64,000 nucleotides of DNA from Candidatus Lindowbacteria bacterium RIFCSPLOWO2_12_FULL_62_27 (lineage in GTDB: Bacteria; Lindowbacteria; 2-12-FULL-62-27): NCBI GenBank assembly GCA_001784175.1, contig MFPR01000017.1, positions 29,024 to 93,023 of the forward strand, read 5' to 3'. How positions within the stretch are numbered: the first letter of the stretch is position 1; every line of letters begins with the position of its first letter. A model generated the notes under the pieces. The model was not told where the DNA came from. It ran no database searches and saw only the letters and a program-made list of their open reading frames with translations. The position numbers were made by a program, and so were the translations under genes. Below are positions 1 to 64,000 of the stretch, piece by piece.

Positions 1-26
1 TAGAAGAGGAATTTCAGAAACAAAAA

Positions 27-572
27 GTGGAGACGGTCATCATAGACCTTGCCCCTGTTGCCATTCTTCCCCCGGATGGCCGGGGGGCCCTTCAACCCGC
101 CGGACAAGGATATGCCTTGGCATGTTCTTTGGTGACATCAATGGATTCGTTATCCCTGCTTTGGCCCATAAGAATTGAGAGTGAACTGAATGTGAAACGG
201 TTTATGTACGAGGAGCCCCGATTTTATTTTTCATGCGTGGATGGTCCAGGACAGCTTCATCTGATTAAACAGGAACACACCGCTCCCATAAATGAACACC
301 CGCAAAGCCCGGAAGATCGGCCACAGGTCCAAACCGATGCGGTAGGAGTCCTTGGACAACTTTTTGCCAAAAAGTATAGTCAATCGAGGCGGATGATCTG
401 GTTCTACGATCAAGTCTGTGGGTTTGATCAAGAAACAAGCGCAAGGCTGAAGAGACTCAAGGCCGGGCAAGAATGGATACTCTTGATGAACACCGACGCA
501 AAAGTAGTATCCATGAATTTTCCTCACGATCGGGTGGTCAAAAACGCCGATGAGCTGATTTTAAATAAATGA
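27..572 (+). CDS. hypothetical protein; first gene of the + strand secretion-ATPase operon, possibly 5'-partial
   Basis: GTG-initiated ORF with no in-frame stop between window start and position 27; ends 17 bp before the GspE-like gene; no recognisable motif. Confidence 0.35.
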   Translation: METVIIDLAPVAILPPDGRGALQPAGQGYALACSLVTSMDSLSLLWPIRIESELNVKRFMYEEPRFYFSCVDGPGQLHLIKQEHTAPINEHPQSPEDRPQVQTDAVGVLGQLFAKKYSQSRRMIWFYDQVCGFDQETSARLKRLKAGQEWILLMNTDAKVVSMNFPHDRVVKNADELILNK

Positions 573-588
573 GGAGAAATTTAAAAAA

Positions 589-1779
589 ATGAATGATTCA
601 CTAATCAAACAAATATTATCTTGGACCGACCAACCCGAACCGGATGCCGTCAAAATCGTGGACGCTCTCCTCCAATCTGCCGTCGATGAAAAGGCCAGCG
701 ATCTTTATATTACGCCCAACAACGAACACCTGTCTGTCCGGTTGCGCATCGAAGGCCATTATCGGGAACTCTTGAATCTGCCCAACAGTGTCCGAGATCA
801 ATTGACCGCGCGCCTCAAGGTCTTGGCGCGTTGCCAATCGCACGAATTCCGCCGGCCGCAGGAAGGGCGGATTCAGAGCCTCAACGGTAAAACGCTCGAT
901 ATCCGGGCGTCCTTTCTGCCTGCACTCCACGGTGAGCGAATCGTCTTGCGCGTCTTGCGCGGCGAAATGGAATTGCGCCCCCTGGATGCCCTTGGCTGGA
1001 CGCCGGAACAGCTCAAGCTGTATATCTCCCTCCTTCATCCCATCGACGGCGCGATCCTCTTTACAGGCCCGGCCGGCAGCGGCAAGTCAACGACAATTTA
1101 CGCGACGCTCCGGCACCTCGAGGCCACGGAGGGCAAATATCTGAATTTCGCAACGCTTGAAGATCCCATTGAATACGATTTGCGAACGATTGCGCAGACC
1201 CAGATCGCTCCAGCCGTCGGCTTGGACTTCGCCGCCGGATTGCGTTCCATGCTCCGTCAGGACCCCAACGTCATCATGATCGGAGAAATCCGGGACACAG
1301 AAACCGCCGCCACTGCCATGCGAGCCGCCATGTCCGGCCACCTGATCCTGAGCACCGTCCATGCGCGCGATACGCTCGGCGTCTCTATTCGGCTCATCGA
1401 TATGGGCGTTGAACCCTTTATCGTCGCTTCGTCCATACGCGTCGTCGCCGCCCAGCGGCTTGTGGGATTGAATTGTCCGAAATGCAGTAAACAGGTGCCT
1501 CTAGATCCATATTTGGCCGAGTATTTTCGGTTGGACAAAAATCAGGCGGTGTTTCAGGGGCAGGGCTGTGAGGTGTGTGGACAGACAGGGATTATGGAAA
1601 GAAGAGCCTTGTTCGAACTCTTTATACCCGGAGATAATTTTCAGCAGGCTGTGACAGAACGGACACCGCTTTTCGAGCTTAGAAAACTCTTTCAGCCACG
1701 CCCTTCCCTGAAGGATTCGGCCGCAGTATTGATAAAGGAGGGTTTCTTATCGCCGCTTGAAGCCGGCAGGGTCTTATGA
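589..1779 (+). CDS. GspE/PilB-family secretion ATPase (short form lacking an N1 domain)
   Basis: Walker A GPAGSGKST, Asp box LEDPIEY, Walker B IMIGEIRD, His box LSTVHA, C-terminal tetracysteine CPKC...CEVCGQTG, N2-like region upstream of the ATPase core. Confidence 0.85.
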   Translation: MNDSLIKQILSWTDQPEPDAVKIVDALLQSAVDEKASDLYITPNNEHLSVRLRIEGHYRELLNLPNSVRDQLTARLKVLARCQSHEFRRPQEGRIQSLNGKTLDIRASFLPALHGERIVLRVLRGEMELRPLDALGWTPEQLKLYISLLHPIDGAILFTGPAGSGKSTTIYATLRHLEATEGKYLNFATLEDPIEYDLRTIAQTQIAPAVGLDFAAGLRSMLRQDPNVIMIGEIRDTETAATAMRAAMSGHLILSTVHARDTLGVSIRLIDMGVEPFIVASSIRVVAAQRLVGLNCPKCSKQVPLDPYLAEYFRLDKNQAVFQGQGCEVCGQTGIMERRALFELFIPGDNFQQAVTERTPLFELRKLFQPRPSLKDSAAVLIKEGFLSPLEAGRVL

Positions 1780-2867
1780 ACGCGACCATATGGGGACGGC
1801 TGTTTCGTGACCTGAAAAAATTGGCCGGGTGGATCTGGGGCCAAATCATCGGCTCGGCCCAGCAGTTTAATGATGCGGCCCAATTACTGCTGAAACTCGA
1901 GTTCGCTGTTTCCAGCGGCCTTCCTATTCATGAAGTTCTCGATCCGGAGAGCATGCCCCGGGAGCCCTTGAAACGACAGATGGAAAAACTCGTCAATGAC
2001 GTAAAAGACGGCAAATCCCTTTCATCCGCGCTCCGGGATCATTTCAGTGATGTTTGTAGCCCGCTCTTTTTGTTTGTGATTGAGACCGGAGAAGCGGCCG
2101 GCAACCTTGAAATTACGCTCTCCCGGCTTCGAAATTACTGCGAGAAAAAAATGAAGTACATGGGCCAGTTGGCAGCAGCCTTGACCTATCCCGTTGTCCT
2201 GTCAGCCATCATGTTTCTTGTTCTCTTCTTTCTCTTGACGAAAATCATCCCCACATTTGCAAGCATGTTCACAGCGATGGGGGTCGATCTGCACTGGCTG
2301 ACCGCCCTCATAATCAGAATGTCCGAAATCACTATAAGCTACTGGCCGATCTTGCTCCTGGGTGCTCTTGGTCTCGCATATGCGTTCGTCCTTATCGCCA
2401 AACACCACAATGTATACTGGATGCCGCTATTTGGGCCTATTCTCAAAGTTGCGGACGAAATGGAAATTTTGAACTCGCTTGTATTGGTTTCTTCTCTCCC
2501 GCAGGCTCGGTGGGATGATCTGCTTGGCAATGAAAGACCGCAGGGGTTCAAATACCGCCAACTACTGCATCTCCTCGACGCACATCAGCGGGGCGTCGCG
2601 CTTTCCCAGATCGCAAAGACTTCGGCGATATTTTCGCGGGTAACGGCATGGCACTTGCTCTCGGGCGAACGGCGCGGCTCGGTGGCGAACAGCATCCAGC
2701 GGTGTTTCGATTTCGCTGAAAGACGACTCGAATCTATGACCCTTCTGACGATCCATACTGTTGAACCGACACTTGTCGTCCTGATGGGATGCGTCGTCGG
2801 AATGATCGTCTGCGGAATGTTTTTCCCGATGCTTGAACTTGTCGATTTTGTGTTTCGTCAGTATTGA
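1776..2867 (+). CDS. GspF/PilC-like inner-membrane platform protein, paralog 1
   Basis: 4-bp overlap with ATPase gene; GEAAGNLE motif; hydrophobic segments; C-terminal VEPTLVVLMGCVVGMIVCGMFFPMLEL resembles the PilC/GspF C-terminus. Confidence 0.7.
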   Translation: MNATIWGRLFRDLKKLAGWIWGQIIGSAQQFNDAAQLLLKLEFAVSSGLPIHEVLDPESMPREPLKRQMEKLVNDVKDGKSLSSALRDHFSDVCSPLFLFVIETGEAAGNLEITLSRLRNYCEKKMKYMGQLAAALTYPVVLSAIMFLVLFFLLTKIIPTFASMFTAMGVDLHWLTALIIRMSEITISYWPILLLGALGLAYAFVLIAKHHNVYWMPLFGPILKVADEMEILNSLVLVSSLPQARWDDLLGNERPQGFKYRQLLHLLDAHQRGVALSQIAKTSAIFSRVTAWHLLSGERRGSVANSIQRCFDFAERRLESMTLLTIHTVEPTLVVLMGCVVGMIVCGMFFPMLELVDFVFRQY

Positions 2868-2884
2868 TTCGATGAGGCAATTCC

Positions 2885-3931
2885 ATGCCGCTGTTTAGAA
2901 ATTACGAGTTTGAGGCGGAGATATTCGATTCGCTCGCGGAAGCGATCGTGGCCGGCATACCTTTGTCGCAGGCTATGCAGGAGCTTTCTGAGGACTACAG
3001 AAAAAGCGCGTATGGGCGCGAACTGGCAGCATGGAGCTATAACATCGAATCGGGTAGAGATCTGGTCGACAGCATCAGAGACCACCCCATTTTGAATGAT
3101 CCACAGATCAAAGCATTTCTTTGGCTTGGTCAGAAAACGGGAGCGATGGCCTCGGCATTCAGGTCCGTCGCCCAACGCCTTCGCTACAGCGGTGATCTGG
3201 CAAAAAAACTCGCTTCTGACCTTACCTATCCGGCCATCGTCGTCGTCGGGTTGGGTTGCCTTTTTTTCTTTCTAAATAACATGGTGTTTCCGCATTTTCA
3301 GGCGGTTTACAACTCGTTTAACTCGCCGCTGCCGACGTGGATTCTTTTCATTCTGAAAATGAACGCCTTTATCCTTGATCGCTGGGTGGTCATCGTCGCA
3401 GTCGCAACCATTTTGGCCGCCTGGGCCTTTTTTATTAGAAAACATCGTATCGTCGAGCAACTCTTCGACTGGTTCGTCCTTTCTATGCCATTTACCGGCA
3501 GTCTAATCCGCATGCGTGAATTGTTCACTTTTTCGCACCTCATGGGAGAAATCCTCAAGCAGGATGGGACGGTACAGGACGGTACACACGTGATGGCGGA
3601 AACTGTCAAACCTGGGCCGTTTAGGAAAGTCTGGAAAACGGTGGACGAGAAGGTCAATCAGGGCCTGCGGCTGGACCATGTACTTGCGAATTATCACTGG
3701 CATTTCCCGCTGTTATTTGTTTACGTCCTCAATCTGGGTATCGATAACGACGACCTCGTTCAGACTTTCGAGGATCTAGCCGAACATTACAAAACCGAAT
3801 ATGAGATGACCACCGAACGGTTTACATCCATGTTTGCCGTGTTTCTGGTCTTAGCCGTTGGAAGCGGTCTAATGGGTTTGGCGCTGGCATTCTGGAAACT
3901 CCAGTTCGGGCTGGTCGACCTCTTAGGGTAA
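2885..3931 (+). CDS. GspF/PilC-like membrane protein, divergent paralog 2
   Basis: Same size and hydrophobicity layout as neighbours, GQKTGAMASAF motif in the GE..G..L position; weaker C-terminal conservation. Confidence 0.5.
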   Translation: MPLFRNYEFEAEIFDSLAEAIVAGIPLSQAMQELSEDYRKSAYGRELAAWSYNIESGRDLVDSIRDHPILNDPQIKAFLWLGQKTGAMASAFRSVAQRLRYSGDLAKKLASDLTYPAIVVVGLGCLFFFLNNMVFPHFQAVYNSFNSPLPTWILFILKMNAFILDRWVVIVAVATILAAWAFFIRKHRIVEQLFDWFVLSMPFTGSLIRMRELFTFSHLMGEILKQDGTVQDGTHVMAETVKPGPFRKVWKTVDEKVNQGLRLDHVLANYHWHFPLLFVYVLNLGIDNDDLVQTFEDLAEHYKTEYEMTTERFTSMFAVFLVLAVGSGLMGLALAFWKLQFGLVDLLG

Positions 3932-3938
3932 GCGGAGA

Positions 3939-4982
3939 ATGACATATTTCAATCTGCGGGAATTGACTTTTTTTGTCCATCACTTGGCGCTCTTTGCATC
4001 TCGGGGTGCCGTTCCGCCTGATAGCGGGGCTTACCTATTCGGCAAGCGTGCGAAGGGCCGGCATGCTGAAATATGGAATCAGGTTGCCGCAAAACTGTCG
4101 GCTGGACAGAAACTGTCCTTTGTGCTTCGGGAAATGAAAAATGTCTTTCCGGATTCAATGGTCCGGCTGGTGGAATCGGGTGAACGGGCAGGCCAGCTCA
4201 GAGAATCGCTCAAACAGTACGCCGGGTTCCTCAGATTTCAGACAAAGCTTCGCGAGCTTGTAAGTATCGCCCTCGGTTATCCCACGTTGCTGTTTATTTG
4301 CACAATGGTGGCAGTCGGTTTCCTGCTCTCGTACGTCACCCAAAGATTTATAGACATGTTCAAAGCTTTGGGGGTCACGTTGCCGCTGCCCACCCGCATC
4401 GTATTGGCGGTCAGTGAATTTATGAGCCGTCACGGCATGCAGTTGGTCGTGATTGGCTTTGCGCTGTTTTTGCTTTACCGCCTGCTGAGGAAAATTACGT
4501 CGATCAGAATTTGGCTGGATGCTCTCTCCCTGCATTGGCCTGTTTTTGGCAACCTGCAAGACAAAATGGCCATGCTCAACCTCGCAGAAACGACCGCGAT
4601 GGGCCTGAAATCCGGCATTGCCCTTCACGAATCCTTTGACCTGGCGGCGGTATCAACCACCAACATGTTCCTGGCCAATGGCTTCGTCCGAATTGCTGAC
4701 GACATCAGGTCAGGCTTATCCTTGCGTGAGATTCTCCACAATCGCCCCGGGATCTTGTCCAGGGAAATCTCGATGCTCCTGATCTCCGCTGAACGCCACG
4801 GTCAATTTGACAAGGCTTTAAACAGCTATATTGTTCAACAGCGGGATGTGACCTCCGACTACGTAAAGACGATGACCACCCTGATCGAACCCATCATGGT
4901 TCTCATTTTCGGCGGGGCCATTGGCATGATCGTTATGGCCCTGTTCTTCCCGATGTTCAATATGATCAATATAGTCAAATAA
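3939..4982 (+). CDS. GspF/PilC-like inner-membrane platform protein, paralog 3
   Basis: GERAGQL motif, PLPTRIV segment, C-terminal LIEPIMVLIFGGAIGMIVMALFFPMFNM typical of T2SS F-domain proteins. Confidence 0.75.
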   Translation: MTYFNLRELTFFVHHLALFASRGAVPPDSGAYLFGKRAKGRHAEIWNQVAAKLSAGQKLSFVLREMKNVFPDSMVRLVESGERAGQLRESLKQYAGFLRFQTKLRELVSIALGYPTLLFICTMVAVGFLLSYVTQRFIDMFKALGVTLPLPTRIVLAVSEFMSRHGMQLVVIGFALFLLYRLLRKITSIRIWLDALSLHWPVFGNLQDKMAMLNLAETTAMGLKSGIALHESFDLAAVSTTNMFLANGFVRIADDIRSGLSLREILHNRPGILSREISMLLISAERHGQFDKALNSYIVQQRDVTSDYVKTMTTLIEPIMVLIFGGAIGMIVMALFFPMFNMINIVK

Positions 4983-4993
4983 CCGATCCGGAT

Positions 4994-6274
4994 CTATTCC
5001 GCACTCTTCGCGTTTGACATGGCCTTCATCTCATCCAGGCGTACCTGAAAGACGTCGGCTTCTTTGATCCTGCCCCATTTCTTGTACAGATCCCTCATAT
5101 TCTCCAAGGCTCCGATCATGACTGAATGCCCTCGACCCAAGCAGGTTTCAATAATCGGAAGTGCTTTCAAATACATGCCCTCGGCCTCCTGATATCGACC
5201 CTGTATGTAATACACCTCAGCCAAATCCATCATTCTCCGGCCGGCTCCAAGGCTGTCTGACCCGCGGGCCGCGTTTTCAATTTCGATGATTCTTTTATAA
5301 ACACGCTCAGCCTCTTCATACCTGCGCTCATTGAAATAAAATTCGGCGAGCCTCAACAGGCTCGTATTAATGTGTGGGTGGTCCGCGCCAAAGGTTTTTT
5401 CGCTGATTTCAACGGCTCTCTTATAGTGGTTTTCTGCTCGACCCTTTTCGTCAGTCACCCTATATATTTTGGCAAGCTCGATAAGAAGCGGAATCAGCAG
5501 GGAAGCGTCCATGCCGTTTTTAGACTCTGTGATTACAACGGCTCTTTCATACGCTTCCCTAGCCTTGTCTTTGAATCCACCATGCAAGTACGCCTGCCCC
5601 AATCCCGATAGTGTCCATGCCAGGTCCGGGTGACTTGTCCCCAGTAGCTTTTCATTCATAGCTAACGCGCGATGAAGTACGTTGATCGCTTCATCATATC
5701 GATGTAGTTCTCGATACAGGTCCGCCAAATTCATCAGGCCTATGGCAATGTCTGCATGCTCTTTACCAAGCGTCCCTTCCCACATGGTCAGCGAGTCTTT
5801 GTAGTATTTCTCTGCCTCGTCATGTTTTCCCTCGGCACGAGCCAGATCTCCGAGGTGATTGATGCTGGCAGCCACGCGTGGATGCGTTGATCCATATTTC
5901 TCTTGTCTGAGACACAGCGCCGCGCCATGCGCTTTCCGCGCGGCGGCATAATGTCTTGAAGACATCGCGATTGCACCGAGAAGGTCGTGGGCGTCGGCAT
6001 AATCTGGATGGTGCCCGATAAAGGCTTTTAGTTTCTCCGTTGCCTCATCCGCAGAGTACTTATCTGCTCGATAGTCAACATATATCTCGGCCAACTGCTC
6101 CGCCATTTCTATTTCTACAATCAAATCAGGCACATCTAAATCTGACTTCTCTCCGGCATTGACAATCTGTTCCAACTCATCGAGCGTTCGAATCAATGAT
6201 CGGTATTGGTATTGTCGGTAGGATTCGCGCAATTTTCCGATGCGCACAGAAATTGGATGCTTGGAATTAACCAT
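4994..6274 (-). CDS. TPR-repeat protein (kinesin-light-chain-like TPR_10/12 repeats)
   Basis: Repeated 42-residue units with A..Y..AL pattern along the whole protein. Confidence 0.8.
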   Translation of the reverse strand: MVNSKHPISVRIGKLRESYRQYQYRSLIRTLDELEQIVNAGEKSDLDVPDLIVEIEMAEQLAEIYVDYRADKYSADEATEKLKAFIGHHPDYADAHDLLGAIAMSSRHYAAARKAHGAALCLRQEKYGSTHPRVAASINHLGDLARAEGKHDEAEKYYKDSLTMWEGTLGKEHADIAIGLMNLADLYRELHRYDEAINVLHRALAMNEKLLGTSHPDLAWTLSGLGQAYLHGGFKDKAREAYERAVVITESKNGMDASLLIPLLIELAKIYRVTDEKGRAENHYKRAVEISEKTFGADHPHINTSLLRLAEFYFNERRYEEAERVYKRIIEIENAARGSDSLGAGRRMMDLAEVYYIQGRYQEAEGMYLKALPIIETCLGRGHSVMIGALENMRDLYKKWGRIKEADVFQVRLDEMKAMSNAKSAE

Positions 6275-7589
6275 CTCGCCCAGCCAATATGCCTGTCGAC
6301 TTTTTGGCCACTATGAAGCGCTCATCGGGTGACCATTTCGGAACGCTCAGCCATCCGAAATTCTCATGATTTTGTAGGATTTTCTTCCTGGTTTTGTCGT
6401 TTGTATCCACAACCGTGGGGAACAGCCTACGCGCATCAGGGCCCGGAGATTCCATCAAAAGGATTCTATCGGATATCATTGACCACTGGGGGTCGTGTAT
6501 GAAATGTCCAGTATAGATGTGATCTTTTCGCTTCGTGTCAACGTTATAGGTATAGAGTTCGTTGGCATGGCCCTTCCCCCATTTGACATAGCAAATAATG
6601 GGATTTGTAGAATGCGCCATACTCAGGAATGAAATTCGGCCGTTGGGCGTTCCGCTTTCGCCATGAGGGCCGTTGATATCCTCATCGACATGATCCAATT
6701 GGCCAGAGTCCAAATCTACCAACGCCAGATCGCTTGCTATCTTGCCTTTGGCTTTATGTTTGAAAGCTATCCTGTTCCGACCTGTTATCCATGTAAATAT
6801 ATCCACGTCGTATTCCTTGAGTACGTCCTCAAATAGATGCGCTCTTCGTTGTAAATCGTAAATCTTAAGTTCCGATACAAAATGAAATTTACCATCTGTC
6901 ACATCGTCACCTATGACGGATGTCATAAGATCGTCGATTTCTTCTTTGGAAAGTACCTGTTCTTCCCGATCGCATGGGGGAACATTACTCGCTCGCGTTA
7001 TCCGATAGGCCAGGTATCGTCCGTTTTTAGAGACAATGTGATCGCCAATAAAGCTGTCAGGCTCGTCATTACTGATGAGTCGGTCGAAACCTTTCTTCTT
7101 CAAATTAAACAAACATATCTCCATGGGCCCACTCTTATTGGCTATCCTTCGCGGCCCTTCAATGACGGCCAACAATTCACTCTCGTTAGGGATCCAGATG
7201 GGATCCTGTATTGATCGCTCTTGCTCGACGTGGACTTGATAATTTCTATTTTGTGCCGGGTCAAAAATGCCCAACACACGTTGCTCATACTCCGGTCTCG
7301 ACGGGGTCACATGTGCAATAAGTCTGCCCGAAGGAGACCATCTGGCATTGTGAACCATTGGCGGGCCACACGCGAGAAGTTTTTCGGGCGCTTCCAAAAT
7401 AATAAAGCCGTGTTCCTTCGTCCCGTGAATAGTTTCAACAAGATATTTTCCACCTGACGGACACCAAGCGTGCCCTCTACAATCAGCAGCCGCAGGGACG
7501 GAGTGGACCGCCTCTTTCACGCAATCAATACATAAAAACTCCCAGAGCATCGGAATGGTCCGTTTCATCGGAGAACCCGACTCGATCAT
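6267..7589 (-). CDS. beta-propeller protein (PD40/TolB-like repeats)
   Basis: Recurrent WSPSGRLIA / SKNGRYLAY / WSPDERFIV blade-like motifs; overlaps downstream TPR gene by 8 bp. Confidence 0.5.
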   Translation of the reverse strand: MIESGSPMKRTIPMLWEFLCIDCVKEAVHSVPAAADCRGHAWCPSGGKYLVETIHGTKEHGFIILEAPEKLLACGPPMVHNARWSPSGRLIAHVTPSRPEYEQRVLGIFDPAQNRNYQVHVEQERSIQDPIWIPNESELLAVIEGPRRIANKSGPMEICLFNLKKKGFDRLISNDEPDSFIGDHIVSKNGRYLAYRITRASNVPPCDREEQVLSKEEIDDLMTSVIGDDVTDGKFHFVSELKIYDLQRRAHLFEDVLKEYDVDIFTWITGRNRIAFKHKAKGKIASDLALVDLDSGQLDHVDEDINGPHGESGTPNGRISFLSMAHSTNPIICYVKWGKGHANELYTYNVDTKRKDHIYTGHFIHDPQWSMISDRILLMESPGPDARRLFPTVVDTNDKTRKKILQNHENFGWLSVPKWSPDERFIVAKKSTGILAGRDG

Positions 7590-8308
7590 AGAACGATCTT
7601 CTCTCGGTGTTTAAAGTATTTCGGATGCCATTCATATTCACGCCTTATCCTCTTTCCCGCATAAACGTAGTAGACCTCGGTACCCTCCGGATTGAATTCG
7701 TAGTCGGCGGCTTCCTGTATTTCCACGATTTTTCTAAATTTCCATCTCACCAATTCCCCATATGAATTCAAATATGGCTGCTCGTAAATTTTGAATTCTT
7801 TTCTGAGGCGCCTCTTTGCGTCACTGCCGTCCCTCGCCATGACCAACATGTACCTGTCTTCGTGAGTCTGATTGCCGCTTCGGTGTCCCTCTATTTGGCA
7901 GATGAATCTGGCATGGACGCAGAATAAGATGCGCGCAGGTTTCTGGTACGGCCTTTTCTTAATGCCGGCAATCGCCTCTATCGATATTGAAGTTACTTCC
8001 CTCATTTTCAAAATGATGCCCAAATCTTTGGCGTATATGGCAGCCGAAATTCCACCGGGTGCCTTTGTGGAGCCGATTCGTTGATAATTTCGGTCCGGCC
8101 ACTTTGAAACCGCCCTTCTGTATTTTTCGCGCCGGATTTTTTCCATCAGCTTTACTCTTTCTTTCGGCGGATATGGAAGCAGTTTCTTGAAAGGATCCCT
8201 AAAATAGGCCTGGATCGACAATTGCCTTTTGCCCATGTGAAGAATGGCGGAGGCGGTCCGGCCAAATCTCTCCATACCGTCCAATTTCTCTATAAATTTT
8301 GGCGGCAT
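7586..8308 (-). CDS. hypothetical protein
   Basis: ORF co-oriented and overlapping the beta-propeller gene by 4 bp; ORF-track start at 8407 is TTG, internal ATG at 8308 or 8275 more likely; no known motif. Confidence 0.35.
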   Translation of the reverse strand: MPPKFIEKLDGMERFGRTASAILHMGKRQLSIQAYFRDPFKKLLPYPPKERVKLMEKIRREKYRRAVSKWPDRNYQRIGSTKAPGGISAAIYAKDLGIILKMREVTSISIEAIAGIKKRPYQKPARILFCVHARFICQIEGHRSGNQTHEDRYMLVMARDGSDAKRRLRKEFKIYEQPYLNSYGELVRWKFRKIVEIQEAADYEFNPEGTEVYYVYAGKRIRREYEWHPKYFKHREKIVL

Positions 8309-8486
8309 TAGAATAATACGCAGAGAAAAAATAAAAATAGTGTTACGGCAATGGTGGACCAGATCGACATGCCGCTCTGAATGAAAAAGAAAAAAATAAT
8401 ACTGCAAATGATGAGGCCGGCTACAATTTTTATCTTTAAGAGATTGTCGACGTAAAAATTCGACGGCTTATTTTTATTCTCGTCCA

Positions 8487-9734
8487 TTATTTCACATCAT
8501 TCGGCTCACGCCGTTTAGTATCAGAACTGGCTTCAGACACCGTATCCGAAATATCCATCTTTTGACGTTGAACACTCACTTTTTTGATCTGCGCCGGTAT
8601 TTGCTTGTCGTCTTTCACCAGATTAATCATCTCAAACATGGGAAAAAACATGGCCATTACGACGATCCCGATCGCTCCGCCAAGACATACGACCATCAGT
8701 GGTTCGATCAAGTGGGATACTGCCAAGACCGTCTCATCCACGATTCTTTCGTAGCTGCTCGATGATTCCATGAGTTTCTGTCCCAAGTCATCGTCTCGTT
8801 CGGCCTCTTTTACTGCCAGAACAATAATGTTGAGTGGGAAAACCGTGGCGTGCTTCATTGAATCCGAAAGGTTATTGCCTTGTTCCAGATGCGTTAATAC
8901 AAGGTCTAATTCTGCCGCAATGACAGAATTATCAATTACATCCTGTAAAGTTCTTACGGCAGCGATGACGTCGACTCCGGATTTCAGCAGAATGCCCAAG
9001 ATATTCAGACTGCGAGAAACCAAATTCTTTAAAAGAATGTCCCCTATGATAGGTAATTTTAGAATCATTCGATCCATAACAGGCCGAATCCTGCAGGGTC
9101 TGGTCATGAACACGTAAATCGCAAATGAATAGAGTGCGATGAAAATTAAGAAACCCCACCAGTACTCGACCAGAATCTTGCTCATTTCTAGGACAATCCT
9201 GGTTGGCAGGGGCAACTTTACACCCATGTCTTCAAACATCTTTCCAAAGGTCGGAATAATCTTGAAAAGTAAAAATGCGATGACAAGTATCGAAATTGCG
9301 GCCATGACAACCGGATACGTCATTATTCCCCTCAATGTTGCTGTTCTTAGATATTCCTTTCCGATCTTATGGGCCAGATGGCTCAGTGCCGTCCCGAGCA
9401 CCCCATTCATCTCACCGGCCTTCACCGTCTGGATATACATGGGGCTGAAGTATACCCGATGCTTCGATATAGCCTCGGACAAAGACGAACCGCGGTTCAC
9501 ATCGTGTTGTAATTTCTTCAGCAATCTTTTCATTCTTTGGGTTTGCATTCGCTGTTCCAGCAACGACAGCGCTCGCGGGAGGGAATCGCCAGACTTCAAA
9601 AACGTCCCGAGGTTACGGGTGAAATTTGCAATATCCTCGATAATTATTTGCGCCTTAAATAAATGTCGGCCGTTTAGTTCCATGCGGCTCCATCCTCTGT
9701 CATGGGCGCCAAGCCACTCGCCACGCGATGGCAT
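8487..9734 (-). CDS. GspF/PilC-like inner-membrane platform protein, paralog 4
   Basis: GEMNGVLGTAL motif, PLPTRIV, C-terminal LIEPLMVVCLGGAIGIVVMAMFFPMFEM; alternative start at 9683 (MELNGRHLF) has a GAGGA ribosome-binding site. Confidence 0.7.
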   Translation of the reverse strand: MPSRGEWLGAHDRGWSRMELNGRHLFKAQIIIEDIANFTRNLGTFLKSGDSLPRALSLLEQRMQTQRMKRLLKKLQHDVNRGSSLSEAISKHRVYFSPMYIQTVKAGEMNGVLGTALSHLAHKIGKEYLRTATLRGIMTYPVVMAAISILVIAFLLFKIIPTFGKMFEDMGVKLPLPTRIVLEMSKILVEYWWGFLIFIALYSFAIYVFMTRPCRIRPVMDRMILKLPIIGDILLKNLVSRSLNILGILLKSGVDVIAAVRTLQDVIDNSVIAAELDLVLTHLEQGNNLSDSMKHATVFPLNIIVLAVKEAERDDDLGQKLMESSSSYERIVDETVLAVSHLIEPLMVVCLGGAIGIVVMAMFFPMFEMINLVKDDKQIPAQIKKVSVQRQKMDISDTVSEASSDTKRREPNDVK

Positions 9735-9747
9735 GAATCCGGAAACC

Positions 9748-10521
9748 TCAGCTTCTCTTGATTATCTCTAAACAACCTCTTTTATATCTGCCCGATTTTT
9801 CCGTCATGACATTAATATCAGTATGAAAACTATCGGAACAAAAGTTAAATTTGCCTTGTTGTTTCTCGGATTTCCAATACTCGAGGCCGGCCATAGTTTC
9901 GATCCTACTGAACATATCCGGCACGACTTTAAGTGGCACGGACGGCATTTTTTCCAATTTCCCGAGTTTTAACAATTCGACTTTTAAGCTGTGTTCTTCG
10001 GGCGAAAATATTATTTGATCCGCGCCCTCCCTGATCGCCTGCAAGAGAATCATATGAACCAATCTGCTAACGGGGGCGTTATGGTGATCTACTATTTCTA
10101 AGTTGAATATTTTCGTGTCGTGCGTTTGCATGTCCTTTATGACTTGTTCTAATGACGTCAAGAGATCAGCCCTGTTTAAGAGTGTCGCATCGTATTGTGC
10201 TATAAGCTGCTCTATAGATTGAACAAAATCCGTACTATCTTCTGCCCTTTCTACATCCTTCCAAAAATCACGAGGGAAATACCCTTGTGCATGATGGGCA
10301 ATGGATCCGGATAGCCGCGTACCATGCGAAACTTCTTGGGCAATTCGAATGTTTATTCCGAGTGCCACAAAAACTATGAGATCCCGATCGAGAGACAAAA
10401 ATCGAACCACGTCTGTCAATCTATATCCTTCCTTGATGAGTTTGGCGAGTTTTGCGAGCCAGATGTATGCATATTTCTTCTTTATAAACTCCGGCGCGAA
10501 TTTAAATAGTTTCAGCCACAT
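9748..10521 (-). CDS. secretion-ATPase N-terminal (N2-like) domain protein without ATPase core; possible truncated gspE-like paralog
   Basis: C-terminal half RLVHMILLQAIREGADQIIFSPEEHSLKVELLKLGKLEKMPSVPLKVVPDMFSRIETMAGLEY matches the N2 region preceding the Walker A in GspE/PilB; no Walker A or Asp/His boxes; directly upstream of a GspF-like gene. Confidence 0.45.
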   Translation of the reverse strand: MWLKLFKFAPEFIKKKYAYIWLAKLAKLIKEGYRLTDVVRFLSLDRDLIVFVALGINIRIAQEVSHGTRLSGSIAHHAQGYFPRDFWKDVERAEDSTDFVQSIEQLIAQYDATLLNRADLLTSLEQVIKDMQTHDTKIFNLEIVDHHNAPVSRLVHMILLQAIREGADQIIFSPEEHSLKVELLKLGKLEKMPSVPLKVVPDMFSRIETMAGLEYWKSEKQQGKFNFCSDSFHTDINVMTEKSGRYKRGCLEIIKRS

Positions 10522-10582
10522 CTTGGCATTTCATCTCCGATAACGAGGATCGAGGCCGACTCAAGTATATCCCATGATGTTT

Positions 10583-11347
10583 TCATGGCGTTGTCTTCCT
10601 TTTGAATTCTGCGATGTCTTTCACTGTTTGATCTATGAGTCCCTCTATTTTCTTATCTTTGATGTCGTGCTCCTTTAGATCCTGCTTGATGTTCGCTAAT
10701 GTCTTGGTGGTATCATCCATAAGTTGATCGAATTGTTTTCTATCCTGTTTTACCTCTTTCTTTACCCACAGATATCCAGCCCATGCAATGATGATGCATG
10801 GTATGGCTACCAGCCACAATCTCGAAGAGGCGGCCTGAAAGCGCATCAATAGTAAAGACGTGATACCGGCTAAAATAACGGCGAATAGGCAGTAGATAAG
10901 TACCACCCGCCGTCGACTTAATCTCTGGCGGAGAACATTATCAGAATCATTTAGAGGGCCCGTTCGTATGAGCTGAATATTGAACTCGTCGACTTCAAGC
11001 TTTATCTCCCCTAGCATATTGTCGAATGTAAGATCGCCCGTGCCGGGGTCATAGGTCAAATCATTAAACATCTCGTCGACGTGGTCATTGCCGTATGTAA
11101 TGACACAGCTTTTCACATTTTTAACGTATAGAAGGTAGTATCCGGAGTGTGGTTCATCTGTCCGTTTGAAAGGGATCTTTAGCAATCTTTGATCGGAATC
11201 GAATTCTAATTCGTTTCGGTGATACCACTGATCGTGAATAACATCGAGCAGCGTACCAATCTGATGCTCTGAAAAGACACCGGAGAACTCCAGAGTCATC
11301 TGAGTGCGGGGCTGTGCGAACGGCGGCGGGGCTTGGAATAGAAACAC
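10583..11347 (-). CDS. hypothetical membrane protein with C-terminal coiled-coil
   Basis: Two predicted transmembrane helices (VVLIYCLFAVILAGITSLLL, LWLVAIPCIIIAWAGYLWV) followed by a K/E/D-rich helical tail. Confidence 0.4.
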   Translation of the reverse strand: MFLFQAPPPFAQPRTQMTLEFSGVFSEHQIGTLLDVIHDQWYHRNELEFDSDQRLLKIPFKRTDEPHSGYYLLYVKNVKSCVITYGNDHVDEMFNDLTYDPGTGDLTFDNMLGEIKLEVDEFNIQLIRTGPLNDSDNVLRQRLSRRRVVLIYCLFAVILAGITSLLLMRFQAASSRLWLVAIPCIIIAWAGYLWVKKEVKQDRKQFDQLMDDTTKTLANIKQDLKEHDIKDKKIEGLIDQTVKDIAEFKRKTTP

Positions 11348-11369
11348 TGCCGCCGCGGCCGAGTTTTCA

Positions 11370-11837
11370 TCATGAACCGATTTTGGAGGGACTGTTTTTA
11401 GTCTGCTCTATGATGGCCTTCGGGCTACACAGCCAAAGAGCCCATAAACTGAGGAGCGTAAATCCAATTTGGATTGGATAACTCCCGCCCAGCATGATCC
11501 AAACTAAACCATATATGGCAATCACGTCGCAAAAAGCCCATAAAATAATCCCATATAGGAGTATGGGATCTTGTGTTTTGTTTCCAGTTTCACTCGACGA
11601 TTTGTAAAAACATTTCAAGAGAAATGGCCGTACTTTGAAATTCACATGGATGCACGCCGATATGCTTACTGCAAGAACAACTAGGATGGGAAACACAAAA
11701 TCTGGCGGTGTTACACCACCCTTTCTCTGTCCGAGCAGCGTATGGCCAATATACAGATAGGCCCAAATGGCGTGAACAAATGCCCAATAAATATATTTCA
11801 TATTTTGAGGCGGTTCTGTGGCTGATCTTATGTTCAT
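11370..11837 (-). CDS. hypothetical polytopic membrane protein
   Basis: 155-aa ORF with four hydrophobic segments. Confidence 0.4.
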   Translation of the reverse strand: MNIRSATEPPQNMKYIYWAFVHAIWAYLYIGHTLLGQRKGGVTPPDFVFPILVVLAVSISACIHVNFKVRPFLLKCFYKSSSETGNKTQDPILLYGIILWAFCDVIAIYGLVWIMLGGSYPIQIGFTLLSLWALWLCSPKAIIEQTKNSPSKIGS

Positions 11838-11839
11838 CT

Positions 11840-12529
11840 CTACCTCGCCCCCACCCTCGTGCCGGCCAGCAGCATTTCCTGGACCGCATCACCCTCGTCA
11901 CGATCAATATCCAGCTCATAGTCAAACCCGGAGGACACGCTATCCAGACATCCATAGGTTATGTGTCTTGTCTGCTCTGTAAATGCCGATAGGGATGGCG
12001 CGGCGGCATCCGTGTCAGACCACTTGAGTTTCTCAACCTTCCCGTCGCGGAGGGCATTCTTAAAGCGGACAATTTGTTCGCGTGCCTTGCGAACAACCTG
12101 TCTGGGATTGCGTGAAAATTTCACCTGCCCGACTTCAACCACATGTCCATCACCGCGCCGAATGACAACCAGATCCAGCTCGCCGATCGTTTTGCCTCCT
12201 CCCATGTATTTCAAACTGGTTGCCACCAGGTAATCGTCGAGTGGATACCGAGTCCACTGAAGATGTATCCGTAAAAGTTCTTCGAGAATAAATCCGACGT
12301 TTCCCCAATCACGATCGACACCCGAAAGAGTCTTCGCGAAAAATTTGATGCGGTCAGCGCTACCGATAGACGCTTTCGGCGTCCCCGCCAGCCTTAAAAT
12401 TCTTTTGTCATCGTGGTGGGATTTCTGCTGTCTTGTTCCGATGGGCATGTCGGATTTTGCGAATAGACCATGTGGAAACGTAAAAAGAAGAAATAGGCTA
12501 CATACGGCGGTGGCTGACAATCTGCGCAT
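11840..12529 (-). CDS. hypothetical secreted protein, possible PD-(D/E)xK-like fold
   Basis: N-terminal signal-peptide-like segment AVCSLFLLFTFPHGLFA; GELDLVVIRRGDGHVVEVGQVK resembles a D...E.K nuclease core. Confidence 0.4.
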   Translation of the reverse strand: MRRLSATAVCSLFLLFTFPHGLFAKSDMPIGTRQQKSHHDDKRILRLAGTPKASIGSADRIKFFAKTLSGVDRDWGNVGFILEELLRIHLQWTRYPLDDYLVATSLKYMGGGKTIGELDLVVIRRGDGHVVEVGQVKFSRNPRQVVRKAREQIVRFKNALRDGKVEKLKWSDTDAAAPSLSAFTEQTRHITYGCLDSVSSGFDYELDIDRDEGDAVQEMLLAGTRVGAR

Positions 12530-12544
12530 ACAGGAACTATATCA

Positions 12545-13906
12545 TCATCTTTTGTCTGCTGCCTCTCTCGTGGCTGCTCCCAACCCCATCCGCGCCGCCA
12601 ACTGATCCTGATTGATCAGCCCCGCCTCGCGCATCTCGACGCCCGTCTCCAACGTCAACTTCTCCGCCTGCGCCTGTTTCAGCGACTCCTGCAGATTCGT
12701 CCGGTGAAACTGCACTTCCGTCCGGTATTCCGGAAATCCCCACAATTTCAACGCGAGGTCATATACGCGCTCGATCATCCGTTTGATCCCAAGCTGGGCT
12801 GAAATGGCCGCCCGTTCCATCAGCCGCGCCTGCGCCTCCGCCCACGTCCCGCTCGGCCCGTACGAACGGCCGACCAGCATTGGAACCAGGTGCATGCCGG
12901 TGATGAGTTGCTCCTCCAGCGCCCGTAATTTTTCATAAAACCGTTCCGTCGGATTCGACGCCTGCTTGTATTCCATTTCGACGTTGCTGTACGTCACGAG
13001 GTTGGTGTCGATGTCCAGGTTCTCGACAAGGTCCACGAGTTGATTGAAATTCGCGTCGATCCGCTGTTTGTATTCCTCGTCTGTCTCCCCGCGTTTCTGC
13101 GTGTCCGGCCGGTAGACGAAATGCATCCGCGGCCACGCGGCATTGAGCTGGGCCCGGGCCATCGCCGGAATCACCTGCCTCTGCCAGTGGACATATTCGG
13201 GCAACGCATTGATGAGCGACCGGCCATATGGGCTGTCATCGTCGGGATCGAGCGCGTAATAGATGAACGTCTCCGGATTGAGTTCGATCGGCTCGCGTTG
13301 TCCCGGCACGACCTGAAACGCCTGCAACGGTGCATTCGCTGGTATTCCCCGCATCTCTTTGGAGACTTTGTACCCAAACCGAATCGTCCGGACCGGAATG
13401 GGTGCCAGCGTGGAAATGTCCGTCCGAGTGTTGTTCACGACGATCTCGCCGGCAAAGGCGCCGTATGTAAAATAGGAGAGGAGCAACCGGTTGAGCAGCC
13501 CGTCCATCCCGCCGTTCGAATCGATCCGCGCCGCCAGATCCCGAATGCGTTCGGAGAATTCGTATGTCTGCTCGCGCGTCTCCCGGTGAAACACGTTCAC
13601 GTCATGCCCCGTGTTGCACATCCGGACCCACACCCATATCCCGCCCGAAATGTCCGGGACGTTGTCCCGAAGTTCCCGGTACTGTTCCATTTTCTGCGGT
13701 GTTTCCGTTGGCGGGTGGGGAATGAAGTAAATGTCGCCGGAGGTCGCCGCCCCGCCCCCCGAAATGTAGCCGGGCACCGACAGCCTCGTACCGTTCGTCC
13801 CGGACGGCTTGGGCGTCCCCGCGCCCATCGACACGACGCGAACGAGAGGCCCATCCCGCACCGGCCTTCGTCTTGCCCGGAACAATTTTCTGAAAAAAGA
13901 AATCAT
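12545..13906 (-). CDS. phage-like structural protein, possibly a portal protein
   Basis: 453 aa, no Walker A, general resemblance to phage portal proteins; assignment by pattern only. Confidence 0.35.
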   Translation of the reverse strand: MISFFRKLFRARRRPVRDGPLVRVVSMGAGTPKPSGTNGTRLSVPGYISGGGAATSGDIYFIPHPPTETPQKMEQYRELRDNVPDISGGIWVWVRMCNTGHDVNVFHRETREQTYEFSERIRDLAARIDSNGGMDGLLNRLLLSYFTYGAFAGEIVVNNTRTDISTLAPIPVRTIRFGYKVSKEMRGIPANAPLQAFQVVPGQREPIELNPETFIYYALDPDDDSPYGRSLINALPEYVHWQRQVIPAMARAQLNAAWPRMHFVYRPDTQKRGETDEEYKQRIDANFNQLVDLVENLDIDTNLVTYSNVEMEYKQASNPTERFYEKLRALEEQLITGMHLVPMLVGRSYGPSGTWAEAQARLMERAAISAQLGIKRMIERVYDLALKLWGFPEYRTEVQFHRTNLQESLKQAQAEKLTLETGVEMREAGLINQDQLAARMGLGAATREAADKR

Positions 13907-13910
13907 CGAC

Positions 13911-14243
13911 CTATGCTGGTTTCCAGAAAGGAAATCTCCTGCGAACCCAGAACTCGTATTTCAATTCTGGCTTGCCCCGATGGAACTTCTGAAAAAACTC
14001 CGGGTCCGTCGGATGCGTGTCCGGCAAATCCCGGTGTTGCCGAAGATCCGCCCGCTCATCCCGAATGACCACCTGCACCTTGCTCTGCGGCTTGTCGCGT
14101 TCGATCGTCACGGTCACCGTTGTAGTTTCCGTGGCTGTCGCCGCCGAACCTGTTCCAACTGCCGGCGGTACAGCCGCCACGGCCGACTCCGCTCTGTTTT
14201 TTCTGAATCTCATCATGTTCCCTCCCCCCATTTCTTGGCTCAC
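13911..14243 (-). CDS. hypothetical protein
   Basis: 110-aa ORF tightly spaced between phage-like genes. Confidence 0.3.
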   Translation of the reverse strand: MSQEMGGGNMMRFRKNRAESAVAAVPPAVGTGSAATATETTTVTVTIERDKPQSKVQVVIRDERADLRQHRDLPDTHPTDPEFFQKFHRGKPELKYEFWVRRRFPFWKPA

Positions 14244-14249
14244 GCCGCT

Positions 14250-14897
14250 TCAGCCGCTCGCCACTTTCTCGATCTCTTCAAACCCACTCCCTTGCTCCAC
14301 AGCCCGGTTCCACAAATTGAGCAGCATCGCATCCCGCGTAGCCGGATCCAGCACATTCGGCCGGCCACCTGGTATCGGCGTGGCAACCGCGCTGATCCCC
14401 AGCATCTCCAAATCCCGCCGACAGCTTTCGGAGAGCCGAACAATCAGATCCAGTACGGGGTTGACCTCTCCCTCGACCACCTCGCCCGTCTTGACCATGT
14501 ATTCGTACCCGCGAAAAATCCGCATCGTCTTGCTCACAAAATTCTGCAGGATCCACCGCGCCCGCGGATCGTTCATATCCAGCCCATACCGGTTCACAAA
14601 CGCGATCGCATATTCCTCCGCCTCGGCATACTCCTGCGTCCGAACCCGCTTGGAATACATCCCGTGCTTGAATGCGTTCTCATTCCCGGCGGCCCCTGTC
14701 GAAAGTCCGCCATGCCAAAGACATCGTCCAGACGAGCCTTCGGTATGCGGCGGCCATTCGCAGACGGCGCCGCTATGAAGCCGCGCCCCGCAGACCGCCC
14801 GCCCGAGTCGTTTTTCCGCTCCCTGAATTTTTTTGAGATGTGTCTTGTCCCATCTGGGCGACGGCATCGTTCCTTGCCGTGCCACGCTCTCACTCAT
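14250..14897 (-). CDS. phage small-terminase-like protein (zinc-ribbon plus HGG/KHG motif)
   Basis: CGARLHSGAVCEWPPHTEGSSGRCLWHGGLSTGAAGNENAFKHGMYS resembles a motif recalled from phage small terminase / DNA-packaging proteins. Confidence 0.4.
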   Translation of the reverse strand: MSESVARQGTMPSPRWDKTHLKKIQGAEKRLGRAVCGARLHSGAVCEWPPHTEGSSGRCLWHGGLSTGAAGNENAFKHGMYSKRVRTQEYAEAEEYAIAFVNRYGLDMNDPRARWILQNFVSKTMRIFRGYEYMVKTGEVVEGEVNPVLDLIVRLSESCRRDLEMLGISAVATPIPGGRPNVLDPATRDAMLLNLWNRAVEQGSGFEEIEKVASG

Positions 14898-15151
14898 TCA
14901 TCCATCCCCCGAGTCTTCCGCGGATCCGGACACTCGACCTTGACCACGCCGGCCACCCCACCAAACATCCGCGCCCACCCGTAGTAGCAGGACTCCAATT
15001 TCTCCGCCGCCTCTTTCGCATTCCGCGCAAAAATGATCCGGCCCACGACAGACAGCGCCCCGCGCGAAGCACGCCATCCTGTCCTCCGCATCACCACCGC
15101 GTACGCTTTCATTTCCGTGTCCTTGGACGCTACTGTTCCCGACAGAGCCAT
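14894..15151 (-). CDS. hypothetical protein
   Basis: 85-aa ORF overlapping the downstream gene by 4 bp. Confidence 0.3.
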   Translation of the reverse strand: MALSGTVASKDTEMKAYAVVMRRTGWRASRGALSVVGRIIFARNAKEAAEKLESCYYGWARMFGGVAGVVKVECPDPRKTRGMDE

Positions 15152-15160
15152 ATTTCCCCC

Positions 15161-15580
15161 TCAAACCCCAAGAATATGGATACTCGCCGCCGACCCCATC
15201 CCCGACGTTTTATTTTTCAGCAGCACTCTCACCCGCTTGTAGACCTGTTCGATCACCCTCTCGACGTGCGCCGACCCGGCATTCAGAGTCGTCTCCGTTT
15301 GAACGGTCTCATCAAACTCTACTCCATCCACAGACCCCTCAATGAGAAATTTAATCTGATTCGCCCCCGAATTTTTCACCCGGAGTGTCAACAGCGTGCA
15401 ATCCGCCACCAGTACCCCCGGCCGTGTCGTATCGTAGGCATCCGGCGTGACCGCAATCATCTCCGCTTCATCCACATGCGCTGCATTCAGGATATCCTGC
15501 ACATCTCTCTGCCTGCTCGTCACGCCGTGGCCATAACAACCATTTGCCGAAGAGTCAATAAAATCGCCCGCCAAATACAA
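15161..15580 (-). CDS. hypothetical protein
   Basis: 139-aa ORF co-oriented with the phage-like block. Confidence 0.3.
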   Translation of the reverse strand: MYLAGDFIDSSANGCYGHGVTSRQRDVQDILNAAHVDEAEMIAVTPDAYDTTRPGVLVADCTLLTLRVKNSGANQIKFLIEGSVDGVEFDETVQTETTLNAGSAHVERVIEQVYKRVRVLLKNKTSGMGSAASIHILGV

Positions 15581-15609
15581 TGGTTTTATGAAATGTATTT
15601 TTGAGATAG

Positions 15610-16026
15610 ATGTGGATCATGAATCCACAAATGGAACGCCTGCGAAAAAGACTGGTCAAGCGCACAACCATTCTATCGGACCAAGAGGTCGCCGCAGTCG
15701 TGAAATTGATGTGCCAGAACCTGGGCGACCATTTTGTAAGCGCCGCGGCCGAATTCGGAGTTTCGATGCAGGACGGCGTCCGTTACGGGTCCCTCTCGGC
15801 AAAATGCCAGGAAGCCCGGGAAAAACGCCGCATGAGCATCAAACAAATTTCCGCCGAATTGAAAATCCCGCAGTATCGTCTGCAAGCAATTGAAGAAGGT
15901 CACGCCGCCGGATCATTTTTGCCGGCCGTTTTCAAAACGTATATCGCCTTCCTCGGAATCGGCCGCTGGGTGTCGCAATGGAAATCAAAAAACAAGGATT
16001 TCGCATCTCGCTTGGGAATCCTCTAA
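15610..16026 (+). CDS. XRE-family helix-turn-helix regulator
   Basis: HTH segment RRMSIKQISAELKIPQYRLQAIEEG. Confidence 0.5.
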   Translation: MWIMNPQMERLRKRLVKRTTILSDQEVAAVVKLMCQNLGDHFVSAAAEFGVSMQDGVRYGSLSAKCQEAREKRRMSIKQISAELKIPQYRLQAIEEGHAAGSFLPAVFKTYIAFLGIGRWVSQWKSKNKDFASRLGIL

Positions 16027-16042
16027 CCGGCTGGCGACCATC

Positions 16043-16672
16043 ATGGACAAACTCACGTTTGCAGGAATCATCCTCGCCGTCCAGCCCAGAATCCGCCTGA
16101 TCCGTTCGTTCGATCAGAGCAGTCACGCCTATCTGGGATTCGTCTTGCGGATCAGAGGTACGCTGGCCGGTCAGGAACGCGAATTCACCGTGGGCATCGG
16201 CAATGCCGCCCATGCCAAACACCAGTTCCGCGCCGGCGACGCCATCAGCGGCGAATGCCTTCCGGTAGCCGACCCAGAAAAAGAGCCGGTCGATTATTAC
16301 AAAACCAGCAAATTGAAACTCACCGCCCGCCCGGAACAGTCGCCGCCGTCCGCGCCTCCGCCATGGCTCGGCATCCCGCCGACCTTGCCGACCTACCGCG
16401 CCCGAGGCCACCGCCGCCTGGCCGCCCGCACCTACGACACCCAGTGCCTCACGTGTATATGGGCCTGCCGTATGTCCGTCGAAATGATCATCGACCACTG
16501 GAACCCGTCCAAAAAACGCTACCGCACCGAAACCTTCTGTTACGGTCCCAAATCCTGCCCCCTCTACAAACCCGGCCCCACCCGCAAAGTCCCCGGCCGA
16601 CGCGGCATGAGCTGGACAGAAGAGGACTGGGTTGATGAGCAAGCGACTGCCCATAGAGGGGAGCACGACTAA
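16043..16672 (+). CDS. hypothetical cysteine-rich protein
   Basis: ATG at 16043 follows the upstream stop by 16 bp; CLTCIWAC and CYGPKSCP motifs; no known family recognised. Confidence 0.4.
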   Translation: MDKLTFAGIILAVQPRIRLIRSFDQSSHAYLGFVLRIRGTLAGQEREFTVGIGNAAHAKHQFRAGDAISGECLPVADPEKEPVDYYKTSKLKLTARPEQSPPSAPPPWLGIPPTLPTYRARGHRRLAARTYDTQCLTCIWACRMSVEMIIDHWNPSKKRYRTETFCYGPKSCPLYKPGPTRKVPGRRGMSWTEEDWVDEQATAHRGEHD

Positions 16673-16676
16673 GCGC

Positions 16677-17693
16677 ATGCAGATTCCTGTCCTCCGCTCC
16701 GGCGAACAGATCACGAATCTACCCGCCGCGCTTGGTTCCCTCAAGGAAACGCGGCTGACCGCATTCCTCGCCTATCTCATGGGTCTTTGCCCACAGCCAT
16801 TCACTGATCTGTTCCTGGACGAGAGCGAAAAAATATCAAGAATTCTTATCGAGTACGCGGAATACGATGGGCGCTATGACATCGTCCTGGAGGGCATCAA
16901 AACCACAACGATTATTGAGGCCAAGACCACCTTTGAGCAGTCCAGAAAGCAGATCACGAAATATATTTCCACGCTCGCTCGCCGTAAGGGACAACATTTC
17001 AAGGTTGTCCTGCTGGATGTGGGGTCCAAGGCATCCAGCTACTGGATGCGCGACATGCGCGACGAACTGCCTCCCAACTGCCAAATCGACTTTGTCTCTT
17101 GGAATCAAGTGCTGGCAAAACTACGATGGGTCTTGAAGTCCAAATACATTCGGCGGCTTTCGCCATTTGCGCAAGGACTCGCCGCAGATATAATCACGCA
17201 CCTAAAGGAGAACGCCATGGTCAAAGAACGCGAAGGTGAAATATACGTGAGAGACATGAGCGGCCGATCCGTCGAACTGTTTTTCCGCCACCGGATATAC
17301 AGATCCCAACCGAAGTTCTATAACTCGGCCAAGGGGAACCTCTATTTTTCTCCGATCTTCACCCACGCGGCGAACCTGTCCTTTGCAGGCCACGAATACA
17401 TGAACCTGCGTGACGGCCTCTCGTACATCGCCAAAATCAGGCACCTCGAAATTGTCCCCAATAAACACATGAAGGAATTTCTGATGGATCACGATCATCC
17501 AAACGCGGCCGAGGCGGCAAAATTCAGCCTCAAAGGCGCCAAACACAAAACGCTGCTGGTGCTATTGCTCGACCGACCCCACCGGCTGTTCCTGACACCG
17601 CTGACCAAAACAAAATTGAACATCCATGGCGCCACGGGATCCAGATCATTCACCTTGGATCGACTGCTGACCGCCGCCGAATCCGGGAGGTAG
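16677..17693 (+). CDS. hypothetical protein with PD-(D/E)xK nuclease-like motif, immediately upstream of hsdR
   Basis: YDGRYDIVLEGIKTTTIIEAKT matches a D-x(n)-E-x-K core; GGGGAG ribosome-binding site before ATG 16677; stop lies 10 bp before the hsdR start. Confidence 0.45.
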   Translation: MQIPVLRSGEQITNLPAALGSLKETRLTAFLAYLMGLCPQPFTDLFLDESEKISRILIEYAEYDGRYDIVLEGIKTTTIIEAKTTFEQSRKQITKYISTLARRKGQHFKVVLLDVGSKASSYWMRDMRDELPPNCQIDFVSWNQVLAKLRWVLKSKYIRRLSPFAQGLAADIITHLKENAMVKEREGEIYVRDMSGRSVELFFRHRIYRSQPKFYNSAKGNLYFSPIFTHAANLSFAGHEYMNLRDGLSYIAKIRHLEIVPNKHMKEFLMDHDHPNAAEAAKFSLKGAKHKTLLVLLLDRPHRLFLTPLTKTKLNIHGATGSRSFTLDRLLTAAESGR

Positions 17694-17702
17694 TCGGAAC
17701 GC

Positions 17703-20387
17703 ATGACGCAGGACGAAGCCGAGTGGAAGACCCGTAAAGAGCGAATCGACAAACGTCTCAAATTGCTCAACCCCGCGTGGTCCATCATCCATTACAAAGA
17801 AGGCATGGACACGTCCGTCCTGAAAGCCCACGCCGTCGAGGAGTATCCGACCCAAAACGGCCCCGCCGACTACGCGCTGTTTGTCGCCGGACGCCTTCTC
17901 GGTATACTTGAAGCAAAAAAAGTCGGTGTCGGCCCGCAGAATGTCCTCGAACAGGCCAAACGCTATGCCAAGGGTGTCACGGACGGATCTGGAAACTGGA
18001 ACGGCTTTCGCGTCCCGTTTCTATATTCCTCCAACGGCGAACTCATTTTCCACGCCGACGTCCGATCCGGCAAAATCATTTCACGCCAGCTGGCCGATTT
18101 CCATACGCCGGCCGCGCTCGCTGATTTTTTTGCTCACGCTCCCGACGCCGGCCACGCATGGCTGAAATCCACGCCGAATACGATTGATAAACTCCGCGAC
18201 TACCAAAAAAAGGCCATCGCCGCCTGTGAGTCGGCCATCCTCTCCGGCAAACGCGCCATGCTCGTCGCGATGGCAACTGGCACCGGCAAAACGTTCATGA
18301 CCGTCGCCCAAGTTTACCGCCAGCTGGAATCCAAGGCCGCCCGCCGAATCCTCTTTCTCGTCGACCGCAAAGCCCTCGCCGCGCAGGCTGTCCGCGCTTT
18401 CGCGTCGTTCCAGACGCCCCGAGGAAACAAATTCGATCAGGAGTACGAAGTTTACAGCCAGAAGTTTCGCAAGGAGGATTTCGGCGATGATGAGCCATAT
18501 GATCCGAAGCTGTTGCCGACCGAATACTTGACCAAACCGGACGCTTCAAAAACATTCGTCTATGTCTGCACCATCCAGCGCATGGCCATCAATCTCCTCG
18601 GAAAGCAGGCCTATCAGTCTGGAGGCGAAAGCGGAGAGGACGATGAGGATGCGGACAAACTCGATATTCCGATTCATGCCTTTGACGTGGTCATCGCCGA
18701 TGAGTGCCATCGCGGCTACACTTCCAAAGAAACCGGCATCTGGCGGCAGGTGCTCGACTATTTCGACGCCGTGAAAATCGGCCTGACCGCCACGCCGGCC
18801 GCCCACTCCCTGACCCTTTTCAGGGAGGTCGTCTACCGCTACACGACCGACGAGGCCATTGACGACGGCTGGCTCGTCGAATATGAACCGGTCAAAATCA
18901 ACTCGAACGTCCGCATGCAGGGCGCATTTCTCAAGGAAGGCGAACTCGTTGGCCGCGTCGACACGGAAACCGGCGTGGAAAAACTCGACGAGCTGGAGGA
19001 TGAGCGCGCCTACGACAGCAGTCAGATCGAAAGAGACATCACCGCGCCGGACAGCAACCGCAAAATTATCGCGGAAATCGCCAAATATGCTCTCGCCCAT
19101 GAAACCGAAACAGGCCGCTTTCCGAAAATCCTGATCTTCGCCGCCAACGATATCCCTCACACGTCCCACGCGCAACAACTCGTGAATATCGCGCGCGAGG
19201 TGTTCAACCGGGGGGATGACTTCGTCCAGAAAATCACCGGCGCCAAGGACGTCGACCGGCCGCTTCAGAGAATACGCGAGTTCCGAAACCGCCCCGAGCC
19301 TAAAATCGTTGTAACCGTCGACATGCTCTCAACCGGCGTCGACGTACCGGCCATCGAGTTCATCGTTTTTCTGCGCCCCGTAAAATCCCGCATCCTCTGG
19401 ACGCAGATGCTCGGACGCGGCACCCGCCGCTGTGACGCCATCAACAAAAAGAAGTTCGTCATCTTCGACTGCTTTAACGGCACGCTCATCGAATACTTCA
19501 AAAACTCCACCGATTTCAAAATCGAAATGCAGAAGGATACCGTGCCGATCGAAGAGGTCATCGAAAATATTTACAACAACGTCGACCGTGACTATCACGT
19601 CAAAGTCCTGGTACGCCGTCTGCGCCGTATTGAGCGCGATATGAGCGGCGAAGCCCGCGAACGGTTCGCGGCTTTTATTCCCGAGGGAGACATCGGCAAA
19701 TTCGCCGGCGACATCCCCCGCGCGATCAAGGCCGACTTCTCCGGCGCTATGAAACTGCTTCGCGACAAGAATTTTCAGGAACTCCTGCTGAATTACCCAA
19801 AGGCCAAACGAACTTTTTTGAAGGGATACGAGATCCAGGACACGGTCTCGTCGGAATTGGTCTTTCGCATGGGATCGGAATACAAAAAACCGGAAGACTA
19901 TCTGGTCTTGTTTGATCGGTTCGTCAAGGAACATCAAAACGAGATCGAAGCCATTCGCATCCTGCTGGCCCGGCCCAAAAAATGGAATCCGAAAGCGCTC
20001 GATGAATTGAAAAAGAAACTCGAACAGAACCAGTTCCGGCTATCGGACCTCCAAAAAGCCCACCGGCTCGTGTACCATAAGGACTTGGCCGACATCATTT
20101 CGATGATCAAGCATGCCGTGCGCAAGGAAGAGCCGGTTTTGTCGGCGGAAGAGCGGGTTGACCGCGCCATGAGCAATGTCACTTCAGGCAAGACATTCAC
20201 CGCCGAACAGCGCCAATGGCTGGATCTCATCCGCCACCATCTCGTGGAGAACCTGACGCTCGATCAGGAGGATTTCGACCTCGCGCCCATCTTCGAACAG
20301 CGCGGAGGCCTCGCCGTCGCCCGCAATGTCTTCCGTGACCGATTTGATTCTCTCATCGAGGAGATCAACTATGCCCTCGCGGCGTGA
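17703..20387 (+). CDS. hsdR: type I restriction enzyme R subunit
   Basis: N-terminal PD-(D/E)xK region (ADYALF...GILEAKK), SF2 helicase motifs MATGTGKT, DECH, GLTATP, arginine-finger-like QMLGRGTRR. Confidence 0.9.
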   Translation: MTQDEAEWKTRKERIDKRLKLLNPAWSIIHYKEGMDTSVLKAHAVEEYPTQNGPADYALFVAGRLLGILEAKKVGVGPQNVLEQAKRYAKGVTDGSGNWNGFRVPFLYSSNGELIFHADVRSGKIISRQLADFHTPAALADFFAHAPDAGHAWLKSTPNTIDKLRDYQKKAIAACESAILSGKRAMLVAMATGTGKTFMTVAQVYRQLESKAARRILFLVDRKALAAQAVRAFASFQTPRGNKFDQEYEVYSQKFRKEDFGDDEPYDPKLLPTEYLTKPDASKTFVYVCTIQRMAINLLGKQAYQSGGESGEDDEDADKLDIPIHAFDVVIADECHRGYTSKETGIWRQVLDYFDAVKIGLTATPAAHSLTLFREVVYRYTTDEAIDDGWLVEYEPVKINSNVRMQGAFLKEGELVGRVDTETGVEKLDELEDERAYDSSQIERDITAPDSNRKIIAEIAKYALAHETETGRFPKILIFAANDIPHTSHAQQLVNIAREVFNRGDDFVQKITGAKDVDRPLQRIREFRNRPEPKIVVTVDMLSTGVDVPAIEFIVFLRPVKSRILWTQMLGRGTRRCDAINKKKFVIFDCFNGTLIEYFKNSTDFKIEMQKDTVPIEEVIENIYNNVDRDYHVKVLVRRLRRIERDMSGEARERFAAFIPEGDIGKFAGDIPRAIKADFSGAMKLLRDKNFQELLLNYPKAKRTFLKGYEIQDTVSSELVFRMGSEYKKPEDYLVLFDRFVKEHQNEIEAIRILLARPKKWNPKALDELKKKLEQNQFRLSDLQKAHRLVYHKDLADIISMIKHAVRKEEPVLSAEERVDRAMSNVTSGKTFTAEQRQWLDLIRHHLVENLTLDQEDFDLAPIFEQRGGLAVARNVFRDRFDSLIEEINYALAA

Positions 20388-20440
20388 TTTCAATCTCCTC
20401 CCCCCTTGCGGGGGAGGCTGGGTGGGGGGTCGAGGACAAC

Positions 20441-21856
20441 ATGTCTGACATCGTCAACAAACTCTGGGGCTTTTGCCACACCCTCCGCCACGATGGCATC
20501 GATTACGGCGACTACATCGAACAGCTCACGTATCTGCTCTTCCTCAAAATGGCCGACGAACGCGAGGTCGTCATTCCCAAGGGCTTCGACTGGAATAGCC
20601 TCAAGACACGCTCCGGCACCGACTTGACCGACCACTACGCCGAAATCCTCCGAAAACTGCGCGAGGAAAAGGGACTGCTCGGCGACATCTTCGCCCAGTC
20701 CATGCCCCGGTTCAATAATCCCGTCAATCTCAAACGCCTCGTCACCATGATCGACGAGGAACACTGGTCGGCGATGGATGTCGACGTGAAAGGCGCCTGT
20801 TTCGAGGGACTGCTCGAGAAGGCGGCCAGCGAAGGCAAGAAAGGCGCCGGGCAATATTTCACGCCGCGCGTGCTCATTCAGTCGGTTGTCCGCGTCATGA
20901 AACCCGACCCGCGCGCCCGGACGGATTTCACCCTCTGCGACCCCGCCTGCGGCAGCGGTGGATTTCTCATGTCCGCCTATGAATGGCTCATGGGCGTCAC
21001 GAAAGGCGCGCTGGAGCGCGGCGAGATCAAACGCATCAAGACCAAGACCTACTTCGGCCAGGACCTCGTCCCGCGTCCCCGTCGCCTCGCGCTCATGAAT
21101 CTATATCTCCACGGCATCGTCCCAAAAATTTATCTCGGCGATGCCATCTATGAGCCCGATCGCGGCGAACTCTATGACTGCGTCCTCACCAACCCGCCCT
21201 TCGGCACCAAAGGCGCCAATCAAGCCCCTGACCGCGAGGATTTCACAATCGAGACCAGCAACAAACAGCTCAACTTTGTCCAGCACGTCGTGAACATCCT
21301 CAAAGACGGCGGCCGCGCCGCGATGGTTCTGCCGGACAACTGTCTCTTCGAAGGCAAAGCCGGCGAGGTCTTCAAGATTCTGATGCAGGACTGCAACCTC
21401 CACACGGTCCTGCGCCTGCCGCGCGGCACCTTCACGCCCTACAGTCAGGGCGTCAAAGCCAACGTCGTCTTTTTCCAAAAAGGCGTGAAGACCGAACACG
21501 TCTGGATTTTCGACGCCCGATCCAACGTCCCCGGCATCACCAAAAAAGACCGCCCCCTCGCCCGCGCGCACTTCGAGGAATTCGAAAAATGCTACGGCAA
21601 AGATCCCAACGGCCAGAGCAAACGCGAGGACACCGGCGAGTCGGGCCGGTTCCGCAAGTTCCACATCAGCGACATCGAAAACCGCGACTACAAACTCGAC
21701 ATCACCTGGCTCAAGGACGATTCCCTCGAAGACGCCGACGACCTCCCCGCCCCGGAAGAACTGGCCGCCGAAGCCATCACCGAACTCGAAGCCGCTGTGG
21801 ATGAACTCAAGGCAATCGTGGCACTTGTGGAAAATAATGAGGGCGTTGAGAAATGA
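20441..21856 (+). CDS. hsdM: type I restriction-modification N6-adenine DNA methyltransferase
   Basis: AdoMet motif DPACGSGGFL and catalytic NPPFG; N-terminus MSDIVNKLW typical of HsdM; ORF-track GTG at 20384 overlaps the hsdR stop. Confidence 0.9.
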   Translation: MSDIVNKLWGFCHTLRHDGIDYGDYIEQLTYLLFLKMADEREVVIPKGFDWNSLKTRSGTDLTDHYAEILRKLREEKGLLGDIFAQSMPRFNNPVNLKRLVTMIDEEHWSAMDVDVKGACFEGLLEKAASEGKKGAGQYFTPRVLIQSVVRVMKPDPRARTDFTLCDPACGSGGFLMSAYEWLMGVTKGALERGEIKRIKTKTYFGQDLVPRPRRLALMNLYLHGIVPKIYLGDAIYEPDRGELYDCVLTNPPFGTKGANQAPDREDFTIETSNKQLNFVQHVVNILKDGGRAAMVLPDNCLFEGKAGEVFKILMQDCNLHTVLRLPRGTFTPYSQGVKANVVFFQKGVKTEHVWIFDARSNVPGITKKDRPLARAHFEEFEKCYGKDPNGQSKREDTGESGRFRKFHISDIENRDYKLDITWLKDDSLEDADDLPAPEELAAEAITELEAAVDELKAIVALVENNEGVEK

Positions 21857-23358
21857 CCGACGAAATCCCGCTAGGGTGGACAAAAGCTCATATCTCCGAG
21901 ATATGTGATGTGTCGAAGGAACGCGGACGTGAGGGAATTACACCGTACCTCGAGATAGGGAACGTCGATATTGTGTCCAAGCGATACATGTTCACTGACA
22001 AGCTTTCGGTTAGAGGCTGTCAGATGGCGAAGCAAGATGATGTTCTTATTTCAAGGGTGAGACCAACCCGTGGGGCGATCGTTTGGATTCGTGAGAGCGA
22101 ATTGCACGTGTCTTCGGCTTTCACTGTACTGCGAGATTGTGGGACACTTTCAAAAAAATATCTTTGGTTATTTCTTGCTTGGAATCGTGCCTACCTCAAC
22201 CACCTTGGCGATAACTGCACTGGAACTATGTATCCGACCACTTCAGAGGATGCGATTACTGACTTTGATGTCCCTATCGCTCCACTTGCCGAGCAGAAGC
22301 GGATCGTCGAAAAACTGGACGCGGTGATGGCGCGGCTGGAGGCGTGCAAGTCCCGGCTGGCCCTCATCCCGCCCCTCCTCAAACGTTTCCGCCAATCCGT
22401 CCTCTCCGCCGCCTGCTCCGGGAAACTCACAGCCGATTGGCGCGAGCAAAATTTAATTATAGAAAATGCTGATGCTCTGCTCGACAGGATTAGAGAGAAG
22501 CGATTGGCATCAGCTCCGACCAAAAAAGAGAAGGCACGGATTGATGAAGTATTTGACGAGGGGAATCTGCGTATTGACGAGGGAGACCTTGGACTGGATG
22601 AGATTCCTGACACTTGGTTTGGCTGCCGCGTCGGCGCCGTTGGCGCGGTCTCCAACGGCAGCACGCCATCACGAAAGCGGCCGGATTTTTGGGGCGGAGC
22701 AATTCCGTGGGTCAGTTCGGGCGAAGTACGTAACAATATCATCTCGGCAACGCGCGAACGAATTACCAAAGCGGGCTACGAAGATAGTTCCGTGCGCCTC
22801 CTGCCCCGTGGCACCGTCCTGCTTGCCATGATTGGCGAGGGGAAAACCAGAGGGCAGACAGCCATCCTCCACATCGAGGCTACGATTAACCAGAACATCG
22901 CCGCCGTTGTTTTGGATCACGGTTTGCTTAGCTCCGCATACTTGTGGCGATGGTTTCAACTGCAATACGAAGCAACGCGAGAACGAGGCAGCGGGTCCGG
23001 CCCGCAGGCGTTGAACTGTCAACGAGTCCGTGAACTGCCCTTTGTTCTGCCCCCGTTGCCCGAACAACACGAAATCGTCTGTCGAGTGGAGGCGTTGTTC
23101 GCGATTGCGGACAAGATCGCGGAGCGCTACAAAAACGCCAAAGCCAACGTGGACAAACTGGCCCAATCCATCCTCACCAAAGCCTTCCGCGGCGAACTCT
23201 TGCCGCAGGACCCCTCAGACGAACCAGCCTCCTTACTCCTTGAGCGCATCCGCACACAGCGCATCAGCCGGGAAGCGCAGCAGAGCACCTCGAAGAAATC
23301 TCATCGGAATGGAATCAAAAGAGTGGCAAGACAGATACATAAGACTTTGAAAATATGA
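21853..23358 (+). CDS. hsdS: type I restriction-modification specificity subunit
   Basis: 4-bp overlap with hsdM; two target-recognition-domain halves separated by a conserved helical spacer (LAEQKRIVEKLDAVMARLE and LPEQHEIVCRVEALFAIADKI). Confidence 0.85.
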   Translation: MTDEIPLGWTKAHISEICDVSKERGREGITPYLEIGNVDIVSKRYMFTDKLSVRGCQMAKQDDVLISRVRPTRGAIVWIRESELHVSSAFTVLRDCGTLSKKYLWLFLAWNRAYLNHLGDNCTGTMYPTTSEDAITDFDVPIAPLAEQKRIVEKLDAVMARLEACKSRLALIPPLLKRFRQSVLSAACSGKLTADWREQNLIIENADALLDRIREKRLASAPTKKEKARIDEVFDEGNLRIDEGDLGLDEIPDTWFGCRVGAVGAVSNGSTPSRKRPDFWGGAIPWVSSGEVRNNIISATRERITKAGYEDSSVRLLPRGTVLLAMIGEGKTRGQTAILHIEATINQNIAAVVLDHGLLSSAYLWRWFQLQYEATRERGSGSGPQALNCQRVRELPFVLPPLPEQHEIVCRVEALFAIADKIAERYKNAKANVDKLAQSILTKAFRGELLPQDPSDEPASLLLERIRTQRISREAQQSTSKKSHRNGIKRVARQIHKTLKI

Positions 23359-23518
23359 ACATTACGCAATTGGCCTTTTATCTGAGTCTCACTCGTCGTC
23401 TCATTGGCACAACTACCATCCTTTCAACTGATTATGCTATTTTATTACATATACCTTGCCATTTGTTAAGTTTTATATTAGCAATGTCGATAGATGAAAT
23501 TAAGCGCCGGGTGGCCAT

Positions 23519-23893
23519 TTGAATACCACGGTTCTGCATGTTGGCGAAAAGTTGAAGGTCGAGGCGGTGCTCAATCCCGACGGAAAATGTCCGGCGCAGG
23601 AATTTTTGGATGAGCAGTTGGAAAGTGACAGGCAGAAAATCAAGGCCTTATTTTTCATGGTTGCTCTCAAGGGCAATCAGTTTCGAAACGGGGAGAAATT
23701 CAAGAAGCTCGATGGCGAAATTTTCGAATTCAAGAGTTATCAAATTCGCCTCCTCTGTTTCTTTCACAGAGGCGGCAGGTTGATCATCACTCACGGACTC
23801 ATCAAACAGACGGATAACATGCGAAGAGGGGAAATCGAGAAGGCGGAGCGAATCCGCCAACAGTTTCTTGCGGAGGAGGTTTCCCATGGCTGA
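23519..23893 (+). CDS. higB: HigB/RelE-superfamily toxin (Gp49-like)
   Basis: EFKSYQIRLLCFFHRGGRLIITHGLIKQTD resembles the Gp49-like/HigB fold; overlaps the downstream HTH gene. Confidence 0.55.
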   Translation: MNTTVLHVGEKLKVEAVLNPDGKCPAQEFLDEQLESDRQKIKALFFMVALKGNQFRNGEKFKKLDGEIFEFKSYQIRLLCFFHRGGRLIITHGLIKQTDNMRRGEIEKAERIRQQFLAEEVSHG

Positions 23894-24284
23894 AGAAACG
23901 TGGTTTGAAAAGCATCACAAAACCGACGAGGAGAAGCGGCTGTTCGCGCAGGAAGTCGCCATTCTGTCCGCGCTTGAAGAAGTCTGCCGGGTGATGGAAA
24001 CGGAAAACGTCTCCCGGGCGGACATGGCGACCAAACTCGGAAAAAGCCGGGCGTTTGTAACCCAGGTGCTGCGCGGCAGCAACAACATCACGATTCGTAC
24101 GCTCGCCGATTTCGCATGGGCCTGCGGCCGCACCGTCGATATCCGACTTCGCAAAGGCGCCGGACATAACTTCGAGCCGACCGTGTATGCCGAGTGGAAA
24201 GAGTCGGCGGAAACGCAGGCGACGGTCAACCCGTCGGGACCGGCTCAACAAGTAGAAGATTTGGAATCGTCGCTGGCAGGATGA
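23886..24284 (+). CDS. higA: HigA-like HTH antitoxin with C-terminal extension
   Basis: HTH MATKLGKSRAFVTQVLRGSNNITIRTLADFA; aromatic-containing C-terminal tail (EPTVYAEWKES) compatible with a chaperone-addiction region; 8-bp overlap with toxin gene. Confidence 0.55.
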   Translation: MAEETWFEKHHKTDEEKRLFAQEVAILSALEEVCRVMETENVSRADMATKLGKSRAFVTQVLRGSNNITIRTLADFAWACGRTVDIRLRKGAGHNFEPTVYAEWKESAETQATVNPSGPAQQVEDLESSLAG

Positions 24285-24754
24285 CGCCGGAACTCAAAAC
24301 GGCGGCCAAGGTTGCCGCCGTCTCACAGATTCAGAACGTCCGATTGACGTTTGTGCACTCCGATCTGCAACCCGGATTCGAAAAAGTTCTAAACGGAAAA
24401 TCCGAGATTCAGATTGACCACCGGATGACGGAATATATCGTTCGTGAAGACGAACTCCAACTCATCCTCGAATTCAAACTAAAGATCGTTGTTGAATCCG
24501 CAGAGGAGAAGACCGCCCCTCAACCTGGGGAAACTTCCACTCCGCCTCTCGAAATCCACGCAAAATTCTGCGTTGACTACACGGTCAAAGATCTCAAGAC
24601 TTTTTCTGAACAGGACATTCAGGCCTTCGCAAAAATCAACGCCGTTTTCAATTCGTGGCCCTACTGGCGGGAAATCGTCCAATCCACATTTTGGCGCATG
24701 GGCCTGCCGCCGTTCGTCATCCCCGTATTCCGGATGCCGCTGAAGTCAGATTAG
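24281..24754 (+). CDS. SecB-like chaperone of a TAC system
   Basis: AFAKINAVFNSWPYWREIVQSTFWRMGLPPFVIPVF parallels the SecB C-terminal conserved region; ATGA overlap with higA-like stop. Confidence 0.6.
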   Translation: MTPELKTAAKVAAVSQIQNVRLTFVHSDLQPGFEKVLNGKSEIQIDHRMTEYIVREDELQLILEFKLKIVVESAEEKTAPQPGETSTPPLEIHAKFCVDYTVKDLKTFSEQDIQAFAKINAVFNSWPYWREIVQSTFWRMGLPPFVIPVFRMPLKSD

Positions 24755-24767
24755 GCCGGCATTTCAT

Positions 24768-25592
24768 TCACACCTGCTCGACGCTAAACCCCTGCTTGAA
24801 TCTGACTGTCTTGCCGCACTTCGCACAACCCGCCGTCGCGCCATTCAGCACACGGTGCTTTCCGACAAAATTCTCCGCATCGCATGATGGGCACGGGTAT
24901 TTGACCTGCCGGAGGTGGACAATTATTTCATTGCCTTTGCCGGGTTCTACGTCGTAAACCGCTTGGCAGTTGGTGATGGGACACTTCACTCCCCCTTCGG
25001 CTGTGAAACTGCCGGCGCGACGCTGTATCTGCTCTCCGCAGTCTTGGCACTGAAACTCGAAAAACTGTCCGAAATTAACCCTGAAAATCGGCGACGTCAA
25101 AATTGCCTCGCACTCATCGGCAACGGCCGCCGCCCGCTTGATCATTCCAGCCAGATTGGAAGTTTTGCCGGACTCGATCTGGTGGATCGTTAGAGCGTGG
25201 AGAAAATTCCCCAGCGCGTTGTGGTTATCGTTGGCCCACTTCCGCGAAAACCTTCTGTCCTGCCCCAGCATCTGCATTTCCTCGCCCGGTGGCGGGACAC
25301 CGTACGTGTGTTCGATCCCAACCGCCAAGCTGACGCTCTGGTCGGCATGCGGGTCAACTTCGCGCATCTCTGAAATTACGTGTCTGGGCTGCCACTTCTT
25401 GAGCGCATCATTTGGAACTTCTTTCAGGTACGCCAGCAGTTGATCATAGGTGATGTACTCAATCGTGAGACGCAACTCGAGGCAGGCATACCGGACAGAA
25501 GGTTCATCGCCCTTTGCCAACAAATTCCTTGCACGAGCGAGACATTCGCGGGCCACGCATCGCATATCGGGCACGGTTATCGTCGCCGTCAT
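24768..25592 (-). CDS. hypothetical protein with C-terminal multi-zinc-ribbon region
   Basis: Helical N-terminal half; C-terminal CQDCGEQ, CPITNC, CPSCDAEN, CAKCGK cysteine pairs. Confidence 0.5.
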   Translation of the reverse strand: MTATITVPDMRCVARECLARARNLLAKGDEPSVRYACLELRLTIEYITYDQLLAYLKEVPNDALKKWQPRHVISEMREVDPHADQSVSLAVGIEHTYGVPPPGEEMQMLGQDRRFSRKWANDNHNALGNFLHALTIHQIESGKTSNLAGMIKRAAAVADECEAILTSPIFRVNFGQFFEFQCQDCGEQIQRRAGSFTAEGGVKCPITNCQAVYDVEPGKGNEIIVHLRQVKYPCPSCDAENFVGKHRVLNGATAGCAKCGKTVRFKQGFSVEQV

Positions 25593-26146
25593 TTTGCCCC
25601 TCCCCCGGTGGCGTGAGTTATTCTGCCTGTTTTCGGCGGCCCAAACCCACCGGCTTCATCCTTCTTCCGAATAATCTCCTCCTGGTCTTTCTTGGCCTGT
25701 TTTGCCGTGTGCTTATCGCCTCTTCTTGAAGCCTCACTTTCCTCAACGACTTTTCTGGAAAAGGCTTTATCCAAGTCTTCAAAATTCTTAGGAGTCATTT
25801 CGTATTCCTCCTTTAATTGTTCGTTGCAGGACGTGTCAAAGGCCGCCCGCAAGTCAGTTTCCTTATCCAGCCGTGAATCCTCGTCGCTATCGACGTGAAC
25901 ACAAATACAGTTGCCGCCATTCTTCTCAACACATGGCCATTTCTCGTGGGATGGGATCCTATCCGAGAGGGAATCGGTTTGGCCGATATAACGAGGCGTA
26001 TGTGTGCCTCCGTTCGATCCGACCACACGTTTGCTGAATATGTAGACAGCCCCGACATCTTTGAACCTCGTGTCTGTGGTATATGCTTGGAACTTGTACT
26101 CCGTGCCACTTCCTCCTGCAAAAGTAACGTCAGAAATTTTTGACAT
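25589..26146 (-). CDS. GIY-YIG-like nuclease-domain protein
   Basis: GAVYIFSKR ... PRYIGQTDSLSDRIPSH matches the GIY-(10-11)-YIG plus Arg pattern; 4-bp overlap with the downstream zinc-ribbon gene. Confidence 0.45.
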   Translation of the reverse strand: MSKISDVTFAGGSGTEYKFQAYTTDTRFKDVGAVYIFSKRVVGSNGGTHTPRYIGQTDSLSDRIPSHEKWPCVEKNGGNCICVHVDSDEDSRLDKETDLRAAFDTSCNEQLKEEYEMTPKNFEDLDKAFSRKVVEESEASRRGDKHTAKQAKKDQEEIIRKKDEAGGFGPPKTGRITHATGGGAK

Positions 26147-26438
26147 GTGAAACTCCTTCATTATCGAAGCCCGCGGCTGCCGGCGGTCCCAGCCACCGAG
26201 GTGCTCATTGTCATCAAGCTTATGTCGTCTGCAACGCGACGACGTTCTGACCGTTCACGTAAACGTGCGCAACCCGTCGACCATCTAAATCGATGGCCTT
26301 GCTGCACAAAAAAACACTCATCACAGGGGTCGTTTCCCCCCTCTCCTCGACTGGATTGCTCTTGCTGTACGGAAGGCCGCCATGCTAACGTCACTCTGGA
26401 CTAGTGAGGGACGGGGGCGGCCTGCCGGATGCGCAAGC

Positions 26439-26466
26439 GGACGGCGTCGTTACCGTCCTTTTTTAT
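26439..26466 (+). terminator. intrinsic-terminator-like hairpin followed by T-run
   Basis: GGACGG-cgtcgtta-CCGTCC followed by TTTTTTAT; no convincing + strand CDS upstream. Confidence 0.3.
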
Positions 26467-26522
26467 GGCTGTTTCACAATCTGAAAAACAAACACCATAA
26501 AAGCCGTATCATTCATCTGGAC

Positions 26523-26774
26523 TTACTTTCTCCTTCCACGCCTGCTGTGAATCAAGTCGTTCACAGACGCAAACCCGGTTTTCTGAAGAAGCGTTCCGAC
26601 ATGCATATCGTCCCGAACGCCGAAATCGCGGTTGTACTGTTTCTCCAATGTCGAAACGTGCTTGTCGTCACGCGTGTCCCGGAGCGGTCCGTTCGCATTC
26701 CGTGTCCGATAACCCCGCATTCCTGCTGCGTCTTTGGCCATATTCATCACCCCCTTTCTCTGCCGAATGTTCAA
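26523..26774 (-). CDS. small hypothetical protein, divergent from the ATPase operon
   Basis: 83-codon ORF, hydrophilic; coding status uncertain. Confidence 0.25.
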   Translation of the reverse strand: MNIRQRKGVMNMAKDAAGMRGYRTRNANGPLRDTRDDKHVSTLEKQYNRDFGVRDDMHVGTLLQKTGFASVNDLIHSRRGRRK

Positions 26775-26846
26775 TTATCTATATGTACCATATCTGTAAA
26801 AAAAATCAAGGTTTTAGATGATAATGTTATGGGTCACAAAAAAAGC

Positions 26847-26875
26847 TTGACAAAAACATGAATTTATCATAGAGT
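26847..26875 (+). promoter_or_regulatory. putative sigma70-type promoter for the ATPase-subtilase operon
   Basis: Consensus TTGACA at 26847-26852, 17-nt spacer, TAGAGT -10-like hexamer; preceded by an A7 tract. Confidence 0.2.
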
Positions 26876-26881
26876 CACAAT

Positions 26882-28012
26882 ATGAAAGGTCTTCCGTTTA
26901 TAGGCCAATTGGCCAAAATGTCACTGAAATCTCACAACCAAGAGGCCACCCCTTATGTGGAGGCGCTTATCCGTTTGGCCGAGGAAGAAGGGGATGTTAA
27001 ATCGGCCAAGAAACTGGCGGCAATCCTCGAAGATGCCCGAAAACGGGGATTTGTCGGGTCTAATTCGTCCTCGTCGCCCGGTGATCGATATCCGATGACA
27101 ACGTCTTCCGCGACAATGGAAATGCCTGTATCGATATCGAAATTCCTGGAAGACTCCCTGCCGGCGCCGCCGGAACGGCCGACTCTGGATGCTTCCGTAT
27201 CGCAAGGTATTCGAGATTATATTTTTCATGCTTCACATGGATTGAAGGAGAACATCTTTTTTGTCGGACCTTCGGGTACAGGCAAGACCTTGACGGCTGC
27301 ATGGCTTGCCGCACAATTGGAAAAGCCGTTGTATCGTCTGGCTTATCCTCGGGTCTTCGATAGTTATCTTGGCAGAACCGCTAGAAATCTGGTCGCGGCG
27401 TTCGAGGAGGTTAAACTCCTGGGTGGGATCCTTTTTATTGACGAGGTGGACGCCATTTTGAGGTCTCGGGAACTTACAGGCGACCACGGCGAGATGCAGC
27501 GGACGGTCAATGTGCTGCTCATGGAAATCGATAGAGCCCGCGATGAATTACCGATCTTTGCCGCGACCAATCTGTTCCATAAGGTGGATACGGCGGTGGC
27601 CAGACGATTTCATCTGATACTCCACTTCAATTTGCCCTCTGACTTTTTGCGCGAGCATTATGTTCGACTGAAGGTGAAACAATATATTCCTTCGTACCTG
27701 ATGACGTCTTTGATCAGGCTGACGGAAGGATTCTCCTACGCGGATTTGGAAAAGTTGCTTGGTTGCATGCCGGATTTCGATTTACCTCCGACCGCGTTTT
27801 GGCCGGAATTCTTGCGCGTTCTTTCACAAACGTCGCCACCCGCGACCGCTCAATCTATTTCAGAATTCGCGCATTCGCCATCCCCGATACAGGCGAGAAA
27901 GCTGATTGAATGGGGTGTGGAGAAACAAGTCGTCACTCAGATGTTTGGGATATCTTCTGCCCTTCTGACGAAATGGATTCAGGGAGAGAAGCTGGAGGTA
28001 GTCCATGGCTGA
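26882..28012 (+). CDS. AAA+ ATPase (IetA-like)
   Basis: Walker A GPSGTGKT, Walker B ILFIDEVD, sensor region AATNLFHKVD. Confidence 0.75.
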   Translation: MKGLPFIGQLAKMSLKSHNQEATPYVEALIRLAEEEGDVKSAKKLAAILEDARKRGFVGSNSSSSPGDRYPMTTSSATMEMPVSISKFLEDSLPAPPERPTLDASVSQGIRDYIFHASHGLKENIFFVGPSGTGKTLTAAWLAAQLEKPLYRLAYPRVFDSYLGRTARNLVAAFEEVKLLGGILFIDEVDAILRSRELTGDHGEMQRTVNVLLMEIDRARDELPIFAATNLFHKVDTAVARRFHLILHFNLPSDFLREHYVRLKVKQYIPSYLMTSLIRLTEGFSYADLEKLLGCMPDFDLPPTAFWPEFLRVLSQTSPPATAQSISEFAHSPSPIQARKLIEWGVEKQVVTQMFGISSALLTKWIQGEKLEVVHG

Positions 28013-30413
28013 CGAACCGGGTCGGCCGCGAAGCAGCATCCTCCGGGTTGATAAGCGGAAACAGAGGACGAAAGAGTTTACCGATAAGCGGACTGGGGGT
28101 GGGTATAAAAAGATTTTTCCGGATGTACAAGAACGCTTGACCTTCGTCGCCCATCAACTGGATATCGCCATCGACGATTACAAGTCCGCTTACGCCCTGA
28201 CGGAGTCATCCGCCCCGTACCTGGTATTTGAATTGCAGCCATCGGCCATCGCCAAATCTCACAGCGCCTTGGACGTGTTAAATGATTGCGGGCTCGAAGT
28301 CGTTGCCACTCGGACTCTGGAGGAGAAGATTGTGCATGGGGTCGAAGGGGCCTTTAAGCGGCTCGGGGGCGATTTGGTGATGGCCGCGAAAGATGCCCCG
28401 ACGGACGAACAACTCAAAAAATTGGATGCGGAAGATAAGGAGATTCGGAAGATAAAAAGGGAAGAAAAACGACTTGGAAAAGAAAGTGATGCCAAGAAAA
28501 CGGTTCACCGCTATCTGCCGGGTGGGAAGTTTTCATGGAACGAGGTGGCCCAGTTCTCAACGTTCCGGAATGTCGGGTTCATACGTCCTGAAGAGAAAAT
28601 GATGGTTCCGGCCAATTTCGAATCGGCGCCGGTCTTTGTCTCGACATTCCCGTTGTGTGACAGCGCAAACGACGACATCAGAATATGGATTACATGCATT
28701 GATAGCATCATCAAGAAATACAAAACGGGTATCCGTGTTTTACGCGCCAATAAGAAATTCATGGAAAATATACAGGAACACGCGTCGGGTTTGGAATGCG
28801 ATTGGAATTTTAAAGTGAATCGGGAATACAAATCCCATCAAAAATCCTTTGTGTTTCTGATTGAAAATGCGGGTGTCAAAGCGGTGCGTGAGTTGGCCGG
28901 GTGCGAGTTTGTGCGTACGGTGGCTTTGGGACATATCCAAACAGATGTGTTGCGCGCATCTTCAAAGTTGTCCATACCATCCCCGCCTGCGGCGATTCGA
29001 TCTTTGCCGGCGGCGGGGTTGGTGGACACGGGTATTGCATCTCCTTCAAAATTGGATCCCTATATCACTTTCCGTGGTGGAGAAAATACTATCCGCAATA
29101 AAAAAGTGTTTCATGCAACGGACGTGGCCTATCTCCTTGTCCACAATGGCGCCGCCACGCCTTGGAAACCGGACGTGGCCGGATTGCCGTGTGCCATCCG
29201 CGACGTGGCCAGAATTGATGGTGGAGACGTTGACGGGGATCAGCTGCGGGCGGCCATCTGGGAGGCAACCCGGGATTCGTCGGGGGATGGAACTGTGAAT
29301 TTTTCGGCATATGTGAACGAGGGGAGGCGGGCGAAGCCTACGCCGGAAGTCTCTGTGTTTGGTGAACTGTTGGATGATATGTCATTGGAGGCCGAAAATC
29401 TCATGATCGTTTGTTCCGCCGGTAATTCCGGATCGGTGGGAATGGATTCTCCCGCCGACGGAGTTCATGTGGTTTCCGTAGGTGCCTTTACCCGCACACC
29501 GCAAGGAAACTTTGTACGGTCGGATTACTCCTGTCACGGCGGCGGGATCGCGCACAATGCCAAGCCCACTTTTGTTGTACCTGTCCATGACTTGAATAAT
29601 AAGGATTCTACCTGGGATACACTCATTCCATCGGGTTCGCCTGGCACAAGTTTCGCTGCTCCGGTTGCCACGCGAGTTCACGCCGGCCTACGGCATCGTG
29701 GATATAATCGAGATGAAGCTTTGGCGCTGATGGTGCACCACGCAAAACATCCGGGGAAGGATGTTTATTACAAGCCATCGTCAAAAGAAATTGAGGAGTT
29801 TGGGTTTGGGGTGGTTCCTTCTATCAATGAATGCGACCCGCCGGATGGTTCGAGGATAACGTTGATCTACGATGTTCCCGTCAAACTCGGCAAATTTTAT
29901 GAATTGAGATTGCCGATACCGCAAGAGCTTTCGGATTATTCGGCATTTGCCCGTCTGACTGCATACACTCGCGCGCCATGCAGCCGAGAAATGGGTGAGG
30001 AATATGTTGCCGCCGAGGTTCCGACACATCTGAGAATGTATAAAAAAGAGGTCAAAAAGAATGGAGTGCCATATGTGGATTTGCCGCCGGAGCCGGTCGA
30101 CTGGAAAGCCCGATACGAGGAACATCGCATTAAATATGGATGGAAATGGGGCACGCTGAGGCGATATAGCAAGACCATCCGGTTCGGAAAATATAAAGAA
30201 TTTGCTCTAAGGATTGGTCCGGTTATATGGCGGAAATGGGTACCAGGGACTGTGAAAGGACAAGAAACAAAGGTGCAGTGTGTTCTTTCGTTTTATCCGC
30301 TTGAGGGCGAAGCACCGCCGTTTTTTGATTTCTTCCGCAGGGCGTTTGTTGCCGCGCAGGTGGAAGTGGAGGTTCCATTGGAGGTGCAAATCGAATTGGA
30401 AGGTGAAAGTTGA
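28005..30413 (+). CDS. S8 subtilisin-family serine peptidase with N-terminal non-catalytic region (IetS-like)
   Basis: Asp motif GLVDTGIASP, His region FHATDVAYLLV, Asn CSAGNSGS, Ser GTSFAAPVA; 8-bp overlap with the ATPase gene. Confidence 0.75.
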   Translation: MADEPGRPRSSILRVDKRKQRTKEFTDKRTGGGYKKIFPDVQERLTFVAHQLDIAIDDYKSAYALTESSAPYLVFELQPSAIAKSHSALDVLNDCGLEVVATRTLEEKIVHGVEGAFKRLGGDLVMAAKDAPTDEQLKKLDAEDKEIRKIKREEKRLGKESDAKKTVHRYLPGGKFSWNEVAQFSTFRNVGFIRPEEKMMVPANFESAPVFVSTFPLCDSANDDIRIWITCIDSIIKKYKTGIRVLRANKKFMENIQEHASGLECDWNFKVNREYKSHQKSFVFLIENAGVKAVRELAGCEFVRTVALGHIQTDVLRASSKLSIPSPPAAIRSLPAAGLVDTGIASPSKLDPYITFRGGENTIRNKKVFHATDVAYLLVHNGAATPWKPDVAGLPCAIRDVARIDGGDVDGDQLRAAIWEATRDSSGDGTVNFSAYVNEGRRAKPTPEVSVFGELLDDMSLEAENLMIVCSAGNSGSVGMDSPADGVHVVSVGAFTRTPQGNFVRSDYSCHGGGIAHNAKPTFVVPVHDLNNKDSTWDTLIPSGSPGTSFAAPVATRVHAGLRHRGYNRDEALALMVHHAKHPGKDVYYKPSSKEIEEFGFGVVPSINECDPPDGSRITLIYDVPVKLGKFYELRLPIPQELSDYSAFARLTAYTRAPCSREMGEEYVAAEVPTHLRMYKKEVKKNGVPYVDLPPEPVDWKARYEEHRIKYGWKWGTLRRYSKTIRFGKYKEFALRIGPVIWRKWVPGTVKGQETKVQCVLSFYPLEGEAPPFFDFFRRAFVAAQVEVEVPLEVQIELEGES

Positions 30414-31075
30414 TGTCCCGTATACTCTTGAACCTCCCCCCTCACGACCGCCCCCGCGAGAAATTCAAAGCCAAAGGCTCCGAATCCCTGTCCGACCAGG
30501 AGCTATTGGCCATCCTGCTTGGCAGCGGCACCAAAAAATCGGACGTTTTGAAAGTCGCCGAACATATACTCAAAGAGATCGACGGCTCTAAGAAAAAATG
30601 GAGGTTGGCGGATCTTCAGAAAATCGAAGGTGTCGGCGAAGCCAAGGCCATGCAGATTCTGGCTGCGATGGAGTTTGCCCGGCGCCGCATCCAGCCCGCC
30701 GGATTTAAAATCTCGTTCCCGGCTGACGTCGTCCCCCTCATTCGCCACTACGCCGACCGCAAACAAGAACATCTGATCTGCGTCACTCTGAACGGCGCAA
30801 ACGAAATCATCGCCACCCGCGTCGTTACGGTCGGCCTCGCCGACAAAATCCAAGTCCACCCCCGTGAACTCTTCGCCGACCCCCTGACCGACCGCGCCAC
30901 CGCCGTCATCATCGCCCACAATCATACCGGCTCGGACCTCATCCCGACCCGCGAAGACATCGAGACCACCCGCCGCCTCAAGGCCGCCGGCGAAACGATT
31001 GGCATCAAATTGCTCGACCACATCATATTCAACAAAACCGGCTATTACAGTTTTCTCGAGAAAGATAATTTGTGA
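30410..31075 (+). CDS. radC: RadC-like JAB/MPN domain protein
   Basis: N-terminal HhH-like LSDQELLAILLGSG and JAB motif AVIIAHNHTGSDLIPTREDIETTRRL; ATGA overlap with subtilase stop. Confidence 0.8.
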   Translation: MMSRILLNLPPHDRPREKFKAKGSESLSDQELLAILLGSGTKKSDVLKVAEHILKEIDGSKKKWRLADLQKIEGVGEAKAMQILAAMEFARRRIQPAGFKISFPADVVPLIRHYADRKQEHLICVTLNGANEIIATRVVTVGLADKIQVHPRELFADPLTDRATAVIIAHNHTGSDLIPTREDIETTRRLKAAGETIGIKLLDHIIFNKTGYYSFLEKDNL

Positions 31076-31088
31076 ATTGAGGTAATCC

Positions 31089-32723
31089 ATGGCCACCGGT
31101 CGCAATCAGCCGTGCCCCTGCGGAAGCGCAAGGAAATACAAGAGGTGTTGCGGCAATCCGCTAAAAATGTCGCTTAAGGGCATTCATCGCCCGACAGAAA
31201 GCCGCGTCGCGGACGGAATCGCCAAAGCGCTCGAACATCACAAGGCCTCTGAACTCATCCGATGTCAACAGCAGGGACTGGGCAAGCCGATCATCTCTAC
31301 AGAACATCAGGGCAGGCGCCTCGTGGCTGTTGGAAACAAAGTCTACCATTCGACCAAATTCAAAACATTCCCTGATTTTCTGTTCGCTTATGTAAAAGGC
31401 AAACTCGGTTCGGAGTGGGGCAATGCGGAGATCGTCAAGCCCCTGGAGGAGAGGCATATTATTCTGCAATGGTACAACGAGTATTACCTCTTCCAAAAAC
31501 GGCACTTCGACAAAGACCACGAAATCCAGTCTTTTCCGGCAACGGGTGTGGTCAATTGTTATCTCGGCCTTGCCTACAGTCTGTACTTGCTGGAGCACAA
31601 CGTCGAGCTCCAGGACCGTTTGCTCAAACGGCTAAAAGACTCGGCAAATTTCCAGGGAGCGTATTACGAATTAATCGTCGCAAACTGTCTGATTCGAGCC
31701 GGATTTGATTTGGTTCTCGAAGATGAAACCGATCGTGCCTCGAAGCATTGTGAATTTTCCGCCGTTTCACAGAAGACTGGAAAAAAATACTGGGTCGAAG
31801 CCAAGATGCGGGCGGTTTCCGGCATTCTCGGTAAATCCGACCATGACGGCACCCAATCGTTGGAACCGACTTCCTCGCTGATACAGCATGTGAACAAGGC
31901 GCTTGCAAAGCCGGCGGCGGATGAACGACTCATTTTCATCGATCTCAACACCGATCCGCCCGACGGGCAGAGTCTGCCGGATTGGATGGAACGAGCCGCA
32001 CAAAAACTTGAAGGCCTCGAAAAAACTTACCAAAAAGGGGAGCGCGCTTATATTTTTGTGACGAACATGGCGTTTCACCGGCGCTTGACGGACGCCCGCC
32101 CGGCTGGCGCCGTTTTGGTTCACGGATTTGGAATTCCCGATTTTGGAAGGCCGGGGGAATATCGGCTTACGGAAATTTACAGGAAAAGACAAAAACATAA
32201 GGATGCCTATCACATTTTTGAAGCCGTCAAAGAATATCCGAAATTTCCTTCGACGTTTGACGGTAGTTTGCCATCCGAAACCTTTGGTGATGGAGGTGGT
32301 CGCATTATTATTGGAGAAACGTATTTTTTTCCTGATATGGACGAGAAGGGAATTACAGGGACCGTCACTTCTGCCATGGTGAGTGAAACTGAAAAGACAG
32401 AACATTTGGGCATTACGACAAAAGATAACGGGTCATTTATTCTCAGCAGGCCGATGACAGAGGCGGAACTGACAGATTACAAAAACCATCCCGAGGCGTT
32501 TTTTGGTGTGATTCTTCAACCACCAGGGAACGCGAATGACCCGTACGAATTATTTGAATTTTTTGTTGGATGTTATAAAAACTCGTCTAAAGAGAAATTG
32601 CTAGAATTTTTAAAGGATTCGCAGGACACCGACTCCCTCGCGGCGTTGCCTCATATGGATTTGGTACTCGAATACTGCGAACGATTGGTCGCTGCCGCAG
32701 TGGCTGGCCAAGAAAACAGATGA
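31089..32723 (+). CDS. SEC-C-motif protein with PD-(D/E)xK-like core
   Basis: N-terminal NQPCPCGSARKYKRCCG; central FDLVLEDETD ... KYWVEAKM resembling a D-E-K nuclease triad. Confidence 0.55.
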   Translation: MATGRNQPCPCGSARKYKRCCGNPLKMSLKGIHRPTESRVADGIAKALEHHKASELIRCQQQGLGKPIISTEHQGRRLVAVGNKVYHSTKFKTFPDFLFAYVKGKLGSEWGNAEIVKPLEERHIILQWYNEYYLFQKRHFDKDHEIQSFPATGVVNCYLGLAYSLYLLEHNVELQDRLLKRLKDSANFQGAYYELIVANCLIRAGFDLVLEDETDRASKHCEFSAVSQKTGKKYWVEAKMRAVSGILGKSDHDGTQSLEPTSSLIQHVNKALAKPAADERLIFIDLNTDPPDGQSLPDWMERAAQKLEGLEKTYQKGERAYIFVTNMAFHRRLTDARPAGAVLVHGFGIPDFGRPGEYRLTEIYRKRQKHKDAYHIFEAVKEYPKFPSTFDGSLPSETFGDGGGRIIIGETYFFPDMDEKGITGTVTSAMVSETEKTEHLGITTKDNGSFILSRPMTEAELTDYKNHPEAFFGVILQPPGNANDPYELFEFFVGCYKNSSKEKLLEFLKDSQDTDSLAALPHMDLVLEYCERLVAAAVAGQENR

Positions 32724-32821
32724 TTTGGAATATTGGGATCCGGCCGGTGCGCAATTTGTGGACAACGCGCCGCCTTCTCTTTCACTGTCTCTCTTTCTAT
32801 ATCTCTCTTTCCCGTGCACTC

Positions 32822-32865
32822 TGTGTCACCATTCGCGGGCATCGTGTGTCACCATCTCGGTGACA
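32822..32865. repeat. two direct 11-bp repeats TGTGTCACCAT plus inverted GGTGACA forming a 7-bp palindrome
   Basis: Repeat copies at 32822-32832 and 32845-32855; inverted core at 32859-32865; preceded by a CT-rich tract 32775-32815. Confidence 0.5.
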
Positions 32866-32870
32866 GGGAG

Positions 32871-33248
32871 TCACATATCGGGGATTGTTGTGCACGGTTT
32901 TGGGGATAACGGCAGTTCGTCCTGGATGGCGAGGAGGGTGTAGGTGTTTGACCGCCGGCGGCGGCCTACGGACGGCGGGCTTCGTTTGATCGAGATGAGG
33001 CCGAGGTCGGCCAGTTGGCGGACGACGCGGATCACGTGGCGGCGCGAGAGGGCGAGCATCCGGGCGAGGGTGTCGTAGGAGGGGTGGCAGGAGCGGTGGT
33101 TGAAATCCGCGAACCGCGCCAGGGCCGCGTAGACGCCGACGCCGATGGCGCCGATTTCGGCGGCGTAGTTGTCGATTACGATGTGGTCGATGCGAAGCCA
33201 GTGGCCCGATGGGGCCCTGGGTTTGGGGTCCGGCATTGGGTCATCCAT
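32871..33248 (-). CDS. winged-helix DNA-binding protein
   Basis: SYDTLARMLALSRRHVIRVVRQLADLGLI wHTH-like segment. Confidence 0.4.
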   Translation of the reverse strand: MDDPMPDPKPRAPSGHWLRIDHIVIDNYAAEIGAIGVGVYAALARFADFNHRSCHPSYDTLARMLALSRRHVIRVVRQLADLGLISIKRSPPSVGRRRRSNTYTLLAIQDELPLSPKPCTTIPDM

Positions 33249-33260
33249 TTCTCCGCGCGA

Positions 33261-33521
33261 TCATTTGCCGGACGGCGGCCGGTAGGACTCGAAGATGAAG
33301 CGGTCGAGATCTTCCCGCCGGAATCTCCGGCTCTTGCCGATTTTGGAATAGGGCAGCCTGCCGCGCGCCACGAACGCGTCGAGGGCGTTCAGCGTCACCC
33401 GCAGATAACACGCCGCCTCCTTCGAACTCAGGTAGGGCGTGCTCGGCACCGGCACATCCGGCACCCGGCACCGGCTCTCGGTGCCGGCCTCTTTTTGCTC
33501 ATTATCCGTCGGGTGATCCAT
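33261..33521 (-). CDS. excisionase/AlpA-like HTH DNA-binding protein
   Basis: YLSSKEAACYLRVTLNALDAFVARGRLPYSKIGKSRRFRREDLDRFI matches the excisionase-type HTH. Confidence 0.5.
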   Translation of the reverse strand: MDHPTDNEQKEAGTESRCRVPDVPVPSTPYLSSKEAACYLRVTLNALDAFVARGRLPYSKIGKSRRFRREDLDRFIFESYRPPSGK

Positions 33522-33735
33522 GAATCAGTGTCCTTCCGCCTCTTCCGCGTCCTCGGACGCCTGAGTTGTATATCAGGAGAGATTATGTCTGTCAAGAAGC
33601 CATTATTGTTTTTAGAGTGATTATGTGGTATATAACACTGTCAGAAAGGATTGTATCTTTGTGAGAGAGCCGCTTGACAGAGGGGGTGGCCCATGTTGAA
33701 GTCGCCCGTAAGCGTATTTCCGAGGAGGTGGCCGG

Positions 33736-34152
33736 ATGGACAAATCGCTGGGAGAAGTGTTTCGAGAGCAGACGCATGCCAAGGACTTGACCGCGGAGGA
33801 TCTGGTCAAAAAAACGGGTGTCGGCACCCGTTCCCTGGTTTTCCAATTCTGGGCGGGCCGGACCTTTCCGCCGCTGCACAAGCTGATTTCGATGTTCAAC
33901 CTGGTTGGAATGGAATTCCACATATATGTCAACGGCCAGTTGCGAAAACTGAAACTGGACGGCCGGCGCGGTCTTTCTGACGCCGAGCGTGTGCTCGTCG
34001 GCGATCCCGGCGAAGTGGGCCTGCTGGATGGCCTGACGCCTTCCCAGGGAGAGGCGATTCTGGCGCAGGCGAATTTTTTCAGGGAATACAACGCCAGGAA
34101 GCAATCGGCGAAACCCGCCTCCGCCCGGCGTCGCGCGGACGCGGCGGCATAG
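33736..34152 (+). CDS. XRE-like HTH regulator
   Basis: LTAEDLVKKTGVGTRSLVFQFWAG HTH-like; GAGGAGG ribosome-binding site; divergent from the excisionase-like gene. Confidence 0.45.
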   Translation: MDKSLGEVFREQTHAKDLTAEDLVKKTGVGTRSLVFQFWAGRTFPPLHKLISMFNLVGMEFHIYVNGQLRKLKLDGRRGLSDAERVLVGDPGEVGLLDGLTPSQGEAILAQANFFREYNARKQSAKPASARRRADAAA

Positions 34153-34162
34153 GAGAAAGACC

Positions 34163-35335
34163 ATGCGCGTCAGGGTCATTCAACGAAAGGGCGCTTGGTG
34201 GATCGACTATTACTATCTGGACGAAACGGGCGCTTTGCGAAGAAAATACGAAAAGATCGGCCCGGGCAGGAAATTTGCGGAGACGGTGGCCGCCAAGCGC
34301 CGCGTGGAAATTCTGGAAGGAAAATTTCTGGACCGCCGTCGTTTCAAGCCCATCACGTTTGCGGACTTTATCCGGGAATTCGACGACAAGCACATGCGGT
34401 TTTTGAGAATTTACCGGCATGGCGGCAAGCAGTATCTCCGCCATCTGGTTTCCTTCTTTGGCGCAAGGCAACTCATGTCCATTTCGCAATTCGACGCCGC
34501 GCGGTTCAAGGTCCATTTCATGAGCCGGAAAACGCGCGCTGGAACCCCGCCGGCGAAATCGACCTTCAACCGGTATCTGTCGACTCTCATTTGCATCATG
34601 AACAAAGCGGTCGAATGGGGACATCTCCCGCAAAATCCGCTGTCGCGGGTGAAGAAGGAGCGAGAGGACGAAAAGCCGATGCGAATTTTAACGGCCGCCG
34701 AAAAAGTACGTCTCCTCGAAGTCGCGCTGGAGGATGGCCAGGAAGCGCACTCGCTCATCACGTTGGCGCTCAACACAGGTCTTAGGCGTGGTGATCTTCT
34801 GCGTCTTCAAATGAACGCGGCCATGATGCGTGAGCGAGAAATCCATCTCACGATGCAAAAAACCCGCCACGCCATTCATGTGCCGCTCAACAGAGCCGCC
34901 GAGTCTGCGATCAAAGCGTTGAACCGGGGCGACGACGAATTGTTATTCCCACCGAGGCGCGCGGACTCGAAAGACTCGCGCTGGCACTATGCATTGTGGC
35001 TAAAACTTGCAAATAGGGCCCAACTTCGTTATTGTCGTTTCCATGATTTGCGTCACACCTTCGCCACGGATCTTTTGCGGCGGGGCGTGAACATCAAAGT
35101 GGTCAAGGAGCTCCTGGGTCACCGGTCGATCCAAACGACAATGCGATATTTGCATTTCGTGGAGATCGACCGAAGGGCCGCGGTGGACACGCTGGAACCC
35201 GCCGCCGACGCCCGTGAGCCCCGTATGGCCCGGCAGTTTCCAATGCCAACGAATGCCGACTTACAGAACGCAACTGGAAACCTACTGGAGACCAAATGGA
35301 GACCAGAACGTCAAGTCGAGGAAGCGATCGCATGA
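34163..35335 (+). CDS. int: tyrosine-type site-specific recombinase/integrase
   Basis: C-terminal catalytic region HDLRHTFATDLLRRGVNIKVVKELLGHRSIQTTMRYLH with R, H-x-x-R and Y. Confidence 0.9.
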   Translation: MRVRVIQRKGAWWIDYYYLDETGALRRKYEKIGPGRKFAETVAAKRRVEILEGKFLDRRRFKPITFADFIREFDDKHMRFLRIYRHGGKQYLRHLVSFFGARQLMSISQFDAARFKVHFMSRKTRAGTPPAKSTFNRYLSTLICIMNKAVEWGHLPQNPLSRVKKEREDEKPMRILTAAEKVRLLEVALEDGQEAHSLITLALNTGLRRGDLLRLQMNAAMMREREIHLTMQKTRHAIHVPLNRAAESAIKALNRGDDELLFPPRRADSKDSRWHYALWLKLANRAQLRYCRFHDLRHTFATDLLRRGVNIKVVKELLGHRSIQTTMRYLHFVEIDRRAAVDTLEPAADAREPRMARQFPMPTNADLQNATGNLLETKWRPERQVEEAIA

Positions 35336-35380
35336 AAGTACATTCGCAATCCTCTATACATATTGGAGTACTGTAAACAC

Positions 35381-35464
35381 GGGGAGGTGCTCCAGTGGAC
35401 AACGAGAGCAGACTGTAAATCTGCCGCCCTTCGGGCTACGGAGGTTCGAATCCTCCCCTCCCCA
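35381..35464 (+). tRNA. tRNA-Tyr (anticodon GTA), class II with long variable arm
   Basis: Acceptor stem GGGGAGG/CCTCCCC, anticodon stem GCAGA/TCTGC with loop CTGTAAA, variable-arm hairpin GCCC-ttcg-GGGC, T-arm GGAGG-TTCGAAT-CCTCC, discriminator A; CCA not encoded. Confidence 0.8.
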
Positions 35465-35496
35465 TACATGGAGGTACAGGTCATGGGTCATGAGTC

Positions 35497-36225
35497 ATGA
35501 CTTCCAAGCCAGGGCTGTTTGAAACCTTTCTGTGCGTGCGCAGGCGTGCGCCATTTCTGGATTTTCATCTGATGAGGCTCAAGGGATCGGCCCGAAGGCT
35601 GCACATTCCTGTTGAGGCGGGGCTTGCCGCCGAGGTGTCGCGGCGTGTGGAGGCGCTCGGGTCGCATCCGCATCGCGGGCGGTTGGAGGTTTCGAGCGCG
35701 GGCGAGGTTCGATTGACATTTGCGGGGTATGACGCGCGCTTGATTTTTCGCAAAACGCCGATCGCCGAAAAACTTATTTCCCTTGCCGCGCCGCGCGGGT
35801 ATCCCGGCGCGTGGGCGGGGATGAAGACATTTCCGCGAATGCTCCTGGATCAGGCGCACGCCGAGGCAGGACGGCGGGGCGCGGCCGATGCGGTACTGGC
35901 GCGCCGATGGGTTTACGAAACGGCGCAGGGGAATTTGTTCTGGCTGAGGGGCGATGTCCTGCACACGCCGGCGGTCGGGCTGGGATGCCTTCCGGGAATT
36001 CTGCGGGGATGGGTGATCGGTGAGGCGCGGAGACTGGGCGTGAAGGTGCGCGAGGGCCGGTTTTCGCCGTCGAGCCTGACAGGCGCCGAGTCGATCTTCA
36101 GGACAAACGCGCTGATCGGCATTCGGTGGGTCCGTGAAATTGCGGGTCTTGGCCGGTGGCGCCGGCCCGTTCATCCGCTGGTCATGGAACTTTACCGGCG
36201 GTGGTGTGATAAGATCCGGTCATGA
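35497..36225 (+). CDS. pabC: class IV aminotransferase-fold protein, aminodeoxychorismate lyase-like
   Basis: Size and general similarity to PabC/class IV aminotransferases; overlaps ruvX start by 4 bp. Confidence 0.5.
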   Translation: MTSKPGLFETFLCVRRRAPFLDFHLMRLKGSARRLHIPVEAGLAAEVSRRVEALGSHPHRGRLEVSSAGEVRLTFAGYDARLIFRKTPIAEKLISLAAPRGYPGAWAGMKTFPRMLLDQAHAEAGRRGAADAVLARRWVYETAQGNLFWLRGDVLHTPAVGLGCLPGILRGWVIGEARRLGVKVREGRFSPSSLTGAESIFRTNALIGIRWVREIAGLGRWRRPVHPLVMELYRRWCDKIRS

Positions 36226-36638
36226 CGCTTTTGGCCGTTGATTTCGGGACCAAGCGACTGGGTGTGGCGGTGACGGACAGCGCCGAACGGATGGCGCTGC
36301 CACTGGCGTCGTTTGCCGTCCGGTCGGAAGACGAGGGCGTGGACAAGATCGCGCGCATCGCACAGGAGCGCGGCGTCCGGGAGATCATCGTGGGCCTGCC
36401 GATCGGCCACCGGGGCGGGGAGACTCAGATGAGCGCGCAGGTGCGCGCATTCGGAGAAAAACTGCGAGTGAGAATCGCCGTCCCCGTGACGTTTTCGGAC
36501 GAGCGCTTCACGACCAAGCTTGCGGAGGCCCCGATGATGGAGGCGGGCGTCAGCGCCAAAAAGCGCCGTGGGCTCGTCGACGCCGGCGCGGCTTCGCTGC
36601 TCCTACTGGCCGTCCTCGACGCGCGCCGTCCGAGCTGA
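36222..36638 (+). CDS. ruvX: Holliday-junction-resolvase-like pre-16S rRNA nuclease YqgF/RuvX
   Basis: N-terminal LAVDFGTKRLGVAV signature; 138 aa. Confidence 0.85.
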   Translation: MTLLAVDFGTKRLGVAVTDSAERMALPLASFAVRSEDEGVDKIARIAQERGVREIIVGLPIGHRGGETQMSAQVRAFGEKLRVRIAVPVTFSDERFTTKLAEAPMMEAGVSAKKRRGLVDAGAASLLLLAVLDARRPS

Positions 36639-36641
36639 AGC

Positions 36642-37610
36642 ATGCGGTGGCTCCGCTCGGTCATTCTGTTGGCGTGCGTTGCTCTATTGGGCTGGAGTTT
36701 CCATTTTGCCGTGTCGCGTCCCCTGCCGGAACTGCGCGAGGGCGTGGTGGAGATCCGGCGCGGGTGGGGCCTGTCGGAGATCGGGCGCGCGTTTTTCGGA
36801 TCGAATCGGTGGTCCGTCGGCTCGTTCAAGGCATATGTGATTCTGACCGGCCGCAGCCGGCGGCTCAAAGCCGGCGAGTATGAATTGGACCGGGATTCGA
36901 TTCGAAGCCTGACGCGGAAACTGGCCGCCGGCCGAGTGCTTCAGTACCGCGTCACCGTCGCGGAGGGTGTGTGGGCGTCGGACATCGCGGTGCTCCTGGA
37001 GGGCGCGGGCCTGTGCGACCGCGAGAGGCTGCTTTCGTTGATCCGCGACCCCGCCTTCGCCACGGACATGGCCGGCGCCCGTGTTCCGTCGCTGGAGGGC
37101 TATCTCTTTCCTGAAACGTATTTTTTCACAAAGGGAATGTCGGAAGAGGACATTCTGAAAACGTTCGTCGCGCGGTTCAACGAAAAGGCCCGGCCGCTGC
37201 TTCGTTCCGACACGCATTCGGCGCACGACCTCCTGACGCTGGCCTCGATGGTGGAGCGCGAGGCTGCAAGGGACGAGGAGCGGCCGGTGATCGCGGGCGT
37301 GTTCTGGAACCGGCTCCGGCGCCGGATGCCCCTCGAATCGTGCGTCACCGTCGAGTACGCGCTGGGCCGGAAGAAAAAGAAGCTGACCGACGAGGACCTC
37401 CGGGCGGACTCGCCCTACAACACCTACCGCCGCGCGGGCCTTCCGCCGGGCCCGGTGGGCAATCCCGGCCTGCGGGCGATTGCGGCGACCGTGATGCCGG
37501 CCGCCACCGGATACCTTTTTTTCGTCGCCGCCGGCGACGGAAGCCATCACTTTTCCGCCACGTGGGCTGAGCACCTGCGCGCCAAGCGTCGGGCGGGGCG
37601 GGGGAGATAG
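36642..37610 (+). CDS. mltG: endolytic murein transglycosylase MltG (YceG family)
   Basis: N-terminal membrane helix; EGYLFPETY and SPYNTYRRAGLPPGPVGNPG motifs. Confidence 0.85.
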   Translation: MRWLRSVILLACVALLGWSFHFAVSRPLPELREGVVEIRRGWGLSEIGRAFFGSNRWSVGSFKAYVILTGRSRRLKAGEYELDRDSIRSLTRKLAAGRVLQYRVTVAEGVWASDIAVLLEGAGLCDRERLLSLIRDPAFATDMAGARVPSLEGYLFPETYFFTKGMSEEDILKTFVARFNEKARPLLRSDTHSAHDLLTLASMVEREAARDEERPVIAGVFWNRLRRRMPLESCVTVEYALGRKKKKLTDEDLRADSPYNTYRRAGLPPGPVGNPGLRAIAATVMPAATGYLFFVAAGDGSHHFSATWAEHLRAKRRAGRGR

Positions 37611-37702
37611 GAAGGTCAAATTCGCAAAAGTCCTGTAATAAAAATCCCGCCGGATGCCGAAATAGCTATTTAGGACGTGCATATTATATATGGAGTGGAA
37701 CC

Positions 37703-39175
37703 ATGAAGAAATGGCTGTGCCTTGGGTTTCTCACGTTGATGGTCCTGGCAGGCCTTGCGGCAGGCGCGCGGGCGAAGAGTCTGGACGGTTTTTATCTCGA
37801 AAGCGCCAGCACGCTGGGCCGCGGATCCTGGGATTTAAAATCCTATCTTGAATTCGGCAGCAACGCCGAGCCTCTGACCATTCCCGGCGCGCTGACCAAC
37901 ACCGGCCGGAACATCGCCGTCAAGGTCAGCACGACCCGCCTGCCCGTGGAGCTGCGGTACGGCCTGTCGGAGGGGTGGGAGATCGGGGGCGACCTGGGAT
38001 TTGAGAGCGACGACGGCGAAGCGGACCCGCCGTCGATTTATCTGGGCAAGAGCGGCCTGCAGAGGATCCGATTTTTCGGCAAATGGAATTTTTTCCAGGA
38101 CGTGGCCGCGATGGCGGATCTGTCGATGTTCGGCGACGAGAAGTTGTATTACGGCCAGGACGGATTTGATTTCGGCCTGAAATTCATCTACGGGCCCGAA
38201 CTCGGCGCCGGCAATCTCATGCTCAATCTCGGGATTCTGCTCAAGGGCGGCGAGGCCGAGTATGCCGACGGGAACTCGAAAATTTCCGGGTCCGCCAAGG
38301 ATTTCGACAACGTGTTCTCCTACGGCATCGGCTACGCCTACCCGTACAGCGACCGATTCACCGGCATCTTTGAGCTGGCTGGATCGTCCTCCCCGTACAA
38401 GGGCGGTTCGGGCGTGAGCACGGAGGATTTGCTGGCGTTGAATCTTGGCGCGCGATACGCGTTCACGGACCAGTTTTCGCTCGAGGGCGGAATCGCCCTG
38501 GGCCTCGCCGACGGCAGCCCGAATTTCCTGCTGAGGGTCGGCATGGACTGGTGGTGGAGCGCTGCGGGCGAATACAGCGAGGCCGCCGAACCGGCGCGTC
38601 CCTGGACGCCTGCCGCCGAGCCGAAGAAATCCGAAAAGGCCGCGCCGGCCTGGACGCCGCCGGAAAGACCGGCCGAGAAACCGGCCGAGAAGAAAGAGCC
38701 GATGGCGCGCGAATCGGCGCCTTACGATGTGCCGCCGACCTATCAGGCGCCCCAAAAAGAAGCGATGCCCGAACGCGCGCCCGTCGTGGCGGCGGAAGCG
38801 CCGGCCGGTCCCTCCACGGACGAGCAGATCCAGTCGCGCGTCGCAAAAGCGGCGGATGCCTTCAACCGGGGGGACTTCGCGACCGCCGTCAGCCACTACG
38901 AGGCGGCGATCCAGTTGAAGAACAACGATCCCGTACTGCACTACAACCTCGCGACCGTGCATTTCCAGCAGAAGCGGTACGAGGACGCCAAAACATACTA
39001 TAAGAACGCGATCACCCTGAATCCGAACGATCCCGAGAGCCATCTGTATCTGGGATACACGCATTATTATCTGAACGACCAGGCGTCGGCGATCCGCGAA
39101 TGGCAGCGGGTGCTCGAGCTGAATCCCGACAACACGCTGGCCATCGAGAATCTGAAAGCCCTCGGCGTCGAGTAG
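37703..39175 (+). CDS. secreted beta-rich domain protein with Pro-rich linker and C-terminal TPR repeats, paralog A
   Basis: Signal peptide; N-terminal domain with alternating hydrophobic beta-like segments; PE-rich linker; three C-terminal TPR units. Confidence 0.6.
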   Translation: MKKWLCLGFLTLMVLAGLAAGARAKSLDGFYLESASTLGRGSWDLKSYLEFGSNAEPLTIPGALTNTGRNIAVKVSTTRLPVELRYGLSEGWEIGGDLGFESDDGEADPPSIYLGKSGLQRIRFFGKWNFFQDVAAMADLSMFGDEKLYYGQDGFDFGLKFIYGPELGAGNLMLNLGILLKGGEAEYADGNSKISGSAKDFDNVFSYGIGYAYPYSDRFTGIFELAGSSSPYKGGSGVSTEDLLALNLGARYAFTDQFSLEGGIALGLADGSPNFLLRVGMDWWWSAAGEYSEAAEPARPWTPAAEPKKSEKAAPAWTPPERPAEKPAEKKEPMARESAPYDVPPTYQAPQKEAMPERAPVVAAEAPAGPSTDEQIQSRVAKAADAFNRGDFATAVSHYEAAIQLKNNDPVLHYNLATVHFQQKRYEDAKTYYKNAITLNPNDPESHLYLGYTHYYLNDQASAIREWQRVLELNPDNTLAIENLKALGVE

Positions 39176-39220
39176 GGAACGACTTTCTCGACAATTAACT
39201 TGATTTTGACCGCATAGTAT

Positions 39221-40648
39221 ATGAATATCCATCCAATGATCTTCAGGCGACTGGTGGGGGTTGGTGTGTTCTTTGCGATGCTCTGTCTGAGCCCGGCGGA
39301 GGTTTCGGCCCGGAGCTTGAACGGCGCTTATCTCGAGCAGGCCGGCACGCTGAACGACGGCGCGTGGGCGCTCAAGTCCTACGTGGAACTCGGCAGCAAG
39401 GCGAAACCCATCAAAGTAACCAATGCGGTGACCGGGACGGGCGATGTCGAGCTCAAGACGGGAACGATCCGCCTTCCGGTGGAGCTTCGGTACGGCCTGA
39501 CGGACAAATGGGAGCTGGGCGGCGACCTGGGCCTGGAGATCGACAACGGCGGGATCATTGTGGGTTCAAAAGGTTTTCTGGATGGCAGCGGCCTGCAGGG
39601 AATCCGGATGTATGGCAAATGGAATTTCATCGAGAATCTGGCGACGAAGCTGGAGCTGTCCTTTGCCGGAGACGAGTCGCTGTACTGGACGCTGGGGAGC
39701 TTTGATCTCGGCATCAAATTCATGTTCAGCCCGGAGATCGGCCCCGGCCAGCTCAACACAAATTTGGGATTCGTGTCCAAGAGCGGCGACGTCAGCGTGT
39801 CGAGCGCCCTCGTCGTCGATTTCGGAACGATGTTCATGTACGGCGTCGGCTATACGTGGCCGTGGGGCGATCGGATCGGCTGGACGGTGGAGCTGGCCGG
39901 ATCGTCCTCGCCGTACAAGGGCGGCACGGGCGTGTCCGGCAAGAACGCGCGTTTGAGTTTGCTGTTCGGCGGGCAATACGAGCTCAGCGAGCGCGTGTCG
40001 GCTGACGCGTCGGTGTCGTTCGGCCTGGCGAAGGGCAGCCCGCGGTTCATGTTGAAGGGCGGGATGGAATGGCTGTGGGGCGCCGTGGAGGAAGCGCGGC
40101 GGACGGCGGCGGCCGCAACCCCGCAGCAGCCCTCCAAGGCATGGACGCCGTCCACGACGCCGGCGGGGGCGCCCGCGACCGGCGCGACGACCGCCGCAAC
40201 GCCGGCCAAGCCCAAGGGTCCGACCTACGAGGCGCCGGCCGCCTATGAAGTTCCCAAGCCGCCCCCCCCGCCGCCGAGCGGTCCGACGACCGCGGAACTT
40301 TTGCAGCAGCGGATCGCGGACGCCCAATCGTCGTTCAGCCGCGGCGATTTCGTGACCGCGGCCGCGCAGTACGAAGCGGCGATCAAACTGAAGGACAACG
40401 ATCCGGTGCTGCACTACAATCTCGCGACCGCGTACTTTCAGTTAAAAAGATATTCGGACGCCAAGATCTATTACAAGAACGCCGTAACCTACAATCCGGC
40501 CGATCCCGACAGTCACCTGTATCTGGGCTATTGCTACTATTATCTGCAGGATCAGCAGTCCGCGATCCGCGAGTGGCAGAAGGTTCTGGAGACGGATCCG
40601 TCCAACTCGCTGGCGCGAGAAAATCTCAAATCCTTGGGCGTTGAATAG
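39221..40648 (+). CDS. secreted beta-rich domain protein with Pro-rich linker and C-terminal TPR repeats, paralog B
   Basis: Same architecture as upstream gene, shared blocks (RLPVELRYGL, ELAGSSSPYKGG, VLHYNLATV). Confidence 0.6.
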   Translation: MNIHPMIFRRLVGVGVFFAMLCLSPAEVSARSLNGAYLEQAGTLNDGAWALKSYVELGSKAKPIKVTNAVTGTGDVELKTGTIRLPVELRYGLTDKWELGGDLGLEIDNGGIIVGSKGFLDGSGLQGIRMYGKWNFIENLATKLELSFAGDESLYWTLGSFDLGIKFMFSPEIGPGQLNTNLGFVSKSGDVSVSSALVVDFGTMFMYGVGYTWPWGDRIGWTVELAGSSSPYKGGTGVSGKNARLSLLFGGQYELSERVSADASVSFGLAKGSPRFMLKGGMEWLWGAVEEARRTAAAATPQQPSKAWTPSTTPAGAPATGATTAATPAKPKGPTYEAPAAYEVPKPPPPPPSGPTTAELLQQRIADAQSSFSRGDFVTAAAQYEAAIKLKDNDPVLHYNLATAYFQLKRYSDAKIYYKNAVTYNPADPDSHLYLGYCYYYLQDQQSAIREWQKVLETDPSNSLARENLKSLGVE

Positions 40649-41327
40649 TCGTACCCGGCTTCCCGTTCGCCGCGCCTCCGCGTTGATCCTCTGCGTCGCG
40701 ATCGCTCTCTTGGTCCTCGGAGGGTTGCCGGCCGAGGCCGGCGTGTATCTCTTCCGGGACGAGACGACGGGCAAGATGGTTCTGTCGGACGTTCCGGCCT
40801 CCGCGACGGCCCGGCGTTTGATTGGCGACCCGAAAGAGGAAGAGACGATCAACCAGTTCGTGACCGACCGCGACCGGGTCGCGCTTTATGCGGGGCTGAT
40901 CCGCCAGCACGCACGGATGTACAATCTGCCGGAACCGCTGATCAAGGCCGTGATCCAGGCCGAGTCGTCCTTCAACCCGGAGGCGGTGTCCCACAAGGGC
41001 GCGGTCGGCCTCATGCAGGTGATGCCCGCAACGGCGAAGGACATCGGGATCCTCGGCGATCTCAAGGACCCGCGCGTGAACATCGACGCCGGATGCCGGT
41101 ACCTCTCGATGATGCTGAGCCGGTTCAAAGGCCAGGTGCCGCTGGCCCTCGCGGCGTACAACGCGGGCCCGGAAGCGGTCGTCTACGCCGGCACCGCGGT
41201 GCCGAATTTTCCCGAAACGAAAGCCTACGTCAACAATGTGATCGACCTCATGAACCGCTTCAAAACCGCCGGCACGGTCTTCGTCGTCGAACTTTCCGCC
41301 GGCCGGTTTCTGCTTACGAATTACTGA
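40641..41327 (+). CDS. lytic transglycosylase (SLT domain)
   Basis: ESSFNPEAVSHKGAVGLMQVMP catalytic-Glu motif and AAYNAGP. Confidence 0.7.
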   Translation: MNSRTRLPVRRASALILCVAIALLVLGGLPAEAGVYLFRDETTGKMVLSDVPASATARRLIGDPKEEETINQFVTDRDRVALYAGLIRQHARMYNLPEPLIKAVIQAESSFNPEAVSHKGAVGLMQVMPATAKDIGILGDLKDPRVNIDAGCRYLSMMLSRFKGQVPLALAAYNAGPEAVVYAGTAVPNFPETKAYVNNVIDLMNRFKTAGTVFVVELSAGRFLLTNY

Positions 41328-41353
41328 AAGGGCTCAACCGAACGAGCGATGAG

Positions 41354-44164
41354 GTGGAGGTATCGGCGGAATCCCTGCTGACCATCGTCCGGGTTATGGT
41401 CGCCGAGGTTCACAGGGGCGACGCAGCTGCCGCCGTCGTGTCGCTGGACAGCACGCTGGACGGCGATCTCGGATTGGACAGCCTGGGCCGGGTGGAGCTT
41501 CTGATGCGGATCGAGCGGAGCTTCGGCGTCCGCCTGCCGGAAGGGGTGCTCTCGACGGCGGAGACGCCGCGCGATCTTTTGCGCGCGGCGCTGATCGCCA
41601 AAGGCGAGCCGGTCTTGGCGCAGTCCGTGGAGATGAGGAGCGGTCCCGGCGAGAAGGTGGAATCCTCTCCGGCCGGCGCCGGAACGTTGACGGAAGTTCT
41701 CGCCTGGCACGCGCGGGCCCATCCCGACCGGACGCATCTCACTCTCTATCTCGACGACGAGCGGGAAGTCGACATCACGTACCGGGACCTGTGGGACCGC
41801 GCCCGGGCGGTCGCGCGCGGACTGCAGGCGCACGATCTTCAGCCGGGCCAGTCGGTCGGCATCATGCAGCCGACGGGTCTGGATTTTTTTGTGAGTTTTT
41901 ATGGCGTGCTCATCGCCGGCGGCGCGCCGGTTCCGCTGTATCCGCCGGCGCGTCTGAGCCAAATTGAAGACCACCTGCGCCGCCAGTCGCGGATTCTGAC
42001 CAACGCCCTCGCCGTCGAACTCATCACGATGCCCGAGGCCAAGCCGCTCGCGCTCCTCATCAAGTCCCAGGTCGAAACGCTCCGGCACGTCTCGACGGTT
42101 CAGGAATTGTCCGAGAATTCCGGAACTTACACCGAACCTCCCCTCAAGACGCAGGACATCGCGCTTCTGCAATACACCTCGGGCAGCACCGGCCATCCGA
42201 AAGGCGTCGTGCTGACGCATGCGAATCTCCTGGCGAACATCCGGACGATGGGCCAGGCGTTGAAAGTGGATTCGACCGACGTGGTCGTGAGCTGGCTGCC
42301 GCTGTACCATGACATGGGCCTCATCGGCGCCTGGTTCGGGAGCCTCCACCATGCGGCCCGGCTGGTCATCATGTCTCCGCTCACGTTTCTGTCCCGGCCT
42401 TCCCGGTGGCTCTGGGCGATCCACCGGCACCGGGGAACGATTTCGGCCGCGCCGAATTTCGCGTACGAATTCTGCCTGCGAAAAATAGACGACCGCGAGA
42501 TCGAGGGACTCGACCTCAGCTCATGGCGCGCCGCCTTGAACGGCGCCGAACCCGTCCGGCCCGAAACCGTGCAGCGGTTCATCGAGCGCTATTCCAAGCA
42601 CGGATTTCGCGCCGAGTCGGTCATGCCGGTGTACGGTCTGGCCGAATGCTCCCTTGGCCTGTCTTTCCCGCCGCTCGGCAGGCCGCCGCTGATCGACCGG
42701 ATCGAGCGCGAGCTTTTTGTGACCCAGGGGCTGGCCGTGCCGGCCGCGCCGGGCGACCCTGACGCGCTGGCCTTCGTTTCGTGCGGCCGGCCGATCGCCG
42801 GCCACCAGATCCGGATCGTGGACGCGACCGGCCGGGAAGTGATCGACCGCGCGGAGGGCCGGCTGCAATTCCGGGGGCCGTCGGCGACCAGCGGATATTT
42901 TCGGAACGCCGGGGAGACGCGGCGTCTCTTTCAAGACGAGTGGCTCGAATCGGGCGACGTGGCGTACATGGCCGAGGGCAACGTGTATCTGACGAGCCGG
43001 ACCAAGGACATCATCATCCGCGCCGGCCACAACATTTATCCGTACGAGCTGGAGGACGCCATCGGCGATGTCCCGGGCATTCGAAAGGGCTGCGTTGCGG
43101 TGTTCAGCAGTCCCGATCCCGTGCTCGGCACGGAACGGCTGGTCGTGCTGGCCGAAACCCGCGAGCCGGCCGCCGGCGTCGGGGAAACTCTCCGCGCCCG
43201 GATCAACACGCTTGCGATCGATCTCATCGGCATGCCGCCGGATGATATTGTTCTCGTCCCGCCTCACACCGTTCTCAAAACCTCCAGCGGAAAAATCCGC
43301 CGCGCCGCCAGCCGCGAACTCTATGAGCAGGGTCTCATCGGCCGTCGGCAGCGCGCGGTCTGGATCCAGATTGCGCGGCTGGCCTGGGCGAGCCTTCGGC
43401 CCGCGTTGCGCCGCGCGTCGCGCGCGGCCACGGACGTGTTGTTTGCCGGCTATGTTCTCGCGCTTTTCGGCCTGTGTTTCGTCCCGGCATGGCTTGGCGC
43501 GGTGTTCCTGCCGCGGCGGTCCTGGCGCCGCGCGGCAGCCTATGGTGCGGCCCGGTGCCTGGTGCGGCTGAGCGGCGTGCGGGTCGCGGTTCGGGGGCGG
43601 GAGAATCTTCCGCTCGAAGGTCCCTGCCTGATCGTTTCCAATCATGCGAGTTATCTCGACGCGATCGTACTTGCGGCGATCGTGCCGACGCGGTTCGGGT
43701 ACACCGCCAAGCGCGAACTGGCCGGGCGATTTCTCAGCCGCGTGGGACTTCAGCGGCTTGGTTTCCAGTTTCTGGAGCGTTTTGACATTGAGCGGACGAT
43801 GGACGACACGCGGCGGATCGCGGCATCGGTCCGGAAGGGCCATCCGCTGATTTTTTTCCCGGAGGGAACCTTTGGCCGGATGCCGGGCCTGCGAGCGTTT
43901 CACATGGGCGCATTTCTCATTGCCGCCGAAGGAACGGTTCCAGTCGTCCCCGTGTCCATTCGCGGGACGCGGTCGGTCCTGCGGGACGGCCACTGGTTTC
44001 CCCGGCGTTCTTCCATCCGGATCACGATCGGCGCGCCGATTGCGCCCGACGGCCAGGACTGGTCCGCCGCGATCAAACTCCGCGACGCCGCCCGCGCCGT
44101 GATCCTTCGGCACTGCGGCGAACCCGACGTCGGCCAGGCGGTATCCGGGTCTCCCTCGCCTTGA
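41354..44164 (+). CDS. tri-domain fusion: acyl-carrier-protein domain, fatty acyl-AMP ligase/AMP-binding domain, lysophospholipid acyltransferase (PlsC-like) domain
   Basis: ACP motif GDLGLDSLGRVEL; AMP-binding YTSGSTGHPKGV; acyltransferase NHASYLDA (H-x4-D) and FPEGT; start set to GTG after the SLT stop, ATG at 41396 is an alternative. Confidence 0.7.
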   Translation: MEVSAESLLTIVRVMVAEVHRGDAAAAVVSLDSTLDGDLGLDSLGRVELLMRIERSFGVRLPEGVLSTAETPRDLLRAALIAKGEPVLAQSVEMRSGPGEKVESSPAGAGTLTEVLAWHARAHPDRTHLTLYLDDEREVDITYRDLWDRARAVARGLQAHDLQPGQSVGIMQPTGLDFFVSFYGVLIAGGAPVPLYPPARLSQIEDHLRRQSRILTNALAVELITMPEAKPLALLIKSQVETLRHVSTVQELSENSGTYTEPPLKTQDIALLQYTSGSTGHPKGVVLTHANLLANIRTMGQALKVDSTDVVVSWLPLYHDMGLIGAWFGSLHHAARLVIMSPLTFLSRPSRWLWAIHRHRGTISAAPNFAYEFCLRKIDDREIEGLDLSSWRAALNGAEPVRPETVQRFIERYSKHGFRAESVMPVYGLAECSLGLSFPPLGRPPLIDRIERELFVTQGLAVPAAPGDPDALAFVSCGRPIAGHQIRIVDATGREVIDRAEGRLQFRGPSATSGYFRNAGETRRLFQDEWLESGDVAYMAEGNVYLTSRTKDIIIRAGHNIYPYELEDAIGDVPGIRKGCVAVFSSPDPVLGTERLVVLAETREPAAGVGETLRARINTLAIDLIGMPPDDIVLVPPHTVLKTSSGKIRRAASRELYEQGLIGRRQRAVWIQIARLAWASLRPALRRASRAATDVLFAGYVLALFGLCFVPAWLGAVFLPRRSWRRAAAYGAARCLVRLSGVRVAVRGRENLPLEGPCLIVSNHASYLDAIVLAAIVPTRFGYTAKRELAGRFLSRVGLQRLGFQFLERFDIERTMDDTRRIAASVRKGHPLIFFPEGTFGRMPGLRAFHMGAFLIAAEGTVPVVPVSIRGTRSVLRDGHWFPRRSSIRITIGAPIAPDGQDWSAAIKLRDAARAVILRHCGEPDVGQAVSGSPSP

Positions 44165-44180
44165 CCCTGCCGCGCGCGTT

Positions 44181-45056
44181 ATGCTACGAGGAAACATGAA
44201 AGATTTCCCGCATGAGGAGAGATTGCTCGAGGCCGCGCGGGTTGTGCGCGCGCGATCGCCGGCGCGAAAGATCAAAGGCGCGCCGGTGGCCGGGCTGGAT
44301 CTCGGCACGGCCGACGTGGTGTTTCTGGTGCTGGACGAAACCGGCGCGCCGGTGTGCGGGTATCTCGAATGGTCGGAAGTGGTGCGGGACGGCGTGGTGG
44401 TCGATTTTGCGGGCGCGCGCCGGATCGTGCGGAAAATGGTGGAGGACGCGGAAGCGGCGCTGGGCCAGTCGATCGAATCGTGTTCGACCGGGTATCCGCC
44501 GGGGACCGACCCGGACCTCAGTGTGAATGTGGTGCGGGACGCGGGCCTGCGGATCGCCGCCGTGTTGGACGAGCCGACGGCCGCCGCGACGGCGCTGGGC
44601 ATCCGGGACGGGATCGTGGTCGACATCGGTGGCGGCACCACCGGCATCTCCATTCTGCAGGAGGGCAAGGTCCGGTACAGCGCGGACGAGGCGACGGGCG
44701 GCCGCCATCTGTCTCTGGTGCTGGCCGGCGCGTACAAGATTTCGTATGACGAAGCGGAGCGGCGCAAGCGGAGCGGCGAAGGCCGGCAATTTCTGAACGT
44801 GGTCCGGCCGGTGATCGAAAAAATGGCGTCGATCGTCCAGGCCCACATTCGCGGCGCGTCCGAAAGCCTCCCGATCGTTCTTGTCGGCGGCACGCCGCAA
44901 CTGGAGGGCTTCAAAGAGATATTTGAAGAAGAACTGGCCCGGCCCGTGACGGTGCCCCAAGAGCCGCTCTTCGCCACGCCGCTCGGAATTGCGCTGTCGG
45001 GACTGCCGGCGCGCCGCGCGTCGCCCTCGCCGGTCGCGCAGGGTTGCGCGGTCTGA
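44181..45056 (+). CDS. eutJ: EutJ-like actin-fold (Hsp70-type) ATPase
   Basis: Phosphate-binding motifs AGLDLGTADV and VDIGGGTTGI. Confidence 0.65.
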   Translation: MLRGNMKDFPHEERLLEAARVVRARSPARKIKGAPVAGLDLGTADVVFLVLDETGAPVCGYLEWSEVVRDGVVVDFAGARRIVRKMVEDAEAALGQSIESCSTGYPPGTDPDLSVNVVRDAGLRIAAVLDEPTAAATALGIRDGIVVDIGGGTTGISILQEGKVRYSADEATGGRHLSLVLAGAYKISYDEAERRKRSGEGRQFLNVVRPVIEKMASIVQAHIRGASESLPIVLVGGTPQLEGFKEIFEEELARPVTVPQEPLFATPLGIALSGLPARRASPSPVAQGCAV

Positions 45057-45063
45057 TTCCTCG

Positions 45064-45741
45064 ATGACCGGCGCCGCGATTCAGGCCGCCGTCGAACAGG
45101 CGGTCCGGCGCGTGTTCGTGTCGGCGGATCCGCCCGCCGCGTCCTCCGCGCCCGCCGCCGTCACCGTGCGCCGCGTTGTGCCGGTCGGCGTATCGAGCCG
45201 GCATCTGCATTTGCAGCCGGACCACGTGGAGGCGCTGTACGGCAAGGGTCACCGGCTGACGAAGCTGCGGGACCTGATTCAGCCGGGGCAGTTCGCCTGC
45301 AAGGAAACCGTGACGTTGATCGGCCCGCAAGGTAAGATCGCCCAAGTGCGGGTGCTGGGTCCGGAGCGGAAGCAGACGCAGATCGAGGCGGCCGTCACGG
45401 ACCTCGTGGCGCTGGGCGTGATGGCCCCGCTGCGGCTGTCCGGGGACCTGGCCGGCTCGGCGCCGCTGAAGATCCGCGGGCCGCGCGGTCTCGTCGAGAT
45501 TCGTGAGGGCCTGATCATCGCGCACCGGCATCTGCACATCGGCGGCGACGAGTCGAGCCGGTACGGCGTCCAGACCGGCGACCGCGTGCGGATCCGCACG
45601 TCGGGCTCGCGGCCGGTCCTGTTCGAAGATGTGATCGTCCGGGCCGGCGGCGATCACCGGATGGAATTTCATCTGGACACGGACGAGGCCAACGCCGCCG
45701 GCGTCAAGAACGGCGACCTCGCCGAAATCATCGGAGGCTGA
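45064..45741 (+). CDS. pduL: phosphate acyltransferase PduL-type with N-terminal amphipathic extension
   Basis: Duplicated VGVSSRHLHL and IIAHRHLHIG motifs; N-terminal AAIQAAVEQAVRRVF helix. Confidence 0.8.
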   Translation: MTGAAIQAAVEQAVRRVFVSADPPAASSAPAAVTVRRVVPVGVSSRHLHLQPDHVEALYGKGHRLTKLRDLIQPGQFACKETVTLIGPQGKIAQVRVLGPERKQTQIEAAVTDLVALGVMAPLRLSGDLAGSAPLKIRGPRGLVEIREGLIIAHRHLHIGGDESSRYGVQTGDRVRIRTSGSRPVLFEDVIVRAGGDHRMEFHLDTDEANAAGVKNGDLAEIIGG

Positions 45742-45743
45742 TC

Positions 45744-46055
45744 ATGCAACTCGCGCGCGTCATCGGAAACGTCGTGGCGACCCGCAAGGTCGACAAAATC
45801 ATGCGGTACAAACTGCTCGTGGTCGAGCCCATCGACCTGACCGGCAAGGGTTCCGGCAAGCACATGGTGGCCATCGACGCCGTGCAGGCCGGCCCGGGCG
45901 AGATCGTGTTCATCGTGGAGGGCAGCTCCGCGAGGATGGCGGTGCCGGAAAAGGACGTGCCGATCGACACGGCCATCATCGCGATCGTCGACGCGATCGA
46001 GCACGACGGCCGGATCGTCTTCCGGAAAACCGTCCAGGAATTCGCGGCGGTCTGA
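45744..46055 (+). CDS. BMC vertex protein (BMC-P; EutN/CcmL/PduN family)
   Basis: MQLARVIGNVVAT ... KLLVVEP ... VAIDAVQAGPGEIVFIVEGSSAR ... IVD matches the EutN/CcmL pattern. Confidence 0.8.
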   Translation: MQLARVIGNVVATRKVDKIMRYKLLVVEPIDLTGKGSGKHMVAIDAVQAGPGEIVFIVEGSSARMAVPEKDVPIDTAIIAIVDAIEHDGRIVFRKTVQEFAAV

Positions 46056-46056
46056 C

Positions 46057-46533
46057 ATGCTGCTCGTGCTCGGATCGGACCATGGGGGATTCGGATTGAA
46101 GACAGAGATCAAGACGTTCCTGGCGGCGCAGGGCCATTCGGTCAAGGATTTCGGCGCGTTTTCGAAGGACCCCGTCGATTATCCGGACATCGCGTTTCTC
46201 GTGGCGCAGGCGGTGGCGCGCGGGGAGTACGAGCGCGGGATCCTGGTCGACACGACCGGAATTGCGTCGGCGATCGTGGCAAACAAAGTATTCGGCATCC
46301 GCGCGACGCCCTGCGCGGACCTCACCACCCTCAAATCCTCGCGGGAACACAACGACGCCAACGTCCTGTGTCTGGGCGCCGGCCTCGTCCACGCCGACCA
46401 GGCCCGCGAATTCCTCGGCGTGTGGCTGTCGACGCCCTTCGCCGGCGGCCGGCACGCGCGCCGGGTCGACAAAATATGCCAAGTGGAAGAAATGACGATG
46501 AAACGCACCGGCGTCCATTCGGTCAGAGGTTAG
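46057..46533 (+). CDS. rpiB: sugar-phosphate isomerase RpiB/LacA/LacB family
   Basis: LGSDHGGFGLK, DTTGIASAIVANK, REHNDANVL motifs. Confidence 0.85.
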   Translation: MLLVLGSDHGGFGLKTEIKTFLAAQGHSVKDFGAFSKDPVDYPDIAFLVAQAVARGEYERGILVDTTGIASAIVANKVFGIRATPCADLTTLKSSREHNDANVLCLGAGLVHADQAREFLGVWLSTPFAGGRHARRVDKICQVEEMTMKRTGVHSVRG

Positions 46534-46535
46534 CG

Positions 46536-46817
46536 TTGGAGCTTGCGCGCGTGTTCGGGCGGGTCTGGGCGACGGCGAAGGATCCTAAACTCGAACAGAC
46601 CAAACTCCTCCTCGTGCAGCCGGTCGATTTTTATCTGAAGGACCGCGGCAAGCCCTTCATCGCAGTGGAAAGCGTGGACGCGGGCGCCGGCGAGATCGTG
46701 CTCCTGGCCCGCGGCCGGGAGGCGACGTTCCCGTTCGGCCTCGAGCCAAAGGCCCCGCCGGTCGACAAGTGCTGCGTCGGGGTCGTGGACGATGTCTATT
46801 ACGATGAGAACGCCTGA
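46536..46817 (+). CDS. BMC vertex protein (BMC-P), second paralog
   Basis: TTG-initiated ORF just after the rpiB stop; ELARVFGRVWAT ... KLLLVQP ... VESVDAGAGEIVLLARG; the longer ORF-track frame overlapping rpiB was not used. Confidence 0.65.
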   Translation: MELARVFGRVWATAKDPKLEQTKLLLVQPVDFYLKDRGKPFIAVESVDAGAGEIVLLARGREATFPFGLEPKAPPVDKCCVGVVDDVYYDENA

Positions 46818-46826
46818 TTCGATGCC

Positions 46827-47195
46827 ATGTTGATCTGTCGCGTGAAGGGCAACGTCGTGGCGACGCAGAAGGACGCGCGTCTCGACTCCTGGAAGATCCT
46901 CATCGTCCAGCCCATCGGGATGGGCGGCGAGGCGCAGGGCGAGCCGTTCATGTCCGTGGACGCCGCCCAGGCCGGCGTCGGGGATCTGGCGCTGGTGGCG
47001 CGGCATGGCGCCGCGGCCCGCGCCGCGATGATGGCGATTCGAAAGTCCGACGAGTACGCGCCGGCGAACGCCGTCATCGTCGGCATTATCGATGAGGTCA
47101 CCGATTACCGCGCGCCGGCCGGGTCAGTGCCTCCGGCCGAAAGTTCCGCCGCCCGCCGTCGAGGGCGGCCGAAGGGATCGAAGAACAAGAGATGA
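46827..47195 (+). CDS. BMC vertex protein (BMC-P), third paralog with basic C-terminal tail
   Basis: [13 protein letters not shown] ... KILIVQP ... [18 protein letters not shown] ... IVGIIDE; C-terminal [13 protein letters not shown]. Confidence 0.7.
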
Positions 47196-48091
47196 TTACG
47201 GAAGAGCTGGTCGAGCGAATCGCCGAGGCGGTCCTCCGGGAATTGGAGCGCACCGGAAATCTGCCGCGGGCGGACGACGCCGTCGTTTCGGCCTGTTTCG
47301 AGCATGACCGGGATGACGGAGAAATCTGCTGTGTCTGCTGGGGAAAAAATCCCGAGGGGGTCCAGGAATTTCTGGACGCCGGCGCGTCGCGGTTCGGCAT
47401 CCATCTCGGCCAGACCGTCACGGCGCCCACCCTGGCGAAATACATCGATCACACCCTGCTCAAGCCGCAGACCACCAAGGCCGAAATCGAGCAGCTCTGC
47501 AAGGAGGCGAAGGAATACGGGTTCGCATCGGTGTGCATCAATCCCTTCTGGGTCCCGCTCTGCGCCCAGCTCCTGAAGGGCAGCGGCGTCAAGGTCTGCA
47601 CCGTGATCGGATTTCCGCTCGGCGCGACGAGCACCGCCGCCAAGGTCGGCGAGACGCAGGACGCGATCCGAAACGGCGCCGAGGAGGTCGACATGGTGAT
47701 CAACGTGGGCGCGCTCAAGGCCGGCGACCGCGACACGGTGCGGCGCGACATTGCGGAGGTGAAGAAGGCGGCCGGTCACCGGATTCTCAAGGTTATTCTT
47801 GAAACGGGACTTCTCACAGACGAGGAAAAAATGACCGCCTGTCAGCTCTGCAAGGACGCCGGCGCCGACTTCGTCAAAACCTCCACCGGATTCGGGCCCG
47901 GCGGCGCCACGCTCGGCGACATTGCGCTCATGCGCCGCGTCGTCGGCCCGCAGATGGGCGTCAAGGCCTCCGGCGGCGTGCGGGACACCAAGACGGCCAA
48001 ACAGATGATCGAGATGGGCGCGACGCGCATCGGGGCTTCCGCCGGCATCGCCATCGTCAAGGGAGAGGAAGGAAAGGGCGCCGGGTATTAA
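47192..48091 (+). CDS. deoC: deoxyribose-phosphate aldolase with about 90-residue N-terminal extension
   Basis: DeoC core begins at [12 protein letters not shown]; catalytic-Lys region DFVKTSTGF; N-terminal [19 protein letters not shown] amphipathic helix. Confidence 0.85.
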
Positions 48092-48097
48092 TTTGAA

Positions 48098-49729
48098 ATG
48101 AAGGTCAAGAGACGCCCGTCTCTTCCCGCGGTCCCGCCGCCGCGTTTTTTGAACATCCCGGTTCATTATCTTGTTGCGCTCTTCCTGTTCGTTGTTCCCT
48201 CGGCTCTTTTCTTTCAAGTCCGGCATCACGAATTTTTCGACGTCGACGACCCGCCCTACGTGACGCAGAACGCGCATGTTCAAATGGGCCTCGCGCGGGA
48301 GAGCATCGGGTGGGCGTTTACCGCAATCCACTCCGCCAACTGGCATCCGCTCACATGGCTGTCTCACATGCTGGACTGCCGGCTCTTCGGGCTCGATCCG
48401 TTTCATCACCATCTCACGAACGTCTATCTTCACAGCGCGAACGCCGTCCTGTTGTTTCTGCTTCTCCGGATGCTCACCGGCGCGCTCTGGCGGGCGGCCT
48501 TTGTGGCCGCGGTCTTCGCCGTTCATCCTCTGGCCGTCGAGTCGGTGGCGTGGGTGGCCGAGCGCAAGAATGTCCTCAGCACGTTTTTCTGGTTTCTCAC
48601 GATGGCGCTTTATGCCCGATACGTCCGCCGGCCGACGGGTCGGGCCTACGGGTGGGTGGCGCTGTCCCTGGCGCTGGGCCTCATGGCCAAACCGATGCTC
48701 GTGACCCTGCCGGTCGTTCTGTTCCTGATGGACTTCTGGCCGTTGAACCGCGCCGGGCCGCCGCGTTCGGTCCAATCCCTGATCTTCGAGAAAATCCCGC
48801 TCATGGCGCTGGCGGCCGCTTCATCCGCGATTACCATCGTCGCCCAGAAGTCGGACGCGGCCATGTACTCGCTCAAGGCGATTTCCCTGTCGGAGCGGCT
48901 CGTCAACGCGCTGCTGAGTTTCATCAAGTACATCGGCCTCATGGTATGGCCGGTGGATCTCGCCTTCTTCTACCCGTACGATCGGGCGGCGCTTACGGGG
49001 TTGAACGCCCTGGGATTTGGGGCCGCCCTGGCCGCCGTCACGGGGATGGCCGTCGCGTCATTCCGTCGCCGGCCGTATCTGGCCTTCGGGTGGTTCTGGT
49101 ACCTGGTGACGCTCCTGCCGGTCATCGGGCTGGTTCAGGTCGGGTCGCAGGCGCTCGCGGACCGCTACACCTACGTGCCGCTGATCGGCCTGTACGTAAT
49201 CATCGCGTGGGGAGTCCACGACCTGACCTGCGGGGTGAGGGGCGCGAGAATCACGGCGGCCGTCGCGGCCTTCGTCGTGATTGCGGCGCTCGCGCGGGCC
49301 ACGTGGGTCCAGACCGGACTTTGGCGTGACAGCGTCACGATGTACACGCACGCCATCCGGGTGACCCGGGACAACGACATGGCGCTCTACAATCTCGGGA
49401 ACCTCTATCTGAAATCCGGCCGGTACGCCGACGCCGTCGAGCATTACTCGGAATCGGTCCGCATCAACGATCGCGATCCGTGGGTCCTCAACAATCTCGG
49501 ATACGCCCTGCACCGCGCCGGAAACCGGAAGGAGGCCGTCGTCCAGTACACGAAGGCGATCCAACTGAAACCGGATTACGGCCGGGCCCGATACAATCTC
49601 GGCAACGCCCTCGCCGAAGAGGGAAATTACGCGGAGGCCGAGAAACAGTTCGCCGAAGCCGTGCGGTACGATCCGGCCAACCAGCACGCGCGCGCGAATC
49701 TGGAGAAAGTCCGGGCTATTCTCCGATGA
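48098..49729 (+). CDS. polytopic membrane protein with C-terminal TPR repeats (TMTC/DUF1736-like, putative protein O-mannosyltransferase family)
   Basis: About ten hydrophobic helices followed by three TPR units ([20 protein letters not shown] ...). Confidence 0.6.
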
Positions 49730-50129
49730 TCTTCACCAGCACGCGTTTTCGCCGCTGACCGTCGAACTCGCCGTAATGAATCCGTTCCCACGGCCCGAAG
49801 TCCAGCTTGCCGTTCGTGATCGCCACAACGACCTCGCGTCCCATGAGATTGCGCTTGAGATGCGCGTCGCCGTTGTCTTCGCCGGTGTTGTGATGCGCAT
49901 AATCCCTGCCGTAGGGCGCCATCTTCTCGGCCCACTCGATCTGGTCCTTGTAGAGGCCGGGCTCGGCGTCGTTGATGAAGACGCTGGCGGTGATGTGCAT
50001 CGCGTTCACGAGGCACAGCCCCTCTTTCACGCCGCTCTTTTTCACCACCTGCTCGACCTGGCTTGTGATGTCCTGGATCGTGCAGCGGTCTTTCGTGTTA
50101 AACCAGAGGTATTCGGTTGTTGATTTCAT
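49716..50129 (-). CDS. yjbQ: YjbQ/UPF0047 family protein
   Basis: [15 protein letters not shown] ... [15 protein letters not shown] ... [13 protein letters not shown] ... [18 protein letters not shown] pattern; ATG at 50129 rather than ORF-track start. Confidence 0.7.
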
Positions 50130-50166
50130 AGCGGTATAATATTGTTTAGAAGGGAGGAATTCGCAA

Positions 50167-51393
50167 GTGAGTAATATTGGCAGAAAATCCACAGTTCAAG
50201 TCCGGGTCGGCGGTGTGGCCGTCGGCGGGGGCGCGCCGGTCGTGGTCCAGTCGATGACGAACACCGACACGGCAGACGCTGCGTCGACCGCCCGGCAGGT
50301 CGTGGACTTGGCGCGGGCGGGATCGGAACTCGTGCGGATCACGGTCAACGTGCCGGAAGCGGCGCGCGCCGTGCCGGAAATCCGGCGGCGCGTGCGGGAT
50401 GCCGGCGTCAGCGTGCCCATCATCGGGGACTTTCATTACAACGGACACCAGCTCCTCACGGATTTCCCCGACTGCGCCAAATCGCTCGACAAGTACCGGA
50501 TCAATCCCGGCAACGTCGGCGTCGGCCGCGCGCGGGACGAGCGGTTCTCGACGATCTGCCGGATCGCCGCCGATCACGGCGTGCCGGTGCGGATCGGCGT
50601 GAACGGCGGGTCGCTCAACCAGGAGCTGGTGACCGCCAAGATGGAGGAAAACACGCGCCGAAATCTCGGCCGCACCTCTCAGGAAATCGTCAACGACTGC
50701 ATGGTCATCTCCGCGCTCGAGTCCACGGACCTGGCGCTGAAAGTCGGGCTTCGCAAAGACCAGATCATCATCTCCTGCAAAGTTTCCAATCCGAACGATC
50801 TGATCCGGGTCTATCAGGATCTCTCGCAAAAAACCGACCAGCCGCTCCATCTGGGCCTGACGGAGGCCGGCATGGGATCGAAGGGCATCGTCAGTTCCGC
50901 GATCGCGTGCGGGATTCTCCTGCATCAGGGCATCGGCGACACGATCCGCGTGTCGCTTACCCCGGAAGTCGGCGGCGACCGGACGAAGGAGGTGCAGGTC
51001 GCGCAGGAGATCCTGCAGTCCCTCGGCATCCGCTCGTTCTCGCCGGCCGTCACCGCCTGCCCGGGCTGCGGCCGGACAACGAGCACGGTGTTTCAGGAGC
51101 TGGCCGAGCAGGTACAGGGATATCTGCGCGAGAGAATGCCGGCCTGGAAGGAAAAATACGAGGGCGTGGAGGAGATGAAACTGGCCGTGATGGGTTGCGT
51201 GGTGAACGGCCCGGGCGAATCGAAGTCCGCGCACATCGGGATCAGCCTCCCGGGCACAGGCGAGGAACCGACCGCGCCGGTGTTCATCGACGGTCGCAAA
51301 GCCGCGACGCTGAAAGGCGCCCCGGACCGCCTCGCGGCCGATTTCCGCGCGCTGGTGGAGGACTATGTGGCGCGGACGTTCGCAAAGAAATGA
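50167..51393 (+). CDS. ispG: 4-hydroxy-3-methylbut-2-en-1-yl diphosphate synthase (flavodoxin)
   Basis: TIM-barrel and C-terminal 4Fe-4S cluster motifs CPGCGRT and GCVVNGPGE; GGGAGG ribosome-binding site. Confidence 0.9.
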
Positions 51394-51815
51394 GCCGGTT
51401 TCCGGTTTCGGTGGACAAGGAGCGGGAACTGCTTGAGCGGATGGCGGCGCTCGGAGTTTTCGAATCCGATATCGATGAGGCCTTCACGCACTCAGGCGGC
51501 CACGGCGGGCAGAACGTGAACAAAGTCGCGACCTGCGTCCTCCTGACGCACCGGCCGACCGGCGTGCGCGTGCGGTGCCAGGAGGAGCGGTCGCAGGGTC
51601 TCAACCGCTTTCTGGCCCGGCGGATATTGGCCGACCGGATCGAAACGATTCAGATCGGGAAAAAATCGGAGGAGCAGCAGCGCATTCAGAAAATCCGACG
51701 GCAAAAACGCCGCCGGTCCCGCCGCGCCCGGCTCAAGATGCTCGCGGAGAAACATCATCGAAGTGACATCAAAACCGCCCGGCAGGGCGTCCGGCCGCAC
51801 GCGGTGACGGACTAA
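51390..51815 (+). CDS. arfB: ArfB/YaeJ-like peptidyl-tRNA hydrolase (RF-1 domain, GGQ motif)
   Basis: [20 protein letters not shown] motif and basic C-terminal tail; ATGA overlap with ispG stop; upstream part of the ORF-track frame overlaps ispG and was not used. Confidence 0.65.
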
Positions 51816-52324
51816 CCCGACAGCTTCTTCAGAATCTCCCTGCAGAACGCCGGCAGGTCCTCCGGTTTGCGGGACGTGATGAGGTTGCCGTCCACGACGA
51901 CCTCCCGGTCGAGCCACTTCGCGCCGGCCGCGGTCATGTCGTCCTTGATCGCGGAAAACGACGTGCAGGTCCGGCCTTTCACGATGCCGGCCGAGATCAG
52001 CACCCAGCCCGCGTGGCAGATCGCGCCGACGACCTTGCCCGCGCGGTCCATGTCGCGCACGAACTTATTGACCAACGGGAACCGCCGCAGGATGTCCGGC
52101 GCGTAGCCGCCCGGGATGATGACGGCGTCGAACCGCGCCGCGCGCGCCTTGCCGATCGACGTGTCGACCTTCGCCGGATAGCCGACCTTGGATTTGTATT
52201 CGTCCTTGGTGCCGGTCCCGACCAAGACCACCTCGTGGCCCGCTTCGCGAAACCGCAGCGCCGGGTACCACACCTCGAGTTCCTGGTAGAGGTCCTCCAC
52301 CAGGACAGCGATTTTCTTTTTCAT
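51812..52324 (-). CDS. DJ-1/PfpI family protein
   Basis: Nucleophile-elbow-like AICHAGWVL and PGGYAPD. Confidence 0.8.
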   Translation of the reverse strand: MKKKIAVLVEDLYQELEVWYPALRFREAGHEVVLVGTGTKDEYKSKVGYPAKVDTSIGKARAARFDAVIIPGGYAPDILRRFPLVNKFVRDMDRAGKVVGAICHAGWVLISAGIVKGRTCTSFSAIKDDMTAAGAKWLDREVVVDGNLITSRKPEDLPAFCREILKKLSG

Positions 52325-52436
52325 CGGCGTAGAGGCTAATCCGCCTCCGGATCGCTGTCAATCCCGAAAAGGGTTGCGATTTTCCGCCAACCGGTGCATA
52401 ATCTGAGTGTTCGGAACGTCAGGGTCATTCGGATTC

Positions 52437-53954
52437 ATGAAAAGGTCCAGTAAAATATTATTGATTGAAGACAATCCGGACGATGTCATCATCGTGGAGG
52501 ACGCGCTGAAAGAGGGAGGCGGACGGGCAACGCTGTCACTCGAGACGGCGGATTGTCTGTCCACCGGGCTGAAAATCCTCGAGCGTGGCGACATCGACGC
52601 GGTCATTCTGGACCTCAAGCTGCCCGACAGCACGGGCGAGACGACGATCCTCAAAACCCGCGCCGCCGCGCCCGCCGTTCCCATCGTGGTTCTCACCGGG
52701 ACTGACGACGAGGGCATGGCGGTGGAATCCATTCAAAAAGGCACGCATGATTATCTCGTCAAGGGCAAAGTCGACGGCCCCGGCCTGGTGCGCGCTCTGC
52801 ACTTCGCCATGGTGCGGCAGCGCTGTCAGATCGAGATGGAGCAGATCCGGATTCTGGAACGGATGGTCGACCTCGGGCGGCTGGCGGCCGGGGTGGCCAA
52901 TGAAATCAACAATGCGGTGTCCGGCGTCGTCGGCATGGCGGAACTGCTCCGGCGCGGCCAGGGCCGGGGCAACGAGCTGGAGATCGTCATTCAGGAGGGC
53001 CACCGGATTTCCCAGATCGCGCGGAATCTCATCCAATATACGAGGCCGGACGCGCCGGCGACCGGGGACATCGACGTGGCGGAGTTCATCGCCAAGACCC
53101 TGGATATGGCCCGGCCGCATCTCATGCTCCACCGGATCAAACTCGAAACGAGCGTTGCGAAGGATCTGCCGGCGATCCAGATCAACGAATTGCACGCCCA
53201 GCAAATTCTGCTGAACCTCATCCTCAACGGCTGCGACGCGATGCCGGACGGCGGCCAGATCGAGATCGAGGCCGGCCGAAGGAATGAATTCGTTCGATTC
53301 GTCATCTCCGACAGCGGCCCCGGCATCCCGGAGGACCTTCTGCCGAAAATTTTCGATCCTTTTTACTCCACAAAACCGAGAATTCCGTCCTTCGGGTTGG
53401 GGCTGTCGGTGGTCGCCGGGCTGGTTCGATCCTGCGGCGGCCGGATCCGGGCGGCCAACCGGCCGGAGGGCGGCGCGGTGTTTACGGTTCATCTTCCGAT
53501 CGGCCCTGTCCCGGCCACGCCGTTGCGGTCGAAGCCCCGGGTTCTCGACGCCGCGCCGAGCCACCTCAGCATTCTGGTGGTGGACGACGAGCCTCATGTG
53601 CGGGACGTGTGCAAGCGGTATCTGGAGAGAATCGGAAACCGCGTGGTCGAGGCCGGGGGCGTGGCGGAAGCCATGCAGTGTCTTCTGGCCGAGCCGTTCG
53701 ACGTCGTCCTGTGCGACCGGTATCTTCAGGATCAGGACGGGTTGGTGCTCTACGAAACGCTGAAGGAGCGGGGGAGGCTTGAAGCGACGCGGTTCGTGCT
53801 GATGTCGGGCGTTTCTTCCGATGAGCCGGAACTGGCGTTCCCCCGGCTGACCAAGCCGTTTTCATTCGAGGAACTGGGTCATGTGATCCGGCGCGTGGGA
53901 TCAGGCGCCGCGCGCGGCCGCAACAAATTTGACAGCCCCCGCGCCGCGCGGTAA
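52437..53954 (+). CDS. hybrid histidine-kinase-like protein: receiver, HisKA-like (His replaced by Asn), HATPase, receiver
   Basis: N-terminal REC (ILLIEDNPDD ... LDLKLPD), H-box position ANEINNAV, N box LLNLILNGCDAM, G1 ISDSGPGIP, G2 GLGLSVV, C-terminal REC (ILVVDDEP ... LCDRYLQDQDG). Confidence 0.75.
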   Translation: MKRSSKILLIEDNPDDVIIVEDALKEGGGRATLSLETADCLSTGLKILERGDIDAVILDLKLPDSTGETTILKTRAAAPAVPIVVLTGTDDEGMAVESIQKGTHDYLVKGKVDGPGLVRALHFAMVRQRCQIEMEQIRILERMVDLGRLAAGVANEINNAVSGVVGMAELLRRGQGRGNELEIVIQEGHRISQIARNLIQYTRPDAPATGDIDVAEFIAKTLDMARPHLMLHRIKLETSVAKDLPAIQINELHAQQILLNLILNGCDAMPDGGQIEIEAGRRNEFVRFVISDSGPGIPEDLLPKIFDPFYSTKPRIPSFGLGLSVVAGLVRSCGGRIRAANRPEGGAVFTVHLPIGPVPATPLRSKPRVLDAAPSHLSILVVDDEPHVRDVCKRYLERIGNRVVEAGGVAEAMQCLLAEPFDVVLCDRYLQDQDGLVLYETLKERGRLEATRFVLMSGVSSDEPELAFPRLTKPFSFEELGHVIRRVGSGAARGRNKFDSPRAAR

Positions 53955-54002
53955 AATCCTACTGTTCCACTGAGGGAACCACAAACCGCCAGGAGGGCAC
54001 CC

Positions 54003-54419
54003 ATGGCTTCGGAGATTGCCGTAAGTTCCGCCGTATCGTTTTTCCAGAACATTCCCAAAACGCCCGGCAAGCCGCTGGACCTGACGTTCAGCACCAAGAC
54101 CACGAGTTCCGACATCGCCGGCGACGCGCTCAAGTTCGCGGACCAGCTTGTCACGCTCGTCAATCAAACCGAGGGCACCGACACCGACACGACAACGGTC
54201 AACATTGACGAGTTCACGCGGCTGGCCAGTGGCGACCGCATCAAGAAATTTTCACAGATTACCGACACCGCTCAGAAAAGCCTCATTCAGGAAACGTTCG
54301 AGGACATCACCAAAGGCCGGCCCTTGGCCACCGCGTCGGACCTCGCCGAGTATCTGCGATTCCGGGACGGCAGGGACGGGACGACCGACGGCAAGGCCGC
54401 CATCAATTTTCTGATATAA
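54003..54419 (+). CDS. hypothetical protein
   Basis: 138-aa ORF, T/D-rich, no motif recognised. Confidence 0.35.
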   Translation: MASEIAVSSAVSFFQNIPKTPGKPLDLTFSTKTTSSDIAGDALKFADQLVTLVNQTEGTDTDTTTVNIDEFTRLASGDRIKKFSQITDTAQKSLIQETFEDITKGRPLATASDLAEYLRFRDGRDGTTDGKAAINFLI

Positions 54420-56052
54420 GCTCTTCCAGCGCGGTGCCGTCGAGCCCGTCCGGCGTCGCCACGCCCAGAATGCGCGCGAGGGTCGGCGCAAGGTCCACGG
54501 TGCGGACCGGCCGGTTCGCCGTCTTCGGCGCCGCCTGCCAGCCATAAAACAGGAGCGGCACGCGGGCGTCGTAGTCGTACGGCGATCCATGATTGGCGCC
54601 GCGCGGCGCGCCCTGCGTGATCAGATACGGTTTGGGGATGAGGTACAGGTCGGCGCCTTTTTCGGGATGGAACGAGTGAAGCATCTGTTGGCCGACGGGA
54701 TTGAGATCCCGTGGATGGAGAAGTTCCTCGCGGTCCAAGATATGCGCGATCCACGTTTCCGTAGACGCGAGGAGCCGGACCTCCTCGTAGAGATCCTGCG
54801 GATCGATCCGGCGCCGCGCAAGTTCCTCGTGATCGAAATGTATGTTCTCCTGGCCTCGGAACAGAAACAGCCGTGCCGCCGACTCGTATTTTTTTTCCAA
54901 TTCGTCGAAGAGCCGCGTCCGGAACGCCTTGACCTCGGCCGACACCCGCGCCGCCGGCAGACCCTTCGACCGGCAGACTTCCGCCAGCGGCATGACGCCG
55001 TGGTCGCTGGTCAACACGAGAAGTACACGCCCGCGGCCGAATCGCTGCTCCACGAATTGCACGAACGCTCCAAGTTCCCGGTCCACCCGGATCGCCGCGT
55101 CCATCGCCTCCTGGCTGTTGGGGCCGAAGGCATGGCCGAGAACGTCGAACGCGGACAGGCTGACCGCGAGGAGGTCGGGGTGGTCGTCCAGCCCGATCCG
55201 GGTCGACTCGATCAGGTGCCGCGCCAGCTTCACCGTCAACTCATCCAACCAGGGAAACGCCATGAAGGCCCCGAATCCATCGGAAGCCGGCCGGCCGGTC
55301 AGCCGGTGGGGGAACACCGGCGAGTCTTCATCCCTCGAAATCATATTTTCTCCCGGCGCGTCGTCCGCGCCGGCGTAGGTTCGGTAGAGCTTTTCGTCCT
55401 TGAGCGCCCTCTGCCAGTCCTTTCCGAAGAACGGCTCCACCCGGTTGCGCGCGTTAAAGATCTGGACGGCTTTCGGAATCGTGTCGGCATAATAGGTGCT
55501 GGTCGTGAAGCCGCCTGCCTGGGGGTGAAACCAGATCGCTCCATCGGGCCGCTGTCCTCCCAGAAGAACGGCCGAACGGTCCTTGCCCGCGACGGAGTAG
55601 ACGAGGGACTGCGAGTCGGCCTCTTTCATCCAATCGCCCAGGGCCGTCGCCTGGACGTTCCGGTACGAAGCGCCCCGGCCGTCCGCGCCCAAAATCCGCG
55701 ACTGGCGGTCTTCGACGGAGTACACGATCCGGCGTTCGGTCCGGTCATAAAATTCGTTGGCCGGCACGCCGGCCGGTCCGGGATGGCGGCCGGACAGGAG
55801 CACGAAATGTCCGGGCGCGGTCTGGGTCAACGCATGATCGTGGCGCGCCTGGAGAAACCGCAGCCCGCGATCGCGAAACGTCTTGAACGCGCCCGTAAAC
55901 ACCGGCCCCAGCCGGTCCAGCAGATCAGGGGTGAGCTGATCGACGACGATGACCACCACCAGCCGGGGCGGCGCCGCGTTTTTCGGGACGGCCAAAGCGA
56001 CCCCGGCGGCGCAGACAACGCCGGCGAGGATGATCCAAAATCGCGATCGCAT
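54403..56052 (-). CDS. alkaline phosphatase superfamily protein (nucleotide pyrophosphatase/phosphodiesterase-like), secreted
   Basis: Signal peptide after MRSRFWIIL; metal-site motifs VVDQLTPD and LTSDHG. Confidence 0.7.
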   Translation of the reverse strand: MRSRFWIILAGVVCAAGVALAVPKNAAPPRLVVVIVVDQLTPDLLDRLGPVFTGAFKTFRDRGLRFLQARHDHALTQTAPGHFVLLSGRHPGPAGVPANEFYDRTERRIVYSVEDRQSRILGADGRGASYRNVQATALGDWMKEADSQSLVYSVAGKDRSAVLLGGQRPDGAIWFHPQAGGFTTSTYYADTIPKAVQIFNARNRVEPFFGKDWQRALKDEKLYRTYAGADDAPGENMISRDEDSPVFPHRLTGRPASDGFGAFMAFPWLDELTVKLARHLIESTRIGLDDHPDLLAVSLSAFDVLGHAFGPNSQEAMDAAIRVDRELGAFVQFVEQRFGRGRVLLVLTSDHGVMPLAEVCRSKGLPAARVSAEVKAFRTRLFDELEKKYESAARLFLFRGQENIHFDHEELARRRIDPQDLYEEVRLLASTETWIAHILDREELLHPRDLNPVGQQMLHSFHPEKGADLYLIPKPYLITQGAPRGANHGSPYDYDARVPLLFYGWQAAPKTANRPVRTVDLAPTLARILGVATPDGLDGTALEELISEN

Positions 56053-56098
56053 GAGGGTGACCCTATCCCAAAAGGCGGCCTGCGGCAATCACTTGCCC

Positions 56099-57154
56099 TC
56101 AGGCAGCGGGCCGGAACTGGCGGGAGCCGAAGAAGCGGCAGAAGATTTTGTGTTTGTCCTCGCAGGGCGAGTTGGCCGCCACAAACGCGCGGCCGGCGTC
56201 GGTGAACCGGGTTTGGCCGATCAGGTGTTCGATGACCGGCAGCTCGCAGGGCGACACCGGGATCCATCCCGCCTGGCGCATCGCGTAGCCGAGATGGATG
56301 TCCTCGTATCCGGCGACGCCGTAGAGGTCGCCGCGCCAGCCACCCGCGTCGCGCAGGGCGCGCCGGGTCGTGAGGAGATTGAATCCGGAGACCCATGAGA
56401 GGGGCAGGCTGTAGGCCGGGAAGAAGACTTTCTGGTAATATTCCTCGCGCTCGCCGTCGAAACAGTCAAGCACGCCGAACTGCCCCGTCGCGCCGATCCG
56501 GGGATGGACGAGGAAAGACCGCATGAGCTGGCCGATCCAGTCCGGCGAGTGGATGAGGACGTCGTTGTTCAAAAAGATCAGGTGCTCGAACCGCGCCGCC
56601 GCCACGCCCTGATTGTTCGCCTCCGAAAACCCGAGGTTCCGGCCGTTCCGGATCACGCGCAGCCGCCGTTCCGACGGCGCCAGCCGCGCCAGCTCCCGGG
56701 GCGTGTCATCCTCGGAGCCGTTGTCGATCACGACCACTTCGTACTCGGGCCACACTGTTTTTGAGAACATCGTCGCCAGCGTGTCGCGCGTGAACGCCCA
56801 CTGGTTCCACGCGGGAATGATCACCGACACCGGCGGCTGCTCCGGCGGATCGTACCGGTAGGCCGGGTCGGACATGAGGGCCAGGAGGTCGTCGGCCGCC
56901 AGCCGCAGCAGCCGGATCTGGTGAATCTTGCAGATCGCGGGGTCAATCTCCGACCGGTCCCGGCCAAACCATCCGCTCCAGAGATTGAGTTCGAAGATGT
57001 TCAGGATCGTCCCGAGGTACGTGTTCAGATCCGACTTGGACTCAAGGAACCTTTCAATCCGCGGCAACTGCCGCCGGATTTCCTCCTCCGTCGGCGCCTC
57101 GATCCTCGTCCGGAGCATCATCAGGTAGTCGTAAAACGGCTCGTCCAGATTCAT
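56099..57154 (-). CDS. family 2 glycosyltransferase
   Basis: VSVIIPAWNQ, VVVIDNGSEDDT and D-x-D-like region; start set to ATG 57154 because the longer ORF overlaps the divergent transporter gene. Confidence 0.7.
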   Translation of the reverse strand: MNLDEPFYDYLMMLRTRIEAPTEEEIRRQLPRIERFLESKSDLNTYLGTILNIFELNLWSGWFGRDRSEIDPAICKIHQIRLLRLAADDLLALMSDPAYRYDPPEQPPVSVIIPAWNQWAFTRDTLATMFSKTVWPEYEVVVIDNGSEDDTPRELARLAPSERRLRVIRNGRNLGFSEANNQGVAAARFEHLIFLNNDVLIHSPDWIGQLMRSFLVHPRIGATGQFGVLDCFDGEREEYYQKVFFPAYSLPLSWVSGFNLLTTRRALRDAGGWRGDLYGVAGYEDIHLGYAMRQAGWIPVSPCELPVIEHLIGQTRFTDAGRAFVAANSPCEDKHKIFCRFFGSRQFRPAA

Positions 57155-57230
57155 ACATCTCTTATCGGCACGCGCTCGCGCGCTGTCCAGCCTTGACCTC
57201 TGGTTCGCCGGTTTGGTAGCGTCGGTCCCA

Positions 57231-58379
57231 ATGAGAGAGAAGCTGCGCATTTCTGTCCTCGGCCTCCTTCTGTTGTCGCTGGCCGCCTGCGGCGGGTCGG
57301 CCAAGAAGACGCTCGCGATCGGCGCGATTCTGCCGCTGACCGGGCCGGCCGCTTCGGCGGGGGACGAGGCGTACAAGTCGCTGATGCTGGCCGTGGAGGA
57401 GGCGAACGCCTCCCAGCGGCTCGCGCCGTACACGCTGGAGGTCGTGGTCCGGGACGACGTGTCGGACCCGAAGCAGGCGGTGAGTTCCGCGAAAGACCTG
57501 GCGTCCAACCCGGCCGTGCTTGGCGTGATCGCGCATTTCAACAGCGGCTGCTACATGCCCGCCTCCCGCGTCTATCACGAAAACGGCCTGCCGGCCATCA
57601 CGCCCGCCGCGTCCAACCCGTCGATCACCCAGCAAGGGTTCCCTGAAATCCATCGCATCGTGCCGACCGATCAGGTGCAGGGCGAAGCGGTCGGAAAATT
57701 CATCGCCAAGCGCGGGGTGAAGCGCCTCGCGATCATCCACGACAAGACGCAGTATGGCGAGCCGCTCGCCGGCATGGTGCGGGCGTCGGCGGAGCAGTCG
57801 GGCGTGAAGGTGATTTCGTACGACGGCATTCAGGTCGGCGACAAGGATTTTCGCGCGCTCCTCACGTCGCTGCGGTCAAAGAATCCCGAAGCGGTATTTT
57901 TCGGCGGCCTCTACGACGAGGGCGGCCTGATCGTCAAACAGATGCGGGAACTCGGCATGACCCAGACCTTCCACGGGCCGGACGGCATCAAGGGCAAGGA
58001 CTTCATCGACGTGGCCGGCGCCGCCGCGAACGGGGCCTACGTGAGTTTCATCGGCAACAACGCCGACGCCCTCCCGAGCGCGCGGTCGCTTCTGGAGAAT
58101 TATCAGAAGCGGTTCAACAAGCCGATCGAAAATTTCGGCCCCTACGCCTACGACGTCGCCGGCGTCTTCATCGCGGTCCTCGAAAATCTCGTCAAGCGCG
58201 GCGAAACGCCCACCCGCGCGGCGGTGTTGGCGGAACTCGGAAAAATCCGGTACGAAGGCGCGATGGGCTTTGCCGAGTTTGACGAGCGCGGGGACAACAA
58301 GAACCGCGCGATTTCCTTTTACCGCGTGGACAACGGCCAATTCGTATTCGTCGAGGCGATCGGCGAATCGTCTTCGTGA
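57231..58379 (+). CDS. branched-chain amino acid ABC transporter substrate-binding lipoprotein (LivJ/LivK-like)
   Basis: Lipobox LSLAACGG; periplasmic binding protein type I pattern. Confidence 0.8.
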   Translation: MREKLRISVLGLLLLSLAACGGSAKKTLAIGAILPLTGPAASAGDEAYKSLMLAVEEANASQRLAPYTLEVVVRDDVSDPKQAVSSAKDLASNPAVLGVIAHFNSGCYMPASRVYHENGLPAITPAASNPSITQQGFPEIHRIVPTDQVQGEAVGKFIAKRGVKRLAIIHDKTQYGEPLAGMVRASAEQSGVKVISYDGIQVGDKDFRALLTSLRSKNPEAVFFGGLYDEGGLIVKQMRELGMTQTFHGPDGIKGKDFIDVAGAAANGAYVSFIGNNADALPSARSLLENYQKRFNKPIENFGPYAYDVAGVFIAVLENLVKRGETPTRAAVLAELGKIRYEGAMGFAEFDERGDNKNRAISFYRVDNGQFVFVEAIGESSS

Positions 58380-58439
58380 TTTGTTCTGCCTGCTGAAGCT
58401 TTCCTCCAACATCTCTTAAACGGCCTGACGCTGGGCGGC

Positions 58440-59321
58440 ATGTATGCCCTCGTCGCGCTCGGCTACACCCTCGTCTACGGCATCATCGAGCTCATCAATT
58501 TCGCCCACGGCGAGATCGTCACCTTCGGCGCGTTTGTCGGACTCGCCGTCCTCGCCGCGCTGGCCGGCACGCCCCTTTCGGCCGCCGCAACGGCCCTGCC
58601 GGCCGCCTTTCTCGTGTCGATGGCGGTCACGGCGCTTCTTGGCGTGACGCTCGAGCGCTTCGCCTACCGGCCCCTGCGCGGGGCCGACCGGCTGATGGCG
58701 CTGATCAGCGCGCTGGGCGCGAGCATTTTTCTGATGAACGCGATGATGCTCGCGATCGGCCGCGATTCGAAACCGTTTCCGGCCTACCTGTCGGAGCCGG
58801 TCCTCCAACGCGGGGACCTGGTGGTCCGCCAGCTCGACCTCTTTCTCATCGGCCTCACGATCCTGCTCTGCGCGCTCCTCGATCTGTTCGTCCGCCGCAC
58901 GCGGATCGGGCGCGCGATGCGGTCGGTGGCGCAGGACCAGGAGGCCGCGCGGATGTGCGGCGTGTCGGTGAACGCGACGGTTTCGATCACGTTCGTGCTG
59001 GGCTCGGCGATGGGCGCGGCGGCCGGAATACTGAACGGCCTCTATTACGGCGTCATCCGGTTCGACATGGGGTTTCTCCTCGGCATCAAGGCATTCACGG
59101 CCGCGGTGCTCGGCGGCATCGGGAATCTGCGCGGCGCGGTCGTGGGCGGGTTCGTGCTCGGGATATCCGAGTCGCTCATCCCGGCGATTCTCGCGGCCCC
59201 GCCATTTTCGGTGCCGGAGATTTTCGATTACAAGGACGCGGTGGCCTTCGGCATTCTGATCCTGGTGCTCATGGTGAAACCGAGCGGCATCCTCGGCGAA
59301 GAGGTTCCGGAAAAGGCATGA
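58440..59321 (+). CDS. livH: branched-chain amino acid ABC transporter permease
   Basis: MYALVALGYTLVYGIIELINFAHGE N-terminal signature. Confidence 0.8.
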   Translation: MYALVALGYTLVYGIIELINFAHGEIVTFGAFVGLAVLAALAGTPLSAAATALPAAFLVSMAVTALLGVTLERFAYRPLRGADRLMALISALGASIFLMNAMMLAIGRDSKPFPAYLSEPVLQRGDLVVRQLDLFLIGLTILLCALLDLFVRRTRIGRAMRSVAQDQEAARMCGVSVNATVSITFVLGSAMGAAAGILNGLYYGVIRFDMGFLLGIKAFTAAVLGGIGNLRGAVVGGFVLGISESLIPAILAAPPFSVPEIFDYKDAVAFGILILVLMVKPSGILGEEVPEKA

Positions 59322-60529
59322 ACGGTCCGCGCGCGGCCACGTGGCTTCTGTGGGCCGGCCCGGCCTTCGTCCTTGCGTGGGTCCTCGGGTTTCTTCTGAC
59401 GCCCGAAGTCCGCGGCCTCGCGGAACCGCAGGATTTCGCGGGCCTGGCGGGCCTTGCGGCGCTGGCGGCGATCGCATGGTGTGCGTGGCGGGCTCTGGAC
59501 CGCCGGGGTCTTTTGACGGTCTTCGATGAGGCGCGGCACCGCGCCCCGGCGCAATTCGGCCTGTCGGTCCTTCTATGCGCGGCCGTCTTTCCCCTGATCC
59601 TTGCCCAACTCGGCAAATACTATTGGATCCACGTCGGCGCGCTGTCGCTGATCTACGTGATCCTCGCCGTCGGCCTGAATCTCGTGGTGGGCTTTGCGGG
59701 CCTGCTCGTGATCGGCTTTGCGGCGTTTTACGGCATCGGCGCCTACGCGGCGGCGATCGTGACCACCGAGGTGGGCGACCTGCCGCACATGATCTGGCTC
59801 CTGATACCGGCCGCCGCGGTCCTGTCGGCCGCGTTCGGCGTGCTGCTCGGCGTTCCCACGCTGAGGCTCCGCGGGGACTACCTCGCGATCGTGACGCTGG
59901 GGTTCGGAGAGATCACGCGCATCGTCTTCACCAACTGGGACACGCTGACGCGCGGCCCGCGGGGAATTTCCGGTGTCGGGTCCTTTCAGATCGGCGGCTG
60001 GAACCTGATGCATCCACTGGACGTCGGGCCGCTCCGGCTCGACGGCGACACTCAATATTATTATCTGATCCTCGCCGCCGCCCTGCTTGGCGTGTTCCTC
60101 GCGCACCGGCTCAACCACAGCCGGATCGGCCGCGCGTGGGTGGCGATGCGCGAGGACGAGCTGGCTGCGCGGTCGTTCGGAATTGACGTCGCGCGCTGCA
60201 AAATCCTGGCGTTCGCGATCGGCGCCGCCTATGCCGGCGTGGCCGGCGTGTTTTTCGGGTCGCTGCAGGGGTTTGTCGATCCGACGAGTTTCTCGTTTCT
60301 CGAATCGGTGCTGATTCTCAGCATGGTCGTGCTCGGCGGGATGGGGTCGCTGTCAGGCTCGGTCGTGGCCGCGGTCCTGCTCGTGATCCTCCCGGAGAAA
60401 CTCCAGATGCTGCGGGACTACCGCATGCTCATCTTCGGCCTCCTCATGATCCTGCTCATGATCGTGCGGCCCCAGGGGCTGATCCCGTCCAGGCGCCGGA
60501 TGCTGGAACTGGGCAGCCGCCCCGGATGA
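59318..60529 (+). CDS. livM: branched-chain amino acid ABC transporter permease
   Basis: ATG at 59318 overlapping livH stop; multiple TM helices, IYVILAVGLNLVVGFAGLL ... GFAAFYGIGAY. Confidence 0.8.
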   Translation: MNGPRAATWLLWAGPAFVLAWVLGFLLTPEVRGLAEPQDFAGLAGLAALAAIAWCAWRALDRRGLLTVFDEARHRAPAQFGLSVLLCAAVFPLILAQLGKYYWIHVGALSLIYVILAVGLNLVVGFAGLLVIGFAAFYGIGAYAAAIVTTEVGDLPHMIWLLIPAAAVLSAAFGVLLGVPTLRLRGDYLAIVTLGFGEITRIVFTNWDTLTRGPRGISGVGSFQIGGWNLMHPLDVGPLRLDGDTQYYYLILAAALLGVFLAHRLNHSRIGRAWVAMREDELAARSFGIDVARCKILAFAIGAAYAGVAGVFFGSLQGFVDPTSFSFLESVLILSMVVLGGMGSLSGSVVAAVLLVILPEKLQMLRDYRMLIFGLLMILLMIVRPQGLIPSRRRMLELGSRPG

Positions 60530-61302
60530 GCGCGCCGGCCGAGCCCGTCCTGTCCCTGCGGGACGTCACCAAACATTTCGGCGGCGTGCGGGCCGTGAAC
60601 CGGATGAGCCTCGATGTCCCCTCCGGCGCGATCACCGGCATCATCGGGCCCAACGGGTCCGGCAAGACCACGCTTTTCAATCTCATCAGCGGCATCTACG
60701 AGCCCCAGGCCGGCGAGATTGTCTTCCGAGGCCGGCCGATCCACGGAGAGCCGCCGCACCGGGTGTCGATGCTGGGCGTTGCGCGGACGTTTCAGAATAT
60801 CCGGCTGTTTAATGAAATGCTCGTCATCGAAAATCTGCTCGTCGGGATGCACGCGCAACTCTTGAGCGGCCTCTGGGCCGCCGGCCTGCGCACGCGGCGG
60901 TTCATCGCGGAGGAGCAGTCGGCGCTGCAGTCGGCGATCGAACTCCTCGAATTTTTTCCGGAACTGGCCGGAACGCACGACACGGTCGTGAAGAATCTCT
61001 CCTACGCCAACCGCCGGCGCGTCGAGATTCTTCGGGCCCTCGCCGCGCGGCCCGCCCTCCTGCTCCTGGACGAGCCGGCCGCGGGGATGAACACGACGGA
61101 GGCCGCGAAGCTTCTCCGGGACATCCGCCGCATCCGCGACCGCGGCGTGACGGTCCTCCTCATCGAACACAACATGTCGGTCATCTCCGGCGTGGCCGAT
61201 CACGTCGTCGCGATGGACCAGGGCGAAAAGGTCGTCGAAGGATCCTTCGACGAGGTCAGCCGCCATCCAAAAGTCCTCGCGTCGTATCTGGGGAGCGACT
61301 GA
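60526..61302 (+). CDS. livG: branched-chain amino acid ABC transporter ATP-binding protein
   Basis: Walker A GPNGSGKTT, signature LSYANRRRVEI, Walker B LLLLDEPAAG. Confidence 0.85.
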   Translation: MSAPAEPVLSLRDVTKHFGGVRAVNRMSLDVPSGAITGIIGPNGSGKTTLFNLISGIYEPQAGEIVFRGRPIHGEPPHRVSMLGVARTFQNIRLFNEMLVIENLLVGMHAQLLSGLWAAGLRTRRFIAEEQSALQSAIELLEFFPELAGTHDTVVKNLSYANRRRVEILRALAARPALLLLDEPAAGMNTTEAAKLLRDIRRIRDRGVTVLLIEHNMSVISGVADHVVAMDQGEKVVEGSFDEVSRHPKVLASYLGSD

Positions 61303-62006
61303 TGGGCTTGCTGGACGTTGCGGGCCTCACGAGCGGCTACGGCGGGCCCCCGGTGCTGCACGACATTGATCTCACGGTCGGCGAATCGGAATGGGTCACG
61401 CTCCTCGGCGCGAACGCGGCCGGAAAAACGACGCTCCTCAAAACGCTCATCGGCGTTCTGCCCGCGGCCTCCGGCGCTGTCCGGCTGAACGGCCGCGAGA
61501 TTCAGGCGCTGCCGCCGGAAGAACGGCTCCGGCTGGGACTCGCCATCGTGCCGGAGGGCCGCCGGGTCTTCACGCGGATGACCGTGCAGGAGAATCTGCA
61601 GATGGGCGCGCACCTCTTCGGCGGCGGCCGGGCCGAAGATTTCGACCGCGTCTATTCGTTGTTTCCCCGCATGGCCGAGCGGCGGCGCCAAAAAGCGGGA
61701 ACGCTGTCGGGCGGCGAGCAGCAGATGCTGGCGCTGGGCCGCGCGCTCATGTCCCGGCCCCGGCTGATTCTGCTGGACGAACCCTCGATGGGTCTGGCGC
61801 CAAAACTGGTGGCCGAGGTTTTCGCGCTCCTGCGCGGCATCCTGACCGAGGGCGTGTCGATTCTCCTGGTGGAGCAAAACGCGAAAATGGCGCTGAAATC
61901 CAGCGCCCGCGCCTACGTCCTGCGTCTCGGCCGGATGGTCCTGTCGGGTTCGAGCGCGGACCTTGCCGAAAACCCGGAAGTACGGCAAGCTTATCTCGGC
62001 GGCTGA
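61302..62006 (+). CDS. livF: branched-chain amino acid ABC transporter ATP-binding protein
   Basis: Walker A GANAAGKTT, signature LSGGEQQMLAL, Walker B LILLDEPSMG. Confidence 0.85.
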   Translation: MGLLDVAGLTSGYGGPPVLHDIDLTVGESEWVTLLGANAAGKTTLLKTLIGVLPAASGAVRLNGREIQALPPEERLRLGLAIVPEGRRVFTRMTVQENLQMGAHLFGGGRAEDFDRVYSLFPRMAERRRQKAGTLSGGEQQMLALGRALMSRPRLILLDEPSMGLAPKLVAEVFALLRGILTEGVSILLVEQNAKMALKSSARAYVLRLGRMVLSGSSADLAENPEVRQAYLGG

Positions 62007-62013
62007 TGGACGA

Positions 62014-64000
62014 TGAACGCGACTGACACAACGGCGATTTTCAGAAAACTAAACCGCGCGCTGATTTGGCTCCGGCTCCTGCACGGGCTCTCGCACCTGC
62101 TGAAGGCGATGGTGGTGTGGTGTCTCCTCGCGTCCTTCATCCGCGGGCGGCTCGGATGGGACACCGTCAACCTGATCGCGGCGGCCAGCTTCGTGATTTT
62201 TCTCGCGCGCGATTTCCCCTCGCGCCGCGTCGCCCTCCGCCGGCTGGAGGGACTCCGGCCCGACTCGCAGTTCCGGTTCACGACCTTCCACGAACTCGCG
62301 CGCGCGGCCCTCAGGTCCGGCGCTTCCGCCATGTGGGAAACCCTGCGAACCCAGACGGCGGCGCTCCTCGCGCGGCCGACGCCGTATCTCTCGGCGCCGG
62401 GCTTCGCGTTTTCCTTTCGCGTCTTCGCCGCCGCGCTCAGTCTCACCCTCGTGGGGTCGATGGTCGCGCCCCTCGCCGTCCGGCACACCACGAACCTCCC
62501 GGCGCTCCTGCGCGTGAAACTTCCGGCCGCGCCGGTGCGCGCGGGAACCGACGTGACGGTCCAGGTGTTTTCGGAAGGCCGGATGTCGTCGCCGCGCCTG
62601 CAAGTTCTTCCGGACGATCCGGCGTTCGGATCGGCGGGCGGCGCCGACCCTGCCATCCTGCAGATGCGCGAGACGCCGGGCGGATTTTTTGAAACGGTGC
62701 TGCCGCAGGTCCGGTTCGGTCTGCGCCTGACCGCGCTGGCCGACGTTCCCTCCGGCGGCCGCGTGGTGTCTCCGGAAGCGCGTCTTCGGGTGGTGCGCCC
62801 GCCGGTCGTGGCCTTTTCGTCCATGCTCGTCGTTCCGCCGGCCTACAGCCGTCTGCCCGCGGAGGAGATGAATGCCGTCAGCCAGAGACTTTCTGTTCTA
62901 CCGGGAACCGACCTCACGCTGAAACTGGAATCCGACCAGCCGGTGTCCCAAGCCACCGCGAATTTAGAAAGCGAGCGAAAGACGCCGCCGAAAATCGAGT
63001 GGCGGGACCGCCGCGTCGAAGTCAAGACGCAGGTCCGCTCGCCCGGCCGGTTGTCGGTGTCGGTCACGGCCGACAACGGTCTTTTGGCCGAGCCTCCCTT
63101 CGGATACGAGATCGATACGCTGCCGGACCGCCCCCCGCTCGTGTCGTGGCTGATTCCGCTCGAACCCCAGATGGACGCGCCGGTGGAGGGCCTGGTCCCG
63201 ATGCGCTGGCAGATCGAGGATGATTTCGGCTTTTCGTCGTTCGCCCTTCTCATCACGACGCCGGATCAGGCGAAGCGCGTGCCGGTGGCCTTTCTCCCGG
63301 AACGCCGGCAATCCGTGTCCTACCTGCTCGACGTCACGTCATTCCTGAGCTACGCCGGCTCGGAGATCGAGATTCGCGCCGAGGCGGAAGACAACGACGC
63401 GATCAACGGCCCCAAACGCGCCGCAAGTTCCGTCCTGCGCGTCCGCGCGCCCACCGTGATGGACATGTACCGGAACCTGGCGCAGCAGGGCGCGGATGTG
63501 AGCCGGATCATGGAACGGCTGTCCGGCGAGAGCAGCCGGCTCCTCAAAAAAATGACGGCGGCCACCCGCACGCTCAAATCCGAAGGTAAGATGGCATGGC
63601 AGATGGAGCAGGAACTCGTGAACATGGCCGAGGCGGCGCATCAGGCGAAGCGCGACGCGGAAAAGGCGCTCGCGGAACTCGGCCGGAAAACCGAGTCGGC
63701 CGCGCGGCAGAACCTCCTCTCGAGGGAAACACTCCAGAAACTGTCCGCCATCGGATCGATGATGACGAGCCTCATGAAGGAGGAATACGTCCAGGCCCAG
63801 CGCGAACTTCAGCGCGCGCTTGGCTCCGTCCGCATGGACGAGAAGGAGCGGTCGATGATGACGGCCAAGTTTAACCTCGAACAATTCGTCGAACAGGTCG
63901 ACCGCACCCACCGGATGCTGTCCCGCATGACCGACCTCCTCGCGCAGGCCGAGGCCCACAAGGCCGTGCAGGACCTCGCGGACCGCGCCCGGCAGGCCCT
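62014..64000 (+). CDS. large hypothetical protein, 3'-partial (runs off window end)
   Basis: ATG at 62014 opens a frame without a stop to position 64000 (not in ORF track because unterminated); N-terminal hydrophobic helices, C-terminal helical/coiled-coil-like region. Confidence 0.45.

What the first reader, a model, noticed from the sequence alone, without database searches (positions are those of the whole stretch)
32871..35464. Integrase module abuts the 5' side of tRNA-Tyr: unusual geometry for a tRNA-integrated island
The wHTH, excisionase-like, XRE and tyrosine integrase genes end 45 bp before the 5' end of a co-oriented tRNA-Tyr(GTA). Elements that target tRNA genes usually insert at the 3' end, placing the element downstream of the tRNA; here the accessory DNA lies upstream. 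Either the element uses a different att site or the tRNA is element-borne.
Basis: partly seen in the sequence, partly recalled or inferred. Interest (0 to 1): 0.45.

Follow-up and report, generated by a model that had tools for sequence, protein, structure and literature searches.

The report
Island rebuilds tRNA-Tyr 5' half
A large foreign DNA island in an uncultured Lindowbacteria genome sits upstream of tRNA-Tyr, most likely because its integrase family recombines in the anticodon loop and carries a replacement 5' half of the tRNA next to the integrase gene; this arrangement is rare but already documented.

Summary
A 390-aa tyrosine integrase (34163-35335, +) stops 45 bp before a well-scoring, co-oriented tRNA-Tyr(GTA) (35381-35464). 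DNA to the left is foreign (about 50% GC, defence and phage genes). DNA to the right is host core (about 65% GC).

The geometry is not chance. Seven integrase relatives (27-50% identity) have a whole, co-oriented tRNA 0-58 nt after the integrase stop, covering six different anticodons. Two of them (L049 tRNA-Arg, L050 tRNA-Thr) are resolved at both ends. The first 41-42 nt of the tRNA, from the 5' end through the anticodon loop, recur 100% identically at the far end of a 7.7 or 10.4 kb element.

Each element also carries a matching pair of 11-nt-period repeats inside the integrase 3' end and near the far end. The window has the same repeats (35275-35305) at the same distance from the anticodon.

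So the element supplies the tRNA 5' part, and the tRNA next to int is a rebuilt hybrid. The window's own far end was not found within 53.8 kb.

This 5'-fragment configuration is a known minority (159 of 3919 Islander islands; pelagiphages). Verdict: real, explained, a new member of a known kind.

The parts
1..32870 (.). Foreign DNA upstream of the integrase module, part of a region of at least 53.8 kb. It holds T2SS/T4P-like genes, phage portal and small-terminase-like genes, a type I R-M system, a HigB-like toxin, IetAS, RadC and a SEC-C protein. Its left end lies outside the window.
   Evidence: GC is 44-60% against about 65% in the core. Low GC and phage capsid and protease genes continue 18.4 kb left of the window on the same scaffold.
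32871..33248 (-). Winged-HTH protein (125 aa), HTH_36.
   Evidence: PF13730 at 1.9e-10.
33261..33521 (-). Excisionase-like, MerR-type HTH_17 protein (86 aa). It is the candidate recombination directionality factor.
   Evidence: PF12728 at 6.1e-11. phrog_66 'excisionase and transcriptional regulator' at 1.9e-05.
33736..34152 (+). Conserved 138-aa gene directly upstream of int and co-oriented with it. It probably forms an operon with int. The N-terminus looks HTH-like by eye only. The overlapping minus-strand ORF 33592-34179 is probably a shadow ORF.
   Evidence: This ORF is the called gene in public assemblies. Homologues sit in the same position in L003 (90%), L007/L026 (51%), L005 (35%) and L004 (28%). 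Pfam and PHROGs give no hit.
34163..35335 (+). Tyrosine integrase (390 aa). It is transcribed toward the att site.
   Evidence: PF00589 at 1.7e-31. R208, K233, R297, H320 and Y329 are invariant in alignments with 4 and 13 relatives.
35275..35305 (+). Three tandem direct repeats with an 11-nt period: TGGAAACCT, TGGAGACCA, TGGAGACCA. They lie inside the integrase 3' coding end and are inferred to be P-arm (arm-type) binding sites.
   Evidence: These are the only exact TGGAGACCA copies in the window. The same kind of pair sits at the same place in every relative, with an element-specific sequence. It is duplicated near the far end in the resolved elements L035, L049 and L050. The background for the regular expression is 3.4 hits per 64 kb on both strands. 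The two exact units lie 129 and 118 nt before the anticodon, against 126 and 115 in L049 and L050.
35336..35380 (+). A 45-nt spacer between the int stop and the tRNA. It is inferred to be element-derived P-arm DNA. Any promoter for the rebuilt tRNA must lie here or inside int.
   Evidence: The spacer is 76% identical to the L003 variant, while the adjoining 26 nt of tRNA are identical. No sigma-70 consensus promoter was found.
35381..35464 (+). tRNA-Tyr(GTA), inferred to be a rebuilt hybrid gene at the int-proximal junction (attR = P-O-B'). The anticodon loop is at 35413-35419 and the anticodon at 35415-35417. The predicted element-supplied identity block is about 35381-35422.
   Evidence: ARAGORN and Rfam at 53.8 bits. 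The block boundary is inferred by analogy with the 41- and 42-nt 5' blocks of L049 and L050.
35465..37610 (+). Host flank (B'). A 32-nt gap is followed by class IV aminotransferase (35497-36225), RuvX (36222-36638) and YceG/MltG (36642-37610). There is no P'-type repeat pair here.
   Evidence: Pfam hits, GC of 59-66%, and the regular-expression scan.

Best explanation
The integrase module is the int-proximal end (attR, P-O-B') of a large integrated element. That element is a prophage-like or defence island of at least 53.8 kb, in a Candidatus Lindowbacteria genome.

The element entered the host tRNA-Tyr gene by tyrosine-recombinase crossover at the anticodon loop. It did so in the '5'-complementing' orientation. 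Its attP carries a copy of the 5' part of the tRNA, about nt 1-42, just downstream of int.

Integration therefore rebuilds a whole tRNA-Tyr next to int. The 5' part comes from the element and the 3' part from the host. The host's own 5' part, with the native promoter, is displaced to the far (left) end of the element, outside the window.

The tandem 11-nt-period repeats inside the int 3' end (35275-35305) are the P-arm binding sites of this attP.

Shown:
- The anatomy of the junction.
- Recurrence of this geometry with six different anticodons.
- Both ends of two relatives.

Inferred:
- That the window's element has the same far end.
- That the repeats bind Int.
- That the rebuilt tRNA is transcribed from element DNA. 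The closely following aminotransferase-ruvX-mltG genes may be too.
For: 1. Recurrence of the geometry. A whole, co-oriented tRNA follows the int stop in seven relatives:
- L004, Gln, 3 nt gap, 50% identity.
- L005, Ser, 26 nt gap, 46% identity.
- L049, Arg-CCT, 21 nt gap, 35% identity.
- L050, Thr-CGT, 13 nt gap, 34% identity.
- L027, Pro, where the int ORF overlaps the tRNA by 10 nt, 32% identity.
- L034, Arg-CCT, 58 nt gap, 27% identity.
- L003, a 94% aa variant with the same tRNA-Tyr start.

2. L049 is resolved at both ends. tRNA nt 1-41 (11093-11133) recur 100% at 3369-3409 (E 9e-19). Host core genes lie to the left. The element between them is 7.7 kb and low in GC. ARAGORN finds no tRNA at the left copy.

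3. L050 is resolved at both ends. tRNA nt 1-42 (11082-11123) recur 100% at 637-678 (E 7e-19). The element is 10.4 kb, and Rnf and enolase genes lie to the right.

4. The repeat pairs match within each element. The pair in the int 3' end matches a pair 121-131 nt inside the far end. In L049 this is TGGGCACA at 11001 and 3530. In L050 it is TAGACACT..TGGACACC at 10989 and 806. In L035 it is TGGACACC at 10977 and 4530.

5. L035 is the mirror image. Its tRNA-Ala is antiparallel to int, and a 47-nt 3' fragment (46/47 identical) marks the far end. The identity block again ends just past the anticodon loop.

6. The window fits. It has the repeats at 35275-35305, spaced 129 and 118 nt from the anticodon against 126 and 115 in L049 and L050. 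Host DNA without a P' pair lies to the right.

7. Precedent. Islander Table 1 lists 159 islands with a 5' tDNA fragment (PMC4383910). Pelagiphage attP sites just downstream of int carry a partial tRNA 5' end, and the junctions were verified by PCR (10.1101/410191). K. pneumoniae islands integrate upstream of arg2 (10.1101/2020.11.02.365908).
Against: - The window's own far end was not found. No tRNA-Tyr segment longer than 12 nt and no TGGAGACC-type tandem pair occurs in 53.8 kb to the left. That span is the window plus 18.4 kb of the same scaffold.
- That span is 5-8 times longer than the resolved relatives. It looks like a mosaic.
- No island-free relative exists in the databases searched. 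The next-best homologue of the flanking aminotransferase is 47% identical, so no empty site could be compared.
- The two resolved co-oriented relatives are only 34-35% identical to the window integrase. In a rough NJ tree they fall outside its closest clade.
- No consensus promoter was found for the rebuilt tRNA.
- The closest co-oriented clade includes L007, where int is followed by only a 3' fragment of tRNA-Gln. The rule is therefore not uniform.
Confidence: 0.75

Rival explanations
1. attP carries a whole tRNA-Tyr gene. Integration then leaves a whole tRNA-Tyr at both ends. The island would lie classically downstream of a second, promoter-bearing copy further left. The copy next to int would be a redundant duplicate.
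For: In L004, the closest non-identical relative at 50%, int is followed by a whole tRNA-Gln. About 150 nt past the anticodon there is a P'-type tandem pair (5736). This looks like an uninterrupted P-O-P' site. Pelagiphage HTVC011P leaves two tRNA-Leu genes after integration. Logan contigs end inside the tRNA: L003 at nt 26 and L013 from nt 49. That could reflect a repeated tRNA.
Against: The L004 downstream pair (TGGAGACC/TGGATACC) does not match its own P pair (TAGCCACT/TGGCCACC). In all three resolved elements the P and P' pairs match. L004 may therefore be a junction with a neighbouring resident element. Both resolved co-oriented elements have only a 5' fragment at the far end. The contig-end positions do not fit a simple k=31 repeat model.
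Confidence: 0.12
2. The adjacency is incidental, or the integrase uses another site. That site could be an intergenic sequence, or another tRNA upstream whose 3' fragment lies next to int. The tRNA-Tyr would then be wholly host.
For: No att repeat was found in the window. tRNA genes are common island neighbours.
Against: Seven independent relatives show the same int-to-tRNA juxtaposition within 0-58 nt, with six different anticodons. Two of them have exact 41-42 nt tRNA 5' repeats at the other end. The 45-nt spacer contains no tRNA-like 3' fragment.
Confidence: 0.05
3. The junction is a fossil. The integrase module is the surviving end of an element whose far end has been lost or rearranged. 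The low-GC DNA to the left would be a mosaic of several unrelated acquisitions that can no longer excise as a unit. This concerns the element's present state and is compatible with the 5'-complementing origin.
For: At least 53.8 kb lacks a far end, against 6.6-10.4 kb for resolved relatives. GC changes stepwise at about 12, 23 and 33 kb. Phage head genes are interrupted by T2SS-like, TPR and M48 genes. All 18 or more public contigs carrying the same RuvX show the island or break off, and none shows an empty site.
Against: The integrase is full length with its catalytic residues. The P repeats are exact. The excisionase-like gene is intact. A 94% aa variant (L003) shows purifying selection on int. 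A prophage longer than 54 kb is not implausible, and 10.9 kb of scaffold remain unread.
Confidence: 0.3

Closest known systems
Islander/TIGER-type tDNA islands with a 5' tDNA fragment (159 of 3919 islands in Islander; PMC4383910)
   Same: The island lies upstream of the regenerated tRNA. A tyrosine integrase is responsible. The anticodon-centred attachment site corresponds to Islander class 'A'. In relatives L049 and L050 the displaced fragment is a 5' end fragment in direct orientation.
   Different: The window's own 5' fragment was not recovered. The integrase clade comes from uncultured lineages (Lindowbacteria and other metagenome bins) and has no named relatives above 36% identity outside four clusters.
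HTVC019P-type pelagiphages such as HTVC021P, 022P, 109P and 120P (bioRxiv 10.1101/410191)
   Same: attP lies just downstream of int and contains a partial 5' end of the target tRNA. Integration disrupts the host tRNA and rebuilds it with the phage-derived 5' part. The junctions were verified experimentally.
   Different: Those are T7-like podoviruses of SAR11 with 11-46 bp cores. Here the identity block in relatives is 41-42 nt, and the element is a large island with defence cargo. Sequence relatedness of the integrases was not tested.
Classical anticodon-loop tRNA integration (Williams 2002, sublocation A; from my own knowledge, for example P22 and HP1)
   Same: Crossover occurs at the symmetric anticodon stem-loop. 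int is transcribed toward the att site. Family members L002, L035 and L037, plus 11 IMG/VR relatives, show exactly this arrangement, with the tRNA 3' end facing int.
   Different: In the window the tRNA is flipped relative to int. The P arm must therefore carry the 5' part, and a promoter, instead of the 3' part.
Lambda-type heterobivalent integrases with arm-type sites
   Same: Repeated short motifs occur in both arms at about -126/-115 and +127 to +139 from the crossover centre. An excisionase-like gene lies nearby.
   Different: The P-arm repeats lie inside the integrase coding sequence, and their 11-nt period shifts the reading frame. Binding is untested. Pfam does not detect an arm-binding domain in the window protein, although PF24624 Int_N is recorded for most relatives.
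K. pneumoniae GIs of integrase clade I.d integrating upstream of arg2 (bioRxiv 10.1101/2020.11.02.365908)
   Same: These islands lie upstream of the target tDNA, in contrast to all the others in that study.
   Different: That study reports a D-loop sublocation. Here the sublocation is the anticodon loop.

Membership tests
Tyrosine recombinase / phage integrase (PF00589) | The catalytic domain scores above the curated Pfam threshold. | tested here: met
   109.8 bits against a cut-off of 27.1, E 1.7e-31, residues 176-331.
Tyrosine recombinase / phage integrase (PF00589) | The catalytic residues R..K..(H)xxR..H..Y are conserved. | tested here: met
   R208, K233, R297, H320 and Y329 are invariant among 5 and 14 aligned relatives. 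Position 294 is H or Y.
tDNA-integrating island, anticodon-loop sublocation | A direct repeat of a tRNA end fragment marks the other end of the island. | tested here: inconclusive
   No repeat was found in the window or in 18.4 kb further left. The far end is probably beyond the sequence that could be fetched. The feature is met in relatives L035, L049 and L050.
tDNA-integrating island, anticodon-loop sublocation | The identity block ends at the anticodon loop. | not testable with these tools
   This needs the window's attL or an empty site. In relatives the blocks end 2-4 nt past the loop: L049 at nt 41, L050 at nt 42, and L035 with a 47-nt block counted from the 3' end.
5'-tDNA-fragment (5'-complementing) configuration | The island lies on the 5' side of the whole, regenerated tRNA. 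| tested here: met
   The strand and coordinates of the tRNA. GC and gene content on the two sides.
5'-tDNA-fragment (5'-complementing) configuration | The displaced fragment at the far end is the tRNA 5' part, in direct orientation. | not testable with these tools
   The far end lies outside the reachable sequence. The feature is met in L049 (3369-3409) and L050 (637-678).
5'-tDNA-fragment (5'-complementing) configuration | The element supplies transcription for the rebuilt tRNA. | tested here: inconclusive
   No sigma-70 consensus was found in 34900-35600. Gaps of -10 to 58 nt in relatives force any promoter into int. Lindowbacteria promoter rules are unknown.
Heterobivalent (lambda-like) integrase with arm-type sites | Repeated arm motifs occur in both the P and P' arms. 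| tested here: inconclusive
   The P repeats are present at 35275-35305. The P' pair was not found because the far end is missing. Both arms are seen in L035, L049 and L050.
Heterobivalent (lambda-like) integrase with arm-type sites | An N-terminal arm-binding domain is present. | tested here: inconclusive
   There is no Int_N or Arm-DNA-bind hit for the window protein at E<=0.01. PF24624 is recorded for most relatives.
Prophage | A complete set of head, packaging, tail and lysis genes is present. | tested here: inconclusive
   A portal gene (phrog_3753, 3.4e-45) and a weak small-terminase hit were found. An S78 protease and a weak capsid hit lie left of the window. No large terminase or tail genes were identified, and non-phage genes are interspersed.

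The most novel reading that the evidence does not exclude
Within one integrase family, the same arm architecture is used with the tRNA in either orientation. That architecture has int reading toward the core, P repeats inside the int 3' end, and P' repeats about 130 nt beyond the core. Lineages have switched more than once between supplying the tRNA 3' part and the 5' part, perhaps through intermediates whose attP holds a whole tRNA (L004).

In the 5' mode, the host tRNA depends on transcription coming out of the element's integrase operon. In this genome the same may apply to the aminotransferase-ruvX-mltG genes, which start 32 nt after the tRNA. That would couple expression of essential host genes to the element and penalise its imprecise loss.
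Probability: 0.2. Interest if true: 0.55.

Novelty: new member of a known kind. Interest (0 to 1): 0.3.

Why it matters
Island finders and annotators usually assume that an element lies downstream of its tRNA and look for 3' fragments. A clade that systematically sits upstream and rebuilds the 5' half will be mis-bounded or missed.

The family described here gives a simple sequence signature for mapping such elements in metagenome bins with no close relatives. The signature has three parts:
- int reading into a whole tRNA;
- 11-nt-period repeat pairs in the int 3' end and near the far end;
- a 41-42 nt tRNA 5' repeat.

The finding also raises a testable question. How is a rebuilt tRNA, cut off from its native promoter, transcribed from inside an integrase gene?

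For this window the practical result is modest. The flagged oddity is real and has an ordinary, documented explanation.

Tried and rejected
1. Empty-site comparison. The flanking aminotransferase has no homologue above 47% identity. Every public contig carrying the identical RuvX has the island or breaks off. The host is a Candidatus Lindowbacteria MAG, a name taken from P0123. No empty site could be compared.

2. Search for relatives in genome contigs with the single integrase. It gave only two distant loci. The metagenome scan with the close-family alignment gave nine.

3. Walking left along scaffold_45 in two steps, 18.4 kb in total. No tRNA-Tyr repeat, no P' pair and no second integrase turned up. 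The last 10.9 kb could not be fetched because look-ups are restricted to window proteins and earlier hits.

4. Three exact-pattern scans of IMG/VR: the far end of L044, the tRNA-Tyr 5' 41-mer and the P-repeat region. All returned nothing.

5. Integrase remnants downstream of the tRNAs, searched by tblastn. None was found.

6. Reading L004 and L007 as free attP forms. I downgraded this. Their downstream repeat pairs do not match their own P pairs, whereas the P and P' pairs match in all three resolved elements. They may instead be junctions with neighbouring resident elements.

7. Inferring a second tRNA copy from Logan contig ends inside the tRNA (L003, L013). The positions do not fit a k=31 repeat model, so this is left unexplained.

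8. Promoter search upstream of the tRNA. Nothing was found.

9. Phage-record homologues. All are at or below 29% identity and uninformative.

10. Survey of 80 IMG/VR relatives. It found only classical antiparallel tRNAs (11 cases) and no co-oriented one.
Full report
**1. The observation**

ARAGORN finds one tRNA in the window, tRNA-Tyr(GTA), at 35381-35464 on the + strand. Rfam RF00005 matches the same span full length at 53.8 bits, against a gathering score of 29. The 390-aa ORF 34163-35335 (+) is a tyrosine integrase: PF00589 at 1.7e-31. Its catalytic R208, K233, R297, H320 and Y329 are invariant among relatives. The stop codon ends 45 nt before the tRNA 5' end.

To the left lie four genes:
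- a conserved + strand 138-aa gene (33736-34152);
- an HTH_17 excisionase-like gene (33261-33521, -);
- an HTH_36 winged-helix gene (32871-33248, -).

The overlapping 195-aa minus-strand ORF has no support.

GC is 44-60% from position 1 to 35000 and about 65% from 36000 on. Downstream of the tRNA are class IV aminotransferase, RuvX and YceG/MltG. Upstream are IetAS, RadC, a SEC-C protein, a HigB-like toxin, a type I R-M system, a phage portal and T2SS-like genes. So the accessory DNA does lie on the 5' side of a co-oriented whole tRNA. No tRNA-Tyr segment longer than 12 nt is repeated in the window.

**2. Source and limits of comparison**

The window is identical to ENA ERZ28563660 scaffold_45, which is 232 kb long. 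Window position 1 corresponds to scaffold position 29339. One of its proteins is named in NCBI as coming from a Candidatus Lindowbacteria MAG.

The flanking aminotransferase has no homologue above 47% identity. All public contigs with the identical RuvX carry the island or stop at it. An empty-site comparison was therefore impossible.

I walked 18.4 kb further left on the scaffold. GC stays low to intermediate. The genes include an M48 peptidase, DAGK, metallophosphatases, an S78 prohead protease and a capsid-like protein. There is no tRNA-Tyr repeat and no integrase. The foreign region is thus at least 53.8 kb long, and its left end is unread.

**3. The geometry recurs in the integrase family**

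The integrase is rare. One cluster is 94% identical, three are 46-50%, and everything else is at or below 36%. I fetched contexts for relatives and scanned them for tRNAs.

A whole tRNA, co-oriented with int, follows the int stop in these relatives:

| Locus | tRNA | Gap from int stop |
|---|---|---|
| L004 | Gln | 3 nt |
| L005 | Ser | 26 nt |
| L049 | Arg-CCT | 21 nt |
| L050 | Thr-CGT | 13 nt |
| L027 | Pro | int ORF overlaps the tRNA by 10 nt |
| L034 | Arg-CCT | 58 nt |

L003, the 94% variant, shows the same tRNA-Tyr start.

Other relatives are classical. Their tRNA is on the opposite strand, with its 3' end facing the int 3' end. These are L002 (Arg), L035 (Ala), L037 (Glu) and 11 of 80 IMG/VR relatives. 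None of the 80 is co-oriented.

A rough NJ tree puts the window with L004, L005 and L007 in one co-oriented clade. L027, L049 and L050 form a second co-oriented group next to antiparallel members. The tree has no support values. It suggests that orientation switched more than once.

**4. Both ends resolved in relatives**

*L049.* int is at 10001-11071 and whole tRNA-Arg at 11093-11169. The first 41 nt of that tRNA, from the 5' end through the anticodon loop plus 2 nt, recur 100% at 3369-3409. ARAGORN calls no tRNA there. To the left are PPDK, sigma-70 and a phosphoribosyltransferase. GC falls from about 45% to about 35% inside the 7.7-kb element.

*L050.* int is at 10001-11068 and tRNA-Thr at 11082-11157. 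Its nt 1-42 recur 100% at 637-678. The element is 10.4 kb and low in GC. Rnf and enolase genes lie to the right.

*L035.* This is the mirror image. Its tRNA-Ala is antiparallel to int. A 47-nt 3' fragment (46/47 identical) marks the far end, and the block again ends just past the anticodon loop.

The family therefore recombines at the anticodon loop and always rebuilds the tRNA at the int-proximal junction. When the tRNA is co-oriented with int, the piece carried next to int is the 5' part. The displaced host piece is then a 5' fragment.

**5. A family signature that the window shares**

Every member has two or three tandem direct repeats with an 11-nt period inside the int 3' coding end. The repeats follow the form T[GA]G-N1-2-AC[CT] with an element-specific sequence:

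| Locus | Repeat units |
|---|---|
| Window | TGGAAACCT / TGGAGACCA / TGGAGACCA (35275-35305) |
| L005 | TGGGCACC x2 |
| L049 | TGGGCACA x2 |
| L050 | TAGACACT / TGGACACC |
| L035 | TGGACACC x2 |

In the three resolved elements a matching pair lies 121-131 nt inside the far end. The regular expression has a background of 3.4 hits per 64 kb on both strands.

I read these as P- and P'-arm sites. That reading is an inference, and binding is untested.

The window's two exact units lie 129 and 118 nt before the anticodon. In L049 and L050 the figures are 126 and 115, although the gap from the stop codon to the tRNA differs. No P' pair lies to the right of tRNA-Tyr, as expected for host DNA. None lies in the 53.8 kb to the left either.

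**6. Ambiguous relatives**

In L007 and L026 (48% identity) int is followed by only the 3' part of tRNA-Gln, co-oriented. Rfam scores it 24.3 bits, below threshold. A repeat pair and dndC/dndD-like genes follow. In L004 a whole tRNA-Gln is followed by a repeat pair.

These loci could be uninterrupted attP sites. That would mean some elements carry a whole tRNA. However, their downstream pairs do not match their own P pairs, unlike the resolved elements. They may instead be junctions with neighbouring resident elements. I keep 'whole-tRNA attP' as a rival at 0.12.

**7. Mechanism and consequences**

The shown parts are the junction anatomy, the recurrence, and both ends in two relatives.

The inferred parts are as follows:
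- The window's attP is int, then the 45-nt spacer, then tRNA-Tyr nt 1 to about 42, then a P' arm.
- Crossover occurs in the loop at 35413-35419.
- The host 5' part and its promoter now sit at the far end.

Because gaps in relatives range from -10 to 58 nt, the rebuilt tRNA must be transcribed from within or through int. No sigma-70 consensus was found here. The aminotransferase gene starts 32 nt after the tRNA, so the aminotransferase-ruvX-mltG genes may also depend on that transcription. This last point is speculative.

**8. Comparison with what is known**

Islander reports 3760 islands with a 3' tDNA fragment and 159 with a 5' fragment (PMC4383910). Pelagiphages of the HTVC019P group have attP just downstream of int with a partial tRNA 5' end, and their junctions were verified (10.1101/410191). 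K. pneumoniae clade I.d islands integrate upstream of arg2 (10.1101/2020.11.02.365908).

The configuration is therefore a known minority. What is new here is a further integrase clade from uncultured bacteria that uses it, together with its repeat signature.

**9. Verdict**

- The best explanation is 5'-complementing integration at the anticodon loop, with confidence 0.75.
- The main gap is the unrecovered far end, which also leaves open that the junction is a fossil.
- Novelty: a new member of a known kind.
- Interest: 0.3.

Noticed in passing
window 26882-30413: An AAA ATPase (376 aa) and an S8 subtilase (802 aa) form an overlapping gene pair. They match the IetA and IetS defence-system models of PADLOC (6.3e-44 and 1.1e-39).
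   Followed up: partly
window 16632-23358: A complete type I restriction-modification system: hsdR 17703-20387, hsdM 20384-21856 and hsdS 21853-23358. It is preceded by a weak PD-(D/E)XK_4 protein (16632-17693).
   Followed up: partly
window 23519-24284: A Gp49/HigB-like toxin ORF (23519-23893) overlaps a second small ORF (23868-24284). This is probably a toxin-antitoxin pair.
   Followed up: no
window 30410-32723: A RadC-like JAB protein (30410-31075) and a 544-aa protein with only an N-terminal SEC-C motif (31089-32723) lie between IetAS and the integrase module. Neither has a PADLOC hit.
   Followed up: no
window 33592-34179 (-) versus 33736-34152 (+): The long minus-strand ORF overlapping the region upstream of int is probably a shadow ORF. 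The + strand 138-aa ORF is the one conserved upstream of int in relatives, at 28-90% identity.
   Followed up: yes
window 35465-35501: Only 32 nt separate the tRNA 3' end from the aminotransferase start codon. A 15-nt palindrome, GTCATGAGTCATGAC (35487-35501), overlaps that start codon. This suggests co-transcription of the tRNA with the aminotransferase-ruvX-mltG genes.
   Followed up: no
window 589-4982 and 8487-10521; L022 6904-9984: A T2SS/T4P-type ATPase (GspE-like), four GspF-like membrane proteins, a second degenerate ATPase and a 1026-aa M48 peptidase sit within the foreign DNA. They are interspersed with phage head genes.
   Followed up: no
window 12545-14897; L044 16467-19157: Phage packaging and head genes are split by about 20 kb of unrelated genes. 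In the window there is a portal (phrog_3753, 3.4e-45) and a weak small-terminase hit. Left of the window there is an S78 prohead protease and a capsid-like protein.
   Followed up: partly
window 37703-39175 and 39221-40648: Two tandem paralogous genes for TPR plus beta-barrel-like proteins lie in the host part. Their DNA repeats are 73-78% identical.
   Followed up: no
window about 45000-47100: A host microcompartment-type cluster holds a PTAC-like protein and three EutN/CcmL-like genes with internal DNA repeats (45854, 46646, 46937).
   Followed up: no
L007 3165-3232 and L026 1903-4968: In the 48% relative, int is followed by a co-oriented 3' fragment of tRNA-Gln running from the anticodon stem to the 3' end. 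A repeat pair and dndC/dndD-like genes follow. This is either an attP form or a tandem-island junction.
   Followed up: partly
L027 1328-1337: The integrase ORF runs 10 nt into the co-oriented tRNA-Pro(GGG) gene. Any tRNA promoter must therefore lie inside int.
   Followed up: partly
L003 end (= window 35406) and L013 start (= window 35429): Two Logan (k=31) contigs from different samples end inside the tRNA-Tyr gene, on either side of the anticodon stem-loop. Strain polymorphism, a repeated tRNA or low coverage could each explain this. It remains unexplained.
   Followed up: partly
L044 15114-15194: ARAGORN calls an 81-nt tRNA-Val(GAC) with the anticodon at position 39. The call straddles the junction of two ORFs in the region left of the window and is probably a false positive.
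   Followed up: no

Follow-up and report, generated by a model that had tools for sequence, protein, structure and literature searches.

The window analysed here, a 64,000-nucleotide stretch from groundwater Candidatus Lindowbacteria RIFCSPLOWO2_12_FULL_62_27, carries a seven-gene operon (44196-48091, + strand; locus tags A3G34_10820-10835 from BMC-P1 to BMC-P3) encoding, in order, EutJ, PduL, BMC-P1, RpiB, BMC-P2, BMC-P3 and DeoC. Intergenic spacing across the operon ranges from -4 to +9 nt. All seven products pass curated family cut-offs (Pfam or NCBIfam), in agreement with the preliminary description of this DNA, in which three EutN/CcmL-family genes were said to be interleaved with genes for EutJ, PduL, RpiB and DeoC.

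The first gene (44196..45056, +) encodes a 286-aa EutJ-family ATPase of the actin/Hsp70 fold (NCBIfam NF011660 EutJ equivalog, 326.7 bits, cut-off 182), which also matches FtsA, MreB and HSP70 in Pfam. Its start is the ATG at 44196, as in the public gene call, with GAGGAA located 5 nt upstream. It is followed by a PduL-type phosphotransacylase (PTAC) of 225 aa (45064..45741, +; PF06130, 2.3e-67; NF011652 phosphate propanoyltransferase, 238 bits, cut-off 209). Ribose-5-phosphate isomerase B, RpiB (158 aa; 46057..46533, +), is assigned by PF02502 (4.2e-49) and by the TIGR01120 equivalog (147.4 bits, cut-off 138.65), and has no extension at either terminus. The last gene (47192..48091, +) encodes the deoxyribose-phosphate aldolase DeoC (299 aa; PF01791, 1.1e-22; TIGR00126 equivalog, 304.2 bits, cut-off 117.3). 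A Cys/His motif, C-x3-H-x7-C-C-x-C, occurs at DeoC residues 34-50.

Vertex proteins and encapsulation-peptide-like extensions

Twelve pentamers suffice to close a microcompartment shell, and many microcompartments keep three pentamer paralogues. By profile and structural matches, the three small PF03319 proteins of the operon are predicted pentameric vertex proteins. BMC-P1 (103 aa; 45744..46055, +; A3G34_10820 / OGH60614 / A0A1F6LMU2) scores 102.7 bits (1.6e-29), BMC-P2 (93 aa; 46536..46817, +; A3G34_10830) 79.0 bits (3.9e-22) and BMC-P3 (122 aa; 46827..47195, +; A3G34_10835) 75.2 bits (6.1e-21). Each exceeds the 25-bit cut-off of the EutN_CcmL profile (PF03319), so the family assignment made in the preliminary description withstood this check. 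The start of BMC-P2 is the TTG at 46536 (MELARV...), and the NCBI model is likewise 93 aa long.

The three proteins are distinct paralogues, with pairwise identities of 39-40% (39% between BMC-P2 and BMC-P1). A sequence search of the PDB matched all three to solved microcompartment pentamers (BMC-P 5V74, EutN 2HD3, CcmL and 4JW0). The best match of BMC-P1 is the HO-shell BMC-P 5V74 (1.4e-16); BMC-P2 matches EutN and CcmL, and BMC-P3 matches CcmL and BMC-P. BMC-P2 and BMC-P3 are adjacent and lie upstream of DeoC, as at other sugar-phosphate-utilising (SPU) loci. In the published catalogue, BMC-P1 belongs to clade dirtyPink3 (best HMM P_dirtyPink3_true-pvmH), i.e. outside the grey and orange clades (PMC8217296).

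Two of the enzymes carry N-terminal extensions, which were assessed for a terminal amphipathic helix of ~15-20 residues and a poorly conserved linker before the catalytic domain. The PduL extension, ~38 aa long, consists of the helix AAIQAAVEQAVRRVF (hydrophobic moment 0.53) followed by a Pro/Ala/Ser linker, and the NF011652 match begins at residue 39. That of DeoC comprises 79 aa, with the TIGR00126 match beginning at residue 81. An amphipathic helix resembling an encapsulation peptide (hydrophobic moment 0.85) spans its residues 2-21 and is kept across homologues, while the adjoining linker is variable. For comparison, the PduP, PduD and EutC peptides gave hydrophobic moments of 0.47-0.76. 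The N-termini of DeoC and PduL are, as judged by sequence pattern and not by the catalogue EP HMMs, encapsulation-peptide-like.

Dispersed shell genes and conservation of the operon

Neither a BMC-H nor an aldehyde dehydrogenase gene was detected in the window, as the preliminary description had stated. In tblastn searches of the 64 kb window with four BMC-H queries, no match was better than E = 0.14. A purpose-built BMC-domain HMM (11 sequences, run with --max) gave a best E of 2.6 over all 1140 stop-to-stop segments (30 aa or longer) of the six frames. Because every segment of this length was scanned, ORFs shorter than 60 codons, in which a BMC-H gene would have refuted the preliminary description, are included in this absence. 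Public gene calls with precomputed Pfam matches extended the check to ~82 kb of scaffold (the window with 10 kb of upstream and 8 kb of downstream flank, the final 6 kb also covered) and contained neither PF00936 nor PF00171. It is possible that the MAG is incomplete.

Since no PF00936 domain is present in any frame, the operon is a satellite under the main-locus definition of Sutter 2021. The catalogue itself lists A3G34_10820 (BMC-P1) as 'fragmented (sat) (omitted)' (Sutter 2021; PMC8217296), and it labels a BMC-Tdp (A3G34_09790) and a BMC-Ts (A3G34_14855) at other loci of the same genome 'fragmented (sat)' (PMC8217296); these two distal genes were taken from the catalogue and not re-derived. 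Shell genes dispersed over several places, a BMC-P triplet included, define the fragmented/satellite class, and this is the arrangement found in the Lindowbacteria genome, which the catalogue authors left out of typing (PMC8217296). The label and the distal BMC-T genes support the earlier proposal that hexamers are encoded elsewhere or that this is a satellite locus. The proposed likeness to SPU loci was also upheld: the operon contains both the pfam01791 aldolase and the pfam02502 isomerase of SPU loci, together with three distinct BMC-P genes, two of them adjacent and beside DeoC. The SPU core enzyme pfam00171 aldehyde dehydrogenase is not found in the window or its 18 kb of flank.

The neighbourhood is conserved in relatives. 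Both GCA_016202645.1 and SRR22387819 have the gene order RuvX-YceG-TPR-SLT-EutJ-PTAC-P-RpiB-P-P-DeoC, and CAZHRJ01 shares the SLT-EutJ-PTAC-P-RpiB-P-P-DeoC part; PF00936 was not found in the operon flanks (about 3-10 kb) of any of these three. Most other lineages have a BMC-H beside the BMC-P triplet (21 of 25 metagenome loci), which speaks against a dispersed layout. Against the three relatives, all seven operon genes show dN/dS of 0.05-0.21 at dS of 0.7-1.4, and the operon is under purifying selection. The combination of conserved neighbourhood, purifying selection and encapsulation-peptide-like helices indicates that the operon is functional and not a relic.

We consider it quite probable that the operon supplies the vertices and part of the cargo of an SPU-like metabolosome of Ca. 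Lindowbacteria whose genes are scattered over the genome. The SPU pathway is itself a bioinformatic prediction. On the SPU model from the literature, the shell would enclose DeoC, which would cleave 2-deoxyribose-5-phosphate into glyceraldehyde-3-phosphate and acetaldehyde. A CoA-acylating aldehyde dehydrogenase, also encapsulated but with its gene elsewhere, would convert the acetaldehyde to acetyl-CoA. PduL would then make acetyl-phosphate and so regenerate CoA, while RpiB would interconvert pentose phosphates. The twelve shell vertices would be closed by the three BMC-P proteins, with facets built of BMC-H and BMC-T from distal loci.

A shell without any canonical BMC-H, its facets made from the distal BMC-Ts and BMC-Tdp only and capped by the three BMC-P, appears improbable. 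One BMC-Ts and one BMC-Tdp are indeed the PF00936 proteins documented for this genome among the catalogue entries listed, and BMC-H was missing from the operon flanks (about 3-10 kb) in all four lineage members. However, every catalogued BMC type has at least one basal BMC-H (PMC8217296), and the catalogue, which calls some genomes 'incomplete', calls this one 'fragmented', a label we read as parts present but dispersed. Even less credence is given to a decaying SPU remnant, i.e. a lineage that has ceased to make compartments, with cytosolic enzymes and BMC-P genes in the course of being lost. BMC-H and aldehyde dehydrogenase were not found nearby, and when the aldehyde dehydrogenase is missing no local source of substrate for PduL is obvious, as such a remnant would predict; yet four diverged genomes all keep the three BMC-P genes intact, at dN/dS of 0.05-0.20 with synonymous sites near saturation, the encapsulation-peptide-like extensions are kept on DeoC and PduL, and further shell genes remain in the genome.

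An assembly or binning artefact, such as a contig-end cut or a chimeric scaffold, is a highly unlikely source of the missing hexamer. The GC content of the window shifts sharply, from 45-57% before 35 kb to 63-68% after, and palindromic repeats of the operon show that the closest GTDB contig was assembled wrongly. The shift, however, corresponds to a genomic island with integrase and tRNA-Tyr borders, 9 kb from the operon, and the operon itself is far from the ends of its 232 kb scaffold, near the middle, where the housekeeping genes on both sides have the order seen in assemblies made independently from different samples.

The C-terminal tail of BMC-P3

AlphaFold modelling separates BMC-P3 into a beta-barrel core (residues 1-92, pLDDT 72-83) and a tail with no secondary structure (pLDDT ~50). 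The last 13 residues of this tail (47154..47192, +) form an AT-hook motif, with an R-G-R-P core and basic flanks in a segment predicted to be unstructured. The only PDB match of the tail is 2EZD, the HMG-I/Y DNA-binding domain 2 (HMGA1 hook 2), with which it shares 10 contiguous identical residues; the Pfam AT_hook model gave no match on this short motif. RGRP is conserved in 12 of the 13 homologues that have a tail, although the linkers vary. Elsewhere the motif is rare: among 162 BMC-P ORFs of the metagenome set, three have it in the tail, two of them from the Lindowbacteria lineage.

The hook of 2EZD binds the DNA minor groove in the solved complex. Unlike that of HMGA1, the putative DNA-binding hook of BMC-P3 is bacterial, single and attached to a predicted pentameric shell protein; the likeness is probably convergent. 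No description of an AT-hook on a shell protein was found in the literature searched for AT-hook and bacterial microcompartment. On assembled shells, a tag placed at the C-terminus of the HO BMC-P remains accessible (PMC10853475). A more speculative suggestion, which we regard as rather unlikely, is that the BMC-P3 hook projects into the cytosol, where it binds the chromosome and so holds the organelle directly on the DNA. Such a tether would allow nucleoid-based positioning and inheritance of the compartment without an McdAB-like system, and would give a function to one unexplained 'extra' pentamer paralogue of the BMC-P triplet. If the motif does bind DNA, it would offer a testable answer to the presence of three pentamer paralogues and would represent a new mechanism for attaching a bacterial organelle to the nucleoid.

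Comparison with catalogued loci

The main finding is an ordinary one for the field: Ca. Lindowbacteria is one more lineage with an SPU-like microcompartment in pieces, and gene content is now given for a genome that the reference catalogue left untyped. It also carries a caution for annotation, as three vertex genes and EP-tagged enzymes without a hexamer indicate neither an error nor a new kind of shell. The novelty implied by the preliminary description was too high, since split SPU-like layouts are already known (SPU7, FRAG5, FRAG7 and FRAG8, as well as satellite loci of MIC3 and HO).

The HO type I and MIC3 satellites likewise place BMC-P genes and an aldolase apart from a main locus with BMC-H and aldehyde dehydrogenase, but their aldolase is a class II pfam00596 enzyme, not DeoC, and they contain no RpiB, PTAC or EutJ. 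A distant relative with a complete, contiguous SPU-like locus is found on a 423 kb JGI contig (sample 3300075153), in the order BMC-H-P-AldDh-PduS-like-BMC-Ts-P-P-DeoC-BMC-Tdp. It has the P-P-DeoC module in common with the operon, and the BMC-P directly upstream of its DeoC is 47% identical to BMC-P3 but lacks the C-terminal tail. Unlike the operon, this locus has no PTAC, RpiB or EutJ.

The nearest types to emerge from the comparison with catalogued loci that had been proposed earlier are SPU7 and FRAG5/7/8. As in the Lindowbacteria genome, the shell genes of FRAG5, FRAG7 and FRAG8 are scattered over several sites and include a BMC-P triplet (PMC8217296). SPU signature enzymes are found in FRAG5 and FRAG8, as in the operon, and FRAG5 shares BMC-Tdp and BMC-Ts with the Lindowbacteria genome. 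In FRAG7 the triplet stands by itself at one site, and BMC-H, PduS/T, aldehyde dehydrogenase and PTAC lie together at a second. The hosts of these types are Planctomycetes, Gemmatimonadetes and Hydrogenedentes, not Lindowbacteria; the operon further differs in having PTAC and EutJ beside the triplet, and in a third BMC-P that is PvmH-like (dirtyPink3) instead of belonging to the green clade.

SPU7 (PMC8217296, Supplementary Data 2) shares the split layout, with a BMC-P pair (grey/orange in SPU7) and a pfam01791 aldolase away from BMC-H, as well as an enzyme set that includes PTAC and pfam02502, with an N-terminal EP (EP-like in the operon) on the PTAC. In SPU7, however, PTAC, RpiB, aldehyde dehydrogenase and the third BMC-P share the main locus with BMC-H, whereas in Lindowbacteria, a different phylum with no known main locus, PTAC, RpiB and all three BMC-P lie with DeoC. 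The operon is thus an untyped member of the known SPU-like fragmented layouts (SPU7, FRAG5/7/8).

The seven-gene operon and its surroundings

The operon lies inside 44181-48091 and consists of seven genes in one direction, separated by intergenic gaps of -4 to +9 nt. It encodes EutJ (44196-45056, 286 aa; NCBIfam model above threshold), PduL/PTAC (45064-45741, 225 aa; PF06130 and NCBIfam phosphate propanoyltransferase), the vertex protein BMC-P1 (45744-46055, 103 aa; PF03319), RpiB (46057-46533, 158 aa; PF02502 and NCBIfam RpiB), BMC-P2 (46536-46817, 93 aa, TTG start; PF03319), BMC-P3 (46827-47195, 122 aa; PF03319) and DeoC (47192-48091, 299 aa; PF01791 and NCBIfam DeoC). All seven assignments pass curated thresholds of Pfam or of NCBIfam equivalog or subfamily models. 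The assignment of three genes to the EutN/CcmL family in the preliminary description was confirmed: all three products (P1, P2 and P3) score above the PF03319 threshold and, in a PDB sequence search, match the solved BMC pentamers 5V74 BMC-P, EutN and CcmL. Their pairwise identity is only 39-40%, and they are therefore old paralogues, not recent duplicates. By exact-sequence match, the operon proteins correspond to OGH60614-OGH60617 (locus tags A3G34_10820 to A3G34_10835) of a Rifle aquifer MAG.

Scanning 40-50.5 kb for promoters and terminators gave nothing above shuffled expectation. A GC-rich hairpin followed by TTTTTT (48127-48150) lies 36 nt past the DeoC stop, within the first codons of an annotated TPR/PMT_2 gene; in a scan that was overall not above chance, possible explanations are that the hairpin terminates the operon or that the downstream gene has a mis-called start.

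Positions 1-35464 form a low-GC (45-57%) mobile island adjoining a core of 63-68% GC. Its genes include several for T2SS/T4P-like ATPases and platform proteins, and others for a Mu-like portal, HsdR/M/S of a type I restriction-modification system, RadC, a SEC-C protein, HTH regulators and an AAA ATPase accompanied by an S8 peptidase. A tyrosine integrase (34163-35335) directly precedes tRNA-Tyr (35381-35464), and no att repeat of this tRNA delimiting the island was found in the sequence searched. Closer to the operon, two tandem paralogues of 470-490 aa (37703-39175 and 39221-40648) begin with a signal peptide-like stretch, continue through a Pro/Ala-rich middle and end in TPR repeats; they are conserved upstream of SLT in the relatives. 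A gene of the type I phosphodiesterase/nucleotide pyrophosphatase family lies nearby on the minus strand (54403-56088), and in GCA_016202645.1 a gene of this family directly follows DeoC (L089, 11400-12242); these neighbours are weakly consistent with a nucleic-acid-salvage role of the pathway.

Missing hexamers and distal shell tiles

The preliminary description had reported neither a shell hexamer (BMC-H) nor an aldehyde dehydrogenase gene in the window, and both absences held under profile-based searches. Searching the window by tblastn with PduA, EutM, CcmK2 and an HO-type BMC-H gave a best E of 0.14, and an unfiltered run of a BMC-domain HMM (11 sequences) against its 1140 six-frame stop-to-stop segments of at least 30 aa gave a best E of 2.6. 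The negative HMM run over all these segments rules out a permuted or very short BMC-H in small ORFs, including those below 60 codons, where the preliminary description had left room for one. Neither PF00936 nor PF00171 occurs among the gene calls with precomputed Pfam hits, which on the source scaffold of 232 kb cover the whole window together with flanks of 10 kb upstream and 8 kb downstream; that the missing hexamers are an assembly artefact is extremely unlikely. A homologue search with the BMC-H of a related triplet locus returned no Lindowbacteria among the best 120 of 8000 candidates, these 120 being near-identical Acidobacteria-type proteins.

Shell genes from elsewhere in the genome are listed in the catalogue of locus types by Sutter et al. 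2021 (PMC8217296). Its tree files place P1 (A3G34_10820) in clade dirtyPink3, with P_dirtyPink3_true-pvmH as best HMM, and label it "bmcType=fragmented (sat) (omitted)". The same label is given to two proteins of the same genome, a BMC-Tdp (A3G34_09790, 205 aa) and a PduT-like BMC-Ts (A3G34_14855, 182 aa). PF00936 shell tiles therefore exist elsewhere in this genome, and together with the "fragmented (sat)" label they support the earlier proposal of distally encoded tiles or a satellite locus. Both listed tiles are of the BMC-T type, and a shell built without any BMC-H is a reading that we consider unlikely.

Conservation, EP-like helices and a proposed model of the compartment

The order RuvX-YceG-TPR-SLT-EutJ-PTAC-P-RpiB-P-P-DeoC is found in GCA_016202645.1 and in a contig of SRR22387819, and CAZHRJ01 has the same order from SLT to DeoC, the stretch covered by its sequence; the housekeeping neighbourhood around the operon thus matches in three relatives. 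In all three, EutJ directly follows SLT. Here the SLT transglycosylase and EutJ are separated by a gene (41354-44164) whose 936-aa product joins an ACP domain to a fatty-acyl-AMP ligase and an acyltransferase, so this gene appears to have been inserted in this genome only. No BMC domain was detected in the operon flanks (∼3-10 kb) of the three relatives, and the hexamer-less layout is stable within the Lindowbacteria lineage. In the closest GTDB genome (CAZHRJ010000014.1, L007/L008), the P2-P3-DeoC end of the operon is present four times in alternating orientation; this palindromic pattern suggests an artefact of co-assembly, not a true duplication.

To place this layout among related loci, a JGI metagenome scan was made with the P3 family, counting the 25 loci with at least 3 kb on each side of a P3-like gene. 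A BMC-H lies within 6 kb of this gene in 21 of the 25, typically in the order H-P-P-P, and the remaining arrangement, P only, occurs in 4/25, so the Lindowbacteria layout belongs to a recognised minority. In a distant relative (47% to P3) the locus is contiguous, with the order BMC-H-P-AldDh-PduS-like-BMC-Ts-P-P-DeoC-BMC-Tdp-aldolase II-TIM, presumably the ancestral form. A DeoC-based genome scan matched mainly housekeeping DeoC of Bacillota. A cluster resembling sugar-phosphate-utilising (SPU) loci, with PduL, several BMC-H/T, BMC-P and RpiB-P-P-DeoC, was also seen in Candidatus Heimdallarchaeota bin272 (CP070760.1, L077, ∼2300-10750); it seems to correspond to the microcompartments of archaea described in bioRxiv 10.1101/2025.11.08.687404.

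In both candidate cargo enzymes the N-terminus extends beyond the family profile, whose match begins at residue 81 in DeoC and residue 39 in PduL. Each extension opens with an amphipathic helix, judged to resemble an encapsulation peptide (EP) by hydrophobic moment and alignments: the moment is 0.85 for the 14-residue DeoC helix and 0.53 for that of PduL. The peptides of PduP, PduD and EutC have values of 0.47-0.76. The DeoC helix is kept, with a variable linker behind it, in homologues of Eisenbacteria, Bryobacterales and other groups. A search with the DeoC extension alone, aimed at other cargo with a similar EP, gave no matches. Within the N-terminal 79 aa of DeoC (47192-47430), the helix and linker are followed by a 17-residue conserved Cys/His segment, which reads HDxxTCERCRNWGV in the Eisenbacteria homologues and, from its sequence, may be a small metal-binding module; Cys-rich add-ons of a similar kind occur on other BMC proteins (PMC8217296). 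In Candidatus Eisenbacteria (L020, L023, L035, L060 and others) and Bryobacterales (L054, L079), DeoC with the same EP-like helix stands alone or with RpiB only, and no BMC shell gene was found within 10 kb of these genes. The MIC7 locus of Eisenbacteria has shell genes and aldehyde dehydrogenase without a signature enzyme (PMC8217296), which these distal DeoC genes with their EP-like tags may supply.

Measured against the three relatives, dN/dS is 0.05-0.21 at dS 0.7-1.4 across all seven genes, with 0.08-0.13 for P1, 0.05-0.09 for P2 and 0.15-0.20 for P3. The operon could instead be read as a decaying remnant, but this purifying signal, the same operon in a matching neighbourhood of three relatives and the EP-like helices on DeoC and PduL all speak against it and make it very unlikely. 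Rather, the helices, the conserved operon and the low dN/dS argue for real encapsulation, and hence for a real shell.

We consider it likely that the genes form the vertex and cargo operon of a dispersed SPU-like compartment. The set of genes and their arrangement as an operon, the EP-like tags, the conservation and, per the catalogue, the distal BMC-T genes are directly established; the remainder of the model is proposed. The BMC-P triplet would cap the vertices of a shell whose facets would come from distally encoded BMC-H and BMC-T. [quoted passage not shown] PduL would recycle CoA via acetyl-phosphate formation and RpiB would interconvert pentose phosphates, with EutJ as a putative accessory ATPase or chaperone.

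The BMC-P3 tail and comparison with catalogued loci

P3 bears a C-terminal tail of ∼30 residues, predicted to be unstructured, that ends in a 13-residue AT-hook motif (47154-47192). A search of 177,635 PDB sequences with this tail gave a single match, the second AT-hook of HMG-I/Y (HMGA1) bound to DNA (2EZD), with 10 identical residues and E = 0.31, as expected for a motif so short; the Pfam AT_hook model did not match the tail. RGRP is kept in 12 of 13 tailed homologues although linker length and sequence vary; one of these proteins, 44% identical, comes from an aldolase II-BMC-H-P-P-P locus. The motif is otherwise rare: of the 150 representatives at 50% identity, only two have (K/R)GRP at the C-terminus, that of the Lindowbacteria lineage and one other protein, and it is present in the tail of 3/162 metagenome BMC-P ORFs, two of them from this lineage. 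A C-terminal Strep tag on an HO BMC-P pulls down intact shells (PMC10853475), so the BMC-P C-terminus is reachable from outside. The tail may act as a DNA tether in the positioning or inheritance of the compartment, a hypothesis that we regard as reasonable, and a literature search found no paper joining "AT-hook" with "bacterial microcompartment". The tail is the sole element of the locus that might repay experimental follow-up.

The resemblance to SPU loci noted in the preliminary description was borne out against the catalogued types. SPU loci are defined by pfam01791, pfam02502 and at least three BMC-P, with members of the grey and orange clades always adjacent; SPU7 places the grey/orange BMC-P pair and DeoC in a satellite, and SPU1, 2, 3 and 6 are split in some cases (PMC8217296). 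FRAG5 and FRAG8 are fragmented sets carrying SPU enzymes, FRAG7 keeps a BMC-P triplet apart from BMC-H, PduS/T, aldehyde dehydrogenase and PTAC, which lie at a second site, and MIC3 and HO type I have satellites of BMC-P and aldolase (PMC8217296). The Lindowbacteria operon has neither BMC-H nor aldehyde dehydrogenase, and because it lacks BMC-H it is not a "main locus" by the catalogue's definition. It falls within this group of split layouts, and is an untyped member of the SPU-like fragmented organisations already described, from a genome that the catalogue flagged but omitted.
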